Shown here piece after piece: positions 1 through 64,000 of a stretch of 64,000 nucleotides of DNA (position 1 is the first letter of the stretch; every line of letters starts with the position of its first letter). A program made the position numbers and the translations under genes. The stretch is from Acidimicrobiia bacterium (GTDB taxonomy: Bacteria; Actinomycetota; Acidimicrobiia; Acidimicrobiales; JANYDT01). The stretch spans positions 307 to 64,306 of the forward strand of contig JANYDT010000076.1 of NCBI GenBank assembly GCA_025359845.1, given 5' to 3'. Below the pieces are notes generated by a model. That model did not search any database and was not told the origin of the DNA. It saw nothing but the letters and a program-made list of their open reading frames with translations.

Positions 1-167
1 ACATCGCTGGGGCCGCGAACAAGGGTTGCACACTGGTCGGCGGAGTCGGGTCCTCACATAAAGGAGGTCGGTACATCTGTGCGGCGTCGAACCGTTCCGC
101 GGTCATTCGACTCGGAGCGCTTCCGGTCGCGCGCTCGACGACCAGGCGCGGCAATTCTTCAACACTG

Positions 168-602
168 TTGACCTCTGCAACCCAGGTTGCGTCGACTCCG
201 ACCACTGCCGGGTCCTCCATCGGCCCGAATCCGGCCGCTCCCGCAACCAGCGTCGTTGTCAGTACGGCCGTTCCCATTACCGCCCCGCTCCGCACGACCA
301 CGATCCCGGCCCCAACCATTCCGGTCGCCGTCCAGACGATCGCATCATCCAACCCGACGACCCTTGTTTCGACCGCCGAGGCGACCACGCCTCCAACGAG
401 CGCCTCGACCACTGCAGCGACCATCGCCGTTGTCACTACGCCCCCAACCATTGCCACGACGGTCGCCGTTTCCACAGCACCTCCGACCACCGTGTCGCCC
501 GTGACGACCGCTCCACCATTGGGTGGGTCAATTTGCAAGGACGGATGGCACTCACCGAGCACGGGCAGCGGGACCTGTTCTCATCACGGTGGCATTGCAT
601 AA
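168..602 (+). CDS. Thr/Pro/Ala-rich protein with C-terminal DUF3761-like Cys motif
   Basis: The translation is low-complexity T/P/A/V. It ends in CKDGWHSPSTGSGTCSHHGGI, which matches the C-x-DG...S...G-x-CS-x-HGG pattern I associate with DUF3761. The frame stays open back to nt 3 with no ATG/GTG upstream. The true start (TTG 168, or outside the window) is unresolved. Confidence 0.55.
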   Translation: MTSATQVASTPTTAGSSIGPNPAAPATSVVVSTAVPITAPLRTTTIPAPTIPVAVQTIASSNPTTLVSTAEATTPPTSASTTAATIAVVTTPPTIATTVAVSTAPPTTVSPVTTAPPLGGSICKDGWHSPSTGSGTCSHHGGIA

Positions 603-1268
603 CCGTCGTGAGGGCTCCTTGGTCGCGTCACCCCTTCGCTCATCGACGCGGTTTCGTCGCCCCCACACCAGCTGATCAGGTTCGCGCGATGTGCTCTGGT
701 TGTCGGGCATTTTCCGCCGCCAAATGGTTTCGCGTAGTGAACGAAAGCTTGCTGAGAATAATGTCCGAGCGCGCCAATGCGCGACGAAACTTCGGCTGCG
801 TACGCAAGGCGATCGCGTCGTCGTTGCGGCCCTGACCTCGAGCGTCGGCGCGACATCTCGCTCGCAACGCGATGCCAATACGATGTGCGGCGTGGCGCGG
901 TGTTGCTCGATAGCGCGCAGGCCAGCGTCGGCGTCGGACTCGACCAGGCAGTACGCATGAAGCGCCGCTGCGGAGGCGCTGCGGGCATCACTCCGACGAG
1001 CGCCCTTTTTTTCGAGTTCGGACATGACCGATCGAGCGAGATCGACGCGGTCGGCCCAGTCGATCGCTTCGGCGTCGCCGACTAGAGCTCCCCCGAATGA
1101 ACTGTTCGGCAATTTGACGGGTAGTCGCGCCGTCCTGCGCTAGGGCCAGGCCAGAACTGCGATGAAGATCTCGGCGAGCGGCGTCCGGCATTTCATCATA
1201 GAGAGCTTCCCGGATGAAGTCATGACGGAAGGCGAGTTGGTTGTTGTCGCCTTTGCACTCAGGCCGCG

Positions 1269-2285
1269 GTGCCCTTCATCGAGCAAGGTGTTGCCGCGGC
1301 GCAAGACATCGCCTCGAGCAACCCCTTGGATTTTTACAAGAAGGCCCTGGCCGCAGACCCTTCGTGCGTGTCTGCGCGAGTGCTTATAGCGGTCGGTGAT
1401 CCGTCGGTAGCTCGTGGTAACGACCAGGTCACAGCAGCACTTTCCCCAGTCCAAAGGCTGCCGGCGGCTGAGCGAATCGCCCTGCAATATTTGGCGGCGC
1501 GATATCGCTTTGATGTGTCCGGCCAAACGAGGATTGCCGATGAGTTACTCCGTGAATTGCCGCGCAACGCCATCGCGCACGCATTTCGTGTTGAAGCGCT
1601 GCAATTGAGCGGCAATAAGGCGGCATCGGAAGCCGAGTACACCAAGGTATTGGCAATCGACCCGTCCTTCGTCGGGGCCTATCTCGCCCTTGGCTATGCG
1701 GCCCTGGAACGCGATGACCTGTCCGGCGCGTTGCGCAGGTTCAGCAAGTTGGTCGAGTTGCGACCCAAGACTGCCAAAGCGCACGACGCGCTGGGAGAGG
1801 ATCTGCTTAGCGCCGGGCGTTTTACAGAGGCTTCGGCGGCGTTCGAAAAGGCGATCGCGATCGACCCGGAGTTCGCACCGGCCTATGCCGGCGACGGGGT
1901 GGTGAAGTTCTACGACAACGATCAACCCGGTGCCGTAGCCGCGCTCAAGGAGTATGTAGGCCACAGCCAAGGTCCCCCGGCGAAAGCGGCCGCCGAGATC
2001 GACCTGAGCTACATCGAGCTCGCGCACCGCGATGCAACGGCCGCCGACAAGGCCCTCGACAACTCGATCGCCCTGAAGGCAGGCGACCCCTATTGGCCGG
2101 TGCTGATCGCCATCCTGCGCGGGTCGCAGCGCGAATACGCCGGCAGCCACACAGACGCCGTAGCGATGCTCAATCGATTGTCTGCGTCGATCCAAGCGCA
2201 GCCAGTCCTGGCCCATCGGCTGGGTCACCCCCACCGATATGGGGCGCCACGACAGAGCGGTCCTATCGCCCCATATCGGTCCTAG
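1269..2285 (+). CDS. Tetratricopeptide (TPR) repeat protein
   Basis: 338-aa ORF with consecutive 34-residue TPR-like units, e.g. AEYTKVLAIDPSFVGAYLALGYAALERDDLSGALRRFSKLVELRPKTAKAHDALGEDLLSAGRFTEASAAFEKAIAIDPEFAPAY. The start codon is uncertain. Confidence 0.6.
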   Translation: MPFIEQGVAAAQDIASSNPLDFYKKALAADPSCVSARVLIAVGDPSVARGNDQVTAALSPVQRLPAAERIALQYLAARYRFDVSGQTRIADELLRELPRNAIAHAFRVEALQLSGNKAASEAEYTKVLAIDPSFVGAYLALGYAALERDDLSGALRRFSKLVELRPKTAKAHDALGEDLLSAGRFTEASAAFEKAIAIDPEFAPAYAGDGVVKFYDNDQPGAVAALKEYVGHSQGPPAKAAAEIDLSYIELAHRDATAADKALDNSIALKAGDPYWPVLIAILRGSQREYAGSHTDAVAMLNRLSASIQAQPVLAHRLGHPHRYGAPRQSGPIAPYRS

Positions 2286-2340
2286 CGCCCCAGTTCAGAT
2301 CACCAAGGACTGGCCAATCCGAGGTGCCGATGGCCAGGCG

Positions 2341-3477
2341 CTAGCAGCCCGTGAACGTGGGCGCCGACGCCAGCCGCTGGGTCACCAAATCAATTCGGTC
2401 ATCGGGCTGAACGAGAGCGACTCTGATGTATTCGGAGCCCGCGACGCCGTAGAATTCGCCGGGCGACACGAGCGCACCGCCGTGGCGCGCCAACCACTCG
2501 GTCGCAGCCCAAGCGTCACCGCCCGGCACTCTGATCCACAAATAGAAGCTTCCGCCGGGCAGCGCGACCGAGAGGCCCAGTCCTCGCAAGGCTTGAGCCA
2601 GGCGTTCCATTCGAGCGCGGTAGCGGCCCCGCTGCTCATCGACGTGTTGGTCGTCGCCGTAGGCCACTGCGCCGGCCGCTTGAACCGGACCGGGAACCAT
2701 GAATCCGGCGTGCTTGCGCACCTCGGAAAGAAAATGCACGAGGGCGCGGTCCCCGGCGTAGAACCCAATCCGTAGACCGGCCAAATTGGACCGTTTCGAA
2801 AGAGAGTGGACGGCCACCACGCCCTCGGTCCCATGGGCAAGAATTGTGCGTGGCGGCCCGTCCCACGTGAACTCGATATAACACTCGTCGCTAAAAACCG
2901 CGACATCGTGGGACCGACCCCACGCCGCTGCCTGGCCCAGATCGTCGAGCCCGCCCGCTGGGTTGCCGGGCGTGTTCACCCACAGACACAAGGCCCGGGC
3001 GGCGTCTTCGGGATCGATGGCCGTGAGATCGATCCGGAAGGCTTCATCGACCGGCACGGGAACCGATCGACACCCGGCGAACTGGGCCCCCATGTCGTAA
3101 GTGGGGTAAGCGATCGCCGGGTAGAGCACGGTGTCGCGGTCGGGACGAAGGAGCCGGAGGTATTGCGGCGTGGTGGCGACGAATTCCTTCGTCCCGATGC
3201 ACGCCGCCACCTCGAGAGCGGGGTCGACCTCAGCCCCGAGCCGACGTGCCACCCAGGCCGCGGCTGCTTCTCGATAGGCCGGCGATCCCAATGAAGTCGG
3301 ATAGCCGCGCTCCGAACCCGATCTCGCCAGCGCCTCCACGACTGCGGGAAGGGGTGGGTCGCACGGTGTTCCCACCGATAGATCGACGAGCCCCCCCGGA
3401 AGCCCCGCCGCCAGCTTTTTCGCCCCGTCGAGGCGATCGTAAGGATACGGCGGGACGACGAAACCGGTCGAGGCCAT
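2341..3477 (-). CDS. dapC: Class I aminotransferase, actinobacterial succinyldiaminopimelate transaminase type
   Basis: From the internal ATG at 3477 the protein reads MASTGFVVPPYPYDRLDGAKKLAA..GGLVDLSVGTPCDPPLPAVVEAL...GYPTSLGSPAYREAAAAWVARRLG. The PLP-lysine context is HSLSKRSNLAGLRIGFYAG. This matches my recollection of the DapC_actino family. The annotated ORF start at 3573 is an Arg-rich extension. Confidence 0.7.
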   Translation of the reverse strand: MASTGFVVPPYPYDRLDGAKKLAAGLPGGLVDLSVGTPCDPPLPAVVEALARSGSERGYPTSLGSPAYREAAAAWVARRLGAEVDPALEVAACIGTKEFVATTPQYLRLLRPDRDTVLYPAIAYPTYDMGAQFAGCRSVPVPVDEAFRIDLTAIDPEDAARALCLWVNTPGNPAGGLDDLGQAAAWGRSHDVAVFSDECYIEFTWDGPPRTILAHGTEGVVAVHSLSKRSNLAGLRIGFYAGDRALVHFLSEVRKHAGFMVPGPVQAAGAVAYGDDQHVDEQRGRYRARMERLAQALRGLGLSVALPGGSFYLWIRVPGGDAWAATEWLARHGGALVSPGEFYGVAGSEYIRVALVQPDDRIDLVTQRLASAPTFTGC

Positions 3478-3630
3478 GGCCGCCACGGTAGCCGCTCGGC
3501 CAGCCGCCGTCGATGGGCCGGGCGGGCAACGCCATCTGACTTCCTTGGCGATCCTGGGCCGTCCGGACCGCACGAAGGGGCGGTCAGGTTGGGCAAGAAC
3601 CGACTCGCCCCAACCCTCCTTCGCCCAGGG

Positions 3631-4932
3631 TCACACCAATTCCGGATAACGGGCCAGCTCGCGTAATGCCACCCCGCCCCGGCCGGCCTCGGCCCGCAGC
3701 TGATCAGCCACCGATCCGGGAGCGTGAATCCGAACTTCGGCCGGCAGCACCCCCACAAAGTCGGCCACCGCGCCGAGCACGCCACCCTCAGTGACCGCGA
3801 TGGCACAAACGAATCCGTCGGCCACGGCGTGCACCACCACAGCATCAGGATCGGGCCACGCACTCCGCGACGAGACTCCCGACGACGAGACTCCCGTCGA
3901 CGGGGACGGTTGAAGCGGTCGGCTGCGGGCGGCCGGCCCGACGTCGGGAGCGACTTCGAACTGCACCGGCTCGAGCCCCGACAACCCCGACTCCGCGGCG
4001 ACAACGCCGGCGCGCTCCATCGTGCGGGGCCGATTCAACCAGGTCGCTTCCAAGACGTAGCCGCGTTCCCGGGCGGCTGCGCCCACTAGAAGTACGACGG
4101 CTTCCTGCACCGTGGCCGCGAAAGACCCATCGGCCTCCCAGGCCGCAACCACGTCGCGGTAGTCGGGGTGGCGCCGATCCACGATGTCTTCATTTACGTG
4201 GACGGTTTGCTCCCCGGGCCGCAACAGCCCGGCGTCGCGATTGGTGGCGCCGCCCATGTGGTACACGAACACACCGGGCGCCAAAACGTTGACCCAGCCC
4301 CGTTCAACGGCTCGCCGGCACCAATCGACTTCTTCGCAGTAACCCCGTCCGAAAACGGGATCGAACAGGCCCACGGCGCTGATCGCGTCGTGGCGGATCA
4401 AGATGCAGAACCCGACGCCAACGGGAATCTCGACTCCCCGAGGCCCGAAATGCTGGGCCAGGAGCGACGAGATACTGTCGACGGTGGGCTCATCGGCCAG
4501 GAACCGATCGGGATCGAGATTGGGAAGGGAGTAGATCGACGCGCTGTTCGTCCACGCCATCACGGAGGCGATCGGCGCGGCCCCTTGAGGGCGCTCGGCC
4601 TCGGCCACGGCTTCCATCGAGGAAATGAGGTTGGACGGAAAGATAACGTCGGAGTTGGCGATGATCACGGCGTCATAGCCGCCGTCTTCGCATAGGAGGA
4701 GGGCCAGATTGAAGTTGCGAGGAATGCCCAGATTGCGCGGCGACCGGTAGTAGCCGATGCCGAGGTTTTCGCACAGGATTGCCAGCTCCGCGCTCCAACC
4801 CGGTTCCGGCGAGCAATCGTCGAGGACGAGCACATCGCACTCGGCGGTCTGGAGTCGGGCGGCCGAGCCCAGTGCCCGGGGAGTGAAGGCCCGTCCGTTG
4901 TAGACGGTGATCGCCAGCAGGGTACGCCCCAT
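3631..4932 (-). CDS. Family 2 glycosyltransferase with C-terminal extension
   Basis: N-terminus LLAITVYNGRAFTPRAL...VLVLDDCSPEPGW...RSPRNLGIPRNFNLALL...AVIIANSDV carries GT-A/GT2 features (DD, NxG, xSD). The ~170-aa C-terminal part is unassigned and contains a GVSSSGVSS mini-repeat. Confidence 0.75.
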   Translation of the reverse strand: MGRTLLAITVYNGRAFTPRALGSAARLQTAECDVLVLDDCSPEPGWSAELAILCENLGIGYYRSPRNLGIPRNFNLALLLCEDGGYDAVIIANSDVIFPSNLISSMEAVAEAERPQGAAPIASVMAWTNSASIYSLPNLDPDRFLADEPTVDSISSLLAQHFGPRGVEIPVGVGFCILIRHDAISAVGLFDPVFGRGYCEEVDWCRRAVERGWVNVLAPGVFVYHMGGATNRDAGLLRPGEQTVHVNEDIVDRRHPDYRDVVAAWEADGSFAATVQEAVVLLVGAAARERGYVLEATWLNRPRTMERAGVVAAESGLSGLEPVQFEVAPDVGPAARSRPLQPSPSTGVSSSGVSSRSAWPDPDAVVVHAVADGFVCAIAVTEGGVLGAVADFVGVLPAEVRIHAPGSVADQLRAEAGRGGVALRELARYPELV

Positions 4933-4942
4933 GGTCGCAGCG

Positions 4943-5422
4943 TTACCGGTGACCGAACAGACGACGGACGCGACCGACGGCGCGAACGACCCGATACGTC
5001 GGCGACGACTCGATCGCCGTCAACGCCCCCTGCGCCACACCCGCCGCGGCCGTGGCCACCCGCGCCTTCTCCACCGTCGCCGCCAGTTCCGTCCGGACGC
5101 CGCTGATCGTGGCGTGCAGCGCGTCAAGTTCGGCCTGGCGGCGCACCGACGCGTTCGTGGCCTCGACCAGGCGGGCCGTCAGGTCAAGGACCCGGGCGTT
5201 GGCCAGTTCGAAATCGATCAGCGCCTGTCGGAGCGACAGCGCATCGAGGCGGCGGACCAACTCGTTACGGGAGGACGCCGCCATGGTGCGCTCGGTCGCG
5301 TCGGTTGGTTCGCCCCCGAGGGTAGCGTCGATGGCGTCGGTCGGGTCGGGCCCCGCTCCGGGTTGAGCAGCGGCGGACGGATCGGTCGACGTAAGCATGA
5401 GATCTCCTCGCAGAATCGGCAT
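4943..5422 (-). CDS. Coiled-coil protein (polysaccharide-cluster associated)
   Basis: 159-aa ORF. The centre has heptad-like, Ala/Leu/Arg/Glu-rich sequence (RNELVRRLDALSLRQALIDFELANARVLDLTARLVEATNASVRRQAELDALHATISGVRTELAATVEKA). The tail is IESSPTYRVVRAVGRVRRL. No enzymatic motif is present. Confidence 0.5.
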   Translation of the reverse strand: MPILRGDLMLTSTDPSAAAQPGAGPDPTDAIDATLGGEPTDATERTMAASSRNELVRRLDALSLRQALIDFELANARVLDLTARLVEATNASVRRQAELDALHATISGVRTELAATVEKARVATAAAGVAQGALTAIESSPTYRVVRAVGRVRRLFGHR

Positions 5423-5446
5423 TTAGCCAGTGGTCGCTATCGGCGT

Positions 5447-7390
5447 TTAGCCAGTGGTCGGTGGATGGCGTTGCGGTTCGGCGAGCACGCGGCGGAACAG
5501 CCCGGTCAAGCGCTCGGCGTGGAGCGCCCAACTGTACTGATCAGCTCGCGCCAACAACGCCACCACCTGGGCCCGAGCGGCGCCTGGATCGGTGAGGAGC
5601 CGCTCGGCGGCGTCAGCCAGCGCGCCGGCATCCCATCCGCCCGCGAATAAGACGTCGGCCGGGGCGGTCATCTCCGCAATCGGTCCGAATCCGACGGTGA
5701 CAGTGGGCGTGCCGAAACGGGCCGACTCGAACGGCACCAACCCGAATCCCTCGGCCGAGGTGGGATACCAGACGAACTGGGCGTGGCGAAGTAACCAGTT
5801 GCGTTCCTCGGGCCTGAGCTCGGGCAACACCCACATGCGGTCACGGCCCAGGCCCAGCGCGGCTTCGGCGACCCGACTCGTGCCGTGGGGCACGGAGGCC
5901 CCGGCCACCACCAAACCGAGATCGTCGAAGCCGCGGTCCCACAACAGCCGGTGAGCGGCCATGGCCAACTCTCGGTTCTTATGGGTGTAGTTGACGCCCT
6001 GGACCAGCGCGAACGGGGCGCCGGCGAACCCCCGGGCGGCCAGTTCAGACGGCATAACGGCTGGTTCGCGACCCGTGAGATGGTCGGTGCCGAGCGCGAT
6101 CGCCACCACGATCGGCGGAACCGGCAGCCGGTGCATACGCATTTGGCTGATCACGTCTTCGGATATCACCGTCACGGCGTCGCAGGCCAAAAGTCCGGTC
6201 TGAATGGCGGAACGGTAGGCGATCCACGCCTCGGAATCCTTGAAATAGCCACCGTTGTGGAACGCGATCGTATCGAGCATGCCGATCACCAAACGCGGCG
6301 CGCTGGCGCGCCACCCCCCGACGTCCCATCCGGGTATGGGCTGGTAGGGCCGATACGCCACGTCCACCGATCCGACTTCGCCGAGACCACGAATGACCCG
6401 CACGCGGGGATGAGCCAACGTGTTGGCCGCGTAGGGCGGGACGGGGCCAGCGACCACGACCACGAGTTCGGTGACGTCGTCACGTTCGGCCAGGGCGGCG
6501 ATCAACTGCTGCGTCGCCACCTGCGTGCCAACCTCGTTGGGCCCGAAGCAGGAGCCGTCGACGGCGACGCGCAGGCCGCACACCTTGGCCCGCGCGCACT
6601 GATGGGCCAGGCCCAGCGCCGAGTCGCCGTGCATACGCTCCTTATCGAGAAAAGCGATCAACGAGCGGTGATGGTGGAGCAGCCAACCCCGATCGTCGGA
6701 GGAGAGCGCATTGGCGATCGGAGCGACGGCCACATCGCTAGGCCGGGTGATGTAGGTGGAGGCGTCGAGCACGTCAACAAAGCCCTTCGCCCGCCCCCGT
6801 GCCGAGAAATCGGCAATGGCGGCATCAAAGCGGGCCGAATGGGGCGCTCGGAGTTCGCCGATCGCGCCGAAGGCGGCCGCCCCGATCACGACGACGGCGC
6901 CGGTGGCGTGAACGATTGGCGCCGGTTCGGCGGGCGGACCCTTCGTTCGCAACCGCCGGGTGATCGACTCCTCGTCGAGGCGGTCGGGCGGTCGGTCTTG
7001 GGGCGCGTTGCGGATCGGGAACGACAAGAAATCGGCGGCGTTCGACAGGAACGACACGGTGGCGATACGAACGTCGGTGGCGAGCCAAAGCTCAGCGGCG
7101 GCGAAAGGGTCAGGCGGGAAGAGGACGGCGTCGTCGATCACGACGACCGCTTCGACGCCCGGGCCGAGGTCAACCGTCCCCGACCGGACCCCGGCCATCT
7201 CGGTGTTGATGAGTTCAGCCACCGAACCCACCGTGCGCCACGACACCCGCTCACCCAACCCATCGAAGCGCGGTCCGTCCTGCGGGTACAAGACGCCAAC
7301 GCGGATTGGCAAAGTAGTTCGCTCCAACAGCGACCGGACCGCCACCAAATAGCGATCTGGACTCTGGGCCACGAAGAGAACCGCACGCAT
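5447..7390 (-). CDS. Two-domain glycosyltransferase (C-terminal GT4/GT-B)
   Basis: The C-terminal part is GVNYTHKNRELAMAAH...LGLVVAG...RPEERNWLLRHAQFVWYPTSAEGFGLVPFESARFGTPTV, containing the E-x7-E-type GT4 motif. The start is chosen at MRAVLFVAQSP (ATG 7390). Upstream ATGs at 7423 and 7438 are also in frame. Confidence 0.75.
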   Translation of the reverse strand: MRAVLFVAQSPDRYLVAVRSLLERTTLPIRVGVLYPQDGPRFDGLGERVSWRTVGSVAELINTEMAGVRSGTVDLGPGVEAVVVIDDAVLFPPDPFAAAELWLATDVRIATVSFLSNAADFLSFPIRNAPQDRPPDRLDEESITRRLRTKGPPAEPAPIVHATGAVVVIGAAAFGAIGELRAPHSARFDAAIADFSARGRAKGFVDVLDASTYITRPSDVAVAPIANALSSDDRGWLLHHHRSLIAFLDKERMHGDSALGLAHQCARAKVCGLRVAVDGSCFGPNEVGTQVATQQLIAALAERDDVTELVVVVAGPVPPYAANTLAHPRVRVIRGLGEVGSVDVAYRPYQPIPGWDVGGWRASAPRLVIGMLDTIAFHNGGYFKDSEAWIAYRSAIQTGLLACDAVTVISEDVISQMRMHRLPVPPIVVAIALGTDHLTGREPAVMPSELAARGFAGAPFALVQGVNYTHKNRELAMAAHRLLWDRGFDDLGLVVAGASVPHGTSRVAEAALGLGRDRMWVLPELRPEERNWLLRHAQFVWYPTSAEGFGLVPFESARFGTPTVTVGFGPIAEMTAPADVLFAGGWDAGALADAAERLLTDPGAARAQVVALLARADQYSWALHAERLTGLFRRVLAEPQRHPPTTG

Positions 7391-7421
7391 GAGAAGTTCA
7401 CACGATACGGTCTCTCGCGAC

Positions 7422-9824
7422 ATGCGCGTGTGCACCATCGTTCCCTTTTCGCGTCTCGACGAAGCGCGAGCGCTGGCCGAGTCGTTCGGCCGCCATCACA
7501 TCGGCGAACGGCTCGTCGTGATGGTGACCGATGCTGCCGTCCCGGGCCACCTCATCGAGCCTTTCGCCTCGCAGGTCGACGCGGACAAGAACATCGAGTG
7601 GGTCACGTACCGTCATCTTGACGACGCGGCGAGGTTCGAGGCGTTGGCGGTGTCGTATGACCTTGACCCGCTTTCGCTGGTCGCCGCACCGTTTCTGCTG
7701 CGTCATCTTCTGGATCGGGGCGCGCCCAGTGCGTTATTCCTCGATGCCGCCAGCGCCATCCGAGGACGACTCGATCGCGTCCGACGCGACGCCGAGCGCG
7801 CCGGTTTGGTCCTCTGGCCGCGCCGGGGCGCGCCCTTGGAAGATCCGGAAACAGCCCCCGACGACCACGCCGTACTCGCCCGGGGGGGATTCGATTGGGG
7901 CGCGGTGGCAGTAAGCGCAGGAGGCCGGTCATTTTTGGCATGGTGGATCCAGCGCGGCGATTCGATGCGGTCGCCGCACGAGTGGATAGCGGAGGCCATG
8001 CCGCTGTTTCCCGGCCACATCGAGCGACCCGCGCCGTTGTCGCCATGGGAGCCGGCCAGCAATTCGCCGATCGTGCGCTTCGAGGGCATCGACCCACAAC
8101 GGCCGTGGATGGCTGACGCCTCACTCCCCGGCGCCCCGCTGACCCCGCTGGCCCGATTTCCCGAGTTGGCCCGCCCTTGGCGCGACCGGGCGACCCTCCT
8201 CGCCGCCCGCACCGAACGCAACTTGGCGTCCGCATGGCACTGCTACGGCGACGGAACGCCGGTCGAACCGCTTGTCCGGCGCACGTGGGCCCACCTCCGG
8301 TCCGAGGCCATCGTCGACCCTTCCATCGAAGCCCCGCCCGCCCTTGGTGATCGGGCGACGCTGGCCCGGTGGATGGCTTCGGTCGATCCCCAGGAACCGA
8401 CGGGCCTGCCCCGGCTGCTCGCCGCCACGTTTCGGGAACGCCTCGATCTGCGGGAATTCTTTACCGGGGTTGCCCATGACGGCGATGCCCGCCGCCGCAT
8501 GGTCGTCTGGGGCCACCTGTTGGGGGGCCCCTATGGAGTTCCGACCGACTTCTTGCCGCCATTGCCGCCCGGCGCTCAATCGATCGACCCGGAGCCTCTC
8601 GACGAAGAGCATCCGACCGTGCCGGGTGTGCTCATCGCGGGATACCTGGCCGCCGAAATCGGCCTGGGCGCCGCCGCTCGCCAACTGGTCCGAGCGTGTG
8701 AACTGGCGGCCCTCCCCACCGCAACGTTCACCTACCGGCACTTGAAGGGCGACCAGTTGGTGACCTTCGATGAACGCGGCGATGGGCAATCGGCCAGCGA
8801 GACGCTCATTCTCGCGGTCAACTGGCCGGAACTCCTGCGCCTGACCAAGACCCTAGGAGCCCGATACGAAGGCGCCAAGCGCCGGATCGGGCTGTGGTTC
8901 TGGGAGCTCGACGTGCCTGGTCCCGGCATGGCCGAGGCCCTGGCCTTGGTCGACGAGGTTTGGGTCACCAACGAGATGACGGCCGAGGCGGTACGGGCCG
9001 CGGGCCGCACTGACACCGGCTCGGCGGCTCGAGCGCCGATTGTGCCGGTTCGGGTCATTCCGCTGGGTGTCGACGTCGGGCCGGCGCCTGAGCCCGTGGC
9101 CCCGATTCCCAATCGTTACGAACTGGGTTTACCCGAAGGGTTCATCTTTCTGGTGGCCTTCGACTTCGCATCGGTGATGGCCCGCAAAAACCCGGTGGCC
9201 GCCGTTCGGGCCTACCAACAGGCGTTTCCCCATCCCGATGGCCACGGTCCTCTCCTCATCGTCAAGACGTTGAACGCTGCGAACTTCGTGGCCGAGGCAG
9301 CCGAGCTGAATTGGGCGTGCGACGATCGTTGCGACATCATCGTGATCGATGGGTCGTGGTCTCAGGAACGCGTTCATACGCTCGTCGAGGCCGTCGATGC
9401 CGTCATTTCGGTGCACCGCGCCGAAGGCTACGGACTGTGGCTGCTCGAAGCCATGGCCCGAGGCAAGCCCGTCATCGCCACCGATCACCCCGGCAATCGG
9501 TCGTTCATGACCCCCGAGAATTCCTGGCTGGTGCCGGCCACAATGGTCAAGGTGCCCGAAGAAGTCCCGCTTTACGGCGTAGCTGGTCACTGGGCCGAAC
9601 CCGACGTCGATGCCGGAACTCGGATCATACGCGAGGTTTACGATGGTCGCCTTGGGCCCACGGTCGCGGCGCGCACCCGCCAAGCCAGCCTCGACGTCGC
9701 CGCCCTGGCCACCGGCTCGGCGCTGGCCACCTACCTCAAGACGGCTCTCACCCCACCTTCCGTCACGGCCGACGACTTGGGCGACGTTCAGGGTGACGAC
9801 CGCGACGAACTGATCGATCCCTGA
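7422..9824 (+). CDS. Two-domain glycosyltransferase (N-terminal nucleotide-sugar transferase-like, C-terminal GT4)
   Basis: The start is chosen at MRVCTIVPFSRLDEARALAESF (ATG 7422). The C-terminal part is LIVKT...VISVHRAEGYGLWLLEAMARGKPVIATDHPGNRSFM, a GT4 EX7E region. Confidence 0.75.
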   Translation: MRVCTIVPFSRLDEARALAESFGRHHIGERLVVMVTDAAVPGHLIEPFASQVDADKNIEWVTYRHLDDAARFEALAVSYDLDPLSLVAAPFLLRHLLDRGAPSALFLDAASAIRGRLDRVRRDAERAGLVLWPRRGAPLEDPETAPDDHAVLARGGFDWGAVAVSAGGRSFLAWWIQRGDSMRSPHEWIAEAMPLFPGHIERPAPLSPWEPASNSPIVRFEGIDPQRPWMADASLPGAPLTPLARFPELARPWRDRATLLAARTERNLASAWHCYGDGTPVEPLVRRTWAHLRSEAIVDPSIEAPPALGDRATLARWMASVDPQEPTGLPRLLAATFRERLDLREFFTGVAHDGDARRRMVVWGHLLGGPYGVPTDFLPPLPPGAQSIDPEPLDEEHPTVPGVLIAGYLAAEIGLGAAARQLVRACELAALPTATFTYRHLKGDQLVTFDERGDGQSASETLILAVNWPELLRLTKTLGARYEGAKRRIGLWFWELDVPGPGMAEALALVDEVWVTNEMTAEAVRAAGRTDTGSAARAPIVPVRVIPLGVDVGPAPEPVAPIPNRYELGLPEGFIFLVAFDFASVMARKNPVAAVRAYQQAFPHPDGHGPLLIVKTLNAANFVAEAAELNWACDDRCDIIVIDGSWSQERVHTLVEAVDAVISVHRAEGYGLWLLEAMARGKPVIATDHPGNRSFMTPENSWLVPATMVKVPEEVPLYGVAGHWAEPDVDAGTRIIREVYDGRLGPTVAARTRQASLDVAALATGSALATYLKTALTPPSVTADDLGDVQGDDRDELIDP

Positions 9825-9853
9825 GAGCTTTCGCCGACTAAGCCCCGAACTCG

Positions 9854-11617
9854 GTGAAGCTTGGTGTCGTGACGGTATCGGTCGTACCTCAAACCCAATC
9901 CTCGGCCTCATTACGAGGCCGGGCGGACGGCGCTCGCGTTGCCCGCGGTCCGGCCGCGGGCATCTTGGCCGGGCTCACCGGGCTCGGACTCGGGGAGCTG
10001 GCCGCCGGCATCGCCGACCGGGCCTCACCCATTGTGTCGGTGGGCAACTCGGTCATCGATCACGTGCCCCTCTCAGTGAAGCAGTTCGCCATCTCGACCT
10101 TCGGGTCGAACGACAAGCAAGCCCTTATCGGTGGAATCTTGGTGCTCACCGTCGTGTACGCGGCCGTCGTCGGGGCCGTGGCGGTGCGCCGGTTCGCGTG
10201 GGGACTGGCGGGGGTGGCCGGATTTGGCGTCATTGGATTGTGGGCCGCGGTGACGGGCCGCACCGGCGACGGCGGCAACGCCGGTCCAGTACTCGTGGCC
10301 GTGGCCGCGGCCGCCGTTGTCTTGGCGTTGCTGGTGCGCCCCTGGACTCAGGGTCGAGTCCACCGGCCGGCTTCGGGTCAAGCGCCCTGGGGTTCGGATC
10401 AAGCCCGCCTATCGTCTTCGGGTCAAGCGCCATGGGATCCGGATCAAGCCCACTCCGGGTATGGGGCGGGCCCCGGAGCGGGGTTGAGCGCCGAATCGAT
10501 GTTGCCCGACGGCCGCGAGGCGGGCCTCGAGCGGCGCCACTTTCTCATCGGCTCAGCGGGCGCCCTCGGGGTTGCCGGGCTTGCGACACTGGGCGGACGG
10601 TCACTTCAGCGCAACGGCAAGGTCGTAGCGGCACGCGCCAAAGCCGCCCAAGGATTGCCGGCTGCGGCCCACCCCTTGCCCGCCGTCGACCCCGCAGCCA
10701 CCGCGCCCGTCCCCGGCCTCACGCCGTTCATCACCCCAAACGCCGACTTTTATCGCATTGACACCGCCATCGCCGTTCCCCGGGTCGACCCCGCCACGTG
10801 GCGGCTCAAGATAACGGGAATGGTCGATCGGCCGCTCTCGATCAGCTACCGCGAGCTGCTGGCCCGCCCCATGGTCGAGCACGACTGCACGCTCATGTGT
10901 GTCTCGAACCCGGTCGGCGGCGGCCTGGTCGGCAACGCTCGGTGGCTGGGTGTTCCGTTGGTTGATCTGCTCAACGAAGCCGGCGTGCGCCCCGAGGCCA
11001 CTCAGATCGTGGGCGAATCGGTCGACGGTTGGACTGGCGGGTTTCCCACCGCGCTGGCCCTCGACGGCCGCCAGGCGCTCGTGGCCGTGGCCATGAACGG
11101 GGAGGCGCTCCCCTTTCGCCACGGGTTTCCGGCCCGCCTAGTCGTGCCCGGCATCTATGGCTACGTGTCGGCCACCAAGTGGCTTTCCGAAATCCGGCTC
11201 AATCGCCTCGAAGACGAGAACGGCTACTGGATCCCACGGGGGTGGGCCAAGATGGCCCCGATCAAGACCGCATCGCGGATCGACCGGATTGCGATGCAAA
11301 GCCCAGCAGACGGCAGCGCCGACCGTCTCGTGGCCGGACCGGCCTTTGTGGCCGGAGTGGCCTGGGCCCAACACCGCGGGATCGCCAAGGTCGAGGTTCG
11401 AATCGATGACGGAAAATGGGAAGAAGCCAACCTCGCCACCGTCGACGACCTCGACACGTGGCGACAATGGTGGCTGCCATGGGCCGCTACATCGGGCCGT
11501 CACATCGTCGCCGTGCGGGCCACCGATGCCACCGGAGCAACCCAACCGGAGGAGCGAACCGACGTGGCCCCCGACGGCGCTACCGGTTGGCACACGGTGA
11601 ACGTCAAGATCGGTTGA
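9854..11617 (+). CDS. Membrane-anchored molybdopterin-dependent oxidoreductase (sulfite-oxidase fold)
   Basis: The N-terminus has hydrophobic helices. The Moco-domain context is FYRIDTAI...WRLKITGMVDRPLSISYRELL...CTLMCVSNPVGGGLVGNARWLGVPLVDLL...FPARLVVPGIYGYVSATKWLSEI, and a dimerisation-like C-terminus follows. Confidence 0.8.
   Translation: MKLGVVTVSVVPQTQSSASLRGRADGARVARGPAAGILAGLTGLGLGELAAGIADRASPIVSVGNSVIDHVPLSVKQFAISTFGSNDKQALIGGILVLTVVYAAVVGAVAVRRFAWGLAGVAGFGVIGLWAAVTGRTGDGGNAGPVLVAVAAAAVVLALLVRPWTQGRVHRPASGQAPWGSDQARLSSSGQAPWDPDQAHSGYGAGPGAGLSAESMLPDGREAGLERRHFLIGSAGALGVAGLATLGGRSLQRNGKVVAARAKAAQGLPAAAHPLPAVDPAATAPVPGLTPFITPNADFYRIDTAIAVPRVDPATWRLKITGMVDRPLSISYRELLARPMVEHDCTLMCVSNPVGGGLVGNARWLGVPLVDLLNEAGVRPEATQIVGESVDGWTGGFPTALALDGRQALVAVAMNGEALPFRHGFPARLVVPGIYGYVSATKWLSEIRLNRLEDENGYWIPRGWAKMAPIKTASRIDRIAMQSPADGSADRLVAGPAFVAGVAWAQHRGIAKVEVRIDDGKWEEANLATVDDLDTWRQWWLPWAATSGRHIVAVRATDATGATQPEERTDVAPDGATGWHTVNVKIG
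10371..10460 (+). repeat. In-frame 45-bp tandem duplication (2 copies)
   Basis: cttcgggtcaagcgccctggggttcggatcaagcccgcctatcgt is followed by cttcgggtcaagcgccatgggatccggatcaagcccactccgggt. They encode ASGQAPWGSDQARLS / SSGQAPWDPDQAHSG in the linker between the TM region and the Moco domain. Confidence 0.85.
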
Positions 11618-11680
11618 CGCCCGCTCATCCCTCGGCCATCCTCGGCTCCGAGCGCGGACCTGCCGGCCAGCCCTCGACGA

Positions 11681-12922
11681 CTACGACCTGGTCGCGGCCA
11701 TGTCGGCGACCGCCTCGAGAAAACCCTCGTACCGGGTCAACAACGGGTCCCAGGCGTACCGCTCCTCCACATAGGCGCGACCCCGCGACCCCAACGCGGC
11801 CCGCAGCCCCTCGTCGCCCAGTAGGGCATCGAGGCCGGCTTCGAACTCTTCGTAACCGTTGTACGGCAATCCACCGCCAGAACGGGCGCACTGTCCGACC
11901 AGCACCGGACAGCCTCCTTGCACCAGTGCCGGCCGGCGCTGCGCCCACGCCTCGGTGAGCACCATCGAGAAGCTTTCGAAGTAGGAAGGGTGGACGAACA
12001 CCTCGGCCCCGGCGAGCCCTGCCGCCGCCGTTTCGTCTTCGACGAACCCGGTGATCACGACATCGGCATGAGCTGGAAGTTCGGCGACGGTCTCGCCGAT
12101 CACCACAAGGGCCAGTGGACCAGGCCTGCGATTCTTGTAGGTGACGAAAAACTGGAATAGTTCACCAGTCCCTTTGTTGGGATCGACCCGTCCAACATAC
12201 ACAAGATAGGGGCGATTGCCGACACCAAATCGATGCCGAAATGCGGCAACCCCAGCCGAGCCGACTTCGCCGCCCATAGCTCCGATGAGTTCGACGCCGA
12301 TGCCAGTCACCAAGCTTGGCTTTCGAGCCGCCATCGGTCCAAACCGTGTGGCCACGAGGTCACCTTCCTCCTCGGTCAAGAACCCGAGCGCATCGCATTG
12401 ACGGAAGGGTTCATCAAATAGATCGAGACCGAGATACGGCTCGGCATGGGCTGTGGGATGAAACACGATCGGCACCCGGCCGGCCAGACCCGCGAGCGCC
12501 CGCCACGCCGTGAAATAGAGATACGTATAGACGATGGCCACGTCGAATTCAGCCTGATGGTCGACGATCCAGCGATCGAGACCGGGGATCGTGGGGCCCA
12601 TGAGGTGCATCCACGACTCTTGGAAATAGCGCGGCACGCGGTGCCCGGCGACGAGGGATCCCACGACCCGATTGTTGGCCTCCTCGAATCGGTGATGGGG
12701 TCGCGGCCACGAAACGGGCAACCGATGCACCACCACCCCTTCGATCATCTCGACCCCCTCGGGATAATGGTTGGCCCAATCGACGTAGCTGCGGGCACAG
12801 CTCGTCAGCACATGCACGTCGTGGCCTCTGGCGGCTAACCGGCGGGCATACTCGCGAACGCACCGTTCGGCGCCTCCTGGCACGTCTTCGCCATAACGCT
12901 GAATGACGAAAAGCAGGCGCAT
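11681..12922 (-). CDS. Family 4 glycosyltransferase
   Basis: MRLLFVIQRYGEDVPGGAERCVREYARRLAARGHDVHVLTS at the N-terminus. The C-terminal region is VFVHPSYFESFSMVLTEAWAQRRPALV. The ATG at 12920-12922 overlaps the upstream stop (12922-12924). Confidence 0.85.
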   Translation of the reverse strand: MRLLFVIQRYGEDVPGGAERCVREYARRLAARGHDVHVLTSCARSYVDWANHYPEGVEMIEGVVVHRLPVSWPRPHHRFEEANNRVVGSLVAGHRVPRYFQESWMHLMGPTIPGLDRWIVDHQAEFDVAIVYTYLYFTAWRALAGLAGRVPIVFHPTAHAEPYLGLDLFDEPFRQCDALGFLTEEEGDLVATRFGPMAARKPSLVTGIGVELIGAMGGEVGSAGVAAFRHRFGVGNRPYLVYVGRVDPNKGTGELFQFFVTYKNRRPGPLALVVIGETVAELPAHADVVITGFVEDETAAAGLAGAEVFVHPSYFESFSMVLTEAWAQRRPALVQGGCPVLVGQCARSGGGLPYNGYEEFEAGLDALLGDEGLRAALGSRGRAYVEERYAWDPLLTRYEGFLEAVADMAATRS

Positions 12923-14022
12923 CACAGCAACCGATCGAGCGCTTCGAGAAACGATCGGGCCGAGACTGCCGGCGCCAGTTCGGCCGCCCGTACTCGGCCC
13001 CGTTGGGCCAACGATTCCGCCAGATCGAGGTCAGTCGTGACACTGTGGATGGCTTCGGCGATCACTTCGGCGTCGTCGCCACTATCGACGATGAGTCCGG
13101 CTCCGGCCACTGTTTCGGGCAACGCCCCAAAGGCCCGTCCGACCACAGGCAGCCCAACGGCCATAGCCTCGACCGCAGGCACGCAGAAGCCCTCATGCTC
13201 CGACGTGATGGCGAGCACGTGGGCGGCGCGAAAACTCCGCTCGAGTTCGGGCTGACTCACGGGTCCGGTGAATTCGACCGGCAGACGAAGCTCTTCAGCC
13301 ATCGCCTTGACCGCCCCCGCATACCCAGTGTTGCGAACTGGACCGACGATCTGGAGGCGGGCGCGCGGATCGAGATGGGTGCGCAGAATGTGGAAAGCCA
13401 TCAACAGCAGGTCGGGCCGTTTGTGGGGGAGAGCTTGGCCCACCGACAAGATGATCGGACCGGCGCTGCGCCTTCCATCGTAAGGCTCGGGCCAGTTACG
13501 GCGCGAGGGCGGGCAGAAGGCCGCGGCAAACCCGTCATAGGGAAAGAGGGGCGCCACGACGTAGATGCGGTCGGGCGCGAGTCCGAGTTCTTCCAGTTCT
13601 ATTGCGTTGTATCGAGAGTCGGCAATGGCGCCTATCGCTCGCTCAGCAATTTCAGCCAGTTGCTCGCGCCCCAGATCAAGCAACTCGCCGAATCCGGGAT
13701 CCTGTCTCTCAAAATAGTGGGCCGGAGTGATGTTGTGGTAGCGAATGAGGAGCCGTTCCGATCGACCCATCAAAAAGCAATGCAGCGGGGCGTTGCCGAT
13801 CGAGGAATGCACCATCAAAACATCGTCGGGGCCGCCGCCCTGACGCTGCCTCCGGGCATAGGAGTCGGTCGAAATGATCTCGGGTTCGAGGCCAGGATGC
13901 GCCGATCGATTGCAAACAATGTCGGATGGTCCTAGTTGGCGCAGCTGCGCCCGCAAGGCCAACGCGTCGTTCATGATGGCGTCGCCCGGCGCCGCCGTGT
14001 CGACCAGCTGATCGATCCTCAA
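12922..14022 (-). CDS. Family 4 glycosyltransferase
   Basis: The C-terminal region is LQIVGPVRNTGYAG...AAHVLAITSEHEGFCVPAVEAMAVGLPVVGRAFGALPETV, a GT4 EX7E motif. Confidence 0.8.
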   Translation of the reverse strand: MRIDQLVDTAAPGDAIMNDALALRAQLRQLGPSDIVCNRSAHPGLEPEIISTDSYARRQRQGGGPDDVLMVHSSIGNAPLHCFLMGRSERLLIRYHNITPAHYFERQDPGFGELLDLGREQLAEIAERAIGAIADSRYNAIELEELGLAPDRIYVVAPLFPYDGFAAAFCPPSRRNWPEPYDGRRSAGPIILSVGQALPHKRPDLLLMAFHILRTHLDPRARLQIVGPVRNTGYAGAVKAMAEELRLPVEFTGPVSQPELERSFRAAHVLAITSEHEGFCVPAVEAMAVGLPVVGRAFGALPETVAGAGLIVDSGDDAEVIAEAIHSVTTDLDLAESLAQRGRVRAAELAPAVSARSFLEALDRLL

Positions 14023-14029
14023 CGGATGC

Positions 14030-15490
14030 CTATTTCGTGGCGACTACGAGATAGTCCTGCGCACCATGCAGCAGGGCGTCGAGCTTCGTGAAGCCGTCCT
14101 TCAACGCGCCGGTCACCTTCGGCCCAGACAGCGGCAGACGGGCCGAGTCGGGGACCGGCGAGCGGTACTCCAATTCGACGGTTTCGAACCCGATCTCGTC
14201 GCACAAGAACTGGAAGTACGCAGGATGGACGGGCCGCGTGTGCGTGGGATCGAGATACATCGAATTGGCGTAAACAAACAACGACGTGGCGTTGACGGAC
14301 TCCACGACGAAGCGTCCACCGGGCTTGAGCTTTCTGATCGCCAGCGCCACGAGGTCGAGCTGATGCTGCTGACTGAGATGCTCGATCACCTGGATCAGTA
14401 CGATCCCGCCCAGCGAGCCATCCCCCAGCGCGGCTAGATGGGCGAGGCCATCGTCGACCAGCGTGGCCCGCAACCCGACAGTTTGACATTCGGCGACGAG
14501 GCTCGGATCAACCTCCACGCCATACGCATCGACGCCCCACGCTCGCAGGACCTCCAAGAATTCACCCCGCCCGCAACCTATGTCGAGGACAGTGCCGAGG
14601 CCCTTGCCGTCGCCGTCCACGAACAGCCGGCCGACATCATGATAGCGGCCGAGTATTTCGGTGCGGGTGCCCCGAAACCGGGCCTCGAAACGGGCGAGGT
14701 CGAACCACGGCCGAAAGTCGCGCCCACTTTCGGTGCGCTCGAGGCGTTCGATACGGGCCTGGTACCCCGAAGCCGATAGCTCGATTTCGGCCAGCCGCTG
14801 GTCGAGGTGCTCGCTCCGTCTCGCCTCCGCCGCCTCGGTGGCCTCGGAGCTGGCGACCAGCCGAGCAACGGACTGGCTCAAGTCTTGGTGACTGCGCTGC
14901 GCCTCCCCGACGATGGTCGTCAAGACCGGTAAAGCCGACTCGACGCGACCGACCGCCATTTGGGCCCTGGCGATCTGCTCATCGAGGCCCCGAGTTTCGT
15001 TGGCCAGATCGCCCTGAAGCTGAGCGATGGCGCCGGCAAGCACATCGAGCGATCGCTGCGTGGCGTCGGCCCATGTCTGCAGCTGTTGCAGCACACCCTG
15101 GGATTGGCGAGCCGTGACTTTGCCGATGAGTTTGTGGGCCGCCGTCCCGCCGGGCAAGTTGGACTCATGAGAGATATGCTCGAGCGCGAACAGTCGCGCC
15201 GACCGGGCCTCGTCGAGGGCGGCGTGCACGCGCTCGAAGTCGACCGAACTGCCGCCCCGCCCTCCAAGCAGGCGCTCGAAATGGGCGGCCATGCGCTCGG
15301 GCAGATCGCTCGGATACTCACCCGCAGCTTTGCGCCCGGCCACCTTGGCCCGCAGGCGTTGGAGCACGTCTTGAGTGGGCTCGACAGATTCGACAACGGC
15401 TGCGAACGGCTCTTCGGTCAGGTCGGTCGCGGCGACCGAATCGAGGGAGGCTTCGGGCTCGAGCACGGCGCCAGGATAGGGCGCGTTCAC
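14030..15490 (-). CDS. Coiled-coil + class I SAM-dependent methyltransferase (O-antigen chain-terminator type)
   Basis: The N-terminal ~250 aa are coiled-coil-like. FDLARFEARFRGTRTEILGRYHDV follows, then SAM motif I VLDIGCGRGEFLEVL and post-I GVEVD. Confidence 0.75.
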   Translation of the reverse strand: MNAPYPGAVLEPEASLDSVAATDLTEEPFAAVVESVEPTQDVLQRLRAKVAGRKAAGEYPSDLPERMAAHFERLLGGRGGSSVDFERVHAALDEARSARLFALEHISHESNLPGGTAAHKLIGKVTARQSQGVLQQLQTWADATQRSLDVLAGAIAQLQGDLANETRGLDEQIARAQMAVGRVESALPVLTTIVGEAQRSHQDLSQSVARLVASSEATEAAEARRSEHLDQRLAEIELSASGYQARIERLERTESGRDFRPWFDLARFEARFRGTRTEILGRYHDVGRLFVDGDGKGLGTVLDIGCGRGEFLEVLRAWGVDAYGVEVDPSLVAECQTVGLRATLVDDGLAHLAALGDGSLGGIVLIQVIEHLSQQHQLDLVALAIRKLKPGGRFVVESVNATSLFVYANSMYLDPTHTRPVHPAYFQFLCDEIGFETVELEYRSPVPDSARLPLSGPKVTGALKDGFTKLDALLHGAQDYLVVATK

Positions 15491-17466
15491 GCTCCGTCGA
15501 CTTCGGCCCGAGTTCCGAACGGAGGCAGGTCAGGACCGGGCGGAGTCAAGAGGGCGCTGCGGCTCAGATCCGTGCAATCGTTGCGACCGGTCAACCAGTA
15601 TGCGGTGTGCGCGACATCCACTCCAGTGGGCGACCACACCCCGCCGCCGTGGTACATCAGGTCGTTGGGGTTGGCCAGATGGCCATCACCGGTTGATCCT
15701 GCCGCGCAGTCGGGCACCGCCCCCAAAACGTGAAAGACCTCGTGCAGCGCTACGAACTCCAAGTAACCCGGCGCGTTGACGTTGGTCGTGAGCGATTGGC
15801 AGTTCGGCGCCCGCAGGAAGACGACCGCGACACGACCACCGATGGCCGGAGGACGAGCGGCGTTTCCACACGACGTGGTTATGGCTCCGTCGTAGTACAC
15901 GAGGTAGTACTTGTTCGCCGCCTCCAGACCGTGATCGATCAGATCCTGCTCGATCCAATACCACGAAGTCTCGCCCTTGGCGCCAAGAGCAGTCTGATCG
16001 TAGTTGGACCGCATATACGTGATGTCGATCGCATTCTGGAAGGTATCGATACGCAATCGCTTGCCGACCGACCCTTGCAGCCAACTTTGAGAGGAGGCCA
16101 GCGATGTTTGGATCGCCCCCCCATCGAGGTTACGGTCGGTGGATTGGCCGCCCGGAATGGCCCCCGACATGTAGATCACGTGGATCTGCGGACCACTGAA
16201 GTCGTCGGGCCGATCACCCACCGCTCGTGGCGCTACGACCGACGTGGTGGTCACCGTGGTCGCGACGGTGGTGGATGTCGTCGTGGCCACCGTTGGCTGG
16301 GTCGTGGCCTGCGTGCTCGCCGTCGTGGCCACGGTCGTGGCCGTCGTGGCCACACTGGTGGCCTGAGTGGTCGCGGCCGTGCCGACCGTCGTAGCCGCAC
16401 TGGTGGCTTGCGTGATTGCGGTCGTGGCAGTGGTGGCCGCCGTAGTCGCCGTAGTCGCCGTAGTCGCGGGGGCGGCCGTTGGGGGGGCTTCTCCGATGAC
16501 TGCTGACGCAGGCCCAGTGGTTGCGGTCGGGACGGCGACCGCTGACACTCCGGCCGGCGCCGCCGCCCCGGGTGCCGCCGCGCCGGAAGGCGGTAACCCG
16601 GCCGGGTTGCAACCGACGAGACCGCCGCCGCCCACATACCCGATGACGTCGAACGCGACATGCACGTCACCGCCGGTCACAGCCACCTGCGCGCCGACGC
16701 CGACCGGCAATAGCCCGACGGACACCGCCACAGCGCCCGGCTTGGCCCCTAGCGTCAGCGAGACCGCCGAGTCGGAAACTGTCGCCTTGACCGGCGCCGT
16801 CGCCCCCGACAGAAACAGTTCGAAGACAACGGCTGTGGCCCCGGCAGGAGCGTCGTTCGACAGCTCTACCGGGTAGTCGAACTGGCTTGAGAACCTCTCC
16901 GCATCGACGCCGATGCCCGACTCGGAATCGATGATTCGACACGGCAGGAGTGCTCGTTGGCTCGGGTCGTCAGCCGACGCGCCAATCCAGCCGACGGCTT
17001 GCACCCTGAGGCCCTTGAGGCCGGCCCCACCGGTGGCAATGACTGAGGCGCCGGGCACGAGGGGCACCACGATTCTACGAGTCGACGTAGCCGCCTTGGC
17101 ATAAATGACGGTCACCGGTGGCCCGCTGGCCTTGCCGAGTCGCGCCGCGAAGGTCACCTTGCCGGCCTTGCTCGCCTTCAGGGTGGTGACGTCGAGGAGC
17201 ACGGCTGTGGCTTTGCCGGCGCTGAGCCCTCCCGTGCCGACGACGGCAAAGGTCGCCCCCCTGGCCACCTTTGCCAGAGCGGCCCCGTTCGAAGCATCGA
17301 ACAAAACCGTCGAGCCCGGACGAAACGCCATGGCCGGCGACGGGGCCAGAGCGCCGGCATCATTACGCACCGTAAGGGGGGCCAGAAACGCCACAATCGC
17401 AGCGACGGCCACTAGTGTGGCCGACCGACGACCGGGACGAGAAAGGTGACGGGGAAGTCGCCGCAT
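15487..17466 (-). CDS. Secreted protein: signal peptide, beta-rich N-domain, Thr/Ala linker, C-terminal HEXXH (zinc-metallopeptidase-like) domain
   Basis: The N-terminus is MRRLPRHLSRPGRRSATLVAVAAIVAFLAPL. A ~90-aa T/A linker lies at 16210-16500. The C-domain has ALHEVFHVLGAVPDC (HEVFH = 15730-15744) and DLMYHGG. The gene overlaps the downstream methyltransferase by 4 nt. Confidence 0.65.
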   Translation of the reverse strand: MRRLPRHLSRPGRRSATLVAVAAIVAFLAPLTVRNDAGALAPSPAMAFRPGSTVLFDASNGAALAKVARGATFAVVGTGGLSAGKATAVLLDVTTLKASKAGKVTFAARLGKASGPPVTVIYAKAATSTRRIVVPLVPGASVIATGGAGLKGLRVQAVGWIGASADDPSQRALLPCRIIDSESGIGVDAERFSSQFDYPVELSNDAPAGATAVVFELFLSGATAPVKATVSDSAVSLTLGAKPGAVAVSVGLLPVGVGAQVAVTGGDVHVAFDVIGYVGGGGLVGCNPAGLPPSGAAAPGAAAPAGVSAVAVPTATTGPASAVIGEAPPTAAPATTATTATTAATTATTAITQATSAATTVGTAATTQATSVATTATTVATTASTQATTQPTVATTTSTTVATTVTTTSVVAPRAVGDRPDDFSGPQIHVIYMSGAIPGGQSTDRNLDGGAIQTSLASSQSWLQGSVGKRLRIDTFQNAIDITYMRSNYDQTALGAKGETSWYWIEQDLIDHGLEAANKYYLVYYDGAITTSCGNAARPPAIGGRVAVVFLRAPNCQSLTTNVNAPGYLEFVALHEVFHVLGAVPDCAAGSTGDGHLANPNDLMYHGGGVWSPTGVDVAHTAYWLTGRNDCTDLSRSALLTPPGPDLPPFGTRAEVDGA

Positions 17467-17520
17467 GCGACGATCTTACCGGTCCGGGCGGCCGCCTTGG
17501 CCGCCGAAGTGGCCGGAGCA

Positions 17521-18936
17521 CTACGAACGGTGGCCGAAACGGCCGATGACGGCCGGTGCCTTCGCCAGGTCGATCTTCAGCACGTCTTCCTTGCCCACCC
17601 GTGCGCCGTTCGAAGGGACCGTGTAGGTGTGCAGATTGGTCGGATCGAACGAGCGAAACTGATCGGCCAGCGTCTGCATGGCGTTGAAACTGAACGTGTT
17701 ATCGATACGGATGGCGCCGGGGAGCGAACCAATCAGTTGGTCGAACCGCAATGGGTTGTTCTTGGCCTGAGCCAGGACTCGTTGCATCGTCGCCCGAATG
17801 AAAAGCTGCTGGCGCCTTATGCGGCCGAGATCGGCTGACGGATCGACGTGCCACTTCTTGTCGGTCTGGAGCTGCTCGTAGTGGCGACTGCGCACGTAGG
17901 CGATGGCTTGCTTGTCGTCTGCGATATGACAGCCGGCCCCTTGCAGGAGGCCTGTCACGGTGTCGCGGGTGGGAAAATCGAAGCACAGCTCGACACCGCC
18001 GACGGCCCGTACAACCTTCTCGAACCCGGCGAAGTCGACCTCGACAAGATGGTTGATGGGTACATTCAGATTCTGTTGCAGAGTGGAGATCAGCGAGGTT
18101 GCTCCGCCCGCATAGGCGGCGTTGACCTTCGCCCACTTGCCACTCTTGGCCAGCCGCACCCAAAGGTCACGGGGAATCGAGAGGAGGTCGGCGGATCGGT
18201 TCTTCGGAGAGATACGCGTCAGCATGATCGTGTCGGTGCGGCTCCCCGACCCCACCTTGTCGCAACCAAAAGTTTGGCACTCGGCTTTCGGCACGTTGGC
18301 TCTCGAGTCGACTCCGATCACGACGAAGTTCTGCGCGTCGGGGTCATCGGCCGCAATCATGGCGACCCGGGCGGTATCGATGAGAGGGGCAAACCGCACC
18401 GGGACCGATGACGAGCCGGCACCGGCCTTGACCCGGACCTTGGCCTTGACCACCGTCGGCTTCGGTGACAGCGTGCGGGGCGTGACGACCGTGGCCACCA
18501 CCCCCGATCCGATCGTCGCGTTCGAACCTTTGGCGACGTTCGTGACGTTCGAGCTTTTGGGCGCGGCCGAGCCGCCGGCAGCCGCGGTGGACGCCCCTTG
18601 GGCCGGTCCCTTCGCTGAAACTGGTGGGGTGCCCGAGACCGGGTCGAGCACACCGGGCTCGATCGGAATGGTTTCGATCCGATTGAACAACACCCTCAGG
18701 TAGATCACTTGGCCTACGTAAGCCGCGCCGGCGAGGAGCCCGACGACAACCCCCAAGATGAGCAGCCGCTTGGGCCAGCGCCGTCTTCGTGCCCCGGGCG
18801 GTGCTGGTACGGGCCGGTCGTGGGCCTCGCGCTGGCGAAACGGGTACACCAAGTCGTCGTCAGCGTCACTGGCCGTCGTGATATCGGCGACCGTCGCGTC
18901 TTGTTGTAGGGGCGTCGTGTCGGGGCGCTGCGCCAT
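17521..18936 (-). CDS. LCP (LytR-CpsA-Psr) family glycopolymer transferase
   Basis: One TM helix, then FVVIGVDSR...GSRTDTIMLTRISPKNRSADLLSIPRDLWV...VNAAYAGGATSLISTLQQNLNVPINHLVEVDFAGFEKVVRAVGGVELCF, which are the LCP core motifs. Confidence 0.85.
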   Translation of the reverse strand: MAQRPDTTPLQQDATVADITTASDADDDLVYPFRQREAHDRPVPAPPGARRRRWPKRLLILGVVVGLLAGAAYVGQVIYLRVLFNRIETIPIEPGVLDPVSGTPPVSAKGPAQGASTAAAGGSAAPKSSNVTNVAKGSNATIGSGVVATVVTPRTLSPKPTVVKAKVRVKAGAGSSSVPVRFAPLIDTARVAMIAADDPDAQNFVVIGVDSRANVPKAECQTFGCDKVGSGSRTDTIMLTRISPKNRSADLLSIPRDLWVRLAKSGKWAKVNAAYAGGATSLISTLQQNLNVPINHLVEVDFAGFEKVVRAVGGVELCFDFPTRDTVTGLLQGAGCHIADDKQAIAYVRSRHYEQLQTDKKWHVDPSADLGRIRRQQLFIRATMQRVLAQAKNNPLRFDQLIGSLPGAIRIDNTFSFNAMQTLADQFRSFDPTNLHTYTVPSNGARVGKEDVLKIDLAKAPAVIGRFGHRS

Positions 18937-20252
18937 CAGACGAACCTCACTCGGGCGCCGAGCGACTGCAGCTTGGGCACGAGACCCTCATAGCCCCGTT
19001 CGAGCAAGCGAAAGTTACGCACGATCGTGATGCCGTCGGCCAACAGTCCACCGATCACATGGCTGAAGCCGGCTCGTAAGTCAGGCACCCTCACATCGGC
19101 TCCATGCAGCGGCGTAGGCCCGCGGAAATGGGCGGTGTGTTCGAACCCCAGTCCACCGAATCGACACGCTCGACCCTTCGGACAACCTTTCTCGACATGA
19201 ATGTCGGCGCCCATTTCAACGAGCGCTTTCGTGTAGCCGAAACGATTCTCGTATACCGTTTCGTGCAGCGTGCTCAGGCCGTGCGCCTGGGTGAGGGCCA
19301 CGCCCACCGGGGCCTGCCAGTCGGTCATGAACCCCGGATGAACGGCGGTGTCGAGTTCGACCGGTCGCAGATCGTCGACGGCCCGACAGAAATGGATGCC
19401 TCGGGGGCTGGCGGTGAACGATCCGCCCATCAAGCGGTAGGCCCCAAGAAAGCTCACCATGTCTTCGACCCTGGCGTTTTGAATGAAAACTTCGCCGCAT
19501 GTCGCAATCGCGGCACAGGCCCAGCTCGCCACTTCGAGGCGATCCGGCATGGTCGAATGCTCGAAGCCTGTCAACTCATCTTGACCGTGCACCTCGATGG
19601 CGCGATCGTCGCGGAACAAGATGGCCGCGCCCATCTTTTGCAACACCGCGATGAGGTCGAGAATCTCGGGCTCGATTGCCGCTCCGTGCAGGACTGTCGT
19701 GCCTTTCGCCCTCGTCGCCGCCAGCAGCACTTGCTCAGTCGCCCCGACACTGGGGAAGGGCAGCCTCAGTTCGCACCCGACGAGTTCGTTGGCCTTGAGG
19801 TGCAGCCCGTCGGGCTGATCGCTGATTTCGGCGCCCAACTGCTGCAACACCATGAGGTGATAGTTGACCTGGCGCTGCCCGATCTCGTCACCGCCGAGAC
19901 GGGGAATGAGCGCTTCGCCGGTGCGGTGCAGAAGCGGTCCACACAACAAGATCGGGATTCGGCTTTTACCGCTGAACTCGCCGAGGCGATCCGCCCCCAG
20001 CGGCGTGACGTTGGCCGCCCGCACCGACAAGGTGCCGGCCCCGTCGTCGCCACTCGCTTCGACTTCGACTCCCATGGCGCGGAGCAGGTCGGAAACGATC
20101 CACGTATCGGAAATGGCCGGGGCGTTATGCAGCACCACGGCCTTGTCGGTAAGCAGAGAAGCCACCAACTGTTTGGAGATCGAGTTCTTCGCTCCCCGCA
20201 CGGCGACCGAGCCGGCGATGGGATGACCTCCTTCGATCTGGAGTGCGTCCAT
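18936..20252 (-). CDS. murA: UDP-N-acetylglucosamine 1-carboxyvinyltransferase
   Basis: MDALQIEGGHPIAGSVAVRGAKNSISKQLVASLLT...; the length (438 aa) and EPSP-synthase-fold repeats are typical of MurA. Its stop overlaps the LCP start by 1 nt. Confidence 0.9.
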   Translation of the reverse strand: MDALQIEGGHPIAGSVAVRGAKNSISKQLVASLLTDKAVVLHNAPAISDTWIVSDLLRAMGVEVEASGDDGAGTLSVRAANVTPLGADRLGEFSGKSRIPILLCGPLLHRTGEALIPRLGGDEIGQRQVNYHLMVLQQLGAEISDQPDGLHLKANELVGCELRLPFPSVGATEQVLLAATRAKGTTVLHGAAIEPEILDLIAVLQKMGAAILFRDDRAIEVHGQDELTGFEHSTMPDRLEVASWACAAIATCGEVFIQNARVEDMVSFLGAYRLMGGSFTASPRGIHFCRAVDDLRPVELDTAVHPGFMTDWQAPVGVALTQAHGLSTLHETVYENRFGYTKALVEMGADIHVEKGCPKGRACRFGGLGFEHTAHFRGPTPLHGADVRVPDLRAGFSHVIGGLLADGITIVRNFRLLERGYEGLVPKLQSLGARVRFV

Positions 20253-20322
20253 TTCGAAAGCCTAAACCGGCGGAGGCACTGGACGGGGCCGATCGTGGGC
20301 AAGGGCCGTTACGCTTCATGGT

Positions 20323-21267
20323 ATGCACGTTGTCGTCTTGGCCGGTGGAGTCGGCGCGGCCCGTTTTCTGACGGGCCTACTCGAGGTCGTGGCGCCCGAG
20401 GATGTGACCGCCATCGTGAACACCGGCGATGACACGATCTTTCATGGGCTGCGCGTATCGCCCGATCTCGATACCGTCACCTACACGCTCGCCGGCGCCA
20501 TCAATCCTGAAACCGGATGGGGGCTCGTCGGCGAAAGCTGGCATGTCATGGACGGGCTGCGCCGCTACGAGTCGGCGGGTGCCCTCACGTGGTTCAACCT
20601 TGGCGATCGTGACCTCGCCACCCATCTCTTCCGAACCGATCGGCTCCGCCGGGGGGCGAAGCTTTCGGAGGTCACCGATGCCATCCGACGGGCCTGGAAC
20701 GTGGGTGTACGGCTGCTGCCCATGACCGACGACCGGGTCGCGACGAGCGTGCGAACGGCCGATGGGGTGCTCGGGTTTCAGGAGTACTTCGTCCGGCGCC
20801 ACCACGACGTGGCCGTGACCGAGGTCATCCTCGACGGAATTGCCTCGTCCTGCCCGGCGCCTGGAGTCTTGGCCGCGATCGCGGCGGCTGACGCGATCGT
20901 CGTCGCGCCGTCCAATCCGCTCGTGTCGATCGGCCCGGTGTTGGCCGTTCCCGGCGTTCGCGCCGCCATCGAAGCCCGACGATCGATAGTCTGCGCGGTG
21001 TCGCCGATCATCGCCGGCGCCGCCCTCAAGGGTCCCGCCGATCGAATGCTCGTCGAGCTCGGCCATGAGGCCTCGGCGCTCGGTGTGGCTCGGCTGTATG
21101 CCTCGTTGTGTTCCACGCTGGTCATCGACGACGCCGACGCCGCGCTGGCTCCGTCCATTGAGGCCGCCGGCGTGCACGCAGTCGTGACCGACACCATCAT
21201 GGCCCATCCTGGCGTCGGCGCTTCCCTGGCCATAGCCTGCCTGGCCGCCTGCGGTGTGCGGTTGTAG
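20323..21267 (+). CDS. cofD: 2-phospho-L-lactate transferase (F420 biosynthesis)
   Basis: MHVVVLAGGVGAARFL...VNTGDD...GLRVSPDLDTVTYTLAG...GDRDLATHLFRT...VVAPSNPLVSIGPVLAVPGVRAAI aligns along its length with my recollection of mycobacterial FbiA/CofD. Confidence 0.9.
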   Translation: MHVVVLAGGVGAARFLTGLLEVVAPEDVTAIVNTGDDTIFHGLRVSPDLDTVTYTLAGAINPETGWGLVGESWHVMDGLRRYESAGALTWFNLGDRDLATHLFRTDRLRRGAKLSEVTDAIRRAWNVGVRLLPMTDDRVATSVRTADGVLGFQEYFVRRHHDVAVTEVILDGIASSCPAPGVLAAIAAADAIVVAPSNPLVSIGPVLAVPGVRAAIEARRSIVCAVSPIIAGAALKGPADRMLVELGHEASALGVARLYASLCSTLVIDDADAALAPSIEAAGVHAVVTDTIMAHPGVGASLAIACLAACGVRL

Positions 21268-21503
21268 GCGCGGCCCCCGGTCCCCCTGGGGCGTTGGCCA
21301 GGTGACCATTTTGAACATCAGGGTGCCCCCGCATCGACTACTGGTGCCCTGCGGCCCGTGATCACGTTGCGCTCCGGGCATGGCGGCCGCAATTGAGTGC
21401 ACATCGACAACCGTTGCCCTGCGACGCCGTGCCATCGCCTCAGACTACGGCCTCCATACAGACCGACACGCCCGGCCCTCTCGGCCCGCGTACGCTCGGA
21501 GCT

Positions 21504-22223
21504 GTGACCAAGATCGAGCTGCTACCCATCCCCGGCATCCCAGAGGTGCGCCCGGGCGACAACCTCGCCGATCAGATCATCGAGGCCGCCAAAGCCGAGA
21601 ACGGAGGGCCGGGACTCGTCGCCGGCGACGTCGTGGTGGTGACCCAAAAGGTCGTGTCGAAGGCCGAAGGGCGGCTGGTGCCGGTCGATCCTGACGATCA
21701 TCTTTCGCACAAGCAGCACGTGCTCGATGAGTCAGTGCGAGTGGTGCGTAAGCGGGGCGACCTGATCATCAGCGAGACGGCCCACGGCTTCGTGTGCGCC
21801 AACGCCGGGGTCGACCTGTCCAACGTCGAACGGGGCTTCGCCGCCCTGTTGCCCATCGATTCCGACCGGTCCGCTCGCAAGATCCGCGACGCCATCCTGG
21901 GCAAGACCGGAGTGCGTGTTGGTGTCATCGTCAGTGACACGTTCGGACGGCCGTGGCGCAAGGGACTGACCGACGTGGCCATCGGTTGCGCCGGGGTGGC
22001 CGGAGTGGTCGACCTGCGAGGCACCAACGACGCGCTCGGCCGCGAATTGCAGGTGACCGAGCTTTGCGCGGCCGATGAGATCGCGTCGGCCGCCGAGATG
22101 GTGATGGGCAAGGCCGACGGCATCGCCGCCGCCATCGTGCGCGGCGTCAACCCGTCATGGCTCCGGGAGGGCTCGGTGCGAGACGAGATCGTCCGCCCGC
22201 CGGCCGAGGACCTGTTCCGGTAG
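21504..22223 (+). CDS. cofE: Coenzyme F420-0:L-glutamate ligase (stand-alone CofE domain)
   Basis: From GTG 21504 the protein reads VTKIELLPIPGIPEVRPGDNLAD...GDVVVVTQKVVSKAEGRL...ANAGVDLSNV...VIVSDTFGRPWRKGLTDVAIG. The longer ORF start at 21393 adds a non-conserved leader. Confidence 0.8.
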   Translation: MTKIELLPIPGIPEVRPGDNLADQIIEAAKAENGGPGLVAGDVVVVTQKVVSKAEGRLVPVDPDDHLSHKQHVLDESVRVVRKRGDLIISETAHGFVCANAGVDLSNVERGFAALLPIDSDRSARKIRDAILGKTGVRVGVIVSDTFGRPWRKGLTDVAIGCAGVAGVVDLRGTNDALGRELQVTELCAADEIASAAEMVMGKADGIAAAIVRGVNPSWLREGSVRDEIVRPPAEDLFR

Positions 22224-22236
22224 CGGGTAGGATTTT

Positions 22237-24903
22237 TCAGCTAACGGCGAGTAGGGACAGCGCAGTGACGGTTCGCAGCGCGGCCGCCTTGCGTTGCTCC
22301 GAATCGCTAGAACCGCCCACCACGGCCCGATTGGCGAACCACTCGCTTTCGACCCAGTTCGCCCTTCGCCCTATAGCTTCCATGGCCAAGGCACCGAACG
22401 GTGAATTGCTCACCCCCGCACGCCCATAGTCACCTCGCAACAGGGCGTCGATTTCAGGGTCAGCGCGCCACGCCAGCACCGCTAACAGATCACTGCCGCG
22501 CTGGAGCGGATCACCACCCGACATTGCCAGTGCGTCGAGGGCCAACCGGCGAAGAACCGCCCGATCCGTCTTCGGACCCACCCGCAAGAGGTCGAAGAGT
22601 CGGAGGCACCATTCGTGGACCCGAATCGAGGCCGGCCGGGCGACTTCTTCGAGCGCAGATTCGAACTCGGCCTGACGGTCGAGCGCGGCCAGGGCCGCCA
22701 GCTTCTGCAATTGCGCTTCGCCTCGGTAGGGAGAGCCAGCACGCGCCACCGTTTGCACGAACGTTGCATCGATCAAGGCTTCCGCCCAACGGCGGTCGTG
22801 CAGCAGCACCAAGGAGCGACAGTGATGGACCGCCGGGAGATGTTCGTCGCCCGACGGCGTCGACGGCACAAGGGCGATGGCTCGATCGATCAGGGCGAGC
22901 GCCGCACCCTCGCCATCGAACAATGTGTTCATAGCCGCGAACACGTACGCGTTGGGGAGCGCGTCAAGGGGCTGATCGGCCGCTCGTTCGAAGGTCTCCG
23001 CCGTGAACGCCCGAGCCTGCTCTCGATCACCGACCGCCATTGCGAGAAAGGCGCAGCCGTTGAGGGCCCACAAATGATCGGACAATCCCAGCTGATCGCG
23101 GCCGGCCAACCACGCCAGTCCCTCGGTGGCCGCTCCGTGCTGAGCGATGGCGACCGCTCGGCCTATGGTCAGGCGGGTCGCAGCCATCGGCCGGTCGCTC
23201 GCAAGCGCCCAGTTCGCCGCCGCCCGAACATTGGCAAAGTCTCGGATCTGCACCCGGGCGTTGACGTCGCCCACCCGAAGCTCTTGGGGGGCTGCCTCGA
23301 TTTCCAGATAGTGCTCGAGATGACGATCGCGCACCGTTCTCGCATCGCCGCTGGCCTGCAACCGGTCGAGCGCAAAGGAGCGCAGCGATTCCGACAACCT
23401 ATATCGGGTAGATTCCGACGGTGATATACGACCCCATTCCGGTTTGCGAATCGTATCGACCAGTGACTTTGCGGCAAAAGAATCGATCAACTCAATAGCT
23501 TCATATTCATCGATCTCAGCCACGGCGACGACATTGCGTAGCGCAAAGCCTTCGGAAAACACGGCCAATCGCTGTAACGTCGACTGCTCTTGCGGTAGGA
23601 GAAGATCGTAGCTCCACGATATGACGTTCTCGAGCGTTTGCTGGCGACGGGTCACGTCTCGGCGACGACTCGTGAGCAAACGGAATCGATCATCGAGTCC
23701 GTCTCGAATATCGGCGAGCGACAGGGTGCGCACTCTCGACGCGGCCAGTTCGATGGCCAACGGAATGCCATCGATCCTTCGACAGATGTCGAGCAGGATC
23801 GGCTCCGTGGCGGGGCCGAAAACAAACGAGGAGTCACACTCCCGGGCCCTTTCCTCGAAGAGCGGCACGGCCGCCTCCAACAGCGGCAACGACGGCACCC
23901 GCCAAATCCGTTCACCGGCGATCGACAGCGCCTCACGACTCGTCGCCAATACCCGCAAGTGCTCGCATCGGTTGAGCAACTCGTGGAGCACGTGGGCAAT
24001 CGAGTCGAGCACCTGCTCGCAGTTGTCGACGACCAACAGCATCGACCGGCCGGCCAACACCGCGACGAGATGTTGAAGCATGCGGTCGGCCTGGTCGGAC
24101 GGCAGCCCGAATGCCGTCGATAGGGTGGGCGAGACGTCGGCGTCGGCGGGCACGGCCGAGAGATCGAGAAAGAAGACCGAACCGCCACCGTCGGTCAGCT
24201 CTCGCGACGCGATCTCGAGCGCCAAGCTCGTCTTGCCGACTCCCCCGGCACCCGTGAGCGTGACCAGTCGGTGCCGGGTCAGCAGCGTACGGACTTCGCG
24301 CGCATCTTCGTCGCGTCCGATCAGGAACGGGCGGTGCGACGGCAGCTGCGACCCGCCCTGACTCTCGGTGCGCAGCGGGGGATGAACGGCAGTGACACCG
24401 GCCACATCGACCTGCAGAAGGCGTACCGGAAGCTCGAACCCACGCAGTCGATGCTCGCCGAGATCTTCGACGAGTTGCCCGCGAAGGTGTTGGGATAGCG
24501 TTTCGGTGATCACGATCTGGCCCCCGTGAGCCGCCTCTTCGACCCGCGCCGCCAGATTGACGACCGATCCGAAGTAGTTCCCTTCGCGTTCGTGGGCGAC
24601 GCCGACGTGCAGGCCCATGCGCACTCGAACTTCGAGGCCCGTAGGCCATTCGGTCCGGGCGAGCGCCTGTTGGATGGCGATGGCCGCGCCCACGGCATCG
24701 GCGGGCTGTTGGAAGGCGGCCGCGAACGAGTCGCCGGCGGTGGCAAACACGTGACCTGACCGCTCGGCCAGAATGGCCCGCAGCACGGAGTCGTGGCGTT
24801 CAAGGGCCAGGCGCATGTCGTTAGGACGTTGCGCCCAGAGCTGGGTGGAGCCCTCTATGTCGGTGAATAGAAACGTGACCACCCCGGTCGGAAGTCGCGT
24901 CAT
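22237..24903 (-). CDS. Class III adenylate/guanylate cyclase fused to STAND (NB-ARC-like) ATPase and TPR-like C-terminus
   Basis: From ATG 24903 the protein reads MTRLPTGVVTFLFTDIEGSTQLW...ATAGDSFAAAF...RVRMGLHVG...YFGSVVNLAARV (cyclase). Then come LTGAGGVGKTSLALEIA (Walker A), LLVVDNCEQV (Walker B) and a long helical repeat region. I could not see a C-terminal LuxR HTH. Confidence 0.85.
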   Translation of the reverse strand: MTRLPTGVVTFLFTDIEGSTQLWAQRPNDMRLALERHDSVLRAILAERSGHVFATAGDSFAAAFQQPADAVGAAIAIQQALARTEWPTGLEVRVRMGLHVGVAHEREGNYFGSVVNLAARVEEAAHGGQIVITETLSQHLRGQLVEDLGEHRLRGFELPVRLLQVDVAGVTAVHPPLRTESQGGSQLPSHRPFLIGRDEDAREVRTLLTRHRLVTLTGAGGVGKTSLALEIASRELTDGGGSVFFLDLSAVPADADVSPTLSTAFGLPSDQADRMLQHLVAVLAGRSMLLVVDNCEQVLDSIAHVLHELLNRCEHLRVLATSREALSIAGERIWRVPSLPLLEAAVPLFEERARECDSSFVFGPATEPILLDICRRIDGIPLAIELAASRVRTLSLADIRDGLDDRFRLLTSRRRDVTRRQQTLENVISWSYDLLLPQEQSTLQRLAVFSEGFALRNVVAVAEIDEYEAIELIDSFAAKSLVDTIRKPEWGRISPSESTRYRLSESLRSFALDRLQASGDARTVRDRHLEHYLEIEAAPQELRVGDVNARVQIRDFANVRAAANWALASDRPMAATRLTIGRAVAIAQHGAATEGLAWLAGRDQLGLSDHLWALNGCAFLAMAVGDREQARAFTAETFERAADQPLDALPNAYVFAAMNTLFDGEGAALALIDRAIALVPSTPSGDEHLPAVHHCRSLVLLHDRRWAEALIDATFVQTVARAGSPYRGEAQLQKLAALAALDRQAEFESALEEVARPASIRVHEWCLRLFDLLRVGPKTDRAVLRRLALDALAMSGGDPLQRGSDLLAVLAWRADPEIDALLRGDYGRAGVSNSPFGALAMEAIGRRANWVESEWFANRAVVGGSSDSEQRKAAALRTVTALSLLAVS

Positions 24904-24963
24904 CCGCGCATAGTAGGGGCACGAGGACGCGCGTGGGATATCGTCCCGAGCAATGGACAGAAG

Positions 24964-26757
24964 ATGGAAACCATACGGGTGATCAGCTCCTTTGAGGCGG
25001 TAGTGGTGGGGTCGGGGTTTGGTGGTGCCGTGGTGGCATGTCGCAGCGCGCAGCGCTGGCCCGGTGCGGTGCTGGTATTGGAGCGCGGCAAGCGCTACCC
25101 GGCCGGCTCGTTCGCCCGAACCCCCGACGAGATGAGCAGCAACTTCTGGAACGCCGACGGCGATCGTAAGGGCAGGAAGAACTACCGTCACGGCGACCAG
25201 CGCGGCCTGTTCGATGTGAGGCATTTCCGTCGCATGGATGCCGTCCTGGCCGCCGGGCTGGGGGGCGGGTCGCTCATTTATGCCAACGTGATCCTCGAGC
25301 CACCAGAGGCTGTCTTCAATGATCGGCGCTGGCCCATGTCATGCACGGAAACGGCCATGCGGCCCTACTACGAGGTGGTGCGCAAGGTGCTTGGGGCCCG
25401 CCCGCTGCCCGACGCATCAAACGCGGAACGACGCGTGCCGAGGGCCGAGATCTTCGCCGATGCGGCCGTGAAGATGGGCCGCCAATCACGACCCCTGGAT
25501 CTCGCCGTGTACTTCGGAGACGACCCTTCGGCACCAATCGTGCCGGGGCGCACCGTTACCAATGCCCACGGCGCGGAACAGACATCGTGCACCTACTGCG
25601 GAGAGTGTGATCTTGGGTGCAACACTCACGCGAAGAACACCCTCGACCTCAACTATCTTTTTGTCGCCGAACACGACCATCGGGCCGCCATCGAGACGCA
25701 AAGTCTGGTCGAAAAGATCGTCCCCCTCGATGCTGATGGTCACGACGACCCGACCGCCGACGGAACCAACGGCTACCGGGTTCAGTACCGAAACCTCGAC
25801 CAGACAGTGTCGACGTCGGTCGTCGCCAAGCGCGTAATCGTCGCGGCTGGCGCGCTCGGATCGACGGAGCTGCTGCTGAGGTGCCGAGACATCCACAAGA
25901 CACTCCCCTCCCTCAGCCCCCGTCTCGGCACCGGGTTCTCGGGCAACGGAGACTTCTTGACGTTCGTCACCGGGGTCGAGAAGGAGACCCGGCCGAGTTA
26001 CGGGCCGGTCATCACCCAGGCCATCGATTTCAACCTGTTCGACAAACACGACCCCGACCGGGCGTTCATCTTGGAAGACGCCGGATACCCCAACGAATTG
26101 GCCTGGTTCGTCGAGGGGGCTAAGCCGGCGGTATTCAAGATCGGGGCCATCCTGCGGGCGGCTCGCCATGCTCTCAAACGGACCGCCCGAGGCCGGGCGG
26201 GGGGACGGATGGGTTACGCCTTGCGCGACGCCCTGGGCGGTGACGTGACCAGCAACTCGGCCGTCCTGCTGTGCATGGGCCTCGACTCGGCGACCGGCGA
26301 TCTCACCCTCGACCGTAACGGATGGGTCACCGTGCGGTGGCCGCAGCGGGCCAACCTGGCCCTCTACAAGGCCATCGCGCGAGCCGGCAAGGAATTCGGG
26401 ACAGCCGTCAGTGCCGCCCTCGTGGCGACGACCCCGACCTGGTGGCTTCCTATCCGTCGCAACGTTACCGTCCACGCCTTGGGCGGCTGCCCGCTGGGCG
26501 CGACCCGAGCCAGCGGGGTCGTGAGTTCCGACCCGAACCATTTCGGCGAGGCGTTCGGCTATCACAACCTTTTCGTGGCCGATGGGGCCATCGTACCGGT
26601 CTCACTGGGCTCGAATCCGTCACTCACGATTGCCGCGCTGGCCGAAATGGTGGCCGAGGGGATTACCGGTCAAATCCCGACTTGTGATTTACGTCATGGG
26701 TCGGCGAGTGATGTAGATCACAGTGCGATCCGCGTTCGCCCTATAGGAATGACGTGA
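24964..26757 (+). CDS. GMC-family FAD oxidoreductase (cholesterol-oxidase-like)
   Basis: The N-terminal FAD fold is FEAVVVGSGFGGAVVACRSA. The C-terminal part is HALGGCPLG...NLFVADGAIVPVSLGSNPSLTIAALAE, typical of GMC enzymes. Confidence 0.8.
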   Translation: METIRVISSFEAVVVGSGFGGAVVACRSAQRWPGAVLVLERGKRYPAGSFARTPDEMSSNFWNADGDRKGRKNYRHGDQRGLFDVRHFRRMDAVLAAGLGGGSLIYANVILEPPEAVFNDRRWPMSCTETAMRPYYEVVRKVLGARPLPDASNAERRVPRAEIFADAAVKMGRQSRPLDLAVYFGDDPSAPIVPGRTVTNAHGAEQTSCTYCGECDLGCNTHAKNTLDLNYLFVAEHDHRAAIETQSLVEKIVPLDADGHDDPTADGTNGYRVQYRNLDQTVSTSVVAKRVIVAAGALGSTELLLRCRDIHKTLPSLSPRLGTGFSGNGDFLTFVTGVEKETRPSYGPVITQAIDFNLFDKHDPDRAFILEDAGYPNELAWFVEGAKPAVFKIGAILRAARHALKRTARGRAGGRMGYALRDALGGDVTSNSAVLLCMGLDSATGDLTLDRNGWVTVRWPQRANLALYKAIARAGKEFGTAVSAALVATTPTWWLPIRRNVTVHALGGCPLGATRASGVVSSDPNHFGEAFGYHNLFVADGAIVPVSLGSNPSLTIAALAEMVAEGITGQIPTCDLRHGSASDVDHSAIRVRPIGMT

Positions 26758-28532
26758 TGACGACGCAGCTGCATTTCACCGAAGAGATGAAGGGGTTTTT
26801 CAGTATGGGCGCCGCCACCTTCCGCCAGGGCCGCGAGCGAGGCCACTCGGAGTCTTCCCGCCTCTTATTCCACCAGACGATCCAGATCGCCGACCTCGAT
26901 GCCGTCATGCGCGACACCGCCACGCCCGCCGTGCTCACCGGATACGTCGAGGCGCCCGCGCTCTCGTCCGATCCGCTCACCGTATCGAACGGGACCTTCC
27001 AGCTGATGGCGCCGAACCCCGACGACGTCGAGACGTTGAACATGCGCTACGGCATGGATCTCACGGCTACTGATGGTCGCCGCTTTCATTTCGATGGGTT
27101 CAAGACGCTGCGCCACGGGCTCCCGTGGAAGGCGTGGCCGGCGACCACCACCCTGTACGTGACGATCACCGAGCCTGCGCCCGACGCCGAGGGCGAGGCC
27201 TCCGAGCGTGCGAGCATTGTCGTTGGCCGCGGCGTGATGACCATCGGGATGTTCGCGTTCCTCAAGCTCCTCTCGACGGTACGGGTCGACGGCCTGAAGG
27301 GGCGTCGGCACAAGGTGCGGGCGATGATCGGCTTCAGCCGGGCGTTCATGGGCCGACTGGTGCCGCAGTATGGCGGCCCCTTCGCCGAGAAGGCCCGGTT
27401 CGCCAACCCGGCGCCGCCCGGGCGGCGGGCGCTCCGGCTTCCGGCTCCAGTGACCATGTGGTGCGACGCGAACGGCGCGTGGCATGACGGCGACCAACCC
27501 GGGCGCGACGCGTGGCTCATGCTGACCCGCTTTCAAGGGGGAACGAAAGGGCCGCTGCTCATGGCCGGCGGATACGCCATGGAGGGTCGAGCGTTCGCCA
27601 CACCGACCATCGACAACACCATGACCGAGTACGCGTTCGAACGGGGCTACGACGTGTGGTTGTTCGACTACCGCGCCAGCATTCGTTTACCGTCGGCGTC
27701 AACGTCGTTCACCATCGACGACATCGCGAGGCAGGATTGGCCGGAAGCCGTCGCCGAGGTCCGTCGGCGCACGAATGCTGAATCGGTACAGCTGCTCGGA
27801 CACTGCGTGGGGTCCGTCACAATCTTGATGGCCATGGCCGACGGGCTCGAATCGGTGCGGTCGGCCGTCTGCTCGCAGTTCTCCTTGCATGTCGTCACCA
27901 GCCGCCTCAATCGGGCCAAAAACGCCCTGCACATGGGCGCCCTCATGCACGCATTGCACCTCAAGGTGGTGCACCCCGATACCAGGCCGACCGCGCTCAA
28001 CAAGGTTTTCGACGCGGCGCTCGCAGTGCTGCCGCAACCGAAAGGCGAACGGTGCAACGAACCCGTCTGCCGGTGGATCAACGCCATCTTCGGTCTCACC
28101 CACAACCACGGGCAACTCAACGACGCCACCCACGAGAGCCTCCGCGAGGCGTTCGGGTTCGCCAACCTGACGGGACTCCGCCACCTCAGCCGCATGTTCG
28201 TGAAGGGTCAGGTGGTCGACGCGAAAGGCAACGACACCTACCTCGCCCACCCGGAGCGCCTCAACGTGCCGATCCTGTTCGTGCAGGGCGCCCGCAACCA
28301 CATTTTCCGACCTGCGGGGACGGCCCGCACCGTGGAATGGCTCGGCGCCCACAACCCGCCCGAGCAGTATGAGATGATCGTGGTCCCCGAGTACGCGCAT
28401 CTCGACATGATGATCGGGAAGAACGCTGACAAAGAGATTTTTCCGCAAATCTTCGACCACCTCGACAGGCTCAATCCGCTTGTTGGGTCGGTCGCGCCGG
28501 TCTCGCCGGTCGTTTCAGTCGCAGGGTTGTAG
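26754..28532 (+). CDS. Alpha/beta-fold hydrolase with N-terminal beta-rich domain; Cys in the nucleophile elbow
   Basis: The elbow is VQLLGHCVGSVTILMA, i.e. G-H-C-V-G with the Cys codon tgc at 27804-27806. The C-terminal part is ILFVQGARNHIF...VPEYAHLDMMIG (His). The start overlaps the GMC stop (GTGATG, 26754-26759). Confidence 0.7.
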   Translation: MMTTQLHFTEEMKGFFSMGAATFRQGRERGHSESSRLLFHQTIQIADLDAVMRDTATPAVLTGYVEAPALSSDPLTVSNGTFQLMAPNPDDVETLNMRYGMDLTATDGRRFHFDGFKTLRHGLPWKAWPATTTLYVTITEPAPDAEGEASERASIVVGRGVMTIGMFAFLKLLSTVRVDGLKGRRHKVRAMIGFSRAFMGRLVPQYGGPFAEKARFANPAPPGRRALRLPAPVTMWCDANGAWHDGDQPGRDAWLMLTRFQGGTKGPLLMAGGYAMEGRAFATPTIDNTMTEYAFERGYDVWLFDYRASIRLPSASTSFTIDDIARQDWPEAVAEVRRRTNAESVQLLGHCVGSVTILMAMADGLESVRSAVCSQFSLHVVTSRLNRAKNALHMGALMHALHLKVVHPDTRPTALNKVFDAALAVLPQPKGERCNEPVCRWINAIFGLTHNHGQLNDATHESLREAFGFANLTGLRHLSRMFVKGQVVDAKGNDTYLAHPERLNVPILFVQGARNHIFRPAGTARTVEWLGAHNPPEQYEMIVVPEYAHLDMMIGKNADKEIFPQIFDHLDRLNPLVGSVAPVSPVVSVAGL

Positions 28533-28535
28533 CCG

Positions 28536-31500
28536 ATGAGACTGGGGCGCCGTATCGACGCGGTCGACGTCTCGATCGGCATTCCGCCGCTCGCTATCTC
28601 GGGCTCCTTCCGCCCGTCGAAGGCCGAGCAACTTGGGGCGTGGGAGTTGCTGGTGGAGCTGACGTCTCGTACCGCAGTAGCGCCGCTGGCTCCTGATGTC
28701 GGACTCTTGCGAGAAGCGCTTTCGAGTCATTATGCGCTCTTCCAGATCACCCGGGACATCTTGCGCAAGCACGGGCCGGAAGTGGCCGATTCCCGCCATG
28801 ACGGCAACCTGTCGCTCGGCGTCATGGCCATGCGCGTGCTCAACGAAGTGCTGCGCCCGACTCTGTCTCGTTGGCACCCGGCATTGGCTGACTACGAAAA
28901 CGGCCGCCCGCAAGGGGTGAGCCAACTTGAGTGGGAGCGAAGATGGGCTCGGGACAAGGAGTGCCGGACCGCGCTCAACGACGTTCGGGCCGCGGTGCGC
29001 AGTTACATCGACGCGCTCGGTCGTATCGCCGGCGCTCCTGATCTCGCCGACGCCGCCGTTGCGGTGCCCCCCTCGCGGCCGGCGCCTCTGGAGCGGCGGG
29101 CCGGCGAGTCGTCGGAATCAAAGCCCGAGCCAATTGGTGCGGAACCACAATGGCCGCGGCCCGACGGGTCGCCGAAGAAGCGGATGGTCGCATGGTTCGA
29201 CCTGGTTGAAGGCCTCCGCACGATGAAAGCCATCCGAATCGGCAAACGCGACGACAAGGCAAGGGCCGACTCGACGGCCCCCGAACGACTCGTCACCCTC
29301 GATCTGTCGGCCACGACCGGCGACGTGTGGGTCGATTATGTGGCTGATCTCGGCGACGCATTCGATGCGACGATGGCCGTGGCCTGGTTCCTCACCCGCA
29401 AGCACCTGCACGTTCCCAGCGACGAGAACGCCGAGTTCCCGGCCGTCCCGAGCGGTGGCCTCCCCCGGGGCGAGCTGCTCATCATGGGCGGCGACGAGGT
29501 GTACCCGTACGCGTCGCGCGACAGGTACGAGCAACAGACCGTCCTGCCCTACGTTTGCGCCCGAGACGACGCAACGGTCGGAAGGGTTCTGGCCCTCCCG
29601 GGCAACCACGACTACTACGGCGGGATCAATCATTTCGAGGAGCGCTTCGTGGGCGACGGCGCCGAGGTCGCAGGAACCGGCCTCGGATCCGGCCCCGGAT
29701 CTTGGGCCTCGGCCGGACAGGACCGGCGCTGGTTCTCGACCAAACTCCCGCACGGATGGTGGATCTGGGGGCTCGACACCGGCCTCGACGGATCCATCGA
29801 CAAGGGCCAGCGTGAGCACTTCCGCCATCTCGTGGCGAGCGACCAGTTCGGCCACGGCGACCGGGTCGTGCTGTGCACTCCGGTCCCGCTCTGGCAGCTG
29901 CGCCAGAAGCACGAGGGCCAGTACCAAGACCTCCGACAACACATCGACGGATGGCTCGAGCCGAAGCTGGGCACGGTCGCCCTGTTCGTGGCCGGCGACT
30001 CCCATTACTTCGCGCAATACGACGACACGAGCCGCGACGAACACCACCTCACCGTGGGCGGCGGCGGCGCCTTCCTCCATCCGACCCATTCGCTGGCCGA
30101 ACGCGTGCCGTCGGAGCGGGGCCGGCCCGAGTTCCGGCTCAACGCAAGGTGGCCGTCTCCGGTCGACAGCCGGGCCCTCGCGCCGCGCTTCACCATGCTG
30201 CGGAACCGCCAATTCCTGGCCCTGGGATTGATCTTCGCGGGGGTCTTCGGACTCGGCGCGTGGCTGGTGTCGACACGCTGGCTGCGGCTGCCGTGGGGAG
30301 CGGAGGCCGCCCGGCCCTGGCCCCTCGGCGCGCTTTCTTACGTGGCCCGGGTCGGTGCCCTGTGGCCGGTTCTATTGGTGCTGGCCGTTGCCGGTGCTTT
30401 TCTCACGACGCCGAACGCCCGCGAACACATGCTCCGCCAAGGGGCCCACCGCTACGGACTGGCATTCGGAGGCGCATTGGGCTCCGTGCTGTTCGTTGCC
30501 CTCGTCCATGCCTTCTGGCTCATCGACACGGTGATCCAGCCTTCGTGGGGGCGATTCTGGTGGTTCGGCGGGGCGTCGCTACTCGCCGGCGTCATCCTGC
30601 TCGCCACGTTCCTCCGCGGCGTTGGGTGGCTGTGCGTCCATCTCCGGGTCAACGACAACCTCGCCTTCTCTGCGGTGGCGTCGCCCCGTTTCAAACACTT
30701 CGTCCGATTTCGCTTCGACTGCGATGGGCGGCTCACCGTGTACATCGTCGGCATCGATCCGATCGGACGGGGCTGGTGGGACGCGATGGGCAAAAACCGC
30801 GTACTGCCCCCATCGGACCCCGCCGGAGTGGCCCACCTTCATTACGTGTGGGGCACGACGATTCCGGTGCGCACTGCGCCCGGCGATCCTGGCGCGGCTC
30901 TTCGCTTGGTCGCCATCTCGGTCTCGACGACCGGCGACGACGAACCCCCGGCCTCGCCGGCCCTGGAGATAGTCGTTCGCGTTGTGATAGGTGGCCTGCT
31001 GGCCGACGACATCAGTGTCGCTTACGGCGGATGGCCGGGCCCGAACGGAACAACCGAGACGGACTTCAGGTCAGTGCTCGCCGATGCGGCGACGGTCGCG
31101 ACGGCCTGCGGGACGGGCCCAAATGGACCGGACGGGACGGGTGCGGACGGCTCGGGTGCGCACGGGCCTGGTGCAGACGGGCCCGGCCCCACCAGGCCGA
31201 CAGCGGGCGTCGTGAGCTATCTCGCCGCACCCCTCTGGTCGAGAAAGGGCCCCTCCATGAGCCCCGACGGGTCGGAGATCCGCTGCGACGCCCTTCCGAG
31301 CGGTTGCAAGGTGCTGCCGCACCCGCTCGACGCGCGGGCCCTGGCCTTCACGTCGATGCGCGAGCGGATGGCGGCGGACTGCACCGCCCGCGTGATCGTC
31401 GGAGGCCGCCTCAACGACTACGCCGGGCGGTATCCCGGCGTGATCGAGGAGGCCATCACGACGATCGCGGCCGGTGGCGCCTTGTACATCGTGGGCGGGT

Positions 31501-31811
31501 TCGGAGGGGCGGCGGCGGCACTGGCCCGCCACGTCCGAGGCGAGACGGTTCCCGAACTTAGCAACATATGGCAGCGGGCCCACACCCCCGCCGTCGCCGC
31601 CCGCGGCACCCGTCTGGCCGACACGACCTACCGGATCGACCTCGAGGCCGACCTCACCGCGGCCCTTCCCCGGGGCCACTGGTCGAGCCTGCGCAACGGG
31701 CTCAGCGTCGAGCAGAACGAGCGGCTGGCGGTCGCCGCCGATCCGTCCGAAATCGTCGCGCTCATCCGCCGCGGGATCGACCAACTCTTCACCCGACGAC
31801 CTCAGCGATGA
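28536..31811 (+). CDS. Multidomain membrane protein: helical N-domain, calcineurin-type metallophosphoesterase, 4 TM helices, C-terminal SLOG/LOG-like Rossmannoid domain
   Basis: The MPE motifs are DYVADLGD, GGDEVY, LPGNHDY, VAGDSHY and GGGGAFLHP. The hydrophobic helices are FLALGLIFAGVFGLGAWLV, ALWPVLLVLAVAGAFL, GLAFGGALGSVLFVALVHAFWLI and FGGASLLAGVILLATFL. The C-terminal part reads VAISVSTTG..VVRVVIGGLLADDISVAYGGWPG...ARVIVGGRLNDYAGRYPGVIEEAITTIAAGGALYIVGGFGGAAAALA. The gene starts 3 nt after the hydrolase stop. The MPE and TM calls are firm. The SLOG-like call is motif-level only. Confidence 0.7.
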   Translation: MRLGRRIDAVDVSIGIPPLAISGSFRPSKAEQLGAWELLVELTSRTAVAPLAPDVGLLREALSSHYALFQITRDILRKHGPEVADSRHDGNLSLGVMAMRVLNEVLRPTLSRWHPALADYENGRPQGVSQLEWERRWARDKECRTALNDVRAAVRSYIDALGRIAGAPDLADAAVAVPPSRPAPLERRAGESSESKPEPIGAEPQWPRPDGSPKKRMVAWFDLVEGLRTMKAIRIGKRDDKARADSTAPERLVTLDLSATTGDVWVDYVADLGDAFDATMAVAWFLTRKHLHVPSDENAEFPAVPSGGLPRGELLIMGGDEVYPYASRDRYEQQTVLPYVCARDDATVGRVLALPGNHDYYGGINHFEERFVGDGAEVAGTGLGSGPGSWASAGQDRRWFSTKLPHGWWIWGLDTGLDGSIDKGQREHFRHLVASDQFGHGDRVVLCTPVPLWQLRQKHEGQYQDLRQHIDGWLEPKLGTVALFVAGDSHYFAQYDDTSRDEHHLTVGGGGAFLHPTHSLAERVPSERGRPEFRLNARWPSPVDSRALAPRFTMLRNRQFLALGLIFAGVFGLGAWLVSTRWLRLPWGAEAARPWPLGALSYVARVGALWPVLLVLAVAGAFLTTPNAREHMLRQGAHRYGLAFGGALGSVLFVALVHAFWLIDTVIQPSWGRFWWFGGASLLAGVILLATFLRGVGWLCVHLRVNDNLAFSAVASPRFKHFVRFRFDCDGRLTVYIVGIDPIGRGWWDAMGKNRVLPPSDPAGVAHLHYVWGTTIPVRTAPGDPGAALRLVAISVSTTGDDEPPASPALEIVVRVVIGGLLADDISVAYGGWPGPNGTTETDFRSVLADAATVATACGTGPNGPDGTGADGSGAHGPGADGPGPTRPTAGVVSYLAAPLWSRKGPSMSPDGSEIRCDALPSGCKVLPHPLDARALAFTSMRERMAADCTARVIVGGRLNDYAGRYPGVIEEAITTIAAGGALYIVGGFGGAAAALARHVRGETVPELSNIWQRAHTPAVAARGTRLADTTYRIDLEADLTAALPRGHWSSLRNGLSVEQNERLAVAADPSEIVALIRRGIDQLFTRRPQR

Positions 31812-33397
31812 CGAAAATCTTCATGAGCTACCGGCGCGCCGACAGTGCTTCGGCGACCACGTCGGTTCGGCTCCTGCTCGAGCGGTACTACCGCGACGAC
31901 GACATCTTCCAGGACTACGAGTCGATTCCTCCGGGCGACGAGTTCTGGCCGTGCATCGAAGGCCACATCAAGGCAGCCAACGTGCAGTTGGTCATGATCG
32001 GACCACGGTGGCTCACGGAGATGCATGCGAGCGGCGGCCGGCGCATCGACCACCCCGACGACTGGGTGGCGCGCGAAGTGGCGCTGGGCCTCGAAACCAA
32101 GACCGTGCGGGTGATCCCTGTGTTCGTCGACGGCGCCAACCCCGACACAGTCCTGAAAGCTGATCCCTTACCGGCCCGCATCCAATCGCTCATGAGCAAG
32201 AACGGTCGGACGCTGCGCGGTGACAGCCTCGAAGGCGACGTGAAGGAGCTCGTCGGTTGGATCGGCCGGAAGCGCTACGACCCCCGTGACAACCCTCGGA
32301 TCTACGCCGGGATCGGCGCGGCGGTGCTGGCGCTGGGGATCGCGATCGCGATCCCGGCGACGAGATCCTCGGGATCAGACACCGTCATCAGTCAGCCCAC
32401 AACCGCGGCACGCGCGCCCCTGCAGGTTCATCTCGCAGGCCCGACCGGATTGTTCGAGGACCGCGTCACCAGAGATCTGTATATAACCGATACGAAGGGG
32501 AACTGGGTCTACAAGCGTTCGCCCGACGGATCGACAGTTGCCGTGGCCGGTCGGGGCGAGTCGAAAATTCAGGCCTTCAGCGAGTCCGGCGTCGCCACCG
32601 ATCTATACCTCTATCGCCCCGCCGGCATCGTCAGCGCCAGCGACGGGGTGCTCTGGTTCGCGGACCACGGCATCATCCGTTTCCTTTCCAACGGCCGAAT
32701 CGCCACCGGTGCGGGCATCTACGGCCAGTCAATCTACGACGGGGACGGCGAAGCCGTCCAACGGTCGATCAACCCCAACATGTTGGCCATCGGCCCCGAC
32801 GACAGCATCTACTTCTCCGACACCGACAACCATCTCGTCCGAGTCCTCCAAGGCGGCCGTTTCCGGACCCTGGCCGGAGTAAGAGTCGACGAAAAACCCG
32901 TCGGTGGCTTCAATGGCGAAGACGGAGTCGGCACGGCTATCAAGTTGAACAGACCGTACGGAGTCGCGATTGACGCTCACGACAACCTTTACATCGCCGA
33001 CACCGAAAACAATCGAGTCCGCAAACTCTCCCTGACAACCCACCAAATTACAACCGTCGCAGGCGGCGGCACGTCATCAGCCGACGGCCCCGCCCTCCAA
33101 GTCGCGCTCGACAACCCAACCGGGGTCACTGTCGCCCCCGATGGGTCCGTTTACATCTCCGAATACGCAGGAAACCGAGTTCGTAAACTGAGCGTCGATG
33201 GTCTCTTGACGACGGTGGCCGGGAAAGACAGCGCAACGTGCAAAAGCGGGGATCGACCCGTCTCGTCTTGCACGCTCCAAGGCCCCAACACCGTGCTGGC
33301 CGCGGCCGACGGGAGCGGCATCTACATCAGCGAATACGTCGGCCACAAAGTACGCAAACTGGACCTGGACGGCAAGCTCACACTCGTTCAAGGCTGA
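31808..33397 (+). CDS. TIR domain - single TM - NHL-repeat beta-propeller protein (receptor-like)
   Basis: From the ATG overlapping the upstream stop (ATGA, 31808-31811) the protein reads MTKIFMSYRRADS...DDWVAREVALGL, a TIR_2-type signature with Glu at 32075-32077. A TM helix IYAGIGAAVLALGIAIAIPA follows the basic stretch GRKRYDPRDNPR. Repeated NHL-like blades follow (LYIADTENNRVRKL, VYISEYAGNRVRKL, IYISEYVGHKVRKL, IYFSDTDNHLVRVL). Confidence 0.8.
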   Translation: MTKIFMSYRRADSASATTSVRLLLERYYRDDDIFQDYESIPPGDEFWPCIEGHIKAANVQLVMIGPRWLTEMHASGGRRIDHPDDWVAREVALGLETKTVRVIPVFVDGANPDTVLKADPLPARIQSLMSKNGRTLRGDSLEGDVKELVGWIGRKRYDPRDNPRIYAGIGAAVLALGIAIAIPATRSSGSDTVISQPTTAARAPLQVHLAGPTGLFEDRVTRDLYITDTKGNWVYKRSPDGSTVAVAGRGESKIQAFSESGVATDLYLYRPAGIVSASDGVLWFADHGIIRFLSNGRIATGAGIYGQSIYDGDGEAVQRSINPNMLAIGPDDSIYFSDTDNHLVRVLQGGRFRTLAGVRVDEKPVGGFNGEDGVGTAIKLNRPYGVAIDAHDNLYIADTENNRVRKLSLTTHQITTVAGGGTSSADGPALQVALDNPTGVTVAPDGSVYISEYAGNRVRKLSVDGLLTTVAGKDSATCKSGDRPVSSCTLQGPNTVLAAADGSGIYISEYVGHKVRKLDLDGKLTLVQG

Positions 33398-33441
33398 GCC
33401 CAAGCCCTTCCCGCCGACTCGGCGCCAGCGCGGCCTCTGCG

Positions 33442-33657
33442 TCAGCTGTCGTAGCGGAAGCCGAGCTTGAGCGTCACTTGGAACTGGCGGACTTCTGACA
33501 TCGGTCCGATCGCCCCCCGGATGTCGGTCACCTCGAACCAGTCGAGATTGCGCAGCGACTCGCTGGCCCGCCTGATGCCGTTCTTGATGGCGTCGTCCAG
33601 TCCGACGTCGGAGGTCCCCACCAAGTGCGTGATGGCAAATGTCGAGTTGTCGGGCAT
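33442..33657 (-). CDS. Dodecin family flavin-binding protein
   Basis: The 71-aa product is ...FAITHLVGTSDVGLDDAIKNGIRRASESLRNLDWFEVTDIRGAI...VRQFQVTLKLGFRYD. It matches the dodecin pattern (VGTS...A...RNLDWFEV...FQVTLKVGF) that I recall. Confidence 0.8.
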   Translation of the reverse strand: MPDNSTFAITHLVGTSDVGLDDAIKNGIRRASESLRNLDWFEVTDIRGAIGPMSEVRQFQVTLKLGFRYDS

Positions 33658-33921
33658 AGCGCTCCTTTTTGATGTGTCGCATTGGCGTAGCCAAGCGAAC
33701 GAGATACTAGCGACCTCAGCATTGCGCCGCTCGGCTGGCGCTCCTGGTCATTGGGGCGAGTGTTCGCAGCGGCTCGCGACACCACGCGACTTCGACCGCG
33801 ACGCGCCAGGACTCTGCGACTTGCCCTGACGTCTCGGCTGGCCGAAAGGCGTAGTGTGGCGGTGTGCCCATCGCTGTTGCCTCGTTCGGGAACGTAGTGG
33901 TGGAAAATCGCGAAGTGCGTG

Positions 33922-34290
33922 ATGCTTGAAGTCGGGTTTGATGCCGCGAATCTGTTGGAAGTGCTGGAGGGGGCGAGTTTTCAAGATATAGATGAGTTGG
34001 CGTTTGGGTTAGTCGTAATGGATCGTGCTGGTGACGTTGTCTTTTATAATGCTGACGAAGCTGCCCGAGCCGGCCTTTCGGCGGATCGGGTGATTGGGCG
34101 CAACTTTTTCGAGTCGGTTGGTCCCTGCACAAACAATTATTTGGTGGCGCAGCGCTTCTTGGATGAGCCGGACCTCGATGAGTTTGTGGATTTCGTTTTC
34201 ACGTTACGTATGGCGCCGACGCCGGTGCGGTTGAGGATGATGGCAAGCGCCGGCTCTCCACGCCAGTACTTGGCCGTACTGGATCGATGA
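33922..34290 (+). CDS. pyp: Photoactive yellow protein (PYP)-like PAS domain protein
   Basis: The 122-aa product from ATG 33922 (a GTG at 33919 is also in frame) is alignable over its full length with my recollection of Halorhodospira PYP: AFGLVVMDRAGDVVFYNADEAARAGLSADRVIGRNFFESVGPCTNN...FTLRMAPTPVRLRM versus [46 protein letters not shown]...FDYQMTPTKVKVHM. The chromophore Cys (tgc 34126-34128), the Tyr in FYN and the Glu in ADE are all present. Confidence 0.8.
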   Translation: MLEVGFDAANLLEVLEGASFQDIDELAFGLVVMDRAGDVVFYNADEAARAGLSADRVIGRNFFESVGPCTNNYLVAQRFLDEPDLDEFVDFVFTLRMAPTPVRLRMMASAGSPRQYLAVLDR

Positions 34291-37136
34291 CCAAGGAGCG
34301 GCCCCAAGGCGTCTCGGCGGAGCTGGAAGGTCTGCTCCAGTTTCTCTACGTTTGCCCGGTCGGGCTCGTCGAGTTCGATGACGCAGGAACCATTCACCGA
34401 ATCAATCCCGAAGCCGTGAATCTACTGATAGCCGCGGTTGGCGTAACGCCGTTCGGCAATATATTCGACGTGCTGGGCGCCAGCGGGGCTGAGCTACGCG
34501 AACTTCTGACGGCCGCCCCTCTTGACGCCGGGAGGATCGTGAACGAATATCTGGTGCGCCCGGAGCCAGCGGGGCTGAGGGCGTTGTCGCTCAATGTGGT
34601 GCGAGTGAGCAGCGACCGCGTGATGGCGATGATCACTGACGTCTCCGCGATGCAGTTGCGTTCATCGTTGGCGGAGGCGCTGGCATCGGCTTCTGGAGCA
34701 AACGATGCTGCAGCTCGTGTCTGTGCCCTGACCAATGTCTTGCTGGGCGCGGGAGGGGCAGCGGTGTATGAGCGGTCCGATGGCGGCGGTTGGTTGTGCT
34801 TGGGCCAGTCCGATGAGCTTGTCGGAGGCGGGGCAGAGGCGTCGGATGGGAGTGGCGGTCCGAGCCATGAAGCGTTTCAAAGGGGGGCGATCGTTACGGT
34901 CCGAACGCGGGCCGAGGTAGTGGGCCGCTATTCGAAATGGGCCGCGCACCACGCGGAGGCGTGTGCTACAGTGGCCGTTCCCATGTTTGGGTCGCAGTCG
35001 TCTGAGGGTCCGATGACCGGACACGTTCTTGAGTTGTGGTTCCGCGACGATCCGGGTTTTGACCGCCAGTATTTTAATAATCTCGAGTTGATGGCAAGTG
35101 ACATTTCGAGGTTCTTCGAACGGGCTCGGTCGAGTGAACTGCTGCGGGAGAGCGAGCAGTTCACTCGCAGGGTCCTCGACAATTTGGCCACCTTCGTTGG
35201 GGTCGTGACGACTGACGGAGTCCTTACCCACGTGAATCAGGCTCCGTTGACGGCCGCTGCTATTACGGCAGATGATGTGCTGGGCCGCAAGTTTTGGGAT
35301 TGCCCTTGGTGGAACTATGCGCCCGACGTGCAGGCGAAACTCGAGCGGGCTGTACATCGGGCGGCGGGCGGTGAAATCGTGCGATACGACGCAACAATCC
35401 GTGTAGCCGGCGACAAACGATTGGTAGTCGATTTTCAGATCGCGCCGCTGCTCGACGATAGAGGTGTGGTTACGCATTTGATTCCGTCCGGGTTCGACCT
35501 CACCGAACGGACCGCCGCCGAGTCCGAACGAGATCAGGTTCATCAGCGACTGAGCCAACTTCAACGCTTGGGCGCCTTACTTTCGGCCGCCGCGTTTCCG
35601 GCCGATGTCTGCGCCGCCGCGGCCGTGGTCGTCAAGGAAGCCTTTGCTGCGGATCGTTGTGCGGTCGGATTCGAGTCCGGTGATCAATTGAAATTGTTCA
35701 CGCTGCCGGGCGCTGATGAACAGCGAGGGTCATGGACAACCATTCCGCTCCCGATTCAGGTCGCCATGGATGGCTGCACCTTGGCGACCCCCGCCGCGGG
35801 CATCGACCGCGCGACGGTGAACGCTCTCTGGGGTGTCGTGGTCGAAGGTATGGCTTCCTCGATATTCGTACCGTTAGGCGGTGATGGAACTCTCGCCGTG
35901 ATGCACGCTTCGTCAAGTACCTTGCGCGAGTCGGAGCGCGATCTGCTCGACGCGATGAGCCACCTCGTCTCCTCGGCGTTGGAACGAGCCAGGCTGCACG
36001 AAGCCGCCGAGGTTGACCGGGCCGAGGATACGCGGGCGCTGGCCCGGGCCGAATTTTTGGCCGACGCAATGGCCCGGATCGCAATGGTTGACGGAGTTGC
36101 GGCCCGGTTGCAAATGCTCGTCGATCTATTGGTTCCGAGCATGGCGGATTACGCCACCATCGAAGCGCCCGATCAAGCGAACCCTGTGCTGGCGTTGGCC
36201 CATCGAGATCGCACACTCATCGGCCGGTCGGCCCAACTTGGTGCTCATTCGCACATCACGGTACCCCTCGACCTCGGTGGCGGCATGAAAGGGGCGCTGC
36301 TCCTTGAGCTGAGCGACGTCGACCGTCGACCGTTTGACGCACACGATCTGGCCTTGGCGCGCCACGTCGGTGATCGTGCTGGGATTTTGTTGGCGAGGGC
36401 GCGCCTCTACGAGGAGGAGCACAACATCTCGCTGCGTCTCCAGCGGGCTCTGCTCCCGGACCAGCTGGTGCGTCATCGCGACGTAGTTCTTACGGCCCGC
36501 CACGAGGCCGCCGGTCCAATGCTCGAAGTAGGCGGCGACTGGTACGACTCGTTCACATGGCCCGGGGGCCTTGTCGGTCTGGTCGTCGGTGACGTCGCGG
36601 GGCATGGCATCGAGGCCACCGCCGCGATGGGGCGGCTGCGTTCAGCGGTCGCTGCGTTTGCGCCCCTCATCGGCCCTGACCCCGCCGCGCTGCTGGATGC
36701 ACTCGACCTGTTCATGCGAGGCCCCAACGGCACCCGCTACGCGACGGCGTGCTGTGCGGTGTTCGATCCGAGTTCCGGTGAACTGCGCTACTCCTCCGCC
36801 GGTCACCTTCCCATGCTGGTGCTTTCACCCAACGGGCGGACAAGTTGGCTCGATGACGCCCAGGCCCCTCCACTGTGCCAGTTGCCGATCGATCATCGGC
36901 CATCAGGTTCGGTCGTCCTAGAACGTGGCGCGTTGCTCGTTCAGTACTCCGACGGTCTGGTTGAACGACGAGGAGAAGCCCTTGACGTCGGCCTTTCACG
37001 GCTCGAAGAAGCGATCAGGCGACTGACTTCGGTCGGCCTCGACGACATCGCCAATCGCCTCGTCGACCACTTCGTGGCCTCTCATCCCATCGAGGACGAC
37101 ATTGTCGTACTGGCGATGCGCTACGACCCAACGTAG
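34287..37136 (+). CDS. PAS/GAF multi-sensor PP2C (SpoIIE-type) serine phosphatase
   Basis: The start overlaps the PYP stop (ATGA, 34287-34290). PAS-like segments include VLDNLATFVGVVTTDGVLTHVNQAP...GRKFWDCPWW. GAF-like regions follow. The C-terminal part is RLQRALLPD...GGDWYD...VVGDVAGHGIEATAAMGRLRS...YSSAGHLP...DDIVVLAMR. Confidence 0.85.
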   Translation: MTKERPQGVSAELEGLLQFLYVCPVGLVEFDDAGTIHRINPEAVNLLIAAVGVTPFGNIFDVLGASGAELRELLTAAPLDAGRIVNEYLVRPEPAGLRALSLNVVRVSSDRVMAMITDVSAMQLRSSLAEALASASGANDAAARVCALTNVLLGAGGAAVYERSDGGGWLCLGQSDELVGGGAEASDGSGGPSHEAFQRGAIVTVRTRAEVVGRYSKWAAHHAEACATVAVPMFGSQSSEGPMTGHVLELWFRDDPGFDRQYFNNLELMASDISRFFERARSSELLRESEQFTRRVLDNLATFVGVVTTDGVLTHVNQAPLTAAAITADDVLGRKFWDCPWWNYAPDVQAKLERAVHRAAGGEIVRYDATIRVAGDKRLVVDFQIAPLLDDRGVVTHLIPSGFDLTERTAAESERDQVHQRLSQLQRLGALLSAAAFPADVCAAAAVVVKEAFAADRCAVGFESGDQLKLFTLPGADEQRGSWTTIPLPIQVAMDGCTLATPAAGIDRATVNALWGVVVEGMASSIFVPLGGDGTLAVMHASSSTLRESERDLLDAMSHLVSSALERARLHEAAEVDRAEDTRALARAEFLADAMARIAMVDGVAARLQMLVDLLVPSMADYATIEAPDQANPVLALAHRDRTLIGRSAQLGAHSHITVPLDLGGGMKGALLLELSDVDRRPFDAHDLALARHVGDRAGILLARARLYEEEHNISLRLQRALLPDQLVRHRDVVLTARHEAAGPMLEVGGDWYDSFTWPGGLVGLVVGDVAGHGIEATAAMGRLRSAVAAFAPLIGPDPAALLDALDLFMRGPNGTRYATACCAVFDPSSGELRYSSAGHLPMLVLSPNGRTSWLDDAQAPPLCQLPIDHRPSGSVVLERGALLVQYSDGLVERRGEALDVGLSRLEEAIRRLTSVGLDDIANRLVDHFVASHPIEDDIVVLAMRYDPT

Positions 37137-37280
37137 CCTGCACGCCGGCAACCACGCCCCAATCGTCGCCACCGTTTGCCTGTCGTCGCAGCGGTGCAGG
37201 ACAGCAACGAAGTCCGACTCATGCCGGGTGTGTCAAGGGCCACGGCGGGGTGGCTCAATGGGCGCCCCACCTACCTGCGT

Positions 37281-37306
37281 GTAGCACAAACCAACAAAAG
37301 TGCTAC
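37281..37306. promoter_or_regulatory. Perfect 7-bp inverted repeat (candidate antitoxin operator)
   Basis: GTAGCAC (37281-37287), a 12-nt spacer, then GTGCTAC (37300-37306). The repeat ends 10 nt upstream of the Phd/YefM-type antitoxin ATG (37316). Confidence 0.4.
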
Positions 37307-37315
37307 GCCCAAGGA

Positions 37316-37573
37316 ATGGATGTCGGGGTACGCGAGCTTCGCAACCATACGGCCGATGTGATCGCTGCGGTCGAGGCTGGTGAAATTGTGTATTTGACGT
37401 CGCATCGCCGGCGTATCGCGGTAATCACTCCTGTGAATGGGGTCGAGGGCGATCTGTTGCGTGCGTTGATGGAGCGGATCGATCGCACCCCGGCGTTCGA
37501 CAGCGGACTGGCGGAGGCGGTGGAGGCGAGCCGGGCGCTCTATCAGACGCAGGAGCGTGAGCCGTGGTCGTGA
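37316..37573 (+). CDS. Phd/YefM-family type II antitoxin
   Basis: MDVGVRELRNHTADVIAAVEAGEIVYLTSHRRRIAVITPV is the typical Phd/YefM N-terminus. The TGA overlaps the toxin ATG (TGATG at 37571-37575). Confidence 0.8.
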   Translation: MDVGVRELRNHTADVIAAVEAGEIVYLTSHRRRIAVITPVNGVEGDLLRALMERIDRTPAFDSGLAEAVEASRALYQTQEREPWS

Positions 37574-37986
37574 TGCTCGACACCTCCGCAGTCATTGCGT
37601 TGGTGGAGCGCAAACACGCCGGCGTGCGTTCGGCTGTCGTCGAAAGTGGATCGGTCCCATCGATCTCGGTGATCACATTGGGGGAGTTGCATCACGGGGT
37701 TGAATCGGCGCCCGATGGAGGGCGTCGGCGGCTACGACAGTTGACGGTGGATGCATGTGAGCTGATGACGGTTAAGCCGGTGAGCGATGAGGTCGCGCGC
37801 CGTTACGGTCAACTCTCAGCCGACGTTTCGCGCCGCATCCGCGCCGCGGATCGGTGGATAGCGGCGACGGCGGCGATTGAGGGCAGCCTGCTGGTGACCT
37901 TCGACGGTCATCTGGCCGCGGAGCTTGGGCGTGTGCAGGCCGAGCAAGAACCGAGACCGGTTCGCGTGATGTTGCTCGAAGGCTGA
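37573..37986 (+). CDS. vapC: PIN-domain toxin (VapC family)
   Basis: MLDTSAVIAL...ITLGELHHGV...DRWIAATAAIEGSLLVTFD carries the conserved PIN acidic positions (D, E, D, D). Confidence 0.8.
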   Translation: MLDTSAVIALVERKHAGVRSAVVESGSVPSISVITLGELHHGVESAPDGGRRRLRQLTVDACELMTVKPVSDEVARRYGQLSADVSRRIRAADRWIAATAAIEGSLLVTFDGHLAAELGRVQAEQEPRPVRVMLLEG

Positions 37987-38017
37987 CTGCCTTCGTCGGT
38001 CCCGGGGTCAGAGCCGG

Positions 38018-38578
38018 TCAGGGCCCGAACGCCACGAGCCCCTCGAACAGTTCGCCGACGGGAAGCGAAATCGGCGGGCAGGTGAGGGCAATCGTATCGA
38101 TCGGACCGACGACTTCGAGCTGCCAGCCCCTATCGGTACGCCAGTGGTGTTCGATGCGAGGCTGGTCCTGATGCACCACGAGATAGTGCCGCAACGACTC
38201 AATGGCGAAGTAGGCGCCCCGCTTCTCGCGCTGGTCGATGTCGCGAGTCGACGGAGACAGCACCTCGGCCAAGAGGCACGGCGAGGTCTCGAAGTAGGGG
38301 TCGGCCTGCTCCTCGCAGGCGACCATCACGTCGGGATAGTAGCCCGCGTTCTCGGTCATGAGGCGCATGTCGGACGCATAGGTCCGGCACCCGTGTCGTT
38401 TGGCGACAGGGTGCAGGTGAGCGACGATCTCCATGGCAATACGGTTGTGCACGCCGCTCGTACCGGTCATTGCGAACAACACTCCACCGATCCATTCGTG
38501 ACGAATGGTCGAGTCGCGCTCGCAGCAGAGGTATTCGGTCTTGGAGATCAACTGGCGGGCGGTGTCGCTCACAGCCAC
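38018..38578 (-). CDS. Uma2 (DUF820) family endonuclease
   Basis: EYLCCERDSTIRHEWIGGVLFAMTGTSGVHNRIAMEI...YYPDVMVAC...LAEVLSPSTRDIDQREKRGAYFAIESLRHYLVV is the restriction-endonuclease-like PD-(D/E)xK pattern of Uma2. Confidence 0.75.
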   Translation of the reverse strand: MAVSDTARQLISKTEYLCCERDSTIRHEWIGGVLFAMTGTSGVHNRIAMEIVAHLHPVAKRHGCRTYASDMRLMTENAGYYPDVMVACEEQADPYFETSPCLLAEVLSPSTRDIDQREKRGAYFAIESLRHYLVVHQDQPRIEHHWRTDRGWQLEVVGPIDTIALTCPPISLPVGELFEGLVAFGP

Positions 38579-38678
38579 AAGTCTACGGGTCGTCGGACCG
38601 GGTCGGTCCGCCTCGTCGGGCCCCCACCGTGCAGGTATTCGAGCACACCGCGCCGGAACCCGGAGTTAAGATTATTTC

Positions 38679-39398
38679 ATGACGACGATCGTCGAAGACC
38701 TGGTGTATCCGGAGGAGGCGCACAGCGTGACCGGCACCGACGACCACCTCAGCTGGATCATCTTGTTGCGGGGCAACCTCCGCGCCGTTTTCCACGGGCA
38801 GAACGTCTACATCGGCGGCGACATCTTCTGGTATCCCGTCGAAGGAGAGCCCCGGATCTGCGCCTCGCCCGACGCTCTGGCCGTGTTCGGGCGCCCGCAG
38901 TACAACCGCCGCACTTGGCAGAACTGGCACGAGGAAGGTCTCGGCCCCCAAGTAACAGTCGAAGTCTTGTCGGTGGTCAACAAGACCGCCGCGGGGCGGC
39001 GGGAACTGGCCAACAAGGTCGAGTTGTACCAGCGCCACGGCGTGGAGGAGTACATCGAACTCGATCCCGATCGTCCGTCTATCGTCGTGTGGTTACGAGG
39101 TCCGTCCGGACTGGTCCGCACTGCGCCGCTAACAAGATGGGTGAGCCCCCGGCTCAACGTCACTTTTGCTGTTGAACCCGACGGACTTAACGTTTACGGC
39201 CCTGACGGCGCTCGGTTCGTGGCCCAGGAAGACGCTTTGCGTCAAGGCCGGATCGACGCGGCGCGAGCCCAACAAGAAGCGGCGCGAGCCCAACAAGAAG
39301 CGGACCGAGCGAACCGGGAAGCGAAGCGCGCGACCGAGGCCGAGGCCGAGGTAGTCCGGCTTCGAGCCGAAATCGACGCACTTCGAAAGGGTGAATGA
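38679..39398 (+). CDS. Uma2 (DUF820) family endonuclease with C-terminal coiled-coil tail
   Basis: HLSWIILLRGNL...YIGGDIFWYPVEG...SPDALAVFG...VTVEVLSVVNKTAAGRRELANKVELYQRHGVEEYIELDP is the Uma2 core. The tail is AARAQQEAARAQQEADRANREAKRATEAEAEVVRLRAEIDALRKGE. Confidence 0.75.
   Translation: MTTIVEDLVYPEEAHSVTGTDDHLSWIILLRGNLRAVFHGQNVYIGGDIFWYPVEGEPRICASPDALAVFGRPQYNRRTWQNWHEEGLGPQVTVEVLSVVNKTAAGRRELANKVELYQRHGVEEYIELDPDRPSIVVWLRGPSGLVRTAPLTRWVSPRLNVTFAVEPDGLNVYGPDGARFVAQEDALRQGRIDAARAQQEAARAQQEADRANREAKRATEAEAEVVRLRAEIDALRKGE
39258..39320 (+). repeat. 21-bp in-frame tandem repeat (2 perfect + 1 degenerate copy)
   Basis: gcggcgcgagcccaacaagaa occurs twice and is followed by gcggaccgagcgaaccgggaa. 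They encode the AARAQQE repeats in the Uma2 tail. Confidence 0.8.
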
Positions 39399-39410
39399 GC
39401 CTGCGCCAAG

Positions 39411-40391
39411 CTACGGCCGCCGCACCCCTTGCAACCGTTCACCGGCGGCCACGACCACGCCGTCTCCGAGCACGCTGTCATCGATGCGGGCCCCGTCGCC
39501 CACCACGACACCCTCGCCCAACACGCTCGTTGACACCTGGGCCATCGCCCCAACCGTCACTCGGGGCAACAACACCGAGTCGCGCACCGACGCGCCCAAT
39601 TCGATCCGGCCGAAACCGCCGACCACCGAACCAACGACAGCGCCCGAAAGTATCGTCCCAGGGCCACACCAGCGCCCTGCAGGGCCATCCAGAAATCCGA
39701 GTTGCGACGTGCGATAGCTCTCGGGCGTGCCCGCATCGACCCACTGGCCGTTCCATTTAAAACCAAACAATCGGCCCTCCGCGGCAATCGCGGGAAACGT
39801 GACCCGCTCGATCGAAACCCGCTCCCCCAAAGGAATACGAGCCAGAGCCGCAGGCTCGAGCACATAGGTGCCGGCGTTGATCCAGTCGGTCGGCGCGAGT
39901 TCTCGCTCCGGCTTTTCGACGAACTCAAGCACCCGACCATCGCTGTCGGTCGGTACCACGCCAAAGGCCGACGGGTCGTCTACCTGATGAAGTGACAGCG
40001 TCGCTTCCGCACCACGCTCGTCGTGAAAGCGAAGCAAAGCGCCAATATCGAGGTCGGTCAGGATGTCGCCGTTGACCACCACCAGCCGCTCCTCGTCATA
40101 ACTCGCTTCCCAAGCTGCGAACCGGATGGCGCCAGCCGTGTCGAGCGGACTGTCTTCGACGGCGTACCGCAGCCTCACCCCACCGGCCCATCCCGTAGGA
40201 AAGGCCCGAAGGAAGGCGTCGGGCCGGTACCCAAGACTCAACACAGCCTCGGTGATGCCATGACGGGCCAAGGCGCGCAGCACCCTTTCCAACATCCTTT
40301 CGCCCAGCACGGGCAGCATCTGTTTGGGTCGCGTGAGTGTGAGCGGCCGAAGGCGCGTGCCTTCGCCACCTACGAGGACGACCGCTCGCAT
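39411..40391 (-). CDS. NDP-sugar pyrophosphorylase (mannose-1-phosphate guanylyltransferase-like) with left-handed beta-helix C-terminus
   Basis: MRAVVLVGGEGTRLRPLTLTRPKQMLPVLGERMLE... is the nucleotidyltransferase G-x-G-T-R-L motif. The C-terminus has hexapeptide-like repeats. Its position next to wbbL/rmlD matches the mycobacterial manB locus. Confidence 0.8.
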   Translation of the reverse strand: MRAVVLVGGEGTRLRPLTLTRPKQMLPVLGERMLERVLRALARHGITEAVLSLGYRPDAFLRAFPTGWAGGVRLRYAVEDSPLDTAGAIRFAAWEASYDEERLVVVNGDILTDLDIGALLRFHDERGAEATLSLHQVDDPSAFGVVPTDSDGRVLEFVEKPERELAPTDWINAGTYVLEPAALARIPLGERVSIERVTFPAIAAEGRLFGFKWNGQWVDAGTPESYRTSQLGFLDGPAGRWCGPGTILSGAVVGSVVGGFGRIELGASVRDSVLLPRVTVGAMAQVSTSVLGEGVVVGDGARIDDSVLGDGVVVAAGERLQGVRRP

Positions 40392-41266
40392 TACTTCGTT
40401 GTGGCGGTCGCCGGTCGGGTAGTCGCCCCGGACGAGCCGGCCTTGGTCGTGGCCGACCCGGGCGCCGCGGTCGTGTTCGGGCCGCCCGCCCCGGCAATGG
40501 TCGTTGCTCCGGCAACCGTTGTTGCTCCGGCAACCGTCGTAGTGCTGGCATTGGGCGAGAAGCCTCCCGAACCGCTCTTGACGTCGGTGGGGGCCAGCAA
40601 AGTTTTCACCGACGGCGGCGCGGGCGGAGCCTTCGCTCCTTTGGGGATCAATGCGAACGTGAGGATCTGATCTTGGGCCAGGCGAATATCACGCGGATTG
40701 TATTTGATCTCGACCGGATTGGTGTCGTTCTCACCCTTGTACTGGAAGATCTTGAACTCGCTGGTGCGGCCCCGACATTTGTCGCCCGATTTGTACGTCT
40801 TGCCGTCCGTGCCGGGCAGCTTGATCTTCGTCTTGGTCAGCGTCATGTGCAACGAATCGAGCCACACGCCGAGCTTGGCGTGCTTGCCCGAAGCCTTGGT
40901 GGTGAACGGGTGAATGTGAATCAACCCGTCACTGTGGGCGTGGATTCCCAACTTGTCTTGGGCTTGGTTCGACGCGGCCAGCGCTTCGCCCTGGATGGGC
41001 GGCAGATACGTGTCGCAGATATAGATGCCGTACGCCGCATGCCAATGGTCGCCACCCGATACCTTGTCGGTCTGGGGGCGAGGTTGGGTCTTGAAATCGG
41101 CCTTGCTCGCGGTGATGAGAGAAACGACGATGAGAAGGACCCCCACCACGCTGATCGCCGCCAATCCACCGTAATAGCCCAACGATCTATTGATGGAACG
41201 CTTAGAAGGACCGCCCCCGGCCTTCGCGGCGCGAGCCACTTTCTTGTTGGAAGAAGCCTTGCCCAT
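40391..41266 (-). CDS. Single-pass membrane protein with His-rich ectodomain and Thr/Ala/Gly-rich C-terminal tail
   Basis: From MGKASSNKKVARAAKAGG (ATG 41266). The TM helix is YYGGLAAISVVGVLLIVVSLI. GGDHWHAAYGIYIC...GIHAHSDGLIHIHPF follows. The tail is ASTTTVAGATTVAGATTIAGAGGPNTTAAPGSATTKAGSSGATT. I recognise no family. Confidence 0.55.
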   Translation of the reverse strand: MGKASSNKKVARAAKAGGGPSKRSINRSLGYYGGLAAISVVGVLLIVVSLITASKADFKTQPRPQTDKVSGGDHWHAAYGIYICDTYLPPIQGEALAASNQAQDKLGIHAHSDGLIHIHPFTTKASGKHAKLGVWLDSLHMTLTKTKIKLPGTDGKTYKSGDKCRGRTSEFKIFQYKGENDTNPVEIKYNPRDIRLAQDQILTFALIPKGAKAPPAPPSVKTLLAPTDVKSGSGGFSPNASTTTVAGATTVAGATTIAGAGGPNTTAAPGSATTKAGSSGATTRPATATTK

Positions 41267-41340
41267 AAGGCCGTGAAGACTAGTCCAGCCCGGCACCGGG
41301 CCGATTCAGCCGGGTCGGGCCGGACGGTCACCGGCGAAGG

Positions 41341-42156
41341 TCAGTGCATGGCCGGCGCCCGTCGCATCACCAGCCGGCGGACTGCGCTGAGGACGGCCCT
41401 ACCGGCCAAGGCGACAGCCACGCAGGGGAGGGCAACGCGGCCGAAACCTCGTTGCGACCGGCGCGCGAACCTCCACAACGAGCGGTGGTGCTCGATGATC
41501 ATCCGGTAGGGGTGCTGCTCGCTGCTCGCTCCCACCACGTGACTGACAACCGCCGTTTCGGCCACCGCGACCCTCCATCCCGCCAATCCCAGCCGCCAAC
41601 AGAAGTCGACGTCTTCTACGTACATGAAGTAGTCCTCATCGAACCCCCCCACCGCCTCGAACGCGGACCGACGCAAGAGCATCGCCGTGCCGGCCACCCA
41701 ATCGGGGCGATCCGGGCGCAAATACGCCTCACTCCACCGGTTGCGGGGTCGCACCAACCCGAGAAAGCCATGACCGAAAGCGGCGCCCAACGACGGAAAG
41801 GCCCGCGCCGACGGATACGTGGTGCCGTCGCGCGTCACGATGCGGGGCCCGACCACTCCTACCTCCGGATCGTCATCGAGCACCGCGACCATACCCGCCA
41901 CCGCCCCGGGCCGGACCTCGGCGTCGGGATTGAGCAATAGCACGTAGGGCGCCGTTGTCGCCGCGACGCCGCGGTTGGCGGCTCGGCCGAAGCCCAGATT
42001 TGACCCGCTGTTGATGATCTCGGCGCCCGTTGCTGCGGCCAAGCAGACCGATCCGTCGTGGGACGCGTTGTCGACGACGACGGTTCGGGCCACCTCGCCG
42101 CGCAGCGCCTCCAAGCAGACGGCGAGGTACGGCGCGGCGTTCCAGGAAACGACCAC
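41341..42156 (-). CDS. wbbL: GT2 rhamnosyltransferase, WbbL type
   Basis: VVSWNAAPYL...VVVDNASHDGS...SNLGFGRAANRG...LLNPDAEV...YPSARAFPSL...WVAGTAMLLRRSAFEAVGGFDEDYFMYVEDVDFCWRL...HHRSLWRF is co-linear with my recollection of M. tuberculosis WbbL1. The start is a GTG. Confidence 0.8.
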   Translation of the reverse strand: MVVSWNAAPYLAVCLEALRGEVARTVVVDNASHDGSVCLAAATGAEIINSGSNLGFGRAANRGVAATTAPYVLLLNPDAEVRPGAVAGMVAVLDDDPEVGVVGPRIVTRDGTTYPSARAFPSLGAAFGHGFLGLVRPRNRWSEAYLRPDRPDWVAGTAMLLRRSAFEAVGGFDEDYFMYVEDVDFCWRLGLAGWRVAVAETAVVSHVVGASSEQHPYRMIIEHHRSLWRFARRSQRGFGRVALPCVAVALAGRAVLSAVRRLVMRRAPAMH

Positions 42157-42194
42157 CGCCTCAACACTGCCCGTATTACCGGCCGGCGGCCCAG

Positions 42195-43052
42195 TCAGTT
42201 GAGCTCCTTCAGGAGTAGGGCCAGCGAGGCGCGCCAGGGTGGAAGCGGAGGCAGCCCGTGGCCGCGCAGTGCTGCGTTGTCGAGCACCGACCAGGACGGA
42301 CGGGGCGCGGGGCGCACCGGTAGCAGTTCGCTTGACGCGATGGCTTTGACCCGGTCGGGGTCGTGCCCACTGCCCGCGAAAATGGCCGATGCGAAGCCGT
42401 GCCAGGTCGTCGGCTCGGCGTTGGTCACATGGAAGACGCCGGGGAGGTGACCCACGGCAAGGCGTCGGATGGTGGCGGCCACGTCACGGGTGAAAGTGGG
42501 GCAGCCCTGCTGGTCATCGACCACGGTGATTAATCCGTCACCGTGGCGCGCCAGGCGCAACATCGTCGTGACGAAATTGCTCCCGTGGGCCCCGCACAGC
42601 CACGAGGTGCGCACGATCGTCGCGTCCGGGCCGAGCAGGTCAATCGCCTCGCGCTCGCCTCCGAGCTTGGAGTGGCCGTAATGGCTGATCGGACCGGTCG
42701 GATGCCACTCGGTGTAAGGAATCGTGGCCCTCCCGTCGAATACGTAGTCGGTGCTCACGTAAATCATCCGGGCCTTGGTCAAGGCGCACCCCTCGGCCAC
42801 GTTGCGCGTCCCGAAGGCGTTGACGCGATAGGCCTTCTCCGGATCGGTCTCGCAGTCGTCGACATTGGTGAACGTTGCGCAATGCACGACCACGTCCGGG
42901 CCCACCGCGCCCACCACTTGCAGGGTCTGTTGTCGATCGGCGACGTCGAGATTCGCCCGATCACAGGCGACGACTTCGTCGCCGGCCGTTGTGCACTCCC
43001 GAACCACGTCGTGGCCGAGCTGTCCGGCGGCACCGGTGACGAGAACCTTCAC
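42195..43052 (-). CDS. rmlD: dTDP-4-dehydrorhamnose reductase
   Basis: MKVLVTGAAGQLGHDVV...YVSTDYVFDG...Y..SKLGGE carries the SDR-extended fold and the RmlD motifs. Confidence 0.85.
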   Translation of the reverse strand: MKVLVTGAAGQLGHDVVRECTTAGDEVVACDRANLDVADRQQTLQVVGAVGPDVVVHCATFTNVDDCETDPEKAYRVNAFGTRNVAEGCALTKARMIYVSTDYVFDGRATIPYTEWHPTGPISHYGHSKLGGEREAIDLLGPDATIVRTSWLCGAHGSNFVTTMLRLARHGDGLITVVDDQQGCPTFTRDVAATIRRLAVGHLPGVFHVTNAEPTTWHGFASAIFAGSGHDPDRVKAIASSELLPVRPAPRPSWSVLDNAALRGHGLPPLPPWRASLALLLKELN

Positions 43053-43122
43053 GGACGCAGGAGCGTAGCCGGGAGGGCGGGCTAGCCACCCGCTTCAGCC
43101 GCGAGCGATCAGGCAACTGCAC

Positions 43123-43941
43123 TCAGGCCATGGACACCTGGCCGCCGTCGACGGTCATCAGTTCGCCCGTGGTCCACGCCCCTTGGTCACTGCACAGGTA
43201 GACCGCAGCGGCCGCGATCTGCTCGCCCGTACCGGCGACCCGCAGGGGAATCGCGCTCACGACTCGGTCCCAGGTGTCGCGCATGCCATCCATTCGGGAG
43301 GTGTCGATCAGACCCGGACAGATCGCGTTGACCCGAATACGGCTCGGCCCGAGTTCTTTGGCCATCGCGCAGGTGAGCGCGTGAATACCGGCTTTCGACG
43401 CGCTGTACGCCGCAGTGTTGGCCGCCATCATCCGACCGGCGATCGAACTGATGTTGATGATCGCCCCACCCTTGCCCTCGGCCACCATGCGCCGGCCGAA
43501 GGCTCGAGACATGAGGAACGTGCCGTTGAGGTTCACGTTGATAACTGTCATCCAGGCGTCGACGGCCAGTTCGATGACCGGCACCCGGTCTTCGCCGCGG
43601 GCCGCGCCGGCGTTGTTGATGACGAAATCGCATCGACCGAACTCGGCGTATACCTGCTCCACCAAACGCTCGACGGCCTTGGGGTCGGAGACATCCGAGA
43701 CCAACGCGAGGGCTTTTCGACCCTGCGCCCGCACCTCGTCGGCCACTGACTCAATATCTCGCCAGCCCACCGCCTTCTCGTCGTCGGGGTAGCGCTCGGG
43801 TGGCCGGCCCGTCCCGGTGAGCACGATGTCGCAGCCGGCTCGGGCCAACTCGACGGCGATGGGTCGTCCAATGCTGCGCATCCGCCCCCCGCCGGTGACT
43901 ACCGCGACAGTATTCTCGAACCCCGTAAGTGTGTAGGTCAT
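43123..43941 (-). CDS. Short-chain dehydrogenase/reductase (FabG-like)
   Basis: VAVVTGGGRMRSIGRPIAVELARAG, NNAG, SSIAG, and YSASKAGIHALT (the Y-x3-K catalytic motif). Confidence 0.8.
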   Translation of the reverse strand: MTYTLTGFENTVAVVTGGGRMRSIGRPIAVELARAGCDIVLTGTGRPPERYPDDEKAVGWRDIESVADEVRAQGRKALALVSDVSDPKAVERLVEQVYAEFGRCDFVINNAGAARGEDRVPVIELAVDAWMTVINVNLNGTFLMSRAFGRRMVAEGKGGAIINISSIAGRMMAANTAAYSASKAGIHALTCAMAKELGPSRIRVNAICPGLIDTSRMDGMRDTWDRVVSAIPLRVAGTGEQIAAAAVYLCSDQGAWTTGELMTVDGGQVSMA

Positions 43942-44070
43942 GGCGGCCCTTCTAGCACGCCCGGACCAAAGGCCTCAGGTCCAAAGCATCAGGTCGCCGA
44001 GTCGTAGGGTCATCGGCCCCCTCCTTCAGGCCGTTGCCGGGCCGGGAGCCAAACGCCGACCCGCTGCGCC

Positions 44071-44952
44071 TCACACGACGGAAGTGGCGAGACGCCGCAA
44101 GTAGGCGCCGTACGAAGACTTGCCCAGTGCTTCGGCCAACACCCCGAGTTGCGTCCGGTCGATCCATCCGTTGCGATAAGCGATCTCTTCGATGCACGCG
44201 ATCTGTTCGCCTTGGCGCCGCTCCAGCACATGTACGAACTCGCTCGCTTCAAGGAGCGATTCGTGCGTACCGGTGTCGAGCCAGGCCATGCCGCGGCCCA
44301 GGGTGCTCAGCCGAGCGGTACCGGCATCGACGTAGGCGCGGTTGACATCGGTGATCTCGTACTCGTTTCGCCCTGAAGGCCGAATGCCCCGGGTGACCTC
44401 GACGACGGTGCCGTCGTAGAAGTACAAACCCGTAACCGCAAGATGAGATTTGGGGGTATCGGGCTTCTCCTCGATCGAGAGAATACGTCCCGTTGCGTCG
44501 ATTTCAGCGACGCCATAGCGCTCAGGATCGGTCACGACATAGCCGAACAACGAACAGCCACCCTCGGCCGCAACCCGATCGGCCTCGCCCCGCAGTAGGG
44601 CCGACAGACCGTGCCCATGGAACAAGTTGTCGCCGAGTACCAAGCAAACGGGCTCATCGCCGACAAAACCGGCCCCAACTATGAACGCTGCGGCAATCCC
44701 GTTCGGCTCGGGTTGCGCGGCGTACTCGAACCTCATGCCGAGATCGCCACCATCGCCGAGCAATCGCTCGAACAACGGAAGATCGTGCGGGGTCGAGATC
44801 ACGAGCACTTCGCGAATTCCGGCCAACATCAGCACCGACAACGGGTAGTAGATCATCGGCTTGTCGTACACCGGCAAGAGCTGCTTCGACACGGCCTTGG
44901 TGACTGGGTGCAACCGCGTGCCGCTGCCCCCGGCCAAGATGATCCCTCGCAT
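44071..44952 (-). CDS. rmlA: Glucose-1-phosphate thymidylyltransferase
   Basis: [54 protein letters not shown]... is highly characteristic of RmlA/RfbA. Confidence 0.92.
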
Positions 44953-45006
44953 GAGGGCGCGAGGGTAGTCCCGCGGCGCGACGAGCCCGAACGGCGCTAC
45001 TTGCGT

Positions 45007-48000
45007 CTACTCCCGAAAGCCGCTGCCGTCCTCGTAACGGAGCTGCTTCATGTTCTCGTTGACGATCTGGCGGACGTCTGAGGGGAAGTCGTCGGCTCGG
45101 TCGGCGCTCAGTTCGAGGCGAATCTCGACCGATGTCCCGTGCAGGGCGAGCAGGTGGGTGATGACCTCTTCGACGCTGCGCCGGAACTCCTTGGTGAGAT
45201 TGGCCGAATCGAGGACTACGGATGCGATGAATCTGGTCGGCGGCGCCGCGATGACGGACGTGGTCACCGAAGGCGCTCCCGCCCTCCCGTACCCTTCCGC
45301 TGTTTCGGGTCGAACGCTCACCGCGTCAGCTGGCGCCCGCTCTCGCGTGAGTTGCTGGTTGGCCGGTACGGGACGCACCAGCAGTGTGGATCCGGTTGCC
45401 GTTGCGAACGCGCCGCCGGCACTCAAACCGAGATACCGACCCGTGGTGGCGTCGTAGGCGTCGGCACAGGTGAACGAATCCATCGCCCACGTCACCGACG
45501 TTGGCGCGTTGCGGGCCGTGTCTTCGACGACTCCGATCGACGCGAGGCGTGGGAGGTAGACGTAGGTGGCGATGAGGTCCCACAGACGGCTCACCGAGAC
45601 GTGACCCTTCGCGCACTCCGGCGCCAATACGCCATCAAGCAAGGTGCGCAGCAGCACGGGCGGGTACACTGTGAAGAGCTTGGACTCGGTCACCAGTTTG
45701 TTGGCCGCCCGTATCGCCAGCCCGGCCGCCCCATCGACACGCAGCACATCGAAACCGATCGGTCCGATCGGATCGGGCTGGACCGGCACCAGCAGCCACC
45801 GGTACGCGGCGACGAGGCGAACGTCGGAGTTGCGTTGCGTCTCCTCGCGCCGAGCGCGGGCTTGCGCGATCTGCTGCACCGACAGGTCGAGTTCTTGACC
45901 CTGATCGTCGATCCACGCCCACGCCAGTTCTTCGGCCACGGCCCTTTCGAGATCGGGCAGCACCGCCTGATCGGCGGCCAGGAACACGATCATGTTGGGA
46001 TAGTCGCGAGTGCCCGAGCCGCCGGAGACAAGGATCGAGCGGGCGCTCGTCCACGCCCCCGAGTCCTGGCTGCGTTGCACGTGAGTCACGTCGGGCGCCA
46101 GCACGACAAGTCGGACTTCGGCCGTATCAGTCACGCCTTCCGGTCCCTCGGGAGCGATGTGCACCTCAGCGAAATGGCCCTTCGCCTTCGTCGCCGCGAC
46201 GAGCTTCCGCACGATCGCGGCGTGCACGACCGGCCTCTCCAACGACAACAGACGGTCAGCCCGATCACGGGCCATCCGGGTCACACCCGGTTGCGTGCCG
46301 AACCAGTAGGTGGCGTCTTCGCCGTAGAGGTACGTCGCCCGATCAGCAAGACGAGCCAGCGCGTCGCCGTACACCGAAATGGTTTGCTTCGGTAGCGCAC
46401 AACCCAGGCGTACCCTGGCCGCGTCGATGCCCCGTCCACCCCGACCGGCTCTGGGCGCCGAACCGAAGAACACCGTGCGGGCCACCCTTCTCGCCGCAGC
46501 GTATTGGCCGAGATTCTTGAACTCCTCGTCGAGCGCCCTCGACATCGACGACGGCCCGTCGACGTCGGTATCGATGATCGGTTTCCAATTGTCATCGAGG
46601 TGGCGGGTCAGCTCGGTCATCGCCCCGGCATCGTCGAGCGGGATACTGGCCGGCAGAATCAACGGTGACTGATCACCGGAATGCCATAGCACGTGGATTA
46701 CGGTGGCCATCAGCCGCAACACACCACGGGTCCGCTGGAAACGATCGAGCGTCGACCAGTCCTCGTACAGCCGCTCGAACAGTTCCGGGTGGATTGGGTA
46801 CGCGGCCCGGATCTTGGCCTCATAGTCAGGCTTGCGACACTCCGCCGGAAACTCAGGACCCTGAGACCGATAAAGGTCAGCGAACTCCCGGGCTGTCGCG
46901 TCGCGCAAGGGGAGTCTTTGTGGATCTATCGGCTGAAACAACCGTCGCTGCACAATGGCGAACGACTCCTCTGCCGTAGAGGGCCGCCAACTCGACTCCA
47001 TCCGCCCCACCACGTTGCGCAACCGCCGCAACGCTTCGCGACCACCCGGTCCACCCACTTCGTTTTCCGAACCGGCGACATCGCGGTCCGCGTCAGAACC
47101 GTCGGTCTCGCCGCGCTGCGACGCCGGCAGCGACACCACCAGTAACGCGCCGGGAGTCGCCCGCACTGCCTCGGTCAGCGCCTGCGCAAACGAGAAGTGC
47201 GTGTCGAACGTGCCCCCGACCACCACCTCGTCCTTGCCCAACAAATCACGGGCATAAGCCACCCACTCGTCGATCAGGATGAGACACGATGAGAACGCCC
47301 GCAGCAGGGCCCGCAAGTTGTCGCCAGGGTTCGTGCTCGTGCGGTCGGCCTCGGCCACGAACCGAAAGCCCTCAGCACCACCGAGCTGCCACGCCAACTC
47401 GCCCCACATGGTTCGCACGACGGTGCCGTCGGCTTTCTCGTTGGCCTGGCCCGGGCTCAACTGATTACCCACGATCACCACCCGCCGCACCGCCGGCAAC
47501 TGGCTGATGCCGACGCCTCCCAACAGGTCTTGCACATCTTGCGGGAACGCCGTCACCGCCGCACCGCTCAGCAAGTGATAGAGCGCGATCATCGAATGCG
47601 TCTTACCGCCACCGAACGTCGTTTGCAGATCGATGACCGGCGCACCGATCGCCTCGGTAGTCGAACTGACCCGGGTCGCCGCCTGCGCGAGCAACTGACG
47701 TAGCCCTTCGGTCACGAACATCCGCCGGAAGAACTCGACCGGGTCTGAGTATTCAGCGCGACCCTCGCCGGCGCGGACCTGATACAGATCGGCCGCGAAC
47801 TCGGCCATCGAGAGGCGCCGGAACTGGGTCACGTCGTCGTGGGGCACCACGACATCACGCCACGGGGTCAAGCCGGCCACTGCCGTCGACGCGACCCCCG
47901 CATCGGCGCCACGAGCCATGGCCTTGCGGGTCTGGTCTTCATAGCGGAGCCGCATCAGGTCGTCCTTCGAGCGTCCCACTTCGGTGGCTTCACGGGCGTC

Positions 48001-48357
48001 GACCGCGACCAGGACACGCTCGATCGAGTCGAGCGCCCGGTAGGCATCGTCGACGCTGAAGGTCTTGTTGTGCGCCCATCCGTTGCGAACATCGCGCCGC
48101 TCGAATACGAGGTTGCGCTCGGTGCGGCCCAGCTCCGAACGAAACGCCCCGTCCCAAGTGTCGGCCATCATCCGCAACAGGAACGACGGGTCGTCGAGCG
48201 AGAACTCGCTCAGTGGCGGCGCCGATCGCTTCGCATAGTCATTGGCCCACGTATCCGTCTTGAGCACCGTGCGCATGCGACGATCGACGTAGGGGCGCAG
48301 ACCGACGGCAAGGGCCTCGAACGCCCGCCCCACCCTGTCGCGATTGCTCAGTGCCAT
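45007..48357 (-). CDS. Swt1-like HEPN domain fused to DUF499-type P-loop ATPase
   Basis: From ATG 48357 the protein reads MALSNRDRVGRAFEALAVGLRPYVDRRM... The HEPN R-x4-H motif is RDVRNGWAHNKTF (RNGWAH = 48070-48087). Walker A is TTFGGGKTHSMIALYHL and Walker B is CLILIDEWVAY. A long C-terminal region is typical of DUF499 (1116 aa in total). Confidence 0.75.
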   Translation of the reverse strand: MALSNRDRVGRAFEALAVGLRPYVDRRMRTVLKTDTWANDYAKRSAPPLSEFSLDDPSFLLRMMADTWDGAFRSELGRTERNLVFERRDVRNGWAHNKTFSVDDAYRALDSIERVLVAVDAREATEVGRSKDDLMRLRYEDQTRKAMARGADAGVASTAVAGLTPWRDVVVPHDDVTQFRRLSMAEFAADLYQVRAGEGRAEYSDPVEFFRRMFVTEGLRQLLAQAATRVSSTTEAIGAPVIDLQTTFGGGKTHSMIALYHLLSGAAVTAFPQDVQDLLGGVGISQLPAVRRVVIVGNQLSPGQANEKADGTVVRTMWGELAWQLGGAEGFRFVAEADRTSTNPGDNLRALLRAFSSCLILIDEWVAYARDLLGKDEVVVGGTFDTHFSFAQALTEAVRATPGALLVVSLPASQRGETDGSDADRDVAGSENEVGGPGGREALRRLRNVVGRMESSWRPSTAEESFAIVQRRLFQPIDPQRLPLRDATAREFADLYRSQGPEFPAECRKPDYEAKIRAAYPIHPELFERLYEDWSTLDRFQRTRGVLRLMATVIHVLWHSGDQSPLILPASIPLDDAGAMTELTRHLDDNWKPIIDTDVDGPSSMSRALDEEFKNLGQYAAARRVARTVFFGSAPRAGRGGRGIDAARVRLGCALPKQTISVYGDALARLADRATYLYGEDATYWFGTQPGVTRMARDRADRLLSLERPVVHAAIVRKLVAATKAKGHFAEVHIAPEGPEGVTDTAEVRLVVLAPDVTHVQRSQDSGAWTSARSILVSGGSGTRDYPNMIVFLAADQAVLPDLERAVAEELAWAWIDDQGQELDLSVQQIAQARARREETQRNSDVRLVAAYRWLLVPVQPDPIGPIGFDVLRVDGAAGLAIRAANKLVTESKLFTVYPPVLLRTLLDGVLAPECAKGHVSVSRLWDLIATYVYLPRLASIGVVEDTARNAPTSVTWAMDSFTCADAYDATTGRYLGLSAGGAFATATGSTLLVRPVPANQQLTRERAPADAVSVRPETAEGYGRAGAPSVTTSVIAAPPTRFIASVVLDSANLTKEFRRSVEEVITHLLALHGTSVEIRLELSADRADDFPSDVRQIVNENMKQLRYEDGSGFRE

Positions 48358-49040
48358 GACCGTCCGCTTTCTGCCAGCTCGTTGCGAGGACGCCCGGCGC
48401 GCCACTCATCCGAATCGATCGCCACGAAACCGCGCCGAACCAACTTTGCCACCCGCGGCTGCGAACCATCGAGCGTGCGCACTACCAAACCCTCCATCGG
48501 GACTTCAGCAAACGCTGACACCCCGACAAGACGGTTCAGCCCGTCGAGACCGCCGACCACGACACCGCGATGCAGTACGGGCGCGACTGGCAAACCCATG
48601 GCGGCTGCCACCGCGTCTCGCTCGTCAATACCGGCGAACGCCCCATCGGCGCGCAACACGTCGAGCACCACCACATAATCGGTGAGGCGGTCGTAGTGGA
48701 CGGTATGGGTGAGCAGAAGCCACTCCGCATACACCGCCCGCACGCCGGCGAGCACCTCAACGAGGCGGTCGTGATGTTCGCCGATCCACGCCCGCAGCGG
48801 ACCGAGTTGGCGAGCCCGGTCCATGCCCGCCGCGCCCGAACGCAACGCGCACTTCACCACACCCTCGACCAACCACAACACCACGTTGGCACCGTCAAGT
48901 TTCTCCTCCACCAGCACCGGGCGGGAAAGCAGCTCTCTGACATTCGCGGCGTCGAGTGTCACGTCGTCGCTCGTACCGCATCCCTCAACCAGATGCGGCA
49001 CGCGAGGATACGGCGGCGGCTCGTCTCGGTGATCGCTCAT
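48348..49040 (-). CDS. ATP-dependent RNA ligase family protein (minimal nucleotidyltransferase domain)
   Basis: From ATG 49040 the protein reads MSDHRDEPPPYPRVPHL... Motif I is VEEKLDGANV, with the Lys codon at 48900-48902. AVYAEWLL (motif IIIa/IV-like) and EGLVVR / AKLVR (motif V-like) follow. The ATG overlaps the upstream stop (ATGA). Confidence 0.7.
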   Translation of the reverse strand: MSDHRDEPPPYPRVPHLVEGCGTSDDVTLDAANVRELLSRPVLVEEKLDGANVVLWLVEGVVKCALRSGAAGMDRARQLGPLRAWIGEHHDRLVEVLAGVRAVYAEWLLLTHTVHYDRLTDYVVVLDVLRADGAFAGIDERDAVAAAMGLPVAPVLHRGVVVGGLDGLNRLVGVSAFAEVPMEGLVVRTLDGSQPRVAKLVRRGFVAIDSDEWRAGRPRNELAESGRSWH

Positions 49041-49504
49041 GCGTACGCCCCCATGATGGCTTCGAGTGTCCAGACTTTGACGTCCCAACCCGCGCTTCGG
49101 GTCCGATACACGTCTCGCTCGACCAGAATGGATATGTCGCCGCCGCCCATCTGGGCGTTGCCGGCGAGATCGACGAACGACTGTCCCGTCGAGTCCCCGG
49201 CCAGAAACGCCTGCAAGAACTCCGGCCCCCAGTGAACATCGTTGATCTCCCACGGTGGCGTGCCCGTCGCAACCTTGTTCAAAAAGGTGGAGAGCGTTGT
49301 CGCCGCGCCGCGACGGTCACCGGTCTTGGCGTTGGCGATGTGTTTGCCGGTCTCGACGACCGCAGTGATCGGAATGACGAAGCGATCGCCGTCCTGGATG
49401 CGTTTCTTGAACTCGGCCGAGATCGCTTTGTGCTGCTGGTCCTTGCCGGGCACCCTCACCAACTCGCACAACACCGACGTGTCGATGAACCAGATCGTCC
49501 TCAC
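49037..49504 (-). CDS. PIN-like (predicted nuclease) protein
   Basis: 155 aa from a GTG start overlapping the ATPase stop (GTGA). The acidic/PIN-like positions are RTIWFIDTSVL, IPITAVVETG, GGGDISILVE and VKVWTLE. The assignment rests on motifs only. Confidence 0.45.
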   Translation of the reverse strand: MRTIWFIDTSVLCELVRVPGKDQQHKAISAEFKKRIQDGDRFVIPITAVVETGKHIANAKTGDRRGAATTLSTFLNKVATGTPPWEINDVHWGPEFLQAFLAGDSTGQSFVDLAGNAQMGGGDISILVERDVYRTRSAGWDVKVWTLEAIMGAYA

Positions 49505-50853
49505 GACGGGTCCAACAAATCATCGAGAAACGTCAACGCCGCGTCGACATCGACCGGCGGGCTGTCGCGCAAACGATCAGCCATAGCCGCCCGACCGAGC
49601 GAGCCCATCGCCGCGATGCGCCAGTAACCCTCAACATCAACGAGGCGACTCAGGTGGGTGCCGCCATCGTCGCCGCGCTGGCACACGATCACCGAACGAT
49701 GCTCGTCGCCATCGAGCGCATCGAGCACCGCCGGCGAATGCGCGGTGGCGAGCGCTCGAATACGGCGGCTCCGCAGCGAGGACCGGATCAACCGAACCAG
49801 AGTCACCGCTTGCGAAGCATGAAGACCGTTCTCCAACTCTTCGATCACCATTTGCGTCTGGCCGACCGCCTCATCGGCCGCCCGCACAACCGGCAACAAC
49901 GTGGCGTCGGGCGCTTGCAAGAGCGCGGTGAGAATGGCGAGGAATCGCAACGTCCCGTCCGACGCGGAGCGGGCCGACACTGCGAACTCCCGGTCGCCCA
50001 CCCGCTCGATGATCGCCAGGATCACGTCACCGAGACGAGACCTCTCGACAGTGAGATCGACAACCCGTTGCTCATTCACTTCGTCGAGCGCGCCCACCAG
50101 CAACGCCCGCACGGCGTCGTTGCTGATCAGAAGCCCAACCGCGGCCGACAAGTTGCCGGCGTCACGGCGCAGCAATGTGTCGCGCTCGTTGACGTAGGCG
50201 CGCATCTGGTTGGGGACAGGGTCAAGCACGAAAACACCTTGCAACGCAGCGATCACCTGTGCCGCAGCGAGATGGATCCGTTGGCCCGCCGCCGTTGCGG
50301 GAATGCGAGACAGAACCTGCGAGGCGAGAAGCCGCGTCGCACGAAACGACACGCTCGTCTTGGCCCCATCCCAGTGGGCGTTGATGTCGGACGAGTCGGC
50401 GTTGGGCGCATCAGTGACAAGCACTTCGCGATCCCCGATGGTGAGTCGCTCGTGAACGATTTGCAGCACCGGCTCGACTTGCACCGTGACATCCAACGTC
50501 ACGATCTTCGACTCGGTGGCGACCGTGCAGCCAAGGGTGAACACCCGCTCGCCGAACGGCGCACAACCCACCGCCCCGCCCCGCACGGATGGACCCTCAC
50601 GGCCACCGTCGAGCGCGTCACGAATATCTTCACCCGACGCCAGCCGCGCCAGTACCCACAACGCGTCAAGCGCGTTCGACTTCCCGCTTCCGTTGCGCCC
50701 CACGACCAACGTCAGATCATCGAGCGGCAGCGTCTCATTTCGATAGCTCTTGAACGAGGTGAGGCGCACCTCGGTGAGCAGCGATGGGGTGACGGTGACG
50801 GCCATGGTCAGGTCATGGCCTGCTTTGCCCAGGCTCGCGGCGATGTCCGACAC
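49501..50853 (-). CDS. ABC/SMC-type (AAA_15/21-like) ATPase
   Basis: FKSY...LVVGRNGSGKSNALDAL (Walker A), SDGTLRFLAILTALL (signature-like), VIEELENGLH (Walker B) and LATAHSPAVLDAL (H-loop). Confidence 0.8.
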   Translation of the reverse strand: MSDIAASLGKAGHDLTMAVTVTPSLLTEVRLTSFKSYRNETLPLDDLTLVVGRNGSGKSNALDALWVLARLASGEDIRDALDGGREGPSVRGGAVGCAPFGERVFTLGCTVATESKIVTLDVTVQVEPVLQIVHERLTIGDREVLVTDAPNADSSDINAHWDGAKTSVSFRATRLLASQVLSRIPATAAGQRIHLAAAQVIAALQGVFVLDPVPNQMRAYVNERDTLLRRDAGNLSAAVGLLISNDAVRALLVGALDEVNEQRVVDLTVERSRLGDVILAIIERVGDREFAVSARSASDGTLRFLAILTALLQAPDATLLPVVRAADEAVGQTQMVIEELENGLHASQAVTLVRLIRSSLRSRRIRALATAHSPAVLDALDGDEHRSVIVCQRGDDGGTHLSRLVDVEGYWRIAAMGSLGRAAMADRLRDSPPVDVDAALTFLDDLLDPS

Positions 50854-50905
50854 ATCGTGTCATCCTACGGCTCTGCCACGAACCACAGCCGACCAATCCA
50901 CGTTC

Positions 50906-51340
50906 GTGGGTGTTGCGAGTCGCCTAAACGCTTCCGCGGAAGCGCCTTGTCCCGCTCAGCGGAACGCGCCCTCGAGGCCGGCCCGTTGCCCGATTCGACC
51001 CGTTGATCGCTCGCCGGGTGACGTCTGGCTGATCGACTTCGGTGAGCCCATCGGCCGTGAACAGGCCGGTCGCCGACCCGCCGTCGTCATCACCGCTGAT
51101 GCAATGAATGACGGCCCCTCCGGGCTCGTCGTAGTCATCCCGATCACATCGACGCGTCGAGGGCTGCCATCGCACGTCGAACTCGACCACGTCGACACCG
51201 GTCTTGACACAATCAGTTACGCCAAATGCGAGGACGTGAAATCGATCTCGGAGCGGCGCCTGATCGCCCGACTGGGGTTTATTTCCGGCGTCAACCTCAT
51301 CGAGATCGAGAGAAATCTGCGCTATCTGCTCGCTCTTTAG
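50906..51340 (+). CDS. MazF/PemK-family endoribonuclease toxin (no adjacent antitoxin; start uncertain)
   Basis: GDVWLIDFGEPIGREQAGRRPAVVITAD...LVVVIPITSTRRGLPSHVEL...ISYAKCEDVKSISERRLIARLG is the MazF core. The conserved domain begins near 51015. The only in-frame start upstream is GTG 50906, which gives an atypical ~35-aa leader. Confidence 0.65.
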   Translation: MGVASRLNASAEAPCPAQRNAPSRPARCPIRPVDRSPGDVWLIDFGEPIGREQAGRRPAVVITADAMNDGPSGLVVVIPITSTRRGLPSHVELDHVDTGLDTISYAKCEDVKSISERRLIARLGFISGVNLIEIERNLRYLLAL

Positions 51341-51398
51341 CTACTTCCTCCGGACCTCGTCCTGCCGCCCGACGGTTGTTGAATGGGGGCGCAAGATG
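51224..51398 (+). repeat. Direct repeat copy A (~175 bp; mazF 3-prime end plus downstream sequence)
   Basis: aaatgcgaggacgtgaaat...gctctttagctacttcc...gacggttgttgaatgggggcgcaagatg recurs at 53358-53533. The two copies differ by a handful of substitutions and one 1-nt indel. Confidence 0.9.
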
Positions 51399-51417
51399 CC
51401 GGCCATCCACAGGGCGT

Positions 51418-52131
51418 TCACAAGCCAAGACTGCGCAGGAACTCGGATATGTCCGCAGCCTCTGCTAGTTCCGCAGGCCAGATTGCGGCCGGGTTGTCCT
51501 TCAGTGCTCGAGAGGCACTGTTCAACCGAACGAAGGGCGTCTGCCACCTCCCGGGAATGCCGGCTGTCTTGTCCAAACAATCGAAAAGCCTCGAAACGAG
51601 CCGACACGTCTCGAAGTCCCACTGCGGTCGGGCTCGGCTGTCACCCTGAGGGCTTGCAGAATGAAGCTCTCGGTAGGTGACATCTCGCCAAGCGGTGAGG
51701 TGGAAGAGGTGCACGGAGATCGAATTCTTGAACTTGGCACTTAAACACCCCGCCGCCTCGGGAGAGGGCAGATCGAAGTCCGTAACTTTAATATCCGTCG
51801 ACTTTGGGCTCTCAGCGGCGTAGAACTCAAGAAGGTTCCGAGAATGAAGAAGCAGACTATCGCGGATCATCACGCCAATTCCTGGAACGACTGAAGTCAC
51901 ACCAGCCCAGTCTTCGTTGGAACTCGATTGTTTCGCGTACCGTTCCCAAGACCCAGCGGCGACGGCAAACCAGCGATGTTCGTAGACCACGTGAACGAAC
52001 GCCTCATGGGGTCTAAGCTTTGGCAGTGTCGTCGGCGCCATACAACCAGAATAACAGCTATCCATGGCGATCACACGGGTTGGCGTTTTCGGCCAACTTC
52101 CACTAATGTCCAAGGAGCGAGTCTTGATCAT
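51418..52131 (-). CDS. Hypothetical protein (visibly lower-GC ORF)
   Basis: 237-aa ORF with ordinary amino-acid composition (FVHVVYEHRWFAVAAGSWERYAK...LLLHSRNLLEFYAAE...ISVHLFHLTAWRDVTYRELH). I recognise no motif. The DNA is noticeably A/T-richer than its neighbours. Alternative starts exist (M23, M31). Confidence 0.45.
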   Translation of the reverse strand: MIKTRSLDISGSWPKTPTRVIAMDSCYSGCMAPTTLPKLRPHEAFVHVVYEHRWFAVAAGSWERYAKQSSSNEDWAGVTSVVPGIGVMIRDSLLLHSRNLLEFYAAESPKSTDIKVTDFDLPSPEAAGCLSAKFKNSISVHLFHLTAWRDVTYRELHSASPQGDSRARPQWDFETCRLVSRLFDCLDKTAGIPGRWQTPFVRLNSASRALKDNPAAIWPAELAEAADISEFLRSLGL

Positions 52132-52218
52132 TTACCGTCCGCCGGTCAGCGCAACGTTACGCGGAATTGCGCGGTGGGTCCGTCCGGCCAGCGCGGCCCC
52201 GCTACAACGGTTCGGGGT

Positions 52219-53052
52219 TCACCTGATCCCATGCCCACTCGGCCGCCGGAGGGCACATCGCCGGGTGGAACCCCACTGCGCCAGACCCCGCTCGACGGCG
52301 GCCACATCGTCGTCATCCGAACCATCGACTGCGCCAACTGTACAGCCGCGCCGGCGATGCTCGTCGGCCGATGCCGCGGGCCCGAGCCGTTGGGCGTCCC
52401 AGGCCAGGTGCGTGCTGCGACTCGACATGTAGTCGCACGACGCTGCGCCGGGTGAGCCAAGGAACAAATCGTCGCACCGCGATCTCCCATGGCGCCGGAG
52501 TAGCGCCAGGTGGAAGAGGGTCAGCCGGTCGACCGCCTTGGCGAACGCCGAGTTGCGCTGGAACCACTCGCCCAGCCCGAGCATGCGCGCCGTGCTGGCG
52601 CATTCCATGACGAAACCGGTTGGCGCCGATTCGAGCCCGTACGCCAGCATGTGCAGCAGCCACGTCGACGACGAAACCGAGCGCGCCGAGCCAGAACCCC
52701 TCCACGTAGACCGACCGGGGTTCGTGGCCGGCCAGGTAGCGCTCGTCGTCCGTTCCAGGCCATCACCCGGAGCCGGACCGGGAACTCGAACGGCCAGTCG
52801 CCTTCGGCCAATGGACCGGAGCAGCTCACACTGAATAAAAGACTGTTCGTCCAGCCGGTTCAGGTGGTCGGGCTCAATCGGCACTTGGAATGAGAGGCCC
52901 CGATCCGTCGTGGTCAGCGGTGCCACGATGACGAACGGAAGGTTGTCGCCGAATAGCTTCGACGGACCTATCAATAATGCCGGACGTCGATGGGCCGGTT
53001 CACCCGGGAACGGCTCACCGAAATCGGTGAGCCAGATCTCGTCAGGCGACAC
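52219..53052 (-). CDS. MazF/PemK-like toxin domain with ~165-aa C-terminal extension (possible read-through or fusion)
   Basis: The N-terminal ~110 aa (DEIWLTDFGEPFPGEPAHRRPALLIG...FVIVAPLTTTDRGLSFQVPIE...SFIQCELLRSIGRRRL) parallel the MazF at 50906-51340. The ORF then continues for another ~165 aa without recognisable features. Confidence 0.55.
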   Translation of the reverse strand: MSPDEIWLTDFGEPFPGEPAHRRPALLIGPSKLFGDNLPFVIVAPLTTTDRGLSFQVPIEPDHLNRLDEQSFIQCELLRSIGRRRLAVRVPGPAPGDGLERTTSATWPATNPGRSTWRGSGSARSVSSSTWLLHMLAYGLESAPTGFVMECASTARMLGLGEWFQRNSAFAKAVDRLTLFHLALLRRHGRSRCDDLFLGSPGAASCDYMSSRSTHLAWDAQRLGPAASADEHRRRGCTVGAVDGSDDDDVAAVERGLAQWGSTRRCALRRPSGHGIR

Positions 53053-53278
53053 CGTCGCCGACCGCTAGGTCGAACTCGTTCACGTAGGCCGCCCATGCTT
53101 GCTGGTCTTGGCGTAGGGCCTCGAGCTCCCGGGTGACGCGGTTGGCGAACTCGAGCCGCTCCAGCGCGTCCGTAGCGTCTCTGACCACGTCGATAAGTTG
53201 GCGACCGCTCTCTCGGCCGATCCGGGCGAGACGTTCGTGAACCGACTTCTCGACGCGGATCGTGGTCGTGTCGCTCAC
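53042..53278 (-). CDS. Ribbon-helix-helix-type antitoxin
   Basis: 78 aa. The N-terminus is TTIRVEKSVHERLARIGRESGRQLIDVVRDA (beta-strand plus two helices, RHH-like). The gene overlaps the start of the downstream MazF-like gene by 11 nt. The start is a GTG. Confidence 0.6.
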   Translation of the reverse strand: MSDTTTIRVEKSVHERLARIGRESGRQLIDVVRDATDALERLEFANRVTRELEALRQDQQAWAAYVNEFDLAVGDGVA

Positions 53279-53357
53279 AAATGGAGGCTACATCGGTGCA
53301 TGCAATGAGTCGACCCGCATGAGGCGGAGGACCTCGCGAGGTTCACTTGTGGTGTCG

Positions 53358-53474
53358 AAATGCGAGGACGTGAAATGGATCTCGGAGCGGCGCCTGATCG
53401 CCCGACTGGGGTGTATTTCCGGCGTCAACCTCTTCGAGATCGAGAGAAATCTGCGCTATCTGCTCGCTCTTTAG
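53358..53474 (+). pseudogene. 3-prime remnant of a mazF gene
   Basis: It encodes KCEDVKWISERRLIARLGCISGVNLFEIERNLRYLLAL, matching the last 38 codons of the mazF at 50906-51340. The sequence upstream of 53358 has no MazF similarity. Confidence 0.75.
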
Positions 53475-53533
53475 CTACTTCCCCCAGACCTCGTTGCTGC
53501 CGCCCGACGGTTGTTGAATGGGGGCGCAAGATG
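53358..53533 (+). repeat. Direct repeat copy B (~176 bp)
   Basis: Near-identical to 51224-51398 (see copy A). Confidence 0.9.
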
Positions 53534-53579
53534 TGTGGCCACCCCAGGTCTGCGGCCAAAAACAAACTCGCCACCGCGG

Positions 53580-54752
53580 TCAAGTCATGGCCCTTCGGAT
53601 GTAGTCTCCGAACAGAGGGACCGTGAAATCGATTTCACCGTGGCGAGGCGCGAACAGCAAGCCCCGTTTGATGAGCCCGTCGCGAAGTGATCCGAGTTGG
53701 GGAGTGGTTTTGCCCAGAAGTTCCGCGACTGTACCGGACCGGTATGGACCCGCACCTCCGATTGCGGCCATGGCGCGAAGGTAGTCGCGTTCCGCATCAG
53801 TGGTGCGATCGGCCCGAGCGCGGAAGAACCCGTTATCGAGTTCTGCGAACGCGACCGGAGTTGACCGTCGAACATCGGCCGCCGTGATTCGTTCACCGCT
53901 GGCCGCAGCCCACGCTTGCTTGCCGAATTCTTGAAGAAAGTACGGGTATCCCTCCGTAAGCCGAACGACTTCGGCGAGGGCGGCAGGCGCCCACGACACG
54001 CCCTCATCGCGAGCCGGTCTCTCGAGCGCCTCCCGGGCGAGGGCCGGAGCAAGGGACCCGACGACGGAGTATGAAAACAATCGCTCGGCGTACGACTTGG
54101 CCTCACCGGCCAGTCCAGGCAGCGAGGGCAGGCCAGCGCCCGTAATCAGAAATGGCAGATTCAGCTGAGCGATACGATGGAGCCCGACGATCATCGCCGC
54201 GAACTCGATCTTCGGGAGGTATTGCATCTCGTCGATGGTGAACATGACCCCGACTGACTGTGCCTTCGCGCACTCGCCCAGTTCGCGGAATAGACCAGCC
54301 AGATCGCGGTCGAGATCGCCGGAGTCTGCGACCCCGTGAAACGGTTCCACATCAATGGAGAGGTCGCCACCAGGAGCGGTGTAGCGAACCTTCAGGAAGC
54401 TCCTCACGACCCCGAGGCCCCGACGAGCCCGCTCCTTGAACCGTCCACTCATGCTCAAGCGCAACAACGCCGTTCGAGCGGCCACCGCCAACGATCTCGC
54501 AAGGTCGATGTCTTCGGTCGCCTCAATATGCTCGTGTATCCACCGTTGCGTCTCGGCGATCCGGCCGAACTCGTTGAGCAGCACCGTCTTACCGACACCC
54601 CGGAGGCCCGTGAGGATCACGCTCCGTTCGGCCCTTCCGGCCGTCAGCCGCTGGACGGCGACACTCATTCGCTCGAGGTGTTCATCGCGGCCGACCAGCG
54701 CGGGAGGAGCGGTACCGGCCCCCGGGCTGTAAGGGTTGCGAACTGGATCCAT
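53580..54752 (-). CDS. Orphan AAA-type ATP-binding protein (Orc1/Cdc6-like or archaeal-ATPase-like) with C-terminal winged-helix-like region
   Basis: From ATG 54752 the protein reads MDPVRNPYSPGAGTAPPALVGRDEHLERM...VILTGLRGVGKTVLLNEF (Walker A)...MFTIDEMQYL (Walker B)... The C-terminal part is GTVAELLGKTTPQLGSLRDGLIKRGLL. Confidence 0.7.
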   Translation of the reverse strand: MDPVRNPYSPGAGTAPPALVGRDEHLERMSVAVQRLTAGRAERSVILTGLRGVGKTVLLNEFGRIAETQRWIHEHIEATEDIDLARSLAVAARTALLRLSMSGRFKERARRGLGVVRSFLKVRYTAPGGDLSIDVEPFHGVADSGDLDRDLAGLFRELGECAKAQSVGVMFTIDEMQYLPKIEFAAMIVGLHRIAQLNLPFLITGAGLPSLPGLAGEAKSYAERLFSYSVVGSLAPALAREALERPARDEGVSWAPAALAEVVRLTEGYPYFLQEFGKQAWAAASGERITAADVRRSTPVAFAELDNGFFRARADRTTDAERDYLRAMAAIGGAGPYRSGTVAELLGKTTPQLGSLRDGLIKRGLLFAPRHGEIDFTVPLFGDYIRRAMT

Positions 54753-55240
54753 CGCTTCTTTATAGCAGTCTGCGGCACTTATAGGGGAGATCCGTAAAAA
54801 GTCGAAAGCTTCTACAATCGAGTTATCACGGAGCGACGACTGGATGAGAGCGCGTTTCACGATCGGTGCTGCTGCCCGGGAACTCACGCAGGGTCGCGAT
54901 GAACTGACGCATTCTTGACGGCTTTTGGCTGCCGATGGATGAAGTTCATGTTCATCGCAAAGGTTTCCAACCATGTCTTCTTGAATTCTTCCTCAAGCTC
55001 CGCGCCCGGTTCTGGCAGGACGCTCAGGAGCCCACGGATCAACGGGTGTTCCATGATCTTGGGTGTGCTCGCTTGTACTCGCGATAGGCGCCTCGGGCGC
55101 CTCCGATCCGGGTTGTGAAATGGCAGCCTTCGAGCTTCCCGCCGCCGGGTTGGTGAGGCGTCCTTTTCCGTACGCGAAGAATCCGGCGGACTCTGCCGAA
55201 CGAGCGAAAGCCTGACGAGCCGTGGCGAGCTGCTTGGGGC

Positions 55241-55800
55241 TCACGCCGCCACGAAGGTCACGCCTTGGCGCAACACGTCACCGTGGCGGCGGTCGATCAC
55301 CTCGATGAGCGTGTCGATAAGCCGATGACCCGGCGCCAACAACTCGGCCGGAGTCCGTCCCCCGCGGCCGATGCGGTCGGTCTCGAACGTGACCCGTCGC
55401 CCAACGCCTTGCCCAAACGGTAACGGCGGGTCTCCGACACCTCGTTGCCATACCAATGCGCGCTCATACGATGCGCCTCGTCGACAATCACCAGATCCCA
55501 CTCGCTCACCCGCACCTGCTTCACCAACTCGTCGCTACGGGCCAAATGATCGAGCCGGGCAATCAACAGATCATGACGGGCGAACGGGTCACCGAGACGG
55601 GCCGCGTCGATCGTCTCGCTGGTCAACAACTCGTCCTGCCACTGCGCCACCAGACTGCCGGGCGCCACGACAAGGCAGCGGCGCACATCGCCGCGCAACA
55701 TCAACTCCTTCAGCAACAAGCCCGCCATGATGGTCTTGCCCGCCCCCGGATCATCAGCCAGGCAGAACCGCCCGCCAACCCGGCGACGCTGGCCCCCTTC
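55241..55800 (-). pseudogene. Decayed SNF2/DEAD-like helicase remnant
   Basis: The minus-strand fragments are LADDPGAGKTIMAGLLLKELMLRGDVRRCLVVAPGSLVAQWQDEL and WDLVIVDEAHRM (motifs I and II). A frame break lies just upstream of the Walker A. The sequence then jumps to a C-terminal-like piece (ELLAPGHRLIDTLIEVIDRRHGDVLRQG). No helicase C-terminal (motif IV-VI) region is present. Confidence 0.6.
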
Positions 55801-56019
55801 ATCAGGTCGCTCAGGTCAGCGATGTGGCCTGCCCATCCGTGGCACGCCGATTCTCGGGCACGCCATGGCGGGGAAGGGTAGCCGGGAGCGCGTCGACCCC
55901 GACGATCTCTGCCGCCGTGACGGACGTCACAGAACGATCGCGAACCGATTCCGGAGGTGGGCCGTAGTGGGAATTCGAACGGGCACCAACGCCCGCCCCA
56001 CAGACCGAAAGGCAGTCCC

Positions 56020-56490
56020 ATGAATCGCAACCGCACCGCCCGCCGCACCACCACCGCCCTCCTCGCCATCGCCGCAATCACCGCCATCGCCGCTCCGGCC
56101 GCCCACGCCGCCGACTTCACCTTCGACCACGACGACATGACCCTTCTGCGAACCCAGGCATCGCTCTCGTTCGGCGGCGTCGACTGGGGTCAAGAAATCG
56201 GCTCCAACGTCATCTCCGGCAAGCTCAGCGGGGTCCTGACGTTCCACGGTGGCCTCGCCGGCTGCGCCAGGGTCGTGATCCGCTGGAAGAGCGGCAGCAG
56301 CGCCACCATCGACTCGGACACGAGCCCTGAGGTGTGTTCGCCGAGCTCGCTACCGTCGGCTCCGACCAGCTTCCACCGCAGCGCCCGCAATGCCGCCCTT
56401 CGCTCAGTCACGGCCGAACTCCAGGTCCGCAACCTCAATACCGGCTACCAGACCATCGCCACGAAGAGCGTGGGGGCCGGAGGGAACTGA
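56020..56490 (+). CDS. Secreted hypothetical protein
   Basis: From ATG 56020 the protein reads MNRNRTARRTTTALLAIAAITAIAAPAAHAADF, a signal peptide with an AHA-A cleavage context. A ~125-aa beta-rich mature part follows. Confidence 0.6.
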   Translation: MNRNRTARRTTTALLAIAAITAIAAPAAHAADFTFDHDDMTLLRTQASLSFGGVDWGQEIGSNVISGKLSGVLTFHGGLAGCARVVIRWKSGSSATIDSDTSPEVCSPSSLPSAPTSFHRSARNAALRSVTAELQVRNLNTGYQTIATKSVGAGGN

Positions 56491-56550
56491 GCACAACGAA
56501 ACCGAACGACCGTCGAATCCTCCAACCAACCGAACCGCAATCGCCACGCC

Positions 56551-56590
56551 GAAGTGCCGGACCCCCCACGGGCCCGGCATTTCGGTCTTT
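56551..56590 (+). terminator. Candidate intrinsic terminator
   Basis: A 10-bp stem pairs gaagtgccgg (56551-56560) with ccggcatttc (56574-56583), including one G-U pair. The loop is GC-rich and the trailing sequence is ggtcttt. It lies 60 nt after the stop of the 56020-56490 gene. Confidence 0.35.
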
Positions 56591-56724
56591 GCGCGCCCAA
56601 CCCCTTATCCGTTCGCGTGTGTGTGACGAACGCCACAGATCGAGCGCGAACCGAACGCCGTCCTGATGCGAAGTGGGGAAGCGAACCGGGTGGAAACGCC
56701 ACCCCGAACCGAAAAGGACTCGCC

Positions 56725-57405
56725 ATGCTCCGCTCCATCGCCCGCCTCATTGCTTCCGCCCTGACCGCCGCTTCGCTCACCCTCGTCGCCGCCGGCACCG
56801 CGCAGGCCGCACTTTTCATTCCGGCACCGACGGCGCCCGGATCGGTCCGCGCCGTGGTCATGAGCGCCAGCAGTGTCCAGGTCAACTGGGTCGACCGCTC
56901 CACCAACGAGACCCGGTTCATCGTCCGCCTCAACCGGTCTGACCACGTGTTCGATTTCAATGGCGCCGCCGTCGCCGGCAGCGGCACCCGCACCGCACTC
57001 AACCTGACCGACATCGCACCCGGTGCCTACGTTACGACGGTGTGCGCCGTGCTCCCGTCCGAGACCCAGTGCGGCATGCACACCACCTTCACGGTCGGAC
57101 CGCCCCCTAGCGCAAACACCGCGGCCGCCCCCAGCCAGCTGTCCTTCACCAGGGTAGGCGCCGGAACGGCAAGGATCTCGTGGGCCCATCCAGGAGGAGC
57201 CGCCAGTTTTCTTGTCTACGTCGCGAGCCCCGACCACCCGGTACCGATGCTGGCGGCGACCGTGGCGGGCAGCGAACGGCAGGCCGATGTCTTTCCTCTG
57301 CTCGCCGGCGTGAGCTACAGGGTACAGGTGTGCGCTACGGCATCGGGCGCGACCGGCCTGTCGTGCTCCGCACAATTGAACGTCGCCTTTCCGCTCGGCT
57401 TCTGA
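56725..57405 (+). CDS. Secreted protein with two fibronectin type III-like modules
   Basis: From ATG 56725 the protein reads MLRSIARLIASALTAASLTLVAAGTAQA (signal peptide). Then come PGSVRAVVMSASSVQVNWVDRSTNETRFIV and APSQLSFTRVGAGTARISWAHP...YRVQVCA (FN3-like). Confidence 0.6.
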   Translation: MLRSIARLIASALTAASLTLVAAGTAQAALFIPAPTAPGSVRAVVMSASSVQVNWVDRSTNETRFIVRLNRSDHVFDFNGAAVAGSGTRTALNLTDIAPGAYVTTVCAVLPSETQCGMHTTFTVGPPPSANTAAAPSQLSFTRVGAGTARISWAHPGGAASFLVYVASPDHPVPMLAATVAGSERQADVFPLLAGVSYRVQVCATASGATGLSCSAQLNVAFPLGF

Positions 57406-57454
57406 GCGTTTGAGCCCATAGGAGACCCCTCATGTCGCTTAGCATCGAGCCCGG

Positions 57455-58027
57455 ATGGACACGAACCGGGCAGAGGCCGACGCCGGCATTGATGCCCTCG
57501 CTGTCCGCTTCCGAGACGGCGATGCCGAATCGGTGCGGGAGCTGTACCGCCTCACCGGTCGGGCCGCTTATGCCGTGGCCTACCGTGTCCTCGGCAACAA
57601 GGTCATGGCCGAAGACGCGGTGCAACAGGCGTTCTTGTCGGCGTGGCGGTCGCGTGAGTATCTCGACCCTACGCGAGGCATCCGGCTCTGGCTGTTCGCC
57701 ATTGTCAAGCGAGCAGCGCTTGATGTGCACCGCCGAGAGCAGTTGCGGGCCCACGGTTCGGTGGAGGACGCCTCGGCGCATCCGGCACTGGTCCACGATC
57801 CCCCAGGTATCGAGCAGGCGTGGGAGGCCTGGCGGGTTCGTGAAGCCGTGCAGCGGCTGCCCGCTGATGAACGCGAGCTCGTTCGCCTCCAGCACTTCGT
57901 CGGCCTCACCCACAACGAGATCGCCGAAAAGCTCAATGTGCCTATCGGGACCGTCAAATCCCGTTCGCACCGGGCGCATCATCGACTGGCCGCTGACCTA
58001 CGCGCCCTCAAGGACGTGACGACATGA
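57455..58027 (+). CDS. ECF-type RNA polymerase sigma-70 family factor
   Basis: Region 2 is AEDAVQQAFLSAWRS...RLWLFAIVKRAALDVHRRE. Region 4 is LVRLQHFVGLTHNEIAEKLNVPIGTVKSRSHRAHHRL. Confidence 0.85.
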   Translation: MDTNRAEADAGIDALAVRFRDGDAESVRELYRLTGRAAYAVAYRVLGNKVMAEDAVQQAFLSAWRSREYLDPTRGIRLWLFAIVKRAALDVHRREQLRAHGSVEDASAHPALVHDPPGIEQAWEAWRVREAVQRLPADERELVRLQHFVGLTHNEIAEKLNVPIGTVKSRSHRAHHRLAADLRALKDVTT

Positions 58028-58770
58028 CCGATGACGACCTGCTGGCCGAATACATCGGCGCGGCGACCGAAGAGGAACGCGACGCAGCGGCACGAGAACT
58101 GGCCGATCGGGGCATCGACGCCGCCGACTTCGATGTCCTCGTCGGGGCCCTGCGCGACGAAGCGCAGTGGGTCGAACCCGGTGCCGACCTCGAGGACCGG
58201 ATCATGGCCGACGTTTTCGCCGAAGCCGACGCCCTCCGAACGGCATCGCCGGTCGTAGACCGAGCCGGCCCTTCGCCGGTCGTCGATTTGGCCGGCCCAT
58301 CGCCGGTGGTCGACTTGGCCGAACGCCGCGCTCGACGTGAAGCCCGAACCTTCCGTCGCTTCGCGCCGAAGGTCGTCGGGGTCGCGGCAGCCGTAGCCAT
58401 CGGCATGTTGCTCGGTCGGGTCCGCCAATCCGAGCGACGCTTCGATACCCAGGTTGCCCTTGCCGCCACGCCGCTCGCACCCGAAGCGTCCGCGACCGTC
58501 AAAGCCCGAACGGAGGCGGCGGGAGTCCGCATCGAGCTGTCGGCTCATGATCTGCCGGACCCGCCTCCCGGGTCCATCTACGAGGCCTGGGTCAGCGATG
58601 GCACGACGCGGGTGCCGATCGGGACGTTCTCGAAGGGCGGCGACGTCGTGCTCTGGTCCGGCGTGGCGCTGGCTCGTTACTCGACGATGACCGTCACTCT
58701 GGAGCCCCTCGACGGCGACGCATCGTCGTCGGGCAAGGTTGTGCTCCGCGGAACTCTGGCCAAGCCCTGA
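58024..58770 (+). CDS. Anti-sigma factor (RskA-like C-terminal domain)
   Basis: The gene overlaps the sigma gene by 4 nt. It has a central TM helix (VVGVAAAVAIGMLLG). The C-terminal part is YEAWVSDGTTRVPIGTFSKGGDVVLWSGVALARYSTMTVTLEP. Confidence 0.7.
   Translation: MTDDDLLAEYIGAATEEERDAAARELADRGIDAADFDVLVGALRDEAQWVEPGADLEDRIMADVFAEADALRTASPVVDRAGPSPVVDLAGPSPVVDLAERRARREARTFRRFAPKVVGVAAAVAIGMLLGRVRQSERRFDTQVALAATPLAPEASATVKARTEAAGVRIELSAHDLPDPPPGSIYEAWVSDGTTRVPIGTFSKGGDVVLWSGVALARYSTMTVTLEPLDGDASSSGKVVLRGTLAKP
58246..58326 (+). repeat. 27-bp in-frame tandem repeat, 3 copies
   Basis: tcgccggtcgtagaccgagccggccct / tcgccggtcgtcgatttggccggccca / tcgccggtggtcgacttggccgaacgc, encoding SPVVDRAGP-SPVVDLAGP-SPVVDLAER in the cytoplasmic part of the anti-sigma factor. 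Confidence 0.85.
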
Positions 58771-58789
58771 TCGTGCTTTCGACGCCGGA

Positions 58790-59100
58790 AGCTGGCCAAA
58801 GGTCGGTCAGTTTGGCCGAGCGGACAGCAGCAATAATGGGGGGCGGTCGCGTTCCTTCGCCCACTCCGGGTTGACCGCTCGGGCCCCACTCTTCGAGGCG
58901 GGTTACGCTGAAGCCGGCGCCGACCAACGCGTTTAGGGTTGTGGCGATCGTGCGGTGATGCTTGACCACGCCGTCGGCGAGCCAATTGGTGGCACGTGGG
59001 CCCTCGTTCTCGCCATGGCCGAGAACGGTAGCCGGGGAGCGGGGGGCGAGAGAAACGTCTCGACCCCCCTCAGGCTTGCCCTCAACAGGGGATGCCGCGA
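58790..59100 (-). pseudogene. C-terminal remnant of a class I SAM-dependent methyltransferase
   Basis: The minus-strand reading is ...GENEGPRATNWLADGVVKHHRTIATTLNALVGAGFSVTRLEEWGPS, which resembles the C-terminal segment of small methyltransferases (...HRT...LN.L..AGF...). No SAM-binding N-terminal half is present, no start codon is present, and the frame is disturbed after EEWGPS. The boundaries are approximate. Confidence 0.4.
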
Positions 59101-59127
59101 TCGCCGGAAGCGCGCTACGGTCCAGCG

Positions 59128-60078
59128 ATGGCGTTGCAACCGCTCCTCGTCGGTGAGATCCTCGATGACGGGGTCCGCCTGGTTCGACGCCATTTTGGGG
59201 TGTTCTTGCGCATCGTCGGCCCCGTGGCCATCCCGTACAGTCTCTTCTCGCTCGGCGTCCGTCTGCTTAGCGTGCCCGACGAGTTCGGTGTGTTCATCAA
59301 CGGCGGCTCCACCTTCCGGTCCCGCTCGATCCTCTTGTCGATCCTGGGCCTCGTCCTTTTCACGATCGTGGGGGGCGCCTGTGTGCACGCCGCCGGTGAG
59401 TCGATGGTGGGGAGGACGCCCTACGCTTCGTTGTCGCTACGAACGGGCTTGCGGCGGGTATTCCCATTGTTGGCGATCGGCATTTTGTGGATGATCATGC
59501 TCGGCCTTTTTGCCTTCACCGTCCTCGGATGGATCGTGCCTCTCGTCGGTTGCTGCGTCGCCATTCCGGTCTGCGTGTTCGAGCGCCTCGGCCCATTGGC
59601 CAGCATTCGTCGCTCCTGGCGCATGAGTTTTCGCCGGTTCTTCCCCACCCTCGCAGTGATCTTTTCGGGCGGCCTTCTAGTGTTCGCGTTGGGCTATTTC
59701 GCGGCCATATTCTCGGTCGTCAGCCTTAGTTCAAGCCTATCGCGACGAGGCTATGTGGTGGTTTCCATCGTCAACGCGGTGCTCAGTTTGGTGATCGCCA
59801 TGGTGTTCGTTCCCCTGATCGCGGCATGGCAATCCGTCACTTACACCGACCTGCGTGTGCGCCAAGAAGGCCTAGACCTCGTGGTGGCGTTGCAGGCGCT
59901 GCCACCGCCCTCCGCGTTGGGTGCGAACCCAGCCGCCGGTGCCGCGGCCACCGGGTCGCCATCGCGACCGGCCCCCTGGGAGGTCGCCACCCCCCCATCA
60001 TCGGTCACCTTGGCTCCAGGGCCTGAGTCCGATTCCACGTCGCGGCGGCCGCCGTGGGAGCGCTCCGGAGACGCGTGA
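59128..60078 (+). CDS. Multi-pass integral membrane protein (first gene of the DUF4129/DUF4350/MoxR/DUF58 set)
   Basis: MALQPLLVGEILDDGVRLVRRHFGVFLRIV..., several hydrophobic helices and a Pro/Ala/Ser-rich tail. An alternative ATG lies at 59092. Confidence 0.65.
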   Translation: MALQPLLVGEILDDGVRLVRRHFGVFLRIVGPVAIPYSLFSLGVRLLSVPDEFGVFINGGSTFRSRSILLSILGLVLFTIVGGACVHAAGESMVGRTPYASLSLRTGLRRVFPLLAIGILWMIMLGLFAFTVLGWIVPLVGCCVAIPVCVFERLGPLASIRRSWRMSFRRFFPTLAVIFSGGLLVFALGYFAAIFSVVSLSSSLSRRGYVVVSIVNAVLSLVIAMVFVPLIAAWQSVTYTDLRVRQEGLDLVVALQALPPPSALGANPAAGAAATGSPSRPAPWEVATPPSSVTLAPGPESDSTSRRPPWERSGDA

Positions 60079-60689
60079 CCTCGGGACCGATCGACCGCGT
60101 CGAAGCGCGCCGGCGCGCCAACGACATCTTGAGCCAGCGCCGGTTTCGACGCGCTCGCCAGCCCGCGACCCGCTCGTCGAATCCCTCGTGGCTCGAGCGC
60201 CATATCGGACGACCCATAGGACGAATGCTGCAGCCGATCGCCCGAATCATATTCAGCGGACCGGGGTTGGTCGTGATCGGGTTGGTAGTTCTCGCGCTGG
60301 CGTTGGTGGCCGGCCGCCGACAACTGGCCCGGCGCGCCAGCCAAGCGGTCGGCATCGGCGGCCGGCGATCGGCGACCCCGATCGCCATCGACGCCCAAGC
60401 CCTCGAAGCCGAAGCGGAGGCCGCGGAGGCCTCCGGCCAGCTCGGTTTGGCCGTGCAGCTCCGGTTCCGGGCCGGACTGGTGAGACTCGACACGGCCGGG
60501 GCCATCACACTCGGCCCTGAAACAACGTCAGGACAGGTCGGGCGCATGTTGCGCAACGAACGTTACGACCGCCTCGCCCTGCGCTTCGACGCGGTGGCCT
60601 ACGGCGACGATCCGGCGACGCGCGATGACACGGTCGAGGCCCGCTCGTTGTGGCCCAACGTCCTCGAAGCAGCAGGAGCCCGCGGGTGA
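60075..60689 (+). CDS. DUF4129-like protein
   Basis: GTG 60075 overlaps the upstream stop (GTGA). The protein has one TM helix (LVVIGLVVLALALVAG). The C-terminal part is GPETTSGQVGRMLRNERYDRLALRFDAVAYGDDPATRDD...WPNVL, the pattern usual for DUF4129 in MoxR operons. Confidence 0.55.
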   Translation: MTSGPIDRVEARRRANDILSQRRFRRARQPATRSSNPSWLERHIGRPIGRMLQPIARIIFSGPGLVVIGLVVLALALVAGRRQLARRASQAVGIGGRRSATPIAIDAQALEAEAEAAEASGQLGLAVQLRFRAGLVRLDTAGAITLGPETTSGQVGRMLRNERYDRLALRFDAVAYGDDPATRDDTVEARSLWPNVLEAAGARG

Positions 60690-61903
60690 CCCCGCCGGCC
60701 CCGGGGACCCCTCCGGCCGCGACGGCGACGGCAGCCACGGCAACGGCGGACCCTCCGACGGCAACGGGGAAAGGCTGGTCGCGGCTCTCGGTCGCGTCCC
60801 GTTCGGCGATCTTGGGCCTGGTCGCGATCGTGGCGGTGGTGGCCTTCGGAAAGTTCGTTGGCCGGGCCACCGAGGCGGCTGACGATTTCGGCCCCCAGGG
60901 TTCATCGAAGTCAACCGCCGGCAACGGAACGGCCGCGCTCCGCGAGCTGCTCGGCCGCTACGGCGTCGTAACCCGCGAACAAGTGGGCGAAATTCAATTG
61001 GGCGAACTCGATCCTTCCACCACCCTCGTGGTGCTCGATCCGTTCGACATGCCCGACCATGCGGTCAGAGCCCTCAGCGTGTTCGTCGGCAACGGAGGGC
61101 GTTTGGTCGCCGGCGGCTCCAATCCGACTTGGATCGCGCGAATCGTGGGCGACCTCCCGCGCTGGGACGGCGAGACGCTGCCCCCTGCGAGGGCGATGAT
61201 TGACGACGGTCAATTCACGATCCGCGCCGACACTGGCGGCAGCTGGGTGGTGCCACCGTCGCTGTTGGTGCGCCGGACCGCGGGCGACGGTGAGGTCAGG
61301 GCCGTGGCCAACTCTTCGCCTCTCCAGAACCAACTTCTGGGCGAAGCCGACAACGCCGCTTTCGCGGTCTCGCTCATCGGCACCGATCGCACCGTCGTCT
61401 TCGCCGAGGGCGTGCACGGCTTCGGCCGCCGCACCGGTCTCGCCGCCATCCCCTCGCGCTGGAAGGCGGCGCTCCTGCTCGGCTCCCTTTCGGCCCTCCT
61501 GACGGCGTTGGCCGTGAGTCGGCGCCTAGGACCACCGGAACACATCGCCCGCCCACTTCCACCGCCCCGCGCCGCTTACGTCGATGCGATAGCGGAGGTC
61601 TTGCGCCGGTCGAAGCAACCCCGGGCGTCGTTCGCGGCGATGCAGGATGGCTTGCGGTCGCGAGTTGCTACGCAGGCTGGACTGGCGCCATGGCCGACAG
61701 ACATGGTCGCGGCTACGGATGGAACGCGCGTCGGTCGCCACCCCCCGGAGCGCCACGGCCCCGATCCGACCCAACTGGCCGCCCTCATCGAGGCGGCGCA
61801 GCGCATGGGATGGAGCGTCGACGACATCGCCGCGTTACGAGACCCAGTCACTGATGACGCAGGCGTGTTGCGACTCGGCCACGCGCTGGCGAAAACCCGA
61901 TGA
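60686..61903 (+). CDS. DUF4350-like protein
   Basis: GTG 60686 overlaps the upstream stop. The protein has an N-terminal TM helix, then GNGTAALRELLGRYGVVT...TTLVVLDPFDMPDHAVRALSVFVGNGGRLVAGG and a second TM near the C-terminus. The operon context is DUF4129 upstream and MoxR/DUF58 downstream. Confidence 0.55.
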   Translation: MTPPAPGTPPAATATAATATADPPTATGKGWSRLSVASRSAILGLVAIVAVVAFGKFVGRATEAADDFGPQGSSKSTAGNGTAALRELLGRYGVVTREQVGEIQLGELDPSTTLVVLDPFDMPDHAVRALSVFVGNGGRLVAGGSNPTWIARIVGDLPRWDGETLPPARAMIDDGQFTIRADTGGSWVVPPSLLVRRTAGDGEVRAVANSSPLQNQLLGEADNAAFAVSLIGTDRTVVFAEGVHGFGRRTGLAAIPSRWKAALLLGSLSALLTALAVSRRLGPPEHIARPLPPPRAAYVDAIAEVLRRSKQPRASFAAMQDGLRSRVATQAGLAPWPTDMVAATDGTRVGRHPPERHGPDPTQLAALIEAAQRMGWSVDDIAALRDPVTDDAGVLRLGHALAKTR

Positions 61904-61981
61904 CTCGCGCCGGCGACGACCCGACTCGCGCTGGCCACGACCCGACTCGCTCCGGCCCAGACCCGATCCGACCACGACCCC
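61903..61981 (+). repeat. Intergenic 21-bp tandem repeat (~3.7 copies)
   Basis: actcgcgccggcgacgacccg / actcgcgctggccacgacccg / actcgctccggcccagacccg / atccgaccacgacccc. The array starts at the DUF4350-like stop codon and ends at the aggaga Shine-Dalgarno-like sequence before the moxR ATG (61992). Confidence 0.8.
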
Positions 61982-61991
61982 AGGAGACCCC

Positions 61992-62921
61992 ATGAGAGAC
62001 TTGCGAAACCGGATCGCGGCCGAGGTCCGCAAGGTGGTCGTGGGCCAAGACGAAGCCATCGACATGTTGGTGATCGCGATAGGCGTGGGCGGACACGTGT
62101 TGCTCGAAGGCGTGCCCGGAACGGCCAAGACCCTTCTCGCCAACGCGTTCGCCCGCACGAGCGGTCTGTCGTTTCGGCGGGTCCAGTTCACGCCCGACAT
62201 GCTCCCGGCCGACATCACCGGCAACATCACGTTGCGCGGCGGATCACTTGAGTTCCGGCCCGGTCCTGTGTTCGCCAACGTCCTGCTGGCCGACGAGATC
62301 AACCGCACTCCGCCCAAGACACAAGCGGCGTTGCTAGAGGCGATGCAAGAGGCGCAAGTTACCGTCGACGGCGTCAGCCATCCGCTGCCCGATCCGTTCC
62401 TCGTCGTGGCGACGCAGAACCCGATCGAATACGAAGGCACCTATCCGCTGCCAGAGGCCCAGCTCGATCGGTTCCTCTTGAAAGTCGATCTCGGCTACCC
62501 CGACGAGGCCTCCGAGATTCGCCTCCTGACGCTGGCCCGCAACGGGATGCGGCCGTCAACCTTCGATGACATCGCCGGCGTGTCGAGCGCGGAGGAATTG
62601 CGCGAAACGCGCGCCGCTGTCGACGCGACATTGGTGCGGCCCGAAGTCATCGAATACGTCGCCGCACTCGTCCGAGCGACCCGAACCCTGCCGAGCGTTG
62701 CCCTCGGCGCGTCGCCACGGGCCGGGGTCGCCCTGCTCGTCGCCTCGAAGGCCAGCGCCCGAATGGCCGGCCGTGACTTCGTCACCCCCGACGATGTGGC
62801 GTGGATGGCGTTGCCGGCGTTGCGCCACCGGCTCATCCTGCGGGCCGACGCCCAACTGGAGCGGTTCCGGCCCGACGACGCAGTTCGCGCCGCCCTCGGC
62901 GCCGTTCCCGTCCCGCGGTAG
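61992..62921 (+). CDS. moxR: MoxR-family AAA+ ATPase
   Basis: MRDLRNRIAAEVRKVVVGQDEAIDMLVIAIGVGGHVLLEGVPGTAKTLLANAFA...FRRVQFTPDMLPADITG...LLADEINRTPPKTQAALLEAMQE...VVATQNPIEYEGTYPLPEAQLDRF. Confidence 0.92.
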   Translation: MRDLRNRIAAEVRKVVVGQDEAIDMLVIAIGVGGHVLLEGVPGTAKTLLANAFARTSGLSFRRVQFTPDMLPADITGNITLRGGSLEFRPGPVFANVLLADEINRTPPKTQAALLEAMQEAQVTVDGVSHPLPDPFLVVATQNPIEYEGTYPLPEAQLDRFLLKVDLGYPDEASEIRLLTLARNGMRPSTFDDIAGVSSAEELRETRAAVDATLVRPEVIEYVAALVRATRTLPSVALGASPRAGVALLVASKASARMAGRDFVTPDDVAWMALPALRHRLILRADAQLERFRPDDAVRAALGAVPVPR

Positions 62922-62930
62922 GAATTCCGA

Positions 62931-64000
62931 ATGGAGATCCTCTGGCTTGGCGTGGGCACCGCGGTGGTGCTGGCGATCTCGGGTGCGCCGTTCGCCCTCA
63001 CGCGGCGTTCGGGACTGGTGTTGTGCGGGGCCGCTGCACTCGCCCTCGGGTTCGGTGCGAAGCCGGCAATCGCGGCCGTGATCTTCGTGGCCATCGCGGT
63101 GGCCGTCGACGGATGGCTGGGCCGCCGCGCTCCCGTCATCACGCGTACGATTCCATCGTCTTTGGCCCGGGGCGTGTCGCAAACCATGTCGATCGTAGCC
63201 ACGCCGGGCGCTGGGGTCCGGGTGCGCCAACCCCGGTTGCCGGACATGCGCATCGAGCCGGTGGAAGCCGACGCCACGTTGCAAGCATCAATCACCGCGC
63301 TGCGCCGGGGCCGTCACACGGTTGCCGCGCCGGCCACGCGTGTCGTGGGTCCGCTCGGGCTGGCGGCGTGGTTCCGGCACCGCCAGGGCGACCCGTTGGA
63401 AGTAAAGGTCTACCCCGATCTTCCCGCCGCGCGACGGCTCGCCGACGCCGTCCGGACGGGGCGCTTCCGTGACCCCGGTTCGATAGTGCGCGGTCCGATG
63501 GGTCTTGGCACCGAGTTCGAATTAGTGCGCGAATACAGCGCCGATGACGACATCCGGCAAGTGAATTGGCGGGCCACCGAGCGGATGGGGCGGCCGATGA
63601 GCAACCAGTACCGGGTCGAGCAGGACCGCGACGTTCTCGTCGTAGTCGACTGCGGGCGCCTCATGAGCGCGCCGTTGCCTGGCGAACGAACCCGACTCGA
63701 CACCGCCCTCGACGTGCTGTCGACCATGGCGTATGTGGCCGACGAGGTTGGTGACCGGATCGGCGTCATCGCCTTCGATGCCACCGTGCTGCGCACCGTC
63801 GCGCCGCGGCGCCGAGGCAGCGAGGCGGTCATCGAGGCCACCTTCGACCTTGAACCGTCGCTGGCCGACAGCGATTACGAAGCGGCGTTCCAACGGGTCG
63901 GCGGTGGCAAGCGGGCCTTCGTACTGGTGCTCACCGACTTGCTCGACGAAGCCGCGGCCACGGCGCTCTTGGCCGCCATGCCGGTCCTGGCCCACCGTCA
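62931..64000 (+). CDS. DUF58 domain protein (vWA-like), truncated by the window end
   Basis: ATG 62931 lies 10 nt after the moxR stop. The frame stays open to nt 64000. The DUF58 core is GTEFELVREYSADDDIRQVNWRATERMGRPMSNQYRVEQDRDVLVVVDCGRLM. This ORF is not in the supplied ORF track because no stop lies in the window. Confidence 0.8.
   Translation, partial: MEILWLGVGTAVVLAISGAPFALTRRSGLVLCGAAALALGFGAKPAIAAVIFVAIAVAVDGWLGRRAPVITRTIPSSLARGVSQTMSIVATPGAGVRVRQPRLPDMRIEPVEADATLQASITALRRGRHTVAAPATRVVGPLGLAAWFRHRQGDPLEVKVYPDLPAARRLADAVRTGRFRDPGSIVRGPMGLGTEFELVREYSADDDIRQVNWRATERMGRPMSNQYRVEQDRDVLVVVDCGRLMSAPLPGERTRLDTALDVLSTMAYVADEVGDRIGVIAFDATVLRTVAPRRRGSEAVIEATFDLEPSLADSDYEAAFQRVGGGKRAFVLVLTDLLDEAAATALLAAMPVLAHR

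What the first reader, a model, noticed from the sequence alone, without database searches (positions are those of the whole stretch)
45007..50853. Translationally coupled ABC-ATPase / PIN-like / RNA ligase / HEPN-DUF499 four-gene operon: candidate RNA-targeting and RNA-repair conflict system
Seen: the four minus-strand ORFs have essentially no intergenic space. The ATPase stop and PIN-like start share GTGA (49501-49504). The PIN-like stop and ligase start share ATGA (49037-49040). The ligase stop and the large-protein ATG are 4 nt apart (48348-48357). ATPase motifs: GRNGSGKSN, SDGTLRFLAILTAL, VIEELENGLH, ATAHSP. PIN-like motifs: IWFIDTSVL, AVVETG, GGGDISILVE. Ligase motifs: YPRVPHL and the K-x-DG motif EEKLDGANV (Lys codon 48900-48902). 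Large-protein motifs: R-x4-H motif RNGWAH (48070-48087), then the P-loop FGGGKTHS and Walker B LILIDEWVAY. Established: Swt1-like HEPN fused to DUF499 ATPases has been noted before, but as far as I recall next to a DUF1156 methyltransferase and a helicase (Hma-type loci). K-x-DG is the adenylylation site of ATP-dependent ligases. PIN and HEPN are RNase folds. Inference: two predicted RNases, two NTPases and an RNA ligase sit in one coupled unit. That suggests a cleave-and-reseal RNA module, either abortive-infection-like or a toxin plus repair/immunity arrangement. It differs from Septu, PARIS, Gabija and Hma, which share only the ATPase class or the DUF499 component with it.
Basis: partly seen in the sequence, partly recalled or inferred. 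Interest (0 to 1): 0.85.

Follow-up and report, generated by a model that had tools for sequence, protein, structure and literature searches.

The report
ATPase–PIN–RNA ligase cassette in decayed Hma
The four tightly packed genes are real, but they are two units: a widespread candidate anti-phage cassette (sensor ATPase, PIN RNase and a small RNA ligase) sitting inside the remains of a known restriction-like system (Hma), of which only the HEPN-DUF499 ATPase survives intact.

Summary
The 155-aa protein folds as a VapC-type PIN domain. The 230-aa protein is a minimal RNA-ligase nucleotidyltransferase.

The four genes are not one new system. The ATPase and PIN genes are the untested PADLOC candidate PDC-M07. 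The large protein is HmaC of the Hma (Type-1 BREX-related) system. In relatives the order is HmaA helicase, HmaB methylase, ATPase, PIN, ligase, HmaC. Here HmaB is gone and HmaA is a 550-nt relic.

The conserved unit is the ATPase-PIN-ligase cassette. Sixty-five of 80 ligase-seeded genome loci have the ATPase directly upstream. About half of PDC-M07 loci carry the ligase, as a coherent clade. Most distant cassettes are HEC-03, a validated defence system.

A PIN + ligase + ATPase (+HNH) conflict system was predicted in 2016, apparently the same kind, but PADLOC and the Hma and BREX papers do not mention a ligase.

"Cleave and reseal" fits PIN and ligase but not HEPN and ligase. It is untested. 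A probable relative of the ligase adenylylates itself but did not seal standard ends. This is a new variant of a known kind, of moderate interest.

The parts
49501..50853 (-). OLD/AbiEii-type ABC ATPase (PADLOC PDC-M07A). It is the predicted sensor and controller of the PIN effector. The likely true start is the ATG at 50805.
   Evidence: Pfam AAA_21 3e-23, AAA_15 6e-15. PADLOC PDC-M07A 7e-141, HEC-01A 1e-28, AriA 7e-24. Walker A GRNGSGKSN at 50674-50700; signature, Walker B and H-loop motifs located. dN/dS 0.08 against L170.
49037..49504 (-). 155-aa VapC-like PIN-domain protein (PADLOC PDC-M07B), the predicted metal-dependent RNase effector.
   Evidence: PDC-M07B 5e-47. No Pfam hit. AlphaFold2 model pLDDT 96.5, pTM 0.90. 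Foldseek PDB top hits are VapC (5x3t_B, E 2.4e-3, TM 0.59/0.66), FitB, VapC20 and SMG6 PIN. D8, E51 and D123 are invariant in 50 homologues.
48348..49040 (-). 230-aa minimal ATP-dependent RNA-ligase-type nucleotidyltransferase (PF09414). It has no OB or C-terminal substrate-binding domain.
   Evidence: Pfam RNA_ligase 3e-19. No PADLOC model matches. Invariant in 25 homologues: K47/D49/G50 (motif I), R67, E183/G184/R188 (motif IV), K199 (motif V); E106 (motif III) is at least 90% conserved. Model pLDDT 89. Foldseek ranks RNA ligases first (NgrRnl 2.5e-7, T4 Rnl2, archaeal Rnl3, REL1, T4 Rnl1), then DNA ligases.
45007..48357 (-). HmaC: an N-terminal Swt1-like HEPN RNase domain (about 47998-48327; R-x4-H at 48070-48087) fused to a DUF499 STAND/ORC-like ATPase. 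It is the core ATPase of Hma (Type-1 BREX-related) systems. The ORF is intact.
   Evidence: Pfam HEPN_Swt1 3e-28 and DUF499 7e-23. PADLOC HmaC 7e-265 over residues 163-1109. 66% amino-acid identity over 1,104 aligned codons to L006 HmaC (tblastn covers the whole length). dN/dS 0.05 (N part) and 0.12 (C part) against L170.
55214..55767 (-). Relic of the HmaA SNF2 helicase-nuclease gene: two fragments with an internal deletion of roughly 500 codons.
   Evidence: tblastn: HmaA residues 129-265 of L010 match 55767-55387 at 66% identity, and residues 778-838 match 55396-55214. Pfam SNF2-rel_dom and ResIII on ORF 55297-55728. No HmaB (DUF1156) match anywhere in the 64-kb window.
51418..52131 (-). 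237-aa ORF of unknown function between the lost methylase position and the ATPase. It is conserved in the syntenic relative and may be another embedded gene.
   Evidence: No Pfam, PADLOC or NCBIfam hit. 60% amino-acid identity to an ORF that lies between the HmaB remnant and the cassette in L170.

Best explanation
Identity (shown). The locus is a three-gene cassette inserted between the methylase and the ATPase gene of an Hma (Type-1 BREX-related) restriction-like system. The cassette is an ABC ATPase, a VapC-like PIN RNase and a minimal RNA ligase, that is, PADLOC candidate PDC-M07 plus a ligase. In this genome the Hma system has decayed. The DUF1156 methylase is gone and the helicase-nuclease is a fragment. 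Only the HEPN-DUF499 ATPase (HmaC) is intact. It remains translationally coupled to the cassette and under purifying selection.

Mechanism (inferred). The logic resembles PARIS, OLD and PrrC. The ABC ATPase holds the PIN nuclease inactive and releases it on a phage cue, plausibly an anti-restriction factor aimed at the surrounding restriction system. The PIN domain then nicks tRNA or rRNA and stops translation. The co-inherited ligase acts on the 5'-phosphate/3'-OH ends that metal-dependent PIN nucleases leave. It would serve as a catalytic safety or reset that buffers leaky activation and allows recovery. The HEPN domain of HmaC is a separate backup RNase whose products this ligase could not seal.
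For: Family matches: PDC-M07A 7e-141, PDC-M07B 5e-47, HmaC 7e-265.

The full arrangement HmaA-HmaB-ATPase-PIN-ligase-HEPN-DUF499 is seen in L006, L010, L011, L090, L092, L100, L118, L120 and L161.

The window holds an HmaA relic and no HmaB. Its syntenic relative L170 keeps HmaB in at least four frame pieces.

An ATPase lies directly upstream of the ligase in 65 of 80 genome loci, with a 150-200-aa ORF filling the gap in 58. Of 44 such ORFs, 43 match the HEC-03 PIN model.

In PIN-seeded metagenome loci the ATPase is present in 70 of 70 and the ligase in 35 of 66. Ligase presence follows the PIN tree: the nearest neighbour has the same state in 93% of cases, against 56% at random.

The PIN fold and the invariant D/E/D triad are confirmed. 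The ligase fold and catalytic motifs are confirmed.

Ligase relatives outside the cassette are coupled to an HD phosphoesterase + P-loop kinase end-healing protein (L043, L085, L087). This is the HD-Pnk/ligase repair arrangement described in PMC6097658. So the family's background is end sealing, and the cassette conspicuously lacks a healing enzyme.

The two-gene HEC-03 protects E. coli, needs both genes and is toxic when induced (preprint 10.1101/2024.01.29.577857).

dN/dS is 0.05-0.20 for all four genes against L170.
Against: No biochemical data exist for any gene in this locus.

The Runella ligase encoded next to HD-Pnk is probably a relative of this ligase; the link rests on gene arrangement and was not tested by sequence. 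It forms ligase-AMP but sealed none of the 3'-OH/5'-PO4 DNA or RNA substrates tried (PMC6097658). Simple nick resealing is therefore not assured.

The ligase lacks any substrate-binding domain.

The ligase is dispensable for defence in the tested HEC-03 and is absent from about half of PDC-M07 loci.

In some distant cassettes an HNH DNase follows the ligase. That could mean the ligase acts on DNA, or as part of the effector arm.

The end chemistry of this PIN family is assumed from PIN nucleases in general.

The closest relative shows frameshifts in the PIN and ligase genes and an 830-nt deletion in HmaC, so the locus may be on its way out.
Confidence: 0.6

Rival explanations
1. The four genes have become one autonomous RNA-targeting system. 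The DUF499 ATPase and the ABC ATPase sense infection. HEPN and PIN cut RNA with two different chemistries. The ligase provides host immunity or reset. The unit no longer needs the Hma methylase or helicase.
For: The 10-nt ligase/HmaC overlap is conserved through the Hma-embedded subclade. All four ORFs are intact, with dN/dS 0.05-0.20, despite loss of HmaB and HmaA. A second, 65%-identical locus (L091) has the four genes with no HmaB in the 909 nt upstream.
Against: The cassette occurs mostly without HEPN-DUF499: HEPN or DUF499 was found in only 10 of 43 PIN-seeded loci with room, and among the 80 ligase-seeded genome loci only in L010 and L011. HEPN-DUF499 occurs in 1,370 taxa as part of ordinary Hma/Type-1 BR systems (PMC12839542). 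Wherever contigs extend, relatives have HmaA and HmaB. The selection estimate averages over time before the losses. The syntenic relative is losing HmaC.
Confidence: 0.15
2. The ligase is part of the attack rather than an antidote. After activation it adenylylates, circularises or mis-joins cleaved RNA (or nicked DNA). The damage then cannot be repaired by phage RNA-repair enzymes.
For: The ligase is co-inherited with nucleases, and in some cassettes it is followed by a coupled HNH nuclease. A probable relative adenylylates but does not seal standard nicks. The domain is minimal and would depend on partner proteins for its substrate.
Against: Non-cassette relatives sit in end-healing and sealing repair operons. 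The only published reading I could reach is that the ligase neutralises the nucleases; it is reported second-hand in PMC5499597. Two-gene versions defend without a ligase and are toxic when over-expressed, which fits a buffering role better.
Confidence: 0.15
3. The locus is a non-functional leftover of a decaying defence island, and the tight gene packing is only inherited structure.
For: HmaA is a fragment and HmaB is absent. In L170, HmaB is frameshifted, the PIN and ligase genes each carry a 1-nt deletion, and HmaC has an 830-nt deletion. The upstream flank differs between close relatives.
Against: In the window all four ORFs are full length with every catalytic motif. dN/dS of 0.05-0.20 is like that of the neighbouring housekeeping rmlA at 0.10.
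Confidence: 0.1

Closest known systems
PADLOC PDC-M07 (untested two-gene phage defence candidate; Payne et al. preprint 10.1101/2024.01.29.577857)
   Same: The window's ATPase and 155-aa protein match the PDC-M07A and PDC-M07B models at 7e-141 and 5e-47. They are adjacent and overlapping.
   Different: PDC-M07 is defined with two genes. No PADLOC model matches the ligase. Yet about half of the family members sampled carry the ligase as a third, coupled gene.
HEC-03 (ABC ATPase + VapC-like PIN; validated in E. coli in the same preprint)
   Same: Same architecture and the same habit of sitting inside Hma. Most ligase-linked cassettes in other phyla are HEC-03 by sequence: 43 of 44 middle genes, and the L083 ATPase at 5e-89.
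   Different: The window's PIN protein did not match the HEC-03 PIN model. No HEC-03 model appears among the 25 ATPase matches shown out of 90. A profile comparison of the two PIN families aligned only the N-terminal DT(S/N)V motif. HEC-03 was tested and described as a two-gene system without a ligase.
Hma / DUF499-centred Type-1 BREX-related system (Payne 2021; Anantharaman 2013, PMC3710099; PMC12839542)
   Same: HmaC with the N-terminal Swt1-like HEPN domain is the typical core ATPase. Relatives carry the full helicase-methylase-ATPase set around the cassette.
   Different: Here the methylase is absent and the helicase-nuclease is a relic, so this is not a complete Hma system.
PIN + RNA ligase + ATPase + HNH conflict system predicted by Burroughs & Aravind 2016 (known to me only through the summary in PMC5499597)
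   Same: It combines a PIN domain, an ATPase and an RNA ligase, with the proposal that the ligase neutralises the nucleases. Distant cassettes found here do carry a coupled HNH gene after the ligase.
   Different: The window has no HNH gene. Its PIN domain has no Pfam PIN_3 match. I could not read the primary paper, so whether the systems are identical is unverified.
PARIS (AriA/AriB), OLD, and PrrC embedded in EcoprrI
   Same: An ABC ATPase sensor controls a nuclease that cuts tRNA. PrrC is likewise embedded in a restriction system and is triggered by an anti-restriction factor (background). There is a weak AriA match at 7e-24.
   Different: The effector here is PIN, not TOPRIM or HEPN. In the T4/PrrC case the RNA ligase belongs to the phage; here the host cassette encodes it.
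HD-Pnk + ATP-dependent ligase repair operon (Runella slithyformis; PMC6097658)
   Same: Ligase relatives found with the window's ligase as query have an overlapping downstream HD + P-loop kinase gene, exactly as described for Runella.
   Different: The window's cassette has no end-healing enzyme. Its partners are a PIN nuclease and an ABC ATPase.

Membership tests
Hma / Type-1 BREX-related system | DUF499 AAA+ ATPase (HmaC), often with an N-terminal HEPN domain | tested here: met
   PADLOC HmaC 7e-265; Pfam DUF499 7e-23 and HEPN_Swt1 3e-28.
Hma / Type-1 BREX-related system | DUF1156 N6-adenine methyltransferase (HmaB) in the locus | tested here: not met
   tblastn with four HmaB proteins finds nothing in the 64-kb window. 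HmaB is present in relatives and, frameshifted, in syntenic L170.
Hma / Type-1 BREX-related system | Intact SNF2 helicase-nuclease (HmaA) | tested here: not met
   Only two fragments at 55214-55767, covering about 200 of roughly 1,150 residues.
PADLOC PDC-M07 | Adjacent PDC-M07A ATPase and PDC-M07B small protein | tested here: met
   7e-141 and 5e-47; the genes overlap by 4 nt.
PADLOC PDC-M07 | Demonstrated anti-phage activity | not testable with these tools
   PDC systems are untested candidates according to the preprint.
HEC-03 | Sequence match to the HEC-03 ATPase and PIN models | tested here: not met
   The window's PIN protein matches only PDC-M07B models. No HEC-03 model is among the 25 ATPase matches shown out of 90. 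The architecture is the same.
PIN-domain (VapC-like) nuclease | PIN fold with conserved acidic active-site residues | tested here: met
   Model pLDDT 96.5. VapC, FitB and SMG6 PIN domains are the top PDB matches, probability 1.00, TM 0.5-0.68. D8, E51 and D123 are invariant.
PIN-domain (VapC-like) nuclease | Cognate VapB-type antitoxin gene upstream (type II toxin-antitoxin membership) | tested here: not met
   The upstream gene is the 450-aa ABC ATPase.
ATP-dependent RNA ligase (PF09414; Rnl2/Rnl5-like) | Nucleotidyltransferase motifs I (KxDG), III, IV and V | tested here: met
   K47/D49/G50, E183/G184 and K199 are invariant in 25 homologues; E106 is at least 90% conserved. The RNA-ligase fold ranks first.
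ATP-dependent RNA ligase (PF09414; Rnl2/Rnl5-like) | Accessory OB, N-terminal or C-terminal domain needed for nick recognition in Rnl2, Rnl5 and Rnl3 | tested here: not met
   The 230-aa protein is the adenylyltransferase domain alone. It covers only about 0.35-0.5 of the target length in matches.
ATP-dependent RNA ligase (PF09414; Rnl2/Rnl5-like) | Self-adenylylation and strand-sealing activity | not testable with these tools
   A probable relative (Runella) adenylylates but sealed no tested substrate.
PARIS | AriB TOPRIM effector paired with the AriA ATPase | tested here: not met
   Only a weak AriA match at 7e-24. The partner protein is PIN, not TOPRIM.
Burroughs-Aravind PIN-ligase-ATPase-HNH system | HNH nuclease gene in the operon | tested here: not met
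   Absent in the window. Present after the ligase in L047 and L048 (HNH_2, about 1e-12), in their homologue in L024, and in L061 (HNH).

The most novel reading that the evidence does not exclude
A host-encoded RNA ligase is a built-in catalytic antitoxin for ABC-ATPase/PIN abortive-infection modules (PDC-M07 and the validated HEC-03). It would make translation shut-off reversible. In the clade represented here, the cassette plus HEPN-DUF499 has become a self-sufficient four-gene RNA-targeting system that outlives the loss of the Hma methylase and helicase. It would pair a resealable PIN cut with a non-resealable HEPN cut.
Probability: 0.15. Interest if true: 0.75.

Novelty: new variant of a known kind. 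Interest (0 to 1): 0.5.

Why it matters
ABC-ATPase plus nuclease modules that cut tRNA (PARIS, OLD, PrrC, retron-Septu) are now a central theme in phage defence. In the classic case the RNA ligase belongs to the phage, which uses it to undo the damage.

This work shows that one clade of minimal RNA ligases is tied to ATPase-PIN defence cassettes of two families in the 80 closest of at least 564 matching genome loci, which span many phyla. One of those families is experimentally validated. The gene is missing from the PADLOC models and is not mentioned in the Hma or BREX-related papers I could read.

If the ligase reverses PIN damage, it would be an enzymatic antitoxin that makes 'abortive' defence reversible. 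That is easy to test with the existing HEC-03 constructs. The locus also documents how an Hma system erodes while its embedded cassette and the HEPN-ATPase persist.

Tried and rejected
- A profile-profile comparison of the PDC-M07B-type and HEC-03-type PIN proteins aligned only the N-terminal DT(S/N)V motif (probability 16%). Homology between the two PIN families therefore rests on fold and architecture, not sequence.
- Sequence searches of the PDB were uninformative for both the ligase profile (best E 0.09) and the PIN profile. Structure prediction was needed.
- A search of complete E. coli genomes with the Lelliottia cassette found nothing.
- The promoter and terminator scan of 44800-51500 gave no more sites than shuffled sequence.
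- No tRNA genes flank the island.
- Only 7 weak ligase relatives were found in viral contigs, mostly on jumbo-phage-sized contigs. None was examined for a cassette.
- Burroughs & Aravind 2016 could not be read, and Krishnan 2020 did not turn up in the library search. Prior description of the ligase association is therefore judged only second-hand.
- The dN/dS of 1.97 for the C-terminal part of HmaC was a reading-frame error of mine. The corrected value is 0.12. The o237 value has the same flaw and is not used.
- I considered a standalone HEPN variant in L004 and L005. DUF499 fragments follow in other frames, so it is a frameshifted HmaC.
- I considered a TOPRIM fold for the small protein, because HEC-01A is the next-best ATPase match. 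The model and fold search rule that out.

Full report
OBSERVATION

The four minus-strand ORFs are present as described: ATPase 49501-50853, small protein 49037-49504, ligase 48348-49040, large protein 45007-48357. The ATPase stop and PIN start share GTGA. The PIN stop and ligase start share ATGA. The ligase and the large gene overlap by 10 nt (ATGGCACTGA). Every quoted motif lies at the quoted position, including the K47 codon at 48900-48902 and RNGWAH at 48070-48087. The ATPase more likely starts at the ATG at 50805, because family models align from residue 25.

WHAT EACH GENE IS

- ATPase. Pfam AAA_21/AAA_15. PADLOC PDC-M07A at 7e-141, with weaker matches to HEC-01A and AriA.
- The 155-aa protein. 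It has no Pfam hit but matches PDC-M07B at 5e-47. An AlphaFold2 model built on 50 homologues has pLDDT 96.5. Its best PDB matches are VapC, FitB, VapC20 and SMG6 PIN domains. D8, E51 and D123 are invariant. The PIN call is confirmed.
- The 230-aa protein. It matches PF09414 at 3e-19 and no PADLOC model. Motif I (K47-x-D-G), IV and V residues are invariant in 25 homologues, and the motif III glutamate is at least 90% conserved. The model (pLDDT 89) matches RNA ligases first (Naegleria Rnl, T4 Rnl2, archaeal Rnl3, REL1, T4 Rnl1) and DNA ligases after. It is the adenylyltransferase domain alone.
- The large protein. HEPN_Swt1 plus DUF499, and PADLOC HmaC at 7e-265.

CONTEXT IN THE WINDOW

Downstream lie the housekeeping genes rmlA, an SDR, rmlD and a GT2. 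Upstream lie a 237-aa unknown ORF, a MazF-like ORF, an AAA_16 ATPase and an SNF2 fragment. tblastn with HmaA and HmaB proteins from related loci gives two results. The SNF2 fragment is a relic of HmaA: residues 129-265 and 778-838 map to 55214-55767. No HmaB exists in the 64 kb.

RELATED LOCI

The nearest ligase homologues sit in loci ordered helicase, DUF1156 methylase, ATPase, PIN, ligase, HEPN-DUF499 (L006; L010, L011 and L012; L090, L092, L098, L100, L118, L120 and L161). This is the 'embedding' of a cassette inside Hma described by Payne et al. (preprint 10.1101/2024.01.29.577857). That preprint found ABC-ATPase cassettes to be the commonest Hma-embedded genes. PMC12839542 renames Hma as a DUF499-centred Type-1 BREX-related system. 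It notes HEPN-fused DUF499 in 1,370 taxa, and OLD-type ABC ATPases paired with PIN as embedded backup effectors. Neither paper mentions a ligase.

THE CONSERVED UNIT

A genome scan seeded on the ligase found at least 564 matching loci, and the 80 closest span many phyla. Of those 80:
- 65 have an ABC ATPase immediately upstream.
- 58 have a 150-200-aa ORF filling the gap exactly.
- 5 of the remaining 15 simply lack upstream sequence.

Of 44 such middle ORFs outside the window's own family, 43 match the PADLOC model for the HEC-03 PIN subunit. The L083 ATPase matches the HEC-03 ATPase model at 5e-89. This PADLOC copy labels the HEC-03 models A and B the opposite way round from the preprint text.

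HEC-03 is experimentally validated in E. coli. Both genes are required, and it is toxic when induced.

A metagenome scan seeded on the PIN protein gave the ATPase upstream in 70 of 70 loci, the ligase downstream in 35 of 66, and HEPN or DUF499 in 10 of 43. Ligase presence follows the PIN tree: the nearest neighbour shares the state in 93% of cases, against 56% at random. The Hma-embedded loci form a subclade inside the ligase-bearing clade. So the ligase is a stable, lineage-specific third gene of ATPase-PIN cassettes, and Hma embedding is secondary.

In some distant cassettes a coupled HNH nuclease follows the ligase. That matches a system Burroughs & Aravind (2016) proposed, as summarised in PMC5499597: PIN, ligase, ATPase and HNH, with the ligase neutralising the nucleases. 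I could not read the primary paper.

WHAT THE LIGASE'S OTHER RELATIVES DO

Ligase relatives without an ATPase-PIN pair (L043, L085, L087) are followed by an overlapping gene for an HD phosphoesterase fused to a P-loop kinase. This is the HD-Pnk/ligase repair arrangement described for Runella slithyformis (PMC6097658). It places the family in end-healing and sealing repair.

The same paper reports that the Runella ligase forms ligase-AMP but sealed none of the 3'-OH/5'-PO4 substrates tried. That is a real caution. The link between the Runella enzyme and this family rests on gene arrangement, not on a sequence comparison.

STATE OF THE LOCUS

L170 is a syntenic contig, 89% identical over the cassette and 94.6% over the rml cluster. 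It carries, in order:
- HmaB in at least four frame pieces;
- a homologue of the 237-aa ORF;
- an inserted Schlafen/AlbA_2 gene and a ParA-like gene;
- the ATPase;
- the PIN and ligase genes, each with a 1-nt deletion;
- HmaC with an 830-nt internal deletion.

The ancestor therefore had HmaA, HmaB, the 237-aa gene, ATPase, PIN, ligase and HmaC next to the rml genes. The two lineages are eroding it differently.

In the window the four genes are intact. dN/dS against L170 is 0.05-0.20, compared with 0.10 for rmlA. Against L006 it is 0.17-0.31. L091 is a second locus with the four genes and no HmaB in the 909 nt upstream.

MECHANISM (INFERRED)

By analogy with PARIS, OLD and PrrC, the ABC ATPase senses a phage cue and controls the PIN RNase, which would cut tRNA or rRNA. 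Metal-dependent PIN nucleases leave 5'-phosphate/3'-OH ends, which are the substrate of ATP-dependent ligases (established knowledge, not tested for this family). The cassette lacks any end-healing enzyme, unlike the ligase's repair-operon relatives. This fits a PIN-ligase cleave-and-reseal pair in which the ligase buffers leakage and allows recovery.

HEPN RNases leave 2',3'-cyclic phosphate/5'-OH ends (established knowledge), which this ligase could not join. HEPN-DUF499 is therefore a separate layer.

Three rival readings cannot be excluded: the ligase as part of the effector arm, the four genes as a newly autonomous unit, and simple decay.

VERDICT

The locus is PDC-M07 plus a ligase inside a decayed Hma system. 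It is a new variant of known kinds rather than a new system. The useful new point is the broad, specific and uncatalogued link between this minimal ligase clade and ATPase-PIN defence cassettes. That link is directly testable.

Noticed in passing
window 51224-51413 and 53358-53548: A direct repeat of about 190 nt (96% and 87% identity in two blocks), spaced 2,134 nt apart. Each copy lies just 3' of a minus-strand ORF (the 237-aa ORF and the AAA_16 ATPase). It may mark a segmental insertion or duplication in the region that replaced HmaB.
   Followed up: partly
window 52219-53052 and 53580-54974 (minus strand): A 277-aa ORF in which only the first 90 or so residues match MazF/PemK; the rest looks like read-through. 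A 464-aa AAA_16/ORC-like ATPase also lies between the HmaA relic and the cassette. This may be another inserted conflict module.
   Followed up: partly
window 28536-31811 and 31568-33397 (plus strand): A 1,091-aa protein with a C-terminal SLOG (LD_cluster2) domain, followed by a TIR + NHL-repeat protein. This looks like a separate conflict or signalling pair about 15 kb away.
   Followed up: no
window 38018-38578 (minus strand): A Uma2-family putative restriction endonuclease. It is conserved at the same place in syntenic L170.
   Followed up: no
L170 4083-6244: In the closest syntenic relative, a Schlafen/AlbA_2-HATPase_c_4 gene and a ParA-like ATPase gene are inserted directly upstream of the cassette's ATPase. 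The window has nothing there, so this spot turns over quickly.
   Followed up: partly
window 46398-47227 versus L170: Synonymous divergence between the window and L170 is 0.38-0.44 for the ATPase, the ligase and the HmaC N-terminal part. It is only 0.20 for the HmaC C-terminal part and 0.16 for rmlA. The change coincides with the 830-nt deletion point and suggests a recombination breakpoint inside HmaC.
   Followed up: partly
L042 7244-10666: In a high-GC MAG labelled Klebsiella pneumoniae, the ATPase C-terminal half, DUF3696 and the RNA ligase lie in one ORF with only about 64 residues between them and no PIN gene. The ATPase N-terminal half is in another frame. This is either a decayed locus or an ATPase-ligase fusion.
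   Followed up: partly
L047 10694-11449, L048 10678-11442, L024 2009-2752, L061 10748-11548: An HNH endonuclease gene is coupled directly after the ligase in some HEC-03-type cassettes.
   Followed up: partly
L043 10763-11881, L085 6335-7465, L087 10761-11882: Ligase relatives without ATPase-PIN are followed by an overlapping gene for an HD phosphoesterase + AAA_33 kinase, the HD-Pnk-type end-healing enzyme. In L032 a Macro-domain gene lies next to the ligase.
   Followed up: partly
PADLOC models PDLC04147 and PDLC04148: In this PADLOC copy the 159-position model labelled HEC-03A matches the small PIN protein and the 458-position model labelled HEC-03B matches the ATPase. This is the reverse of the A/B usage in the preprint text.
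   Followed up: no
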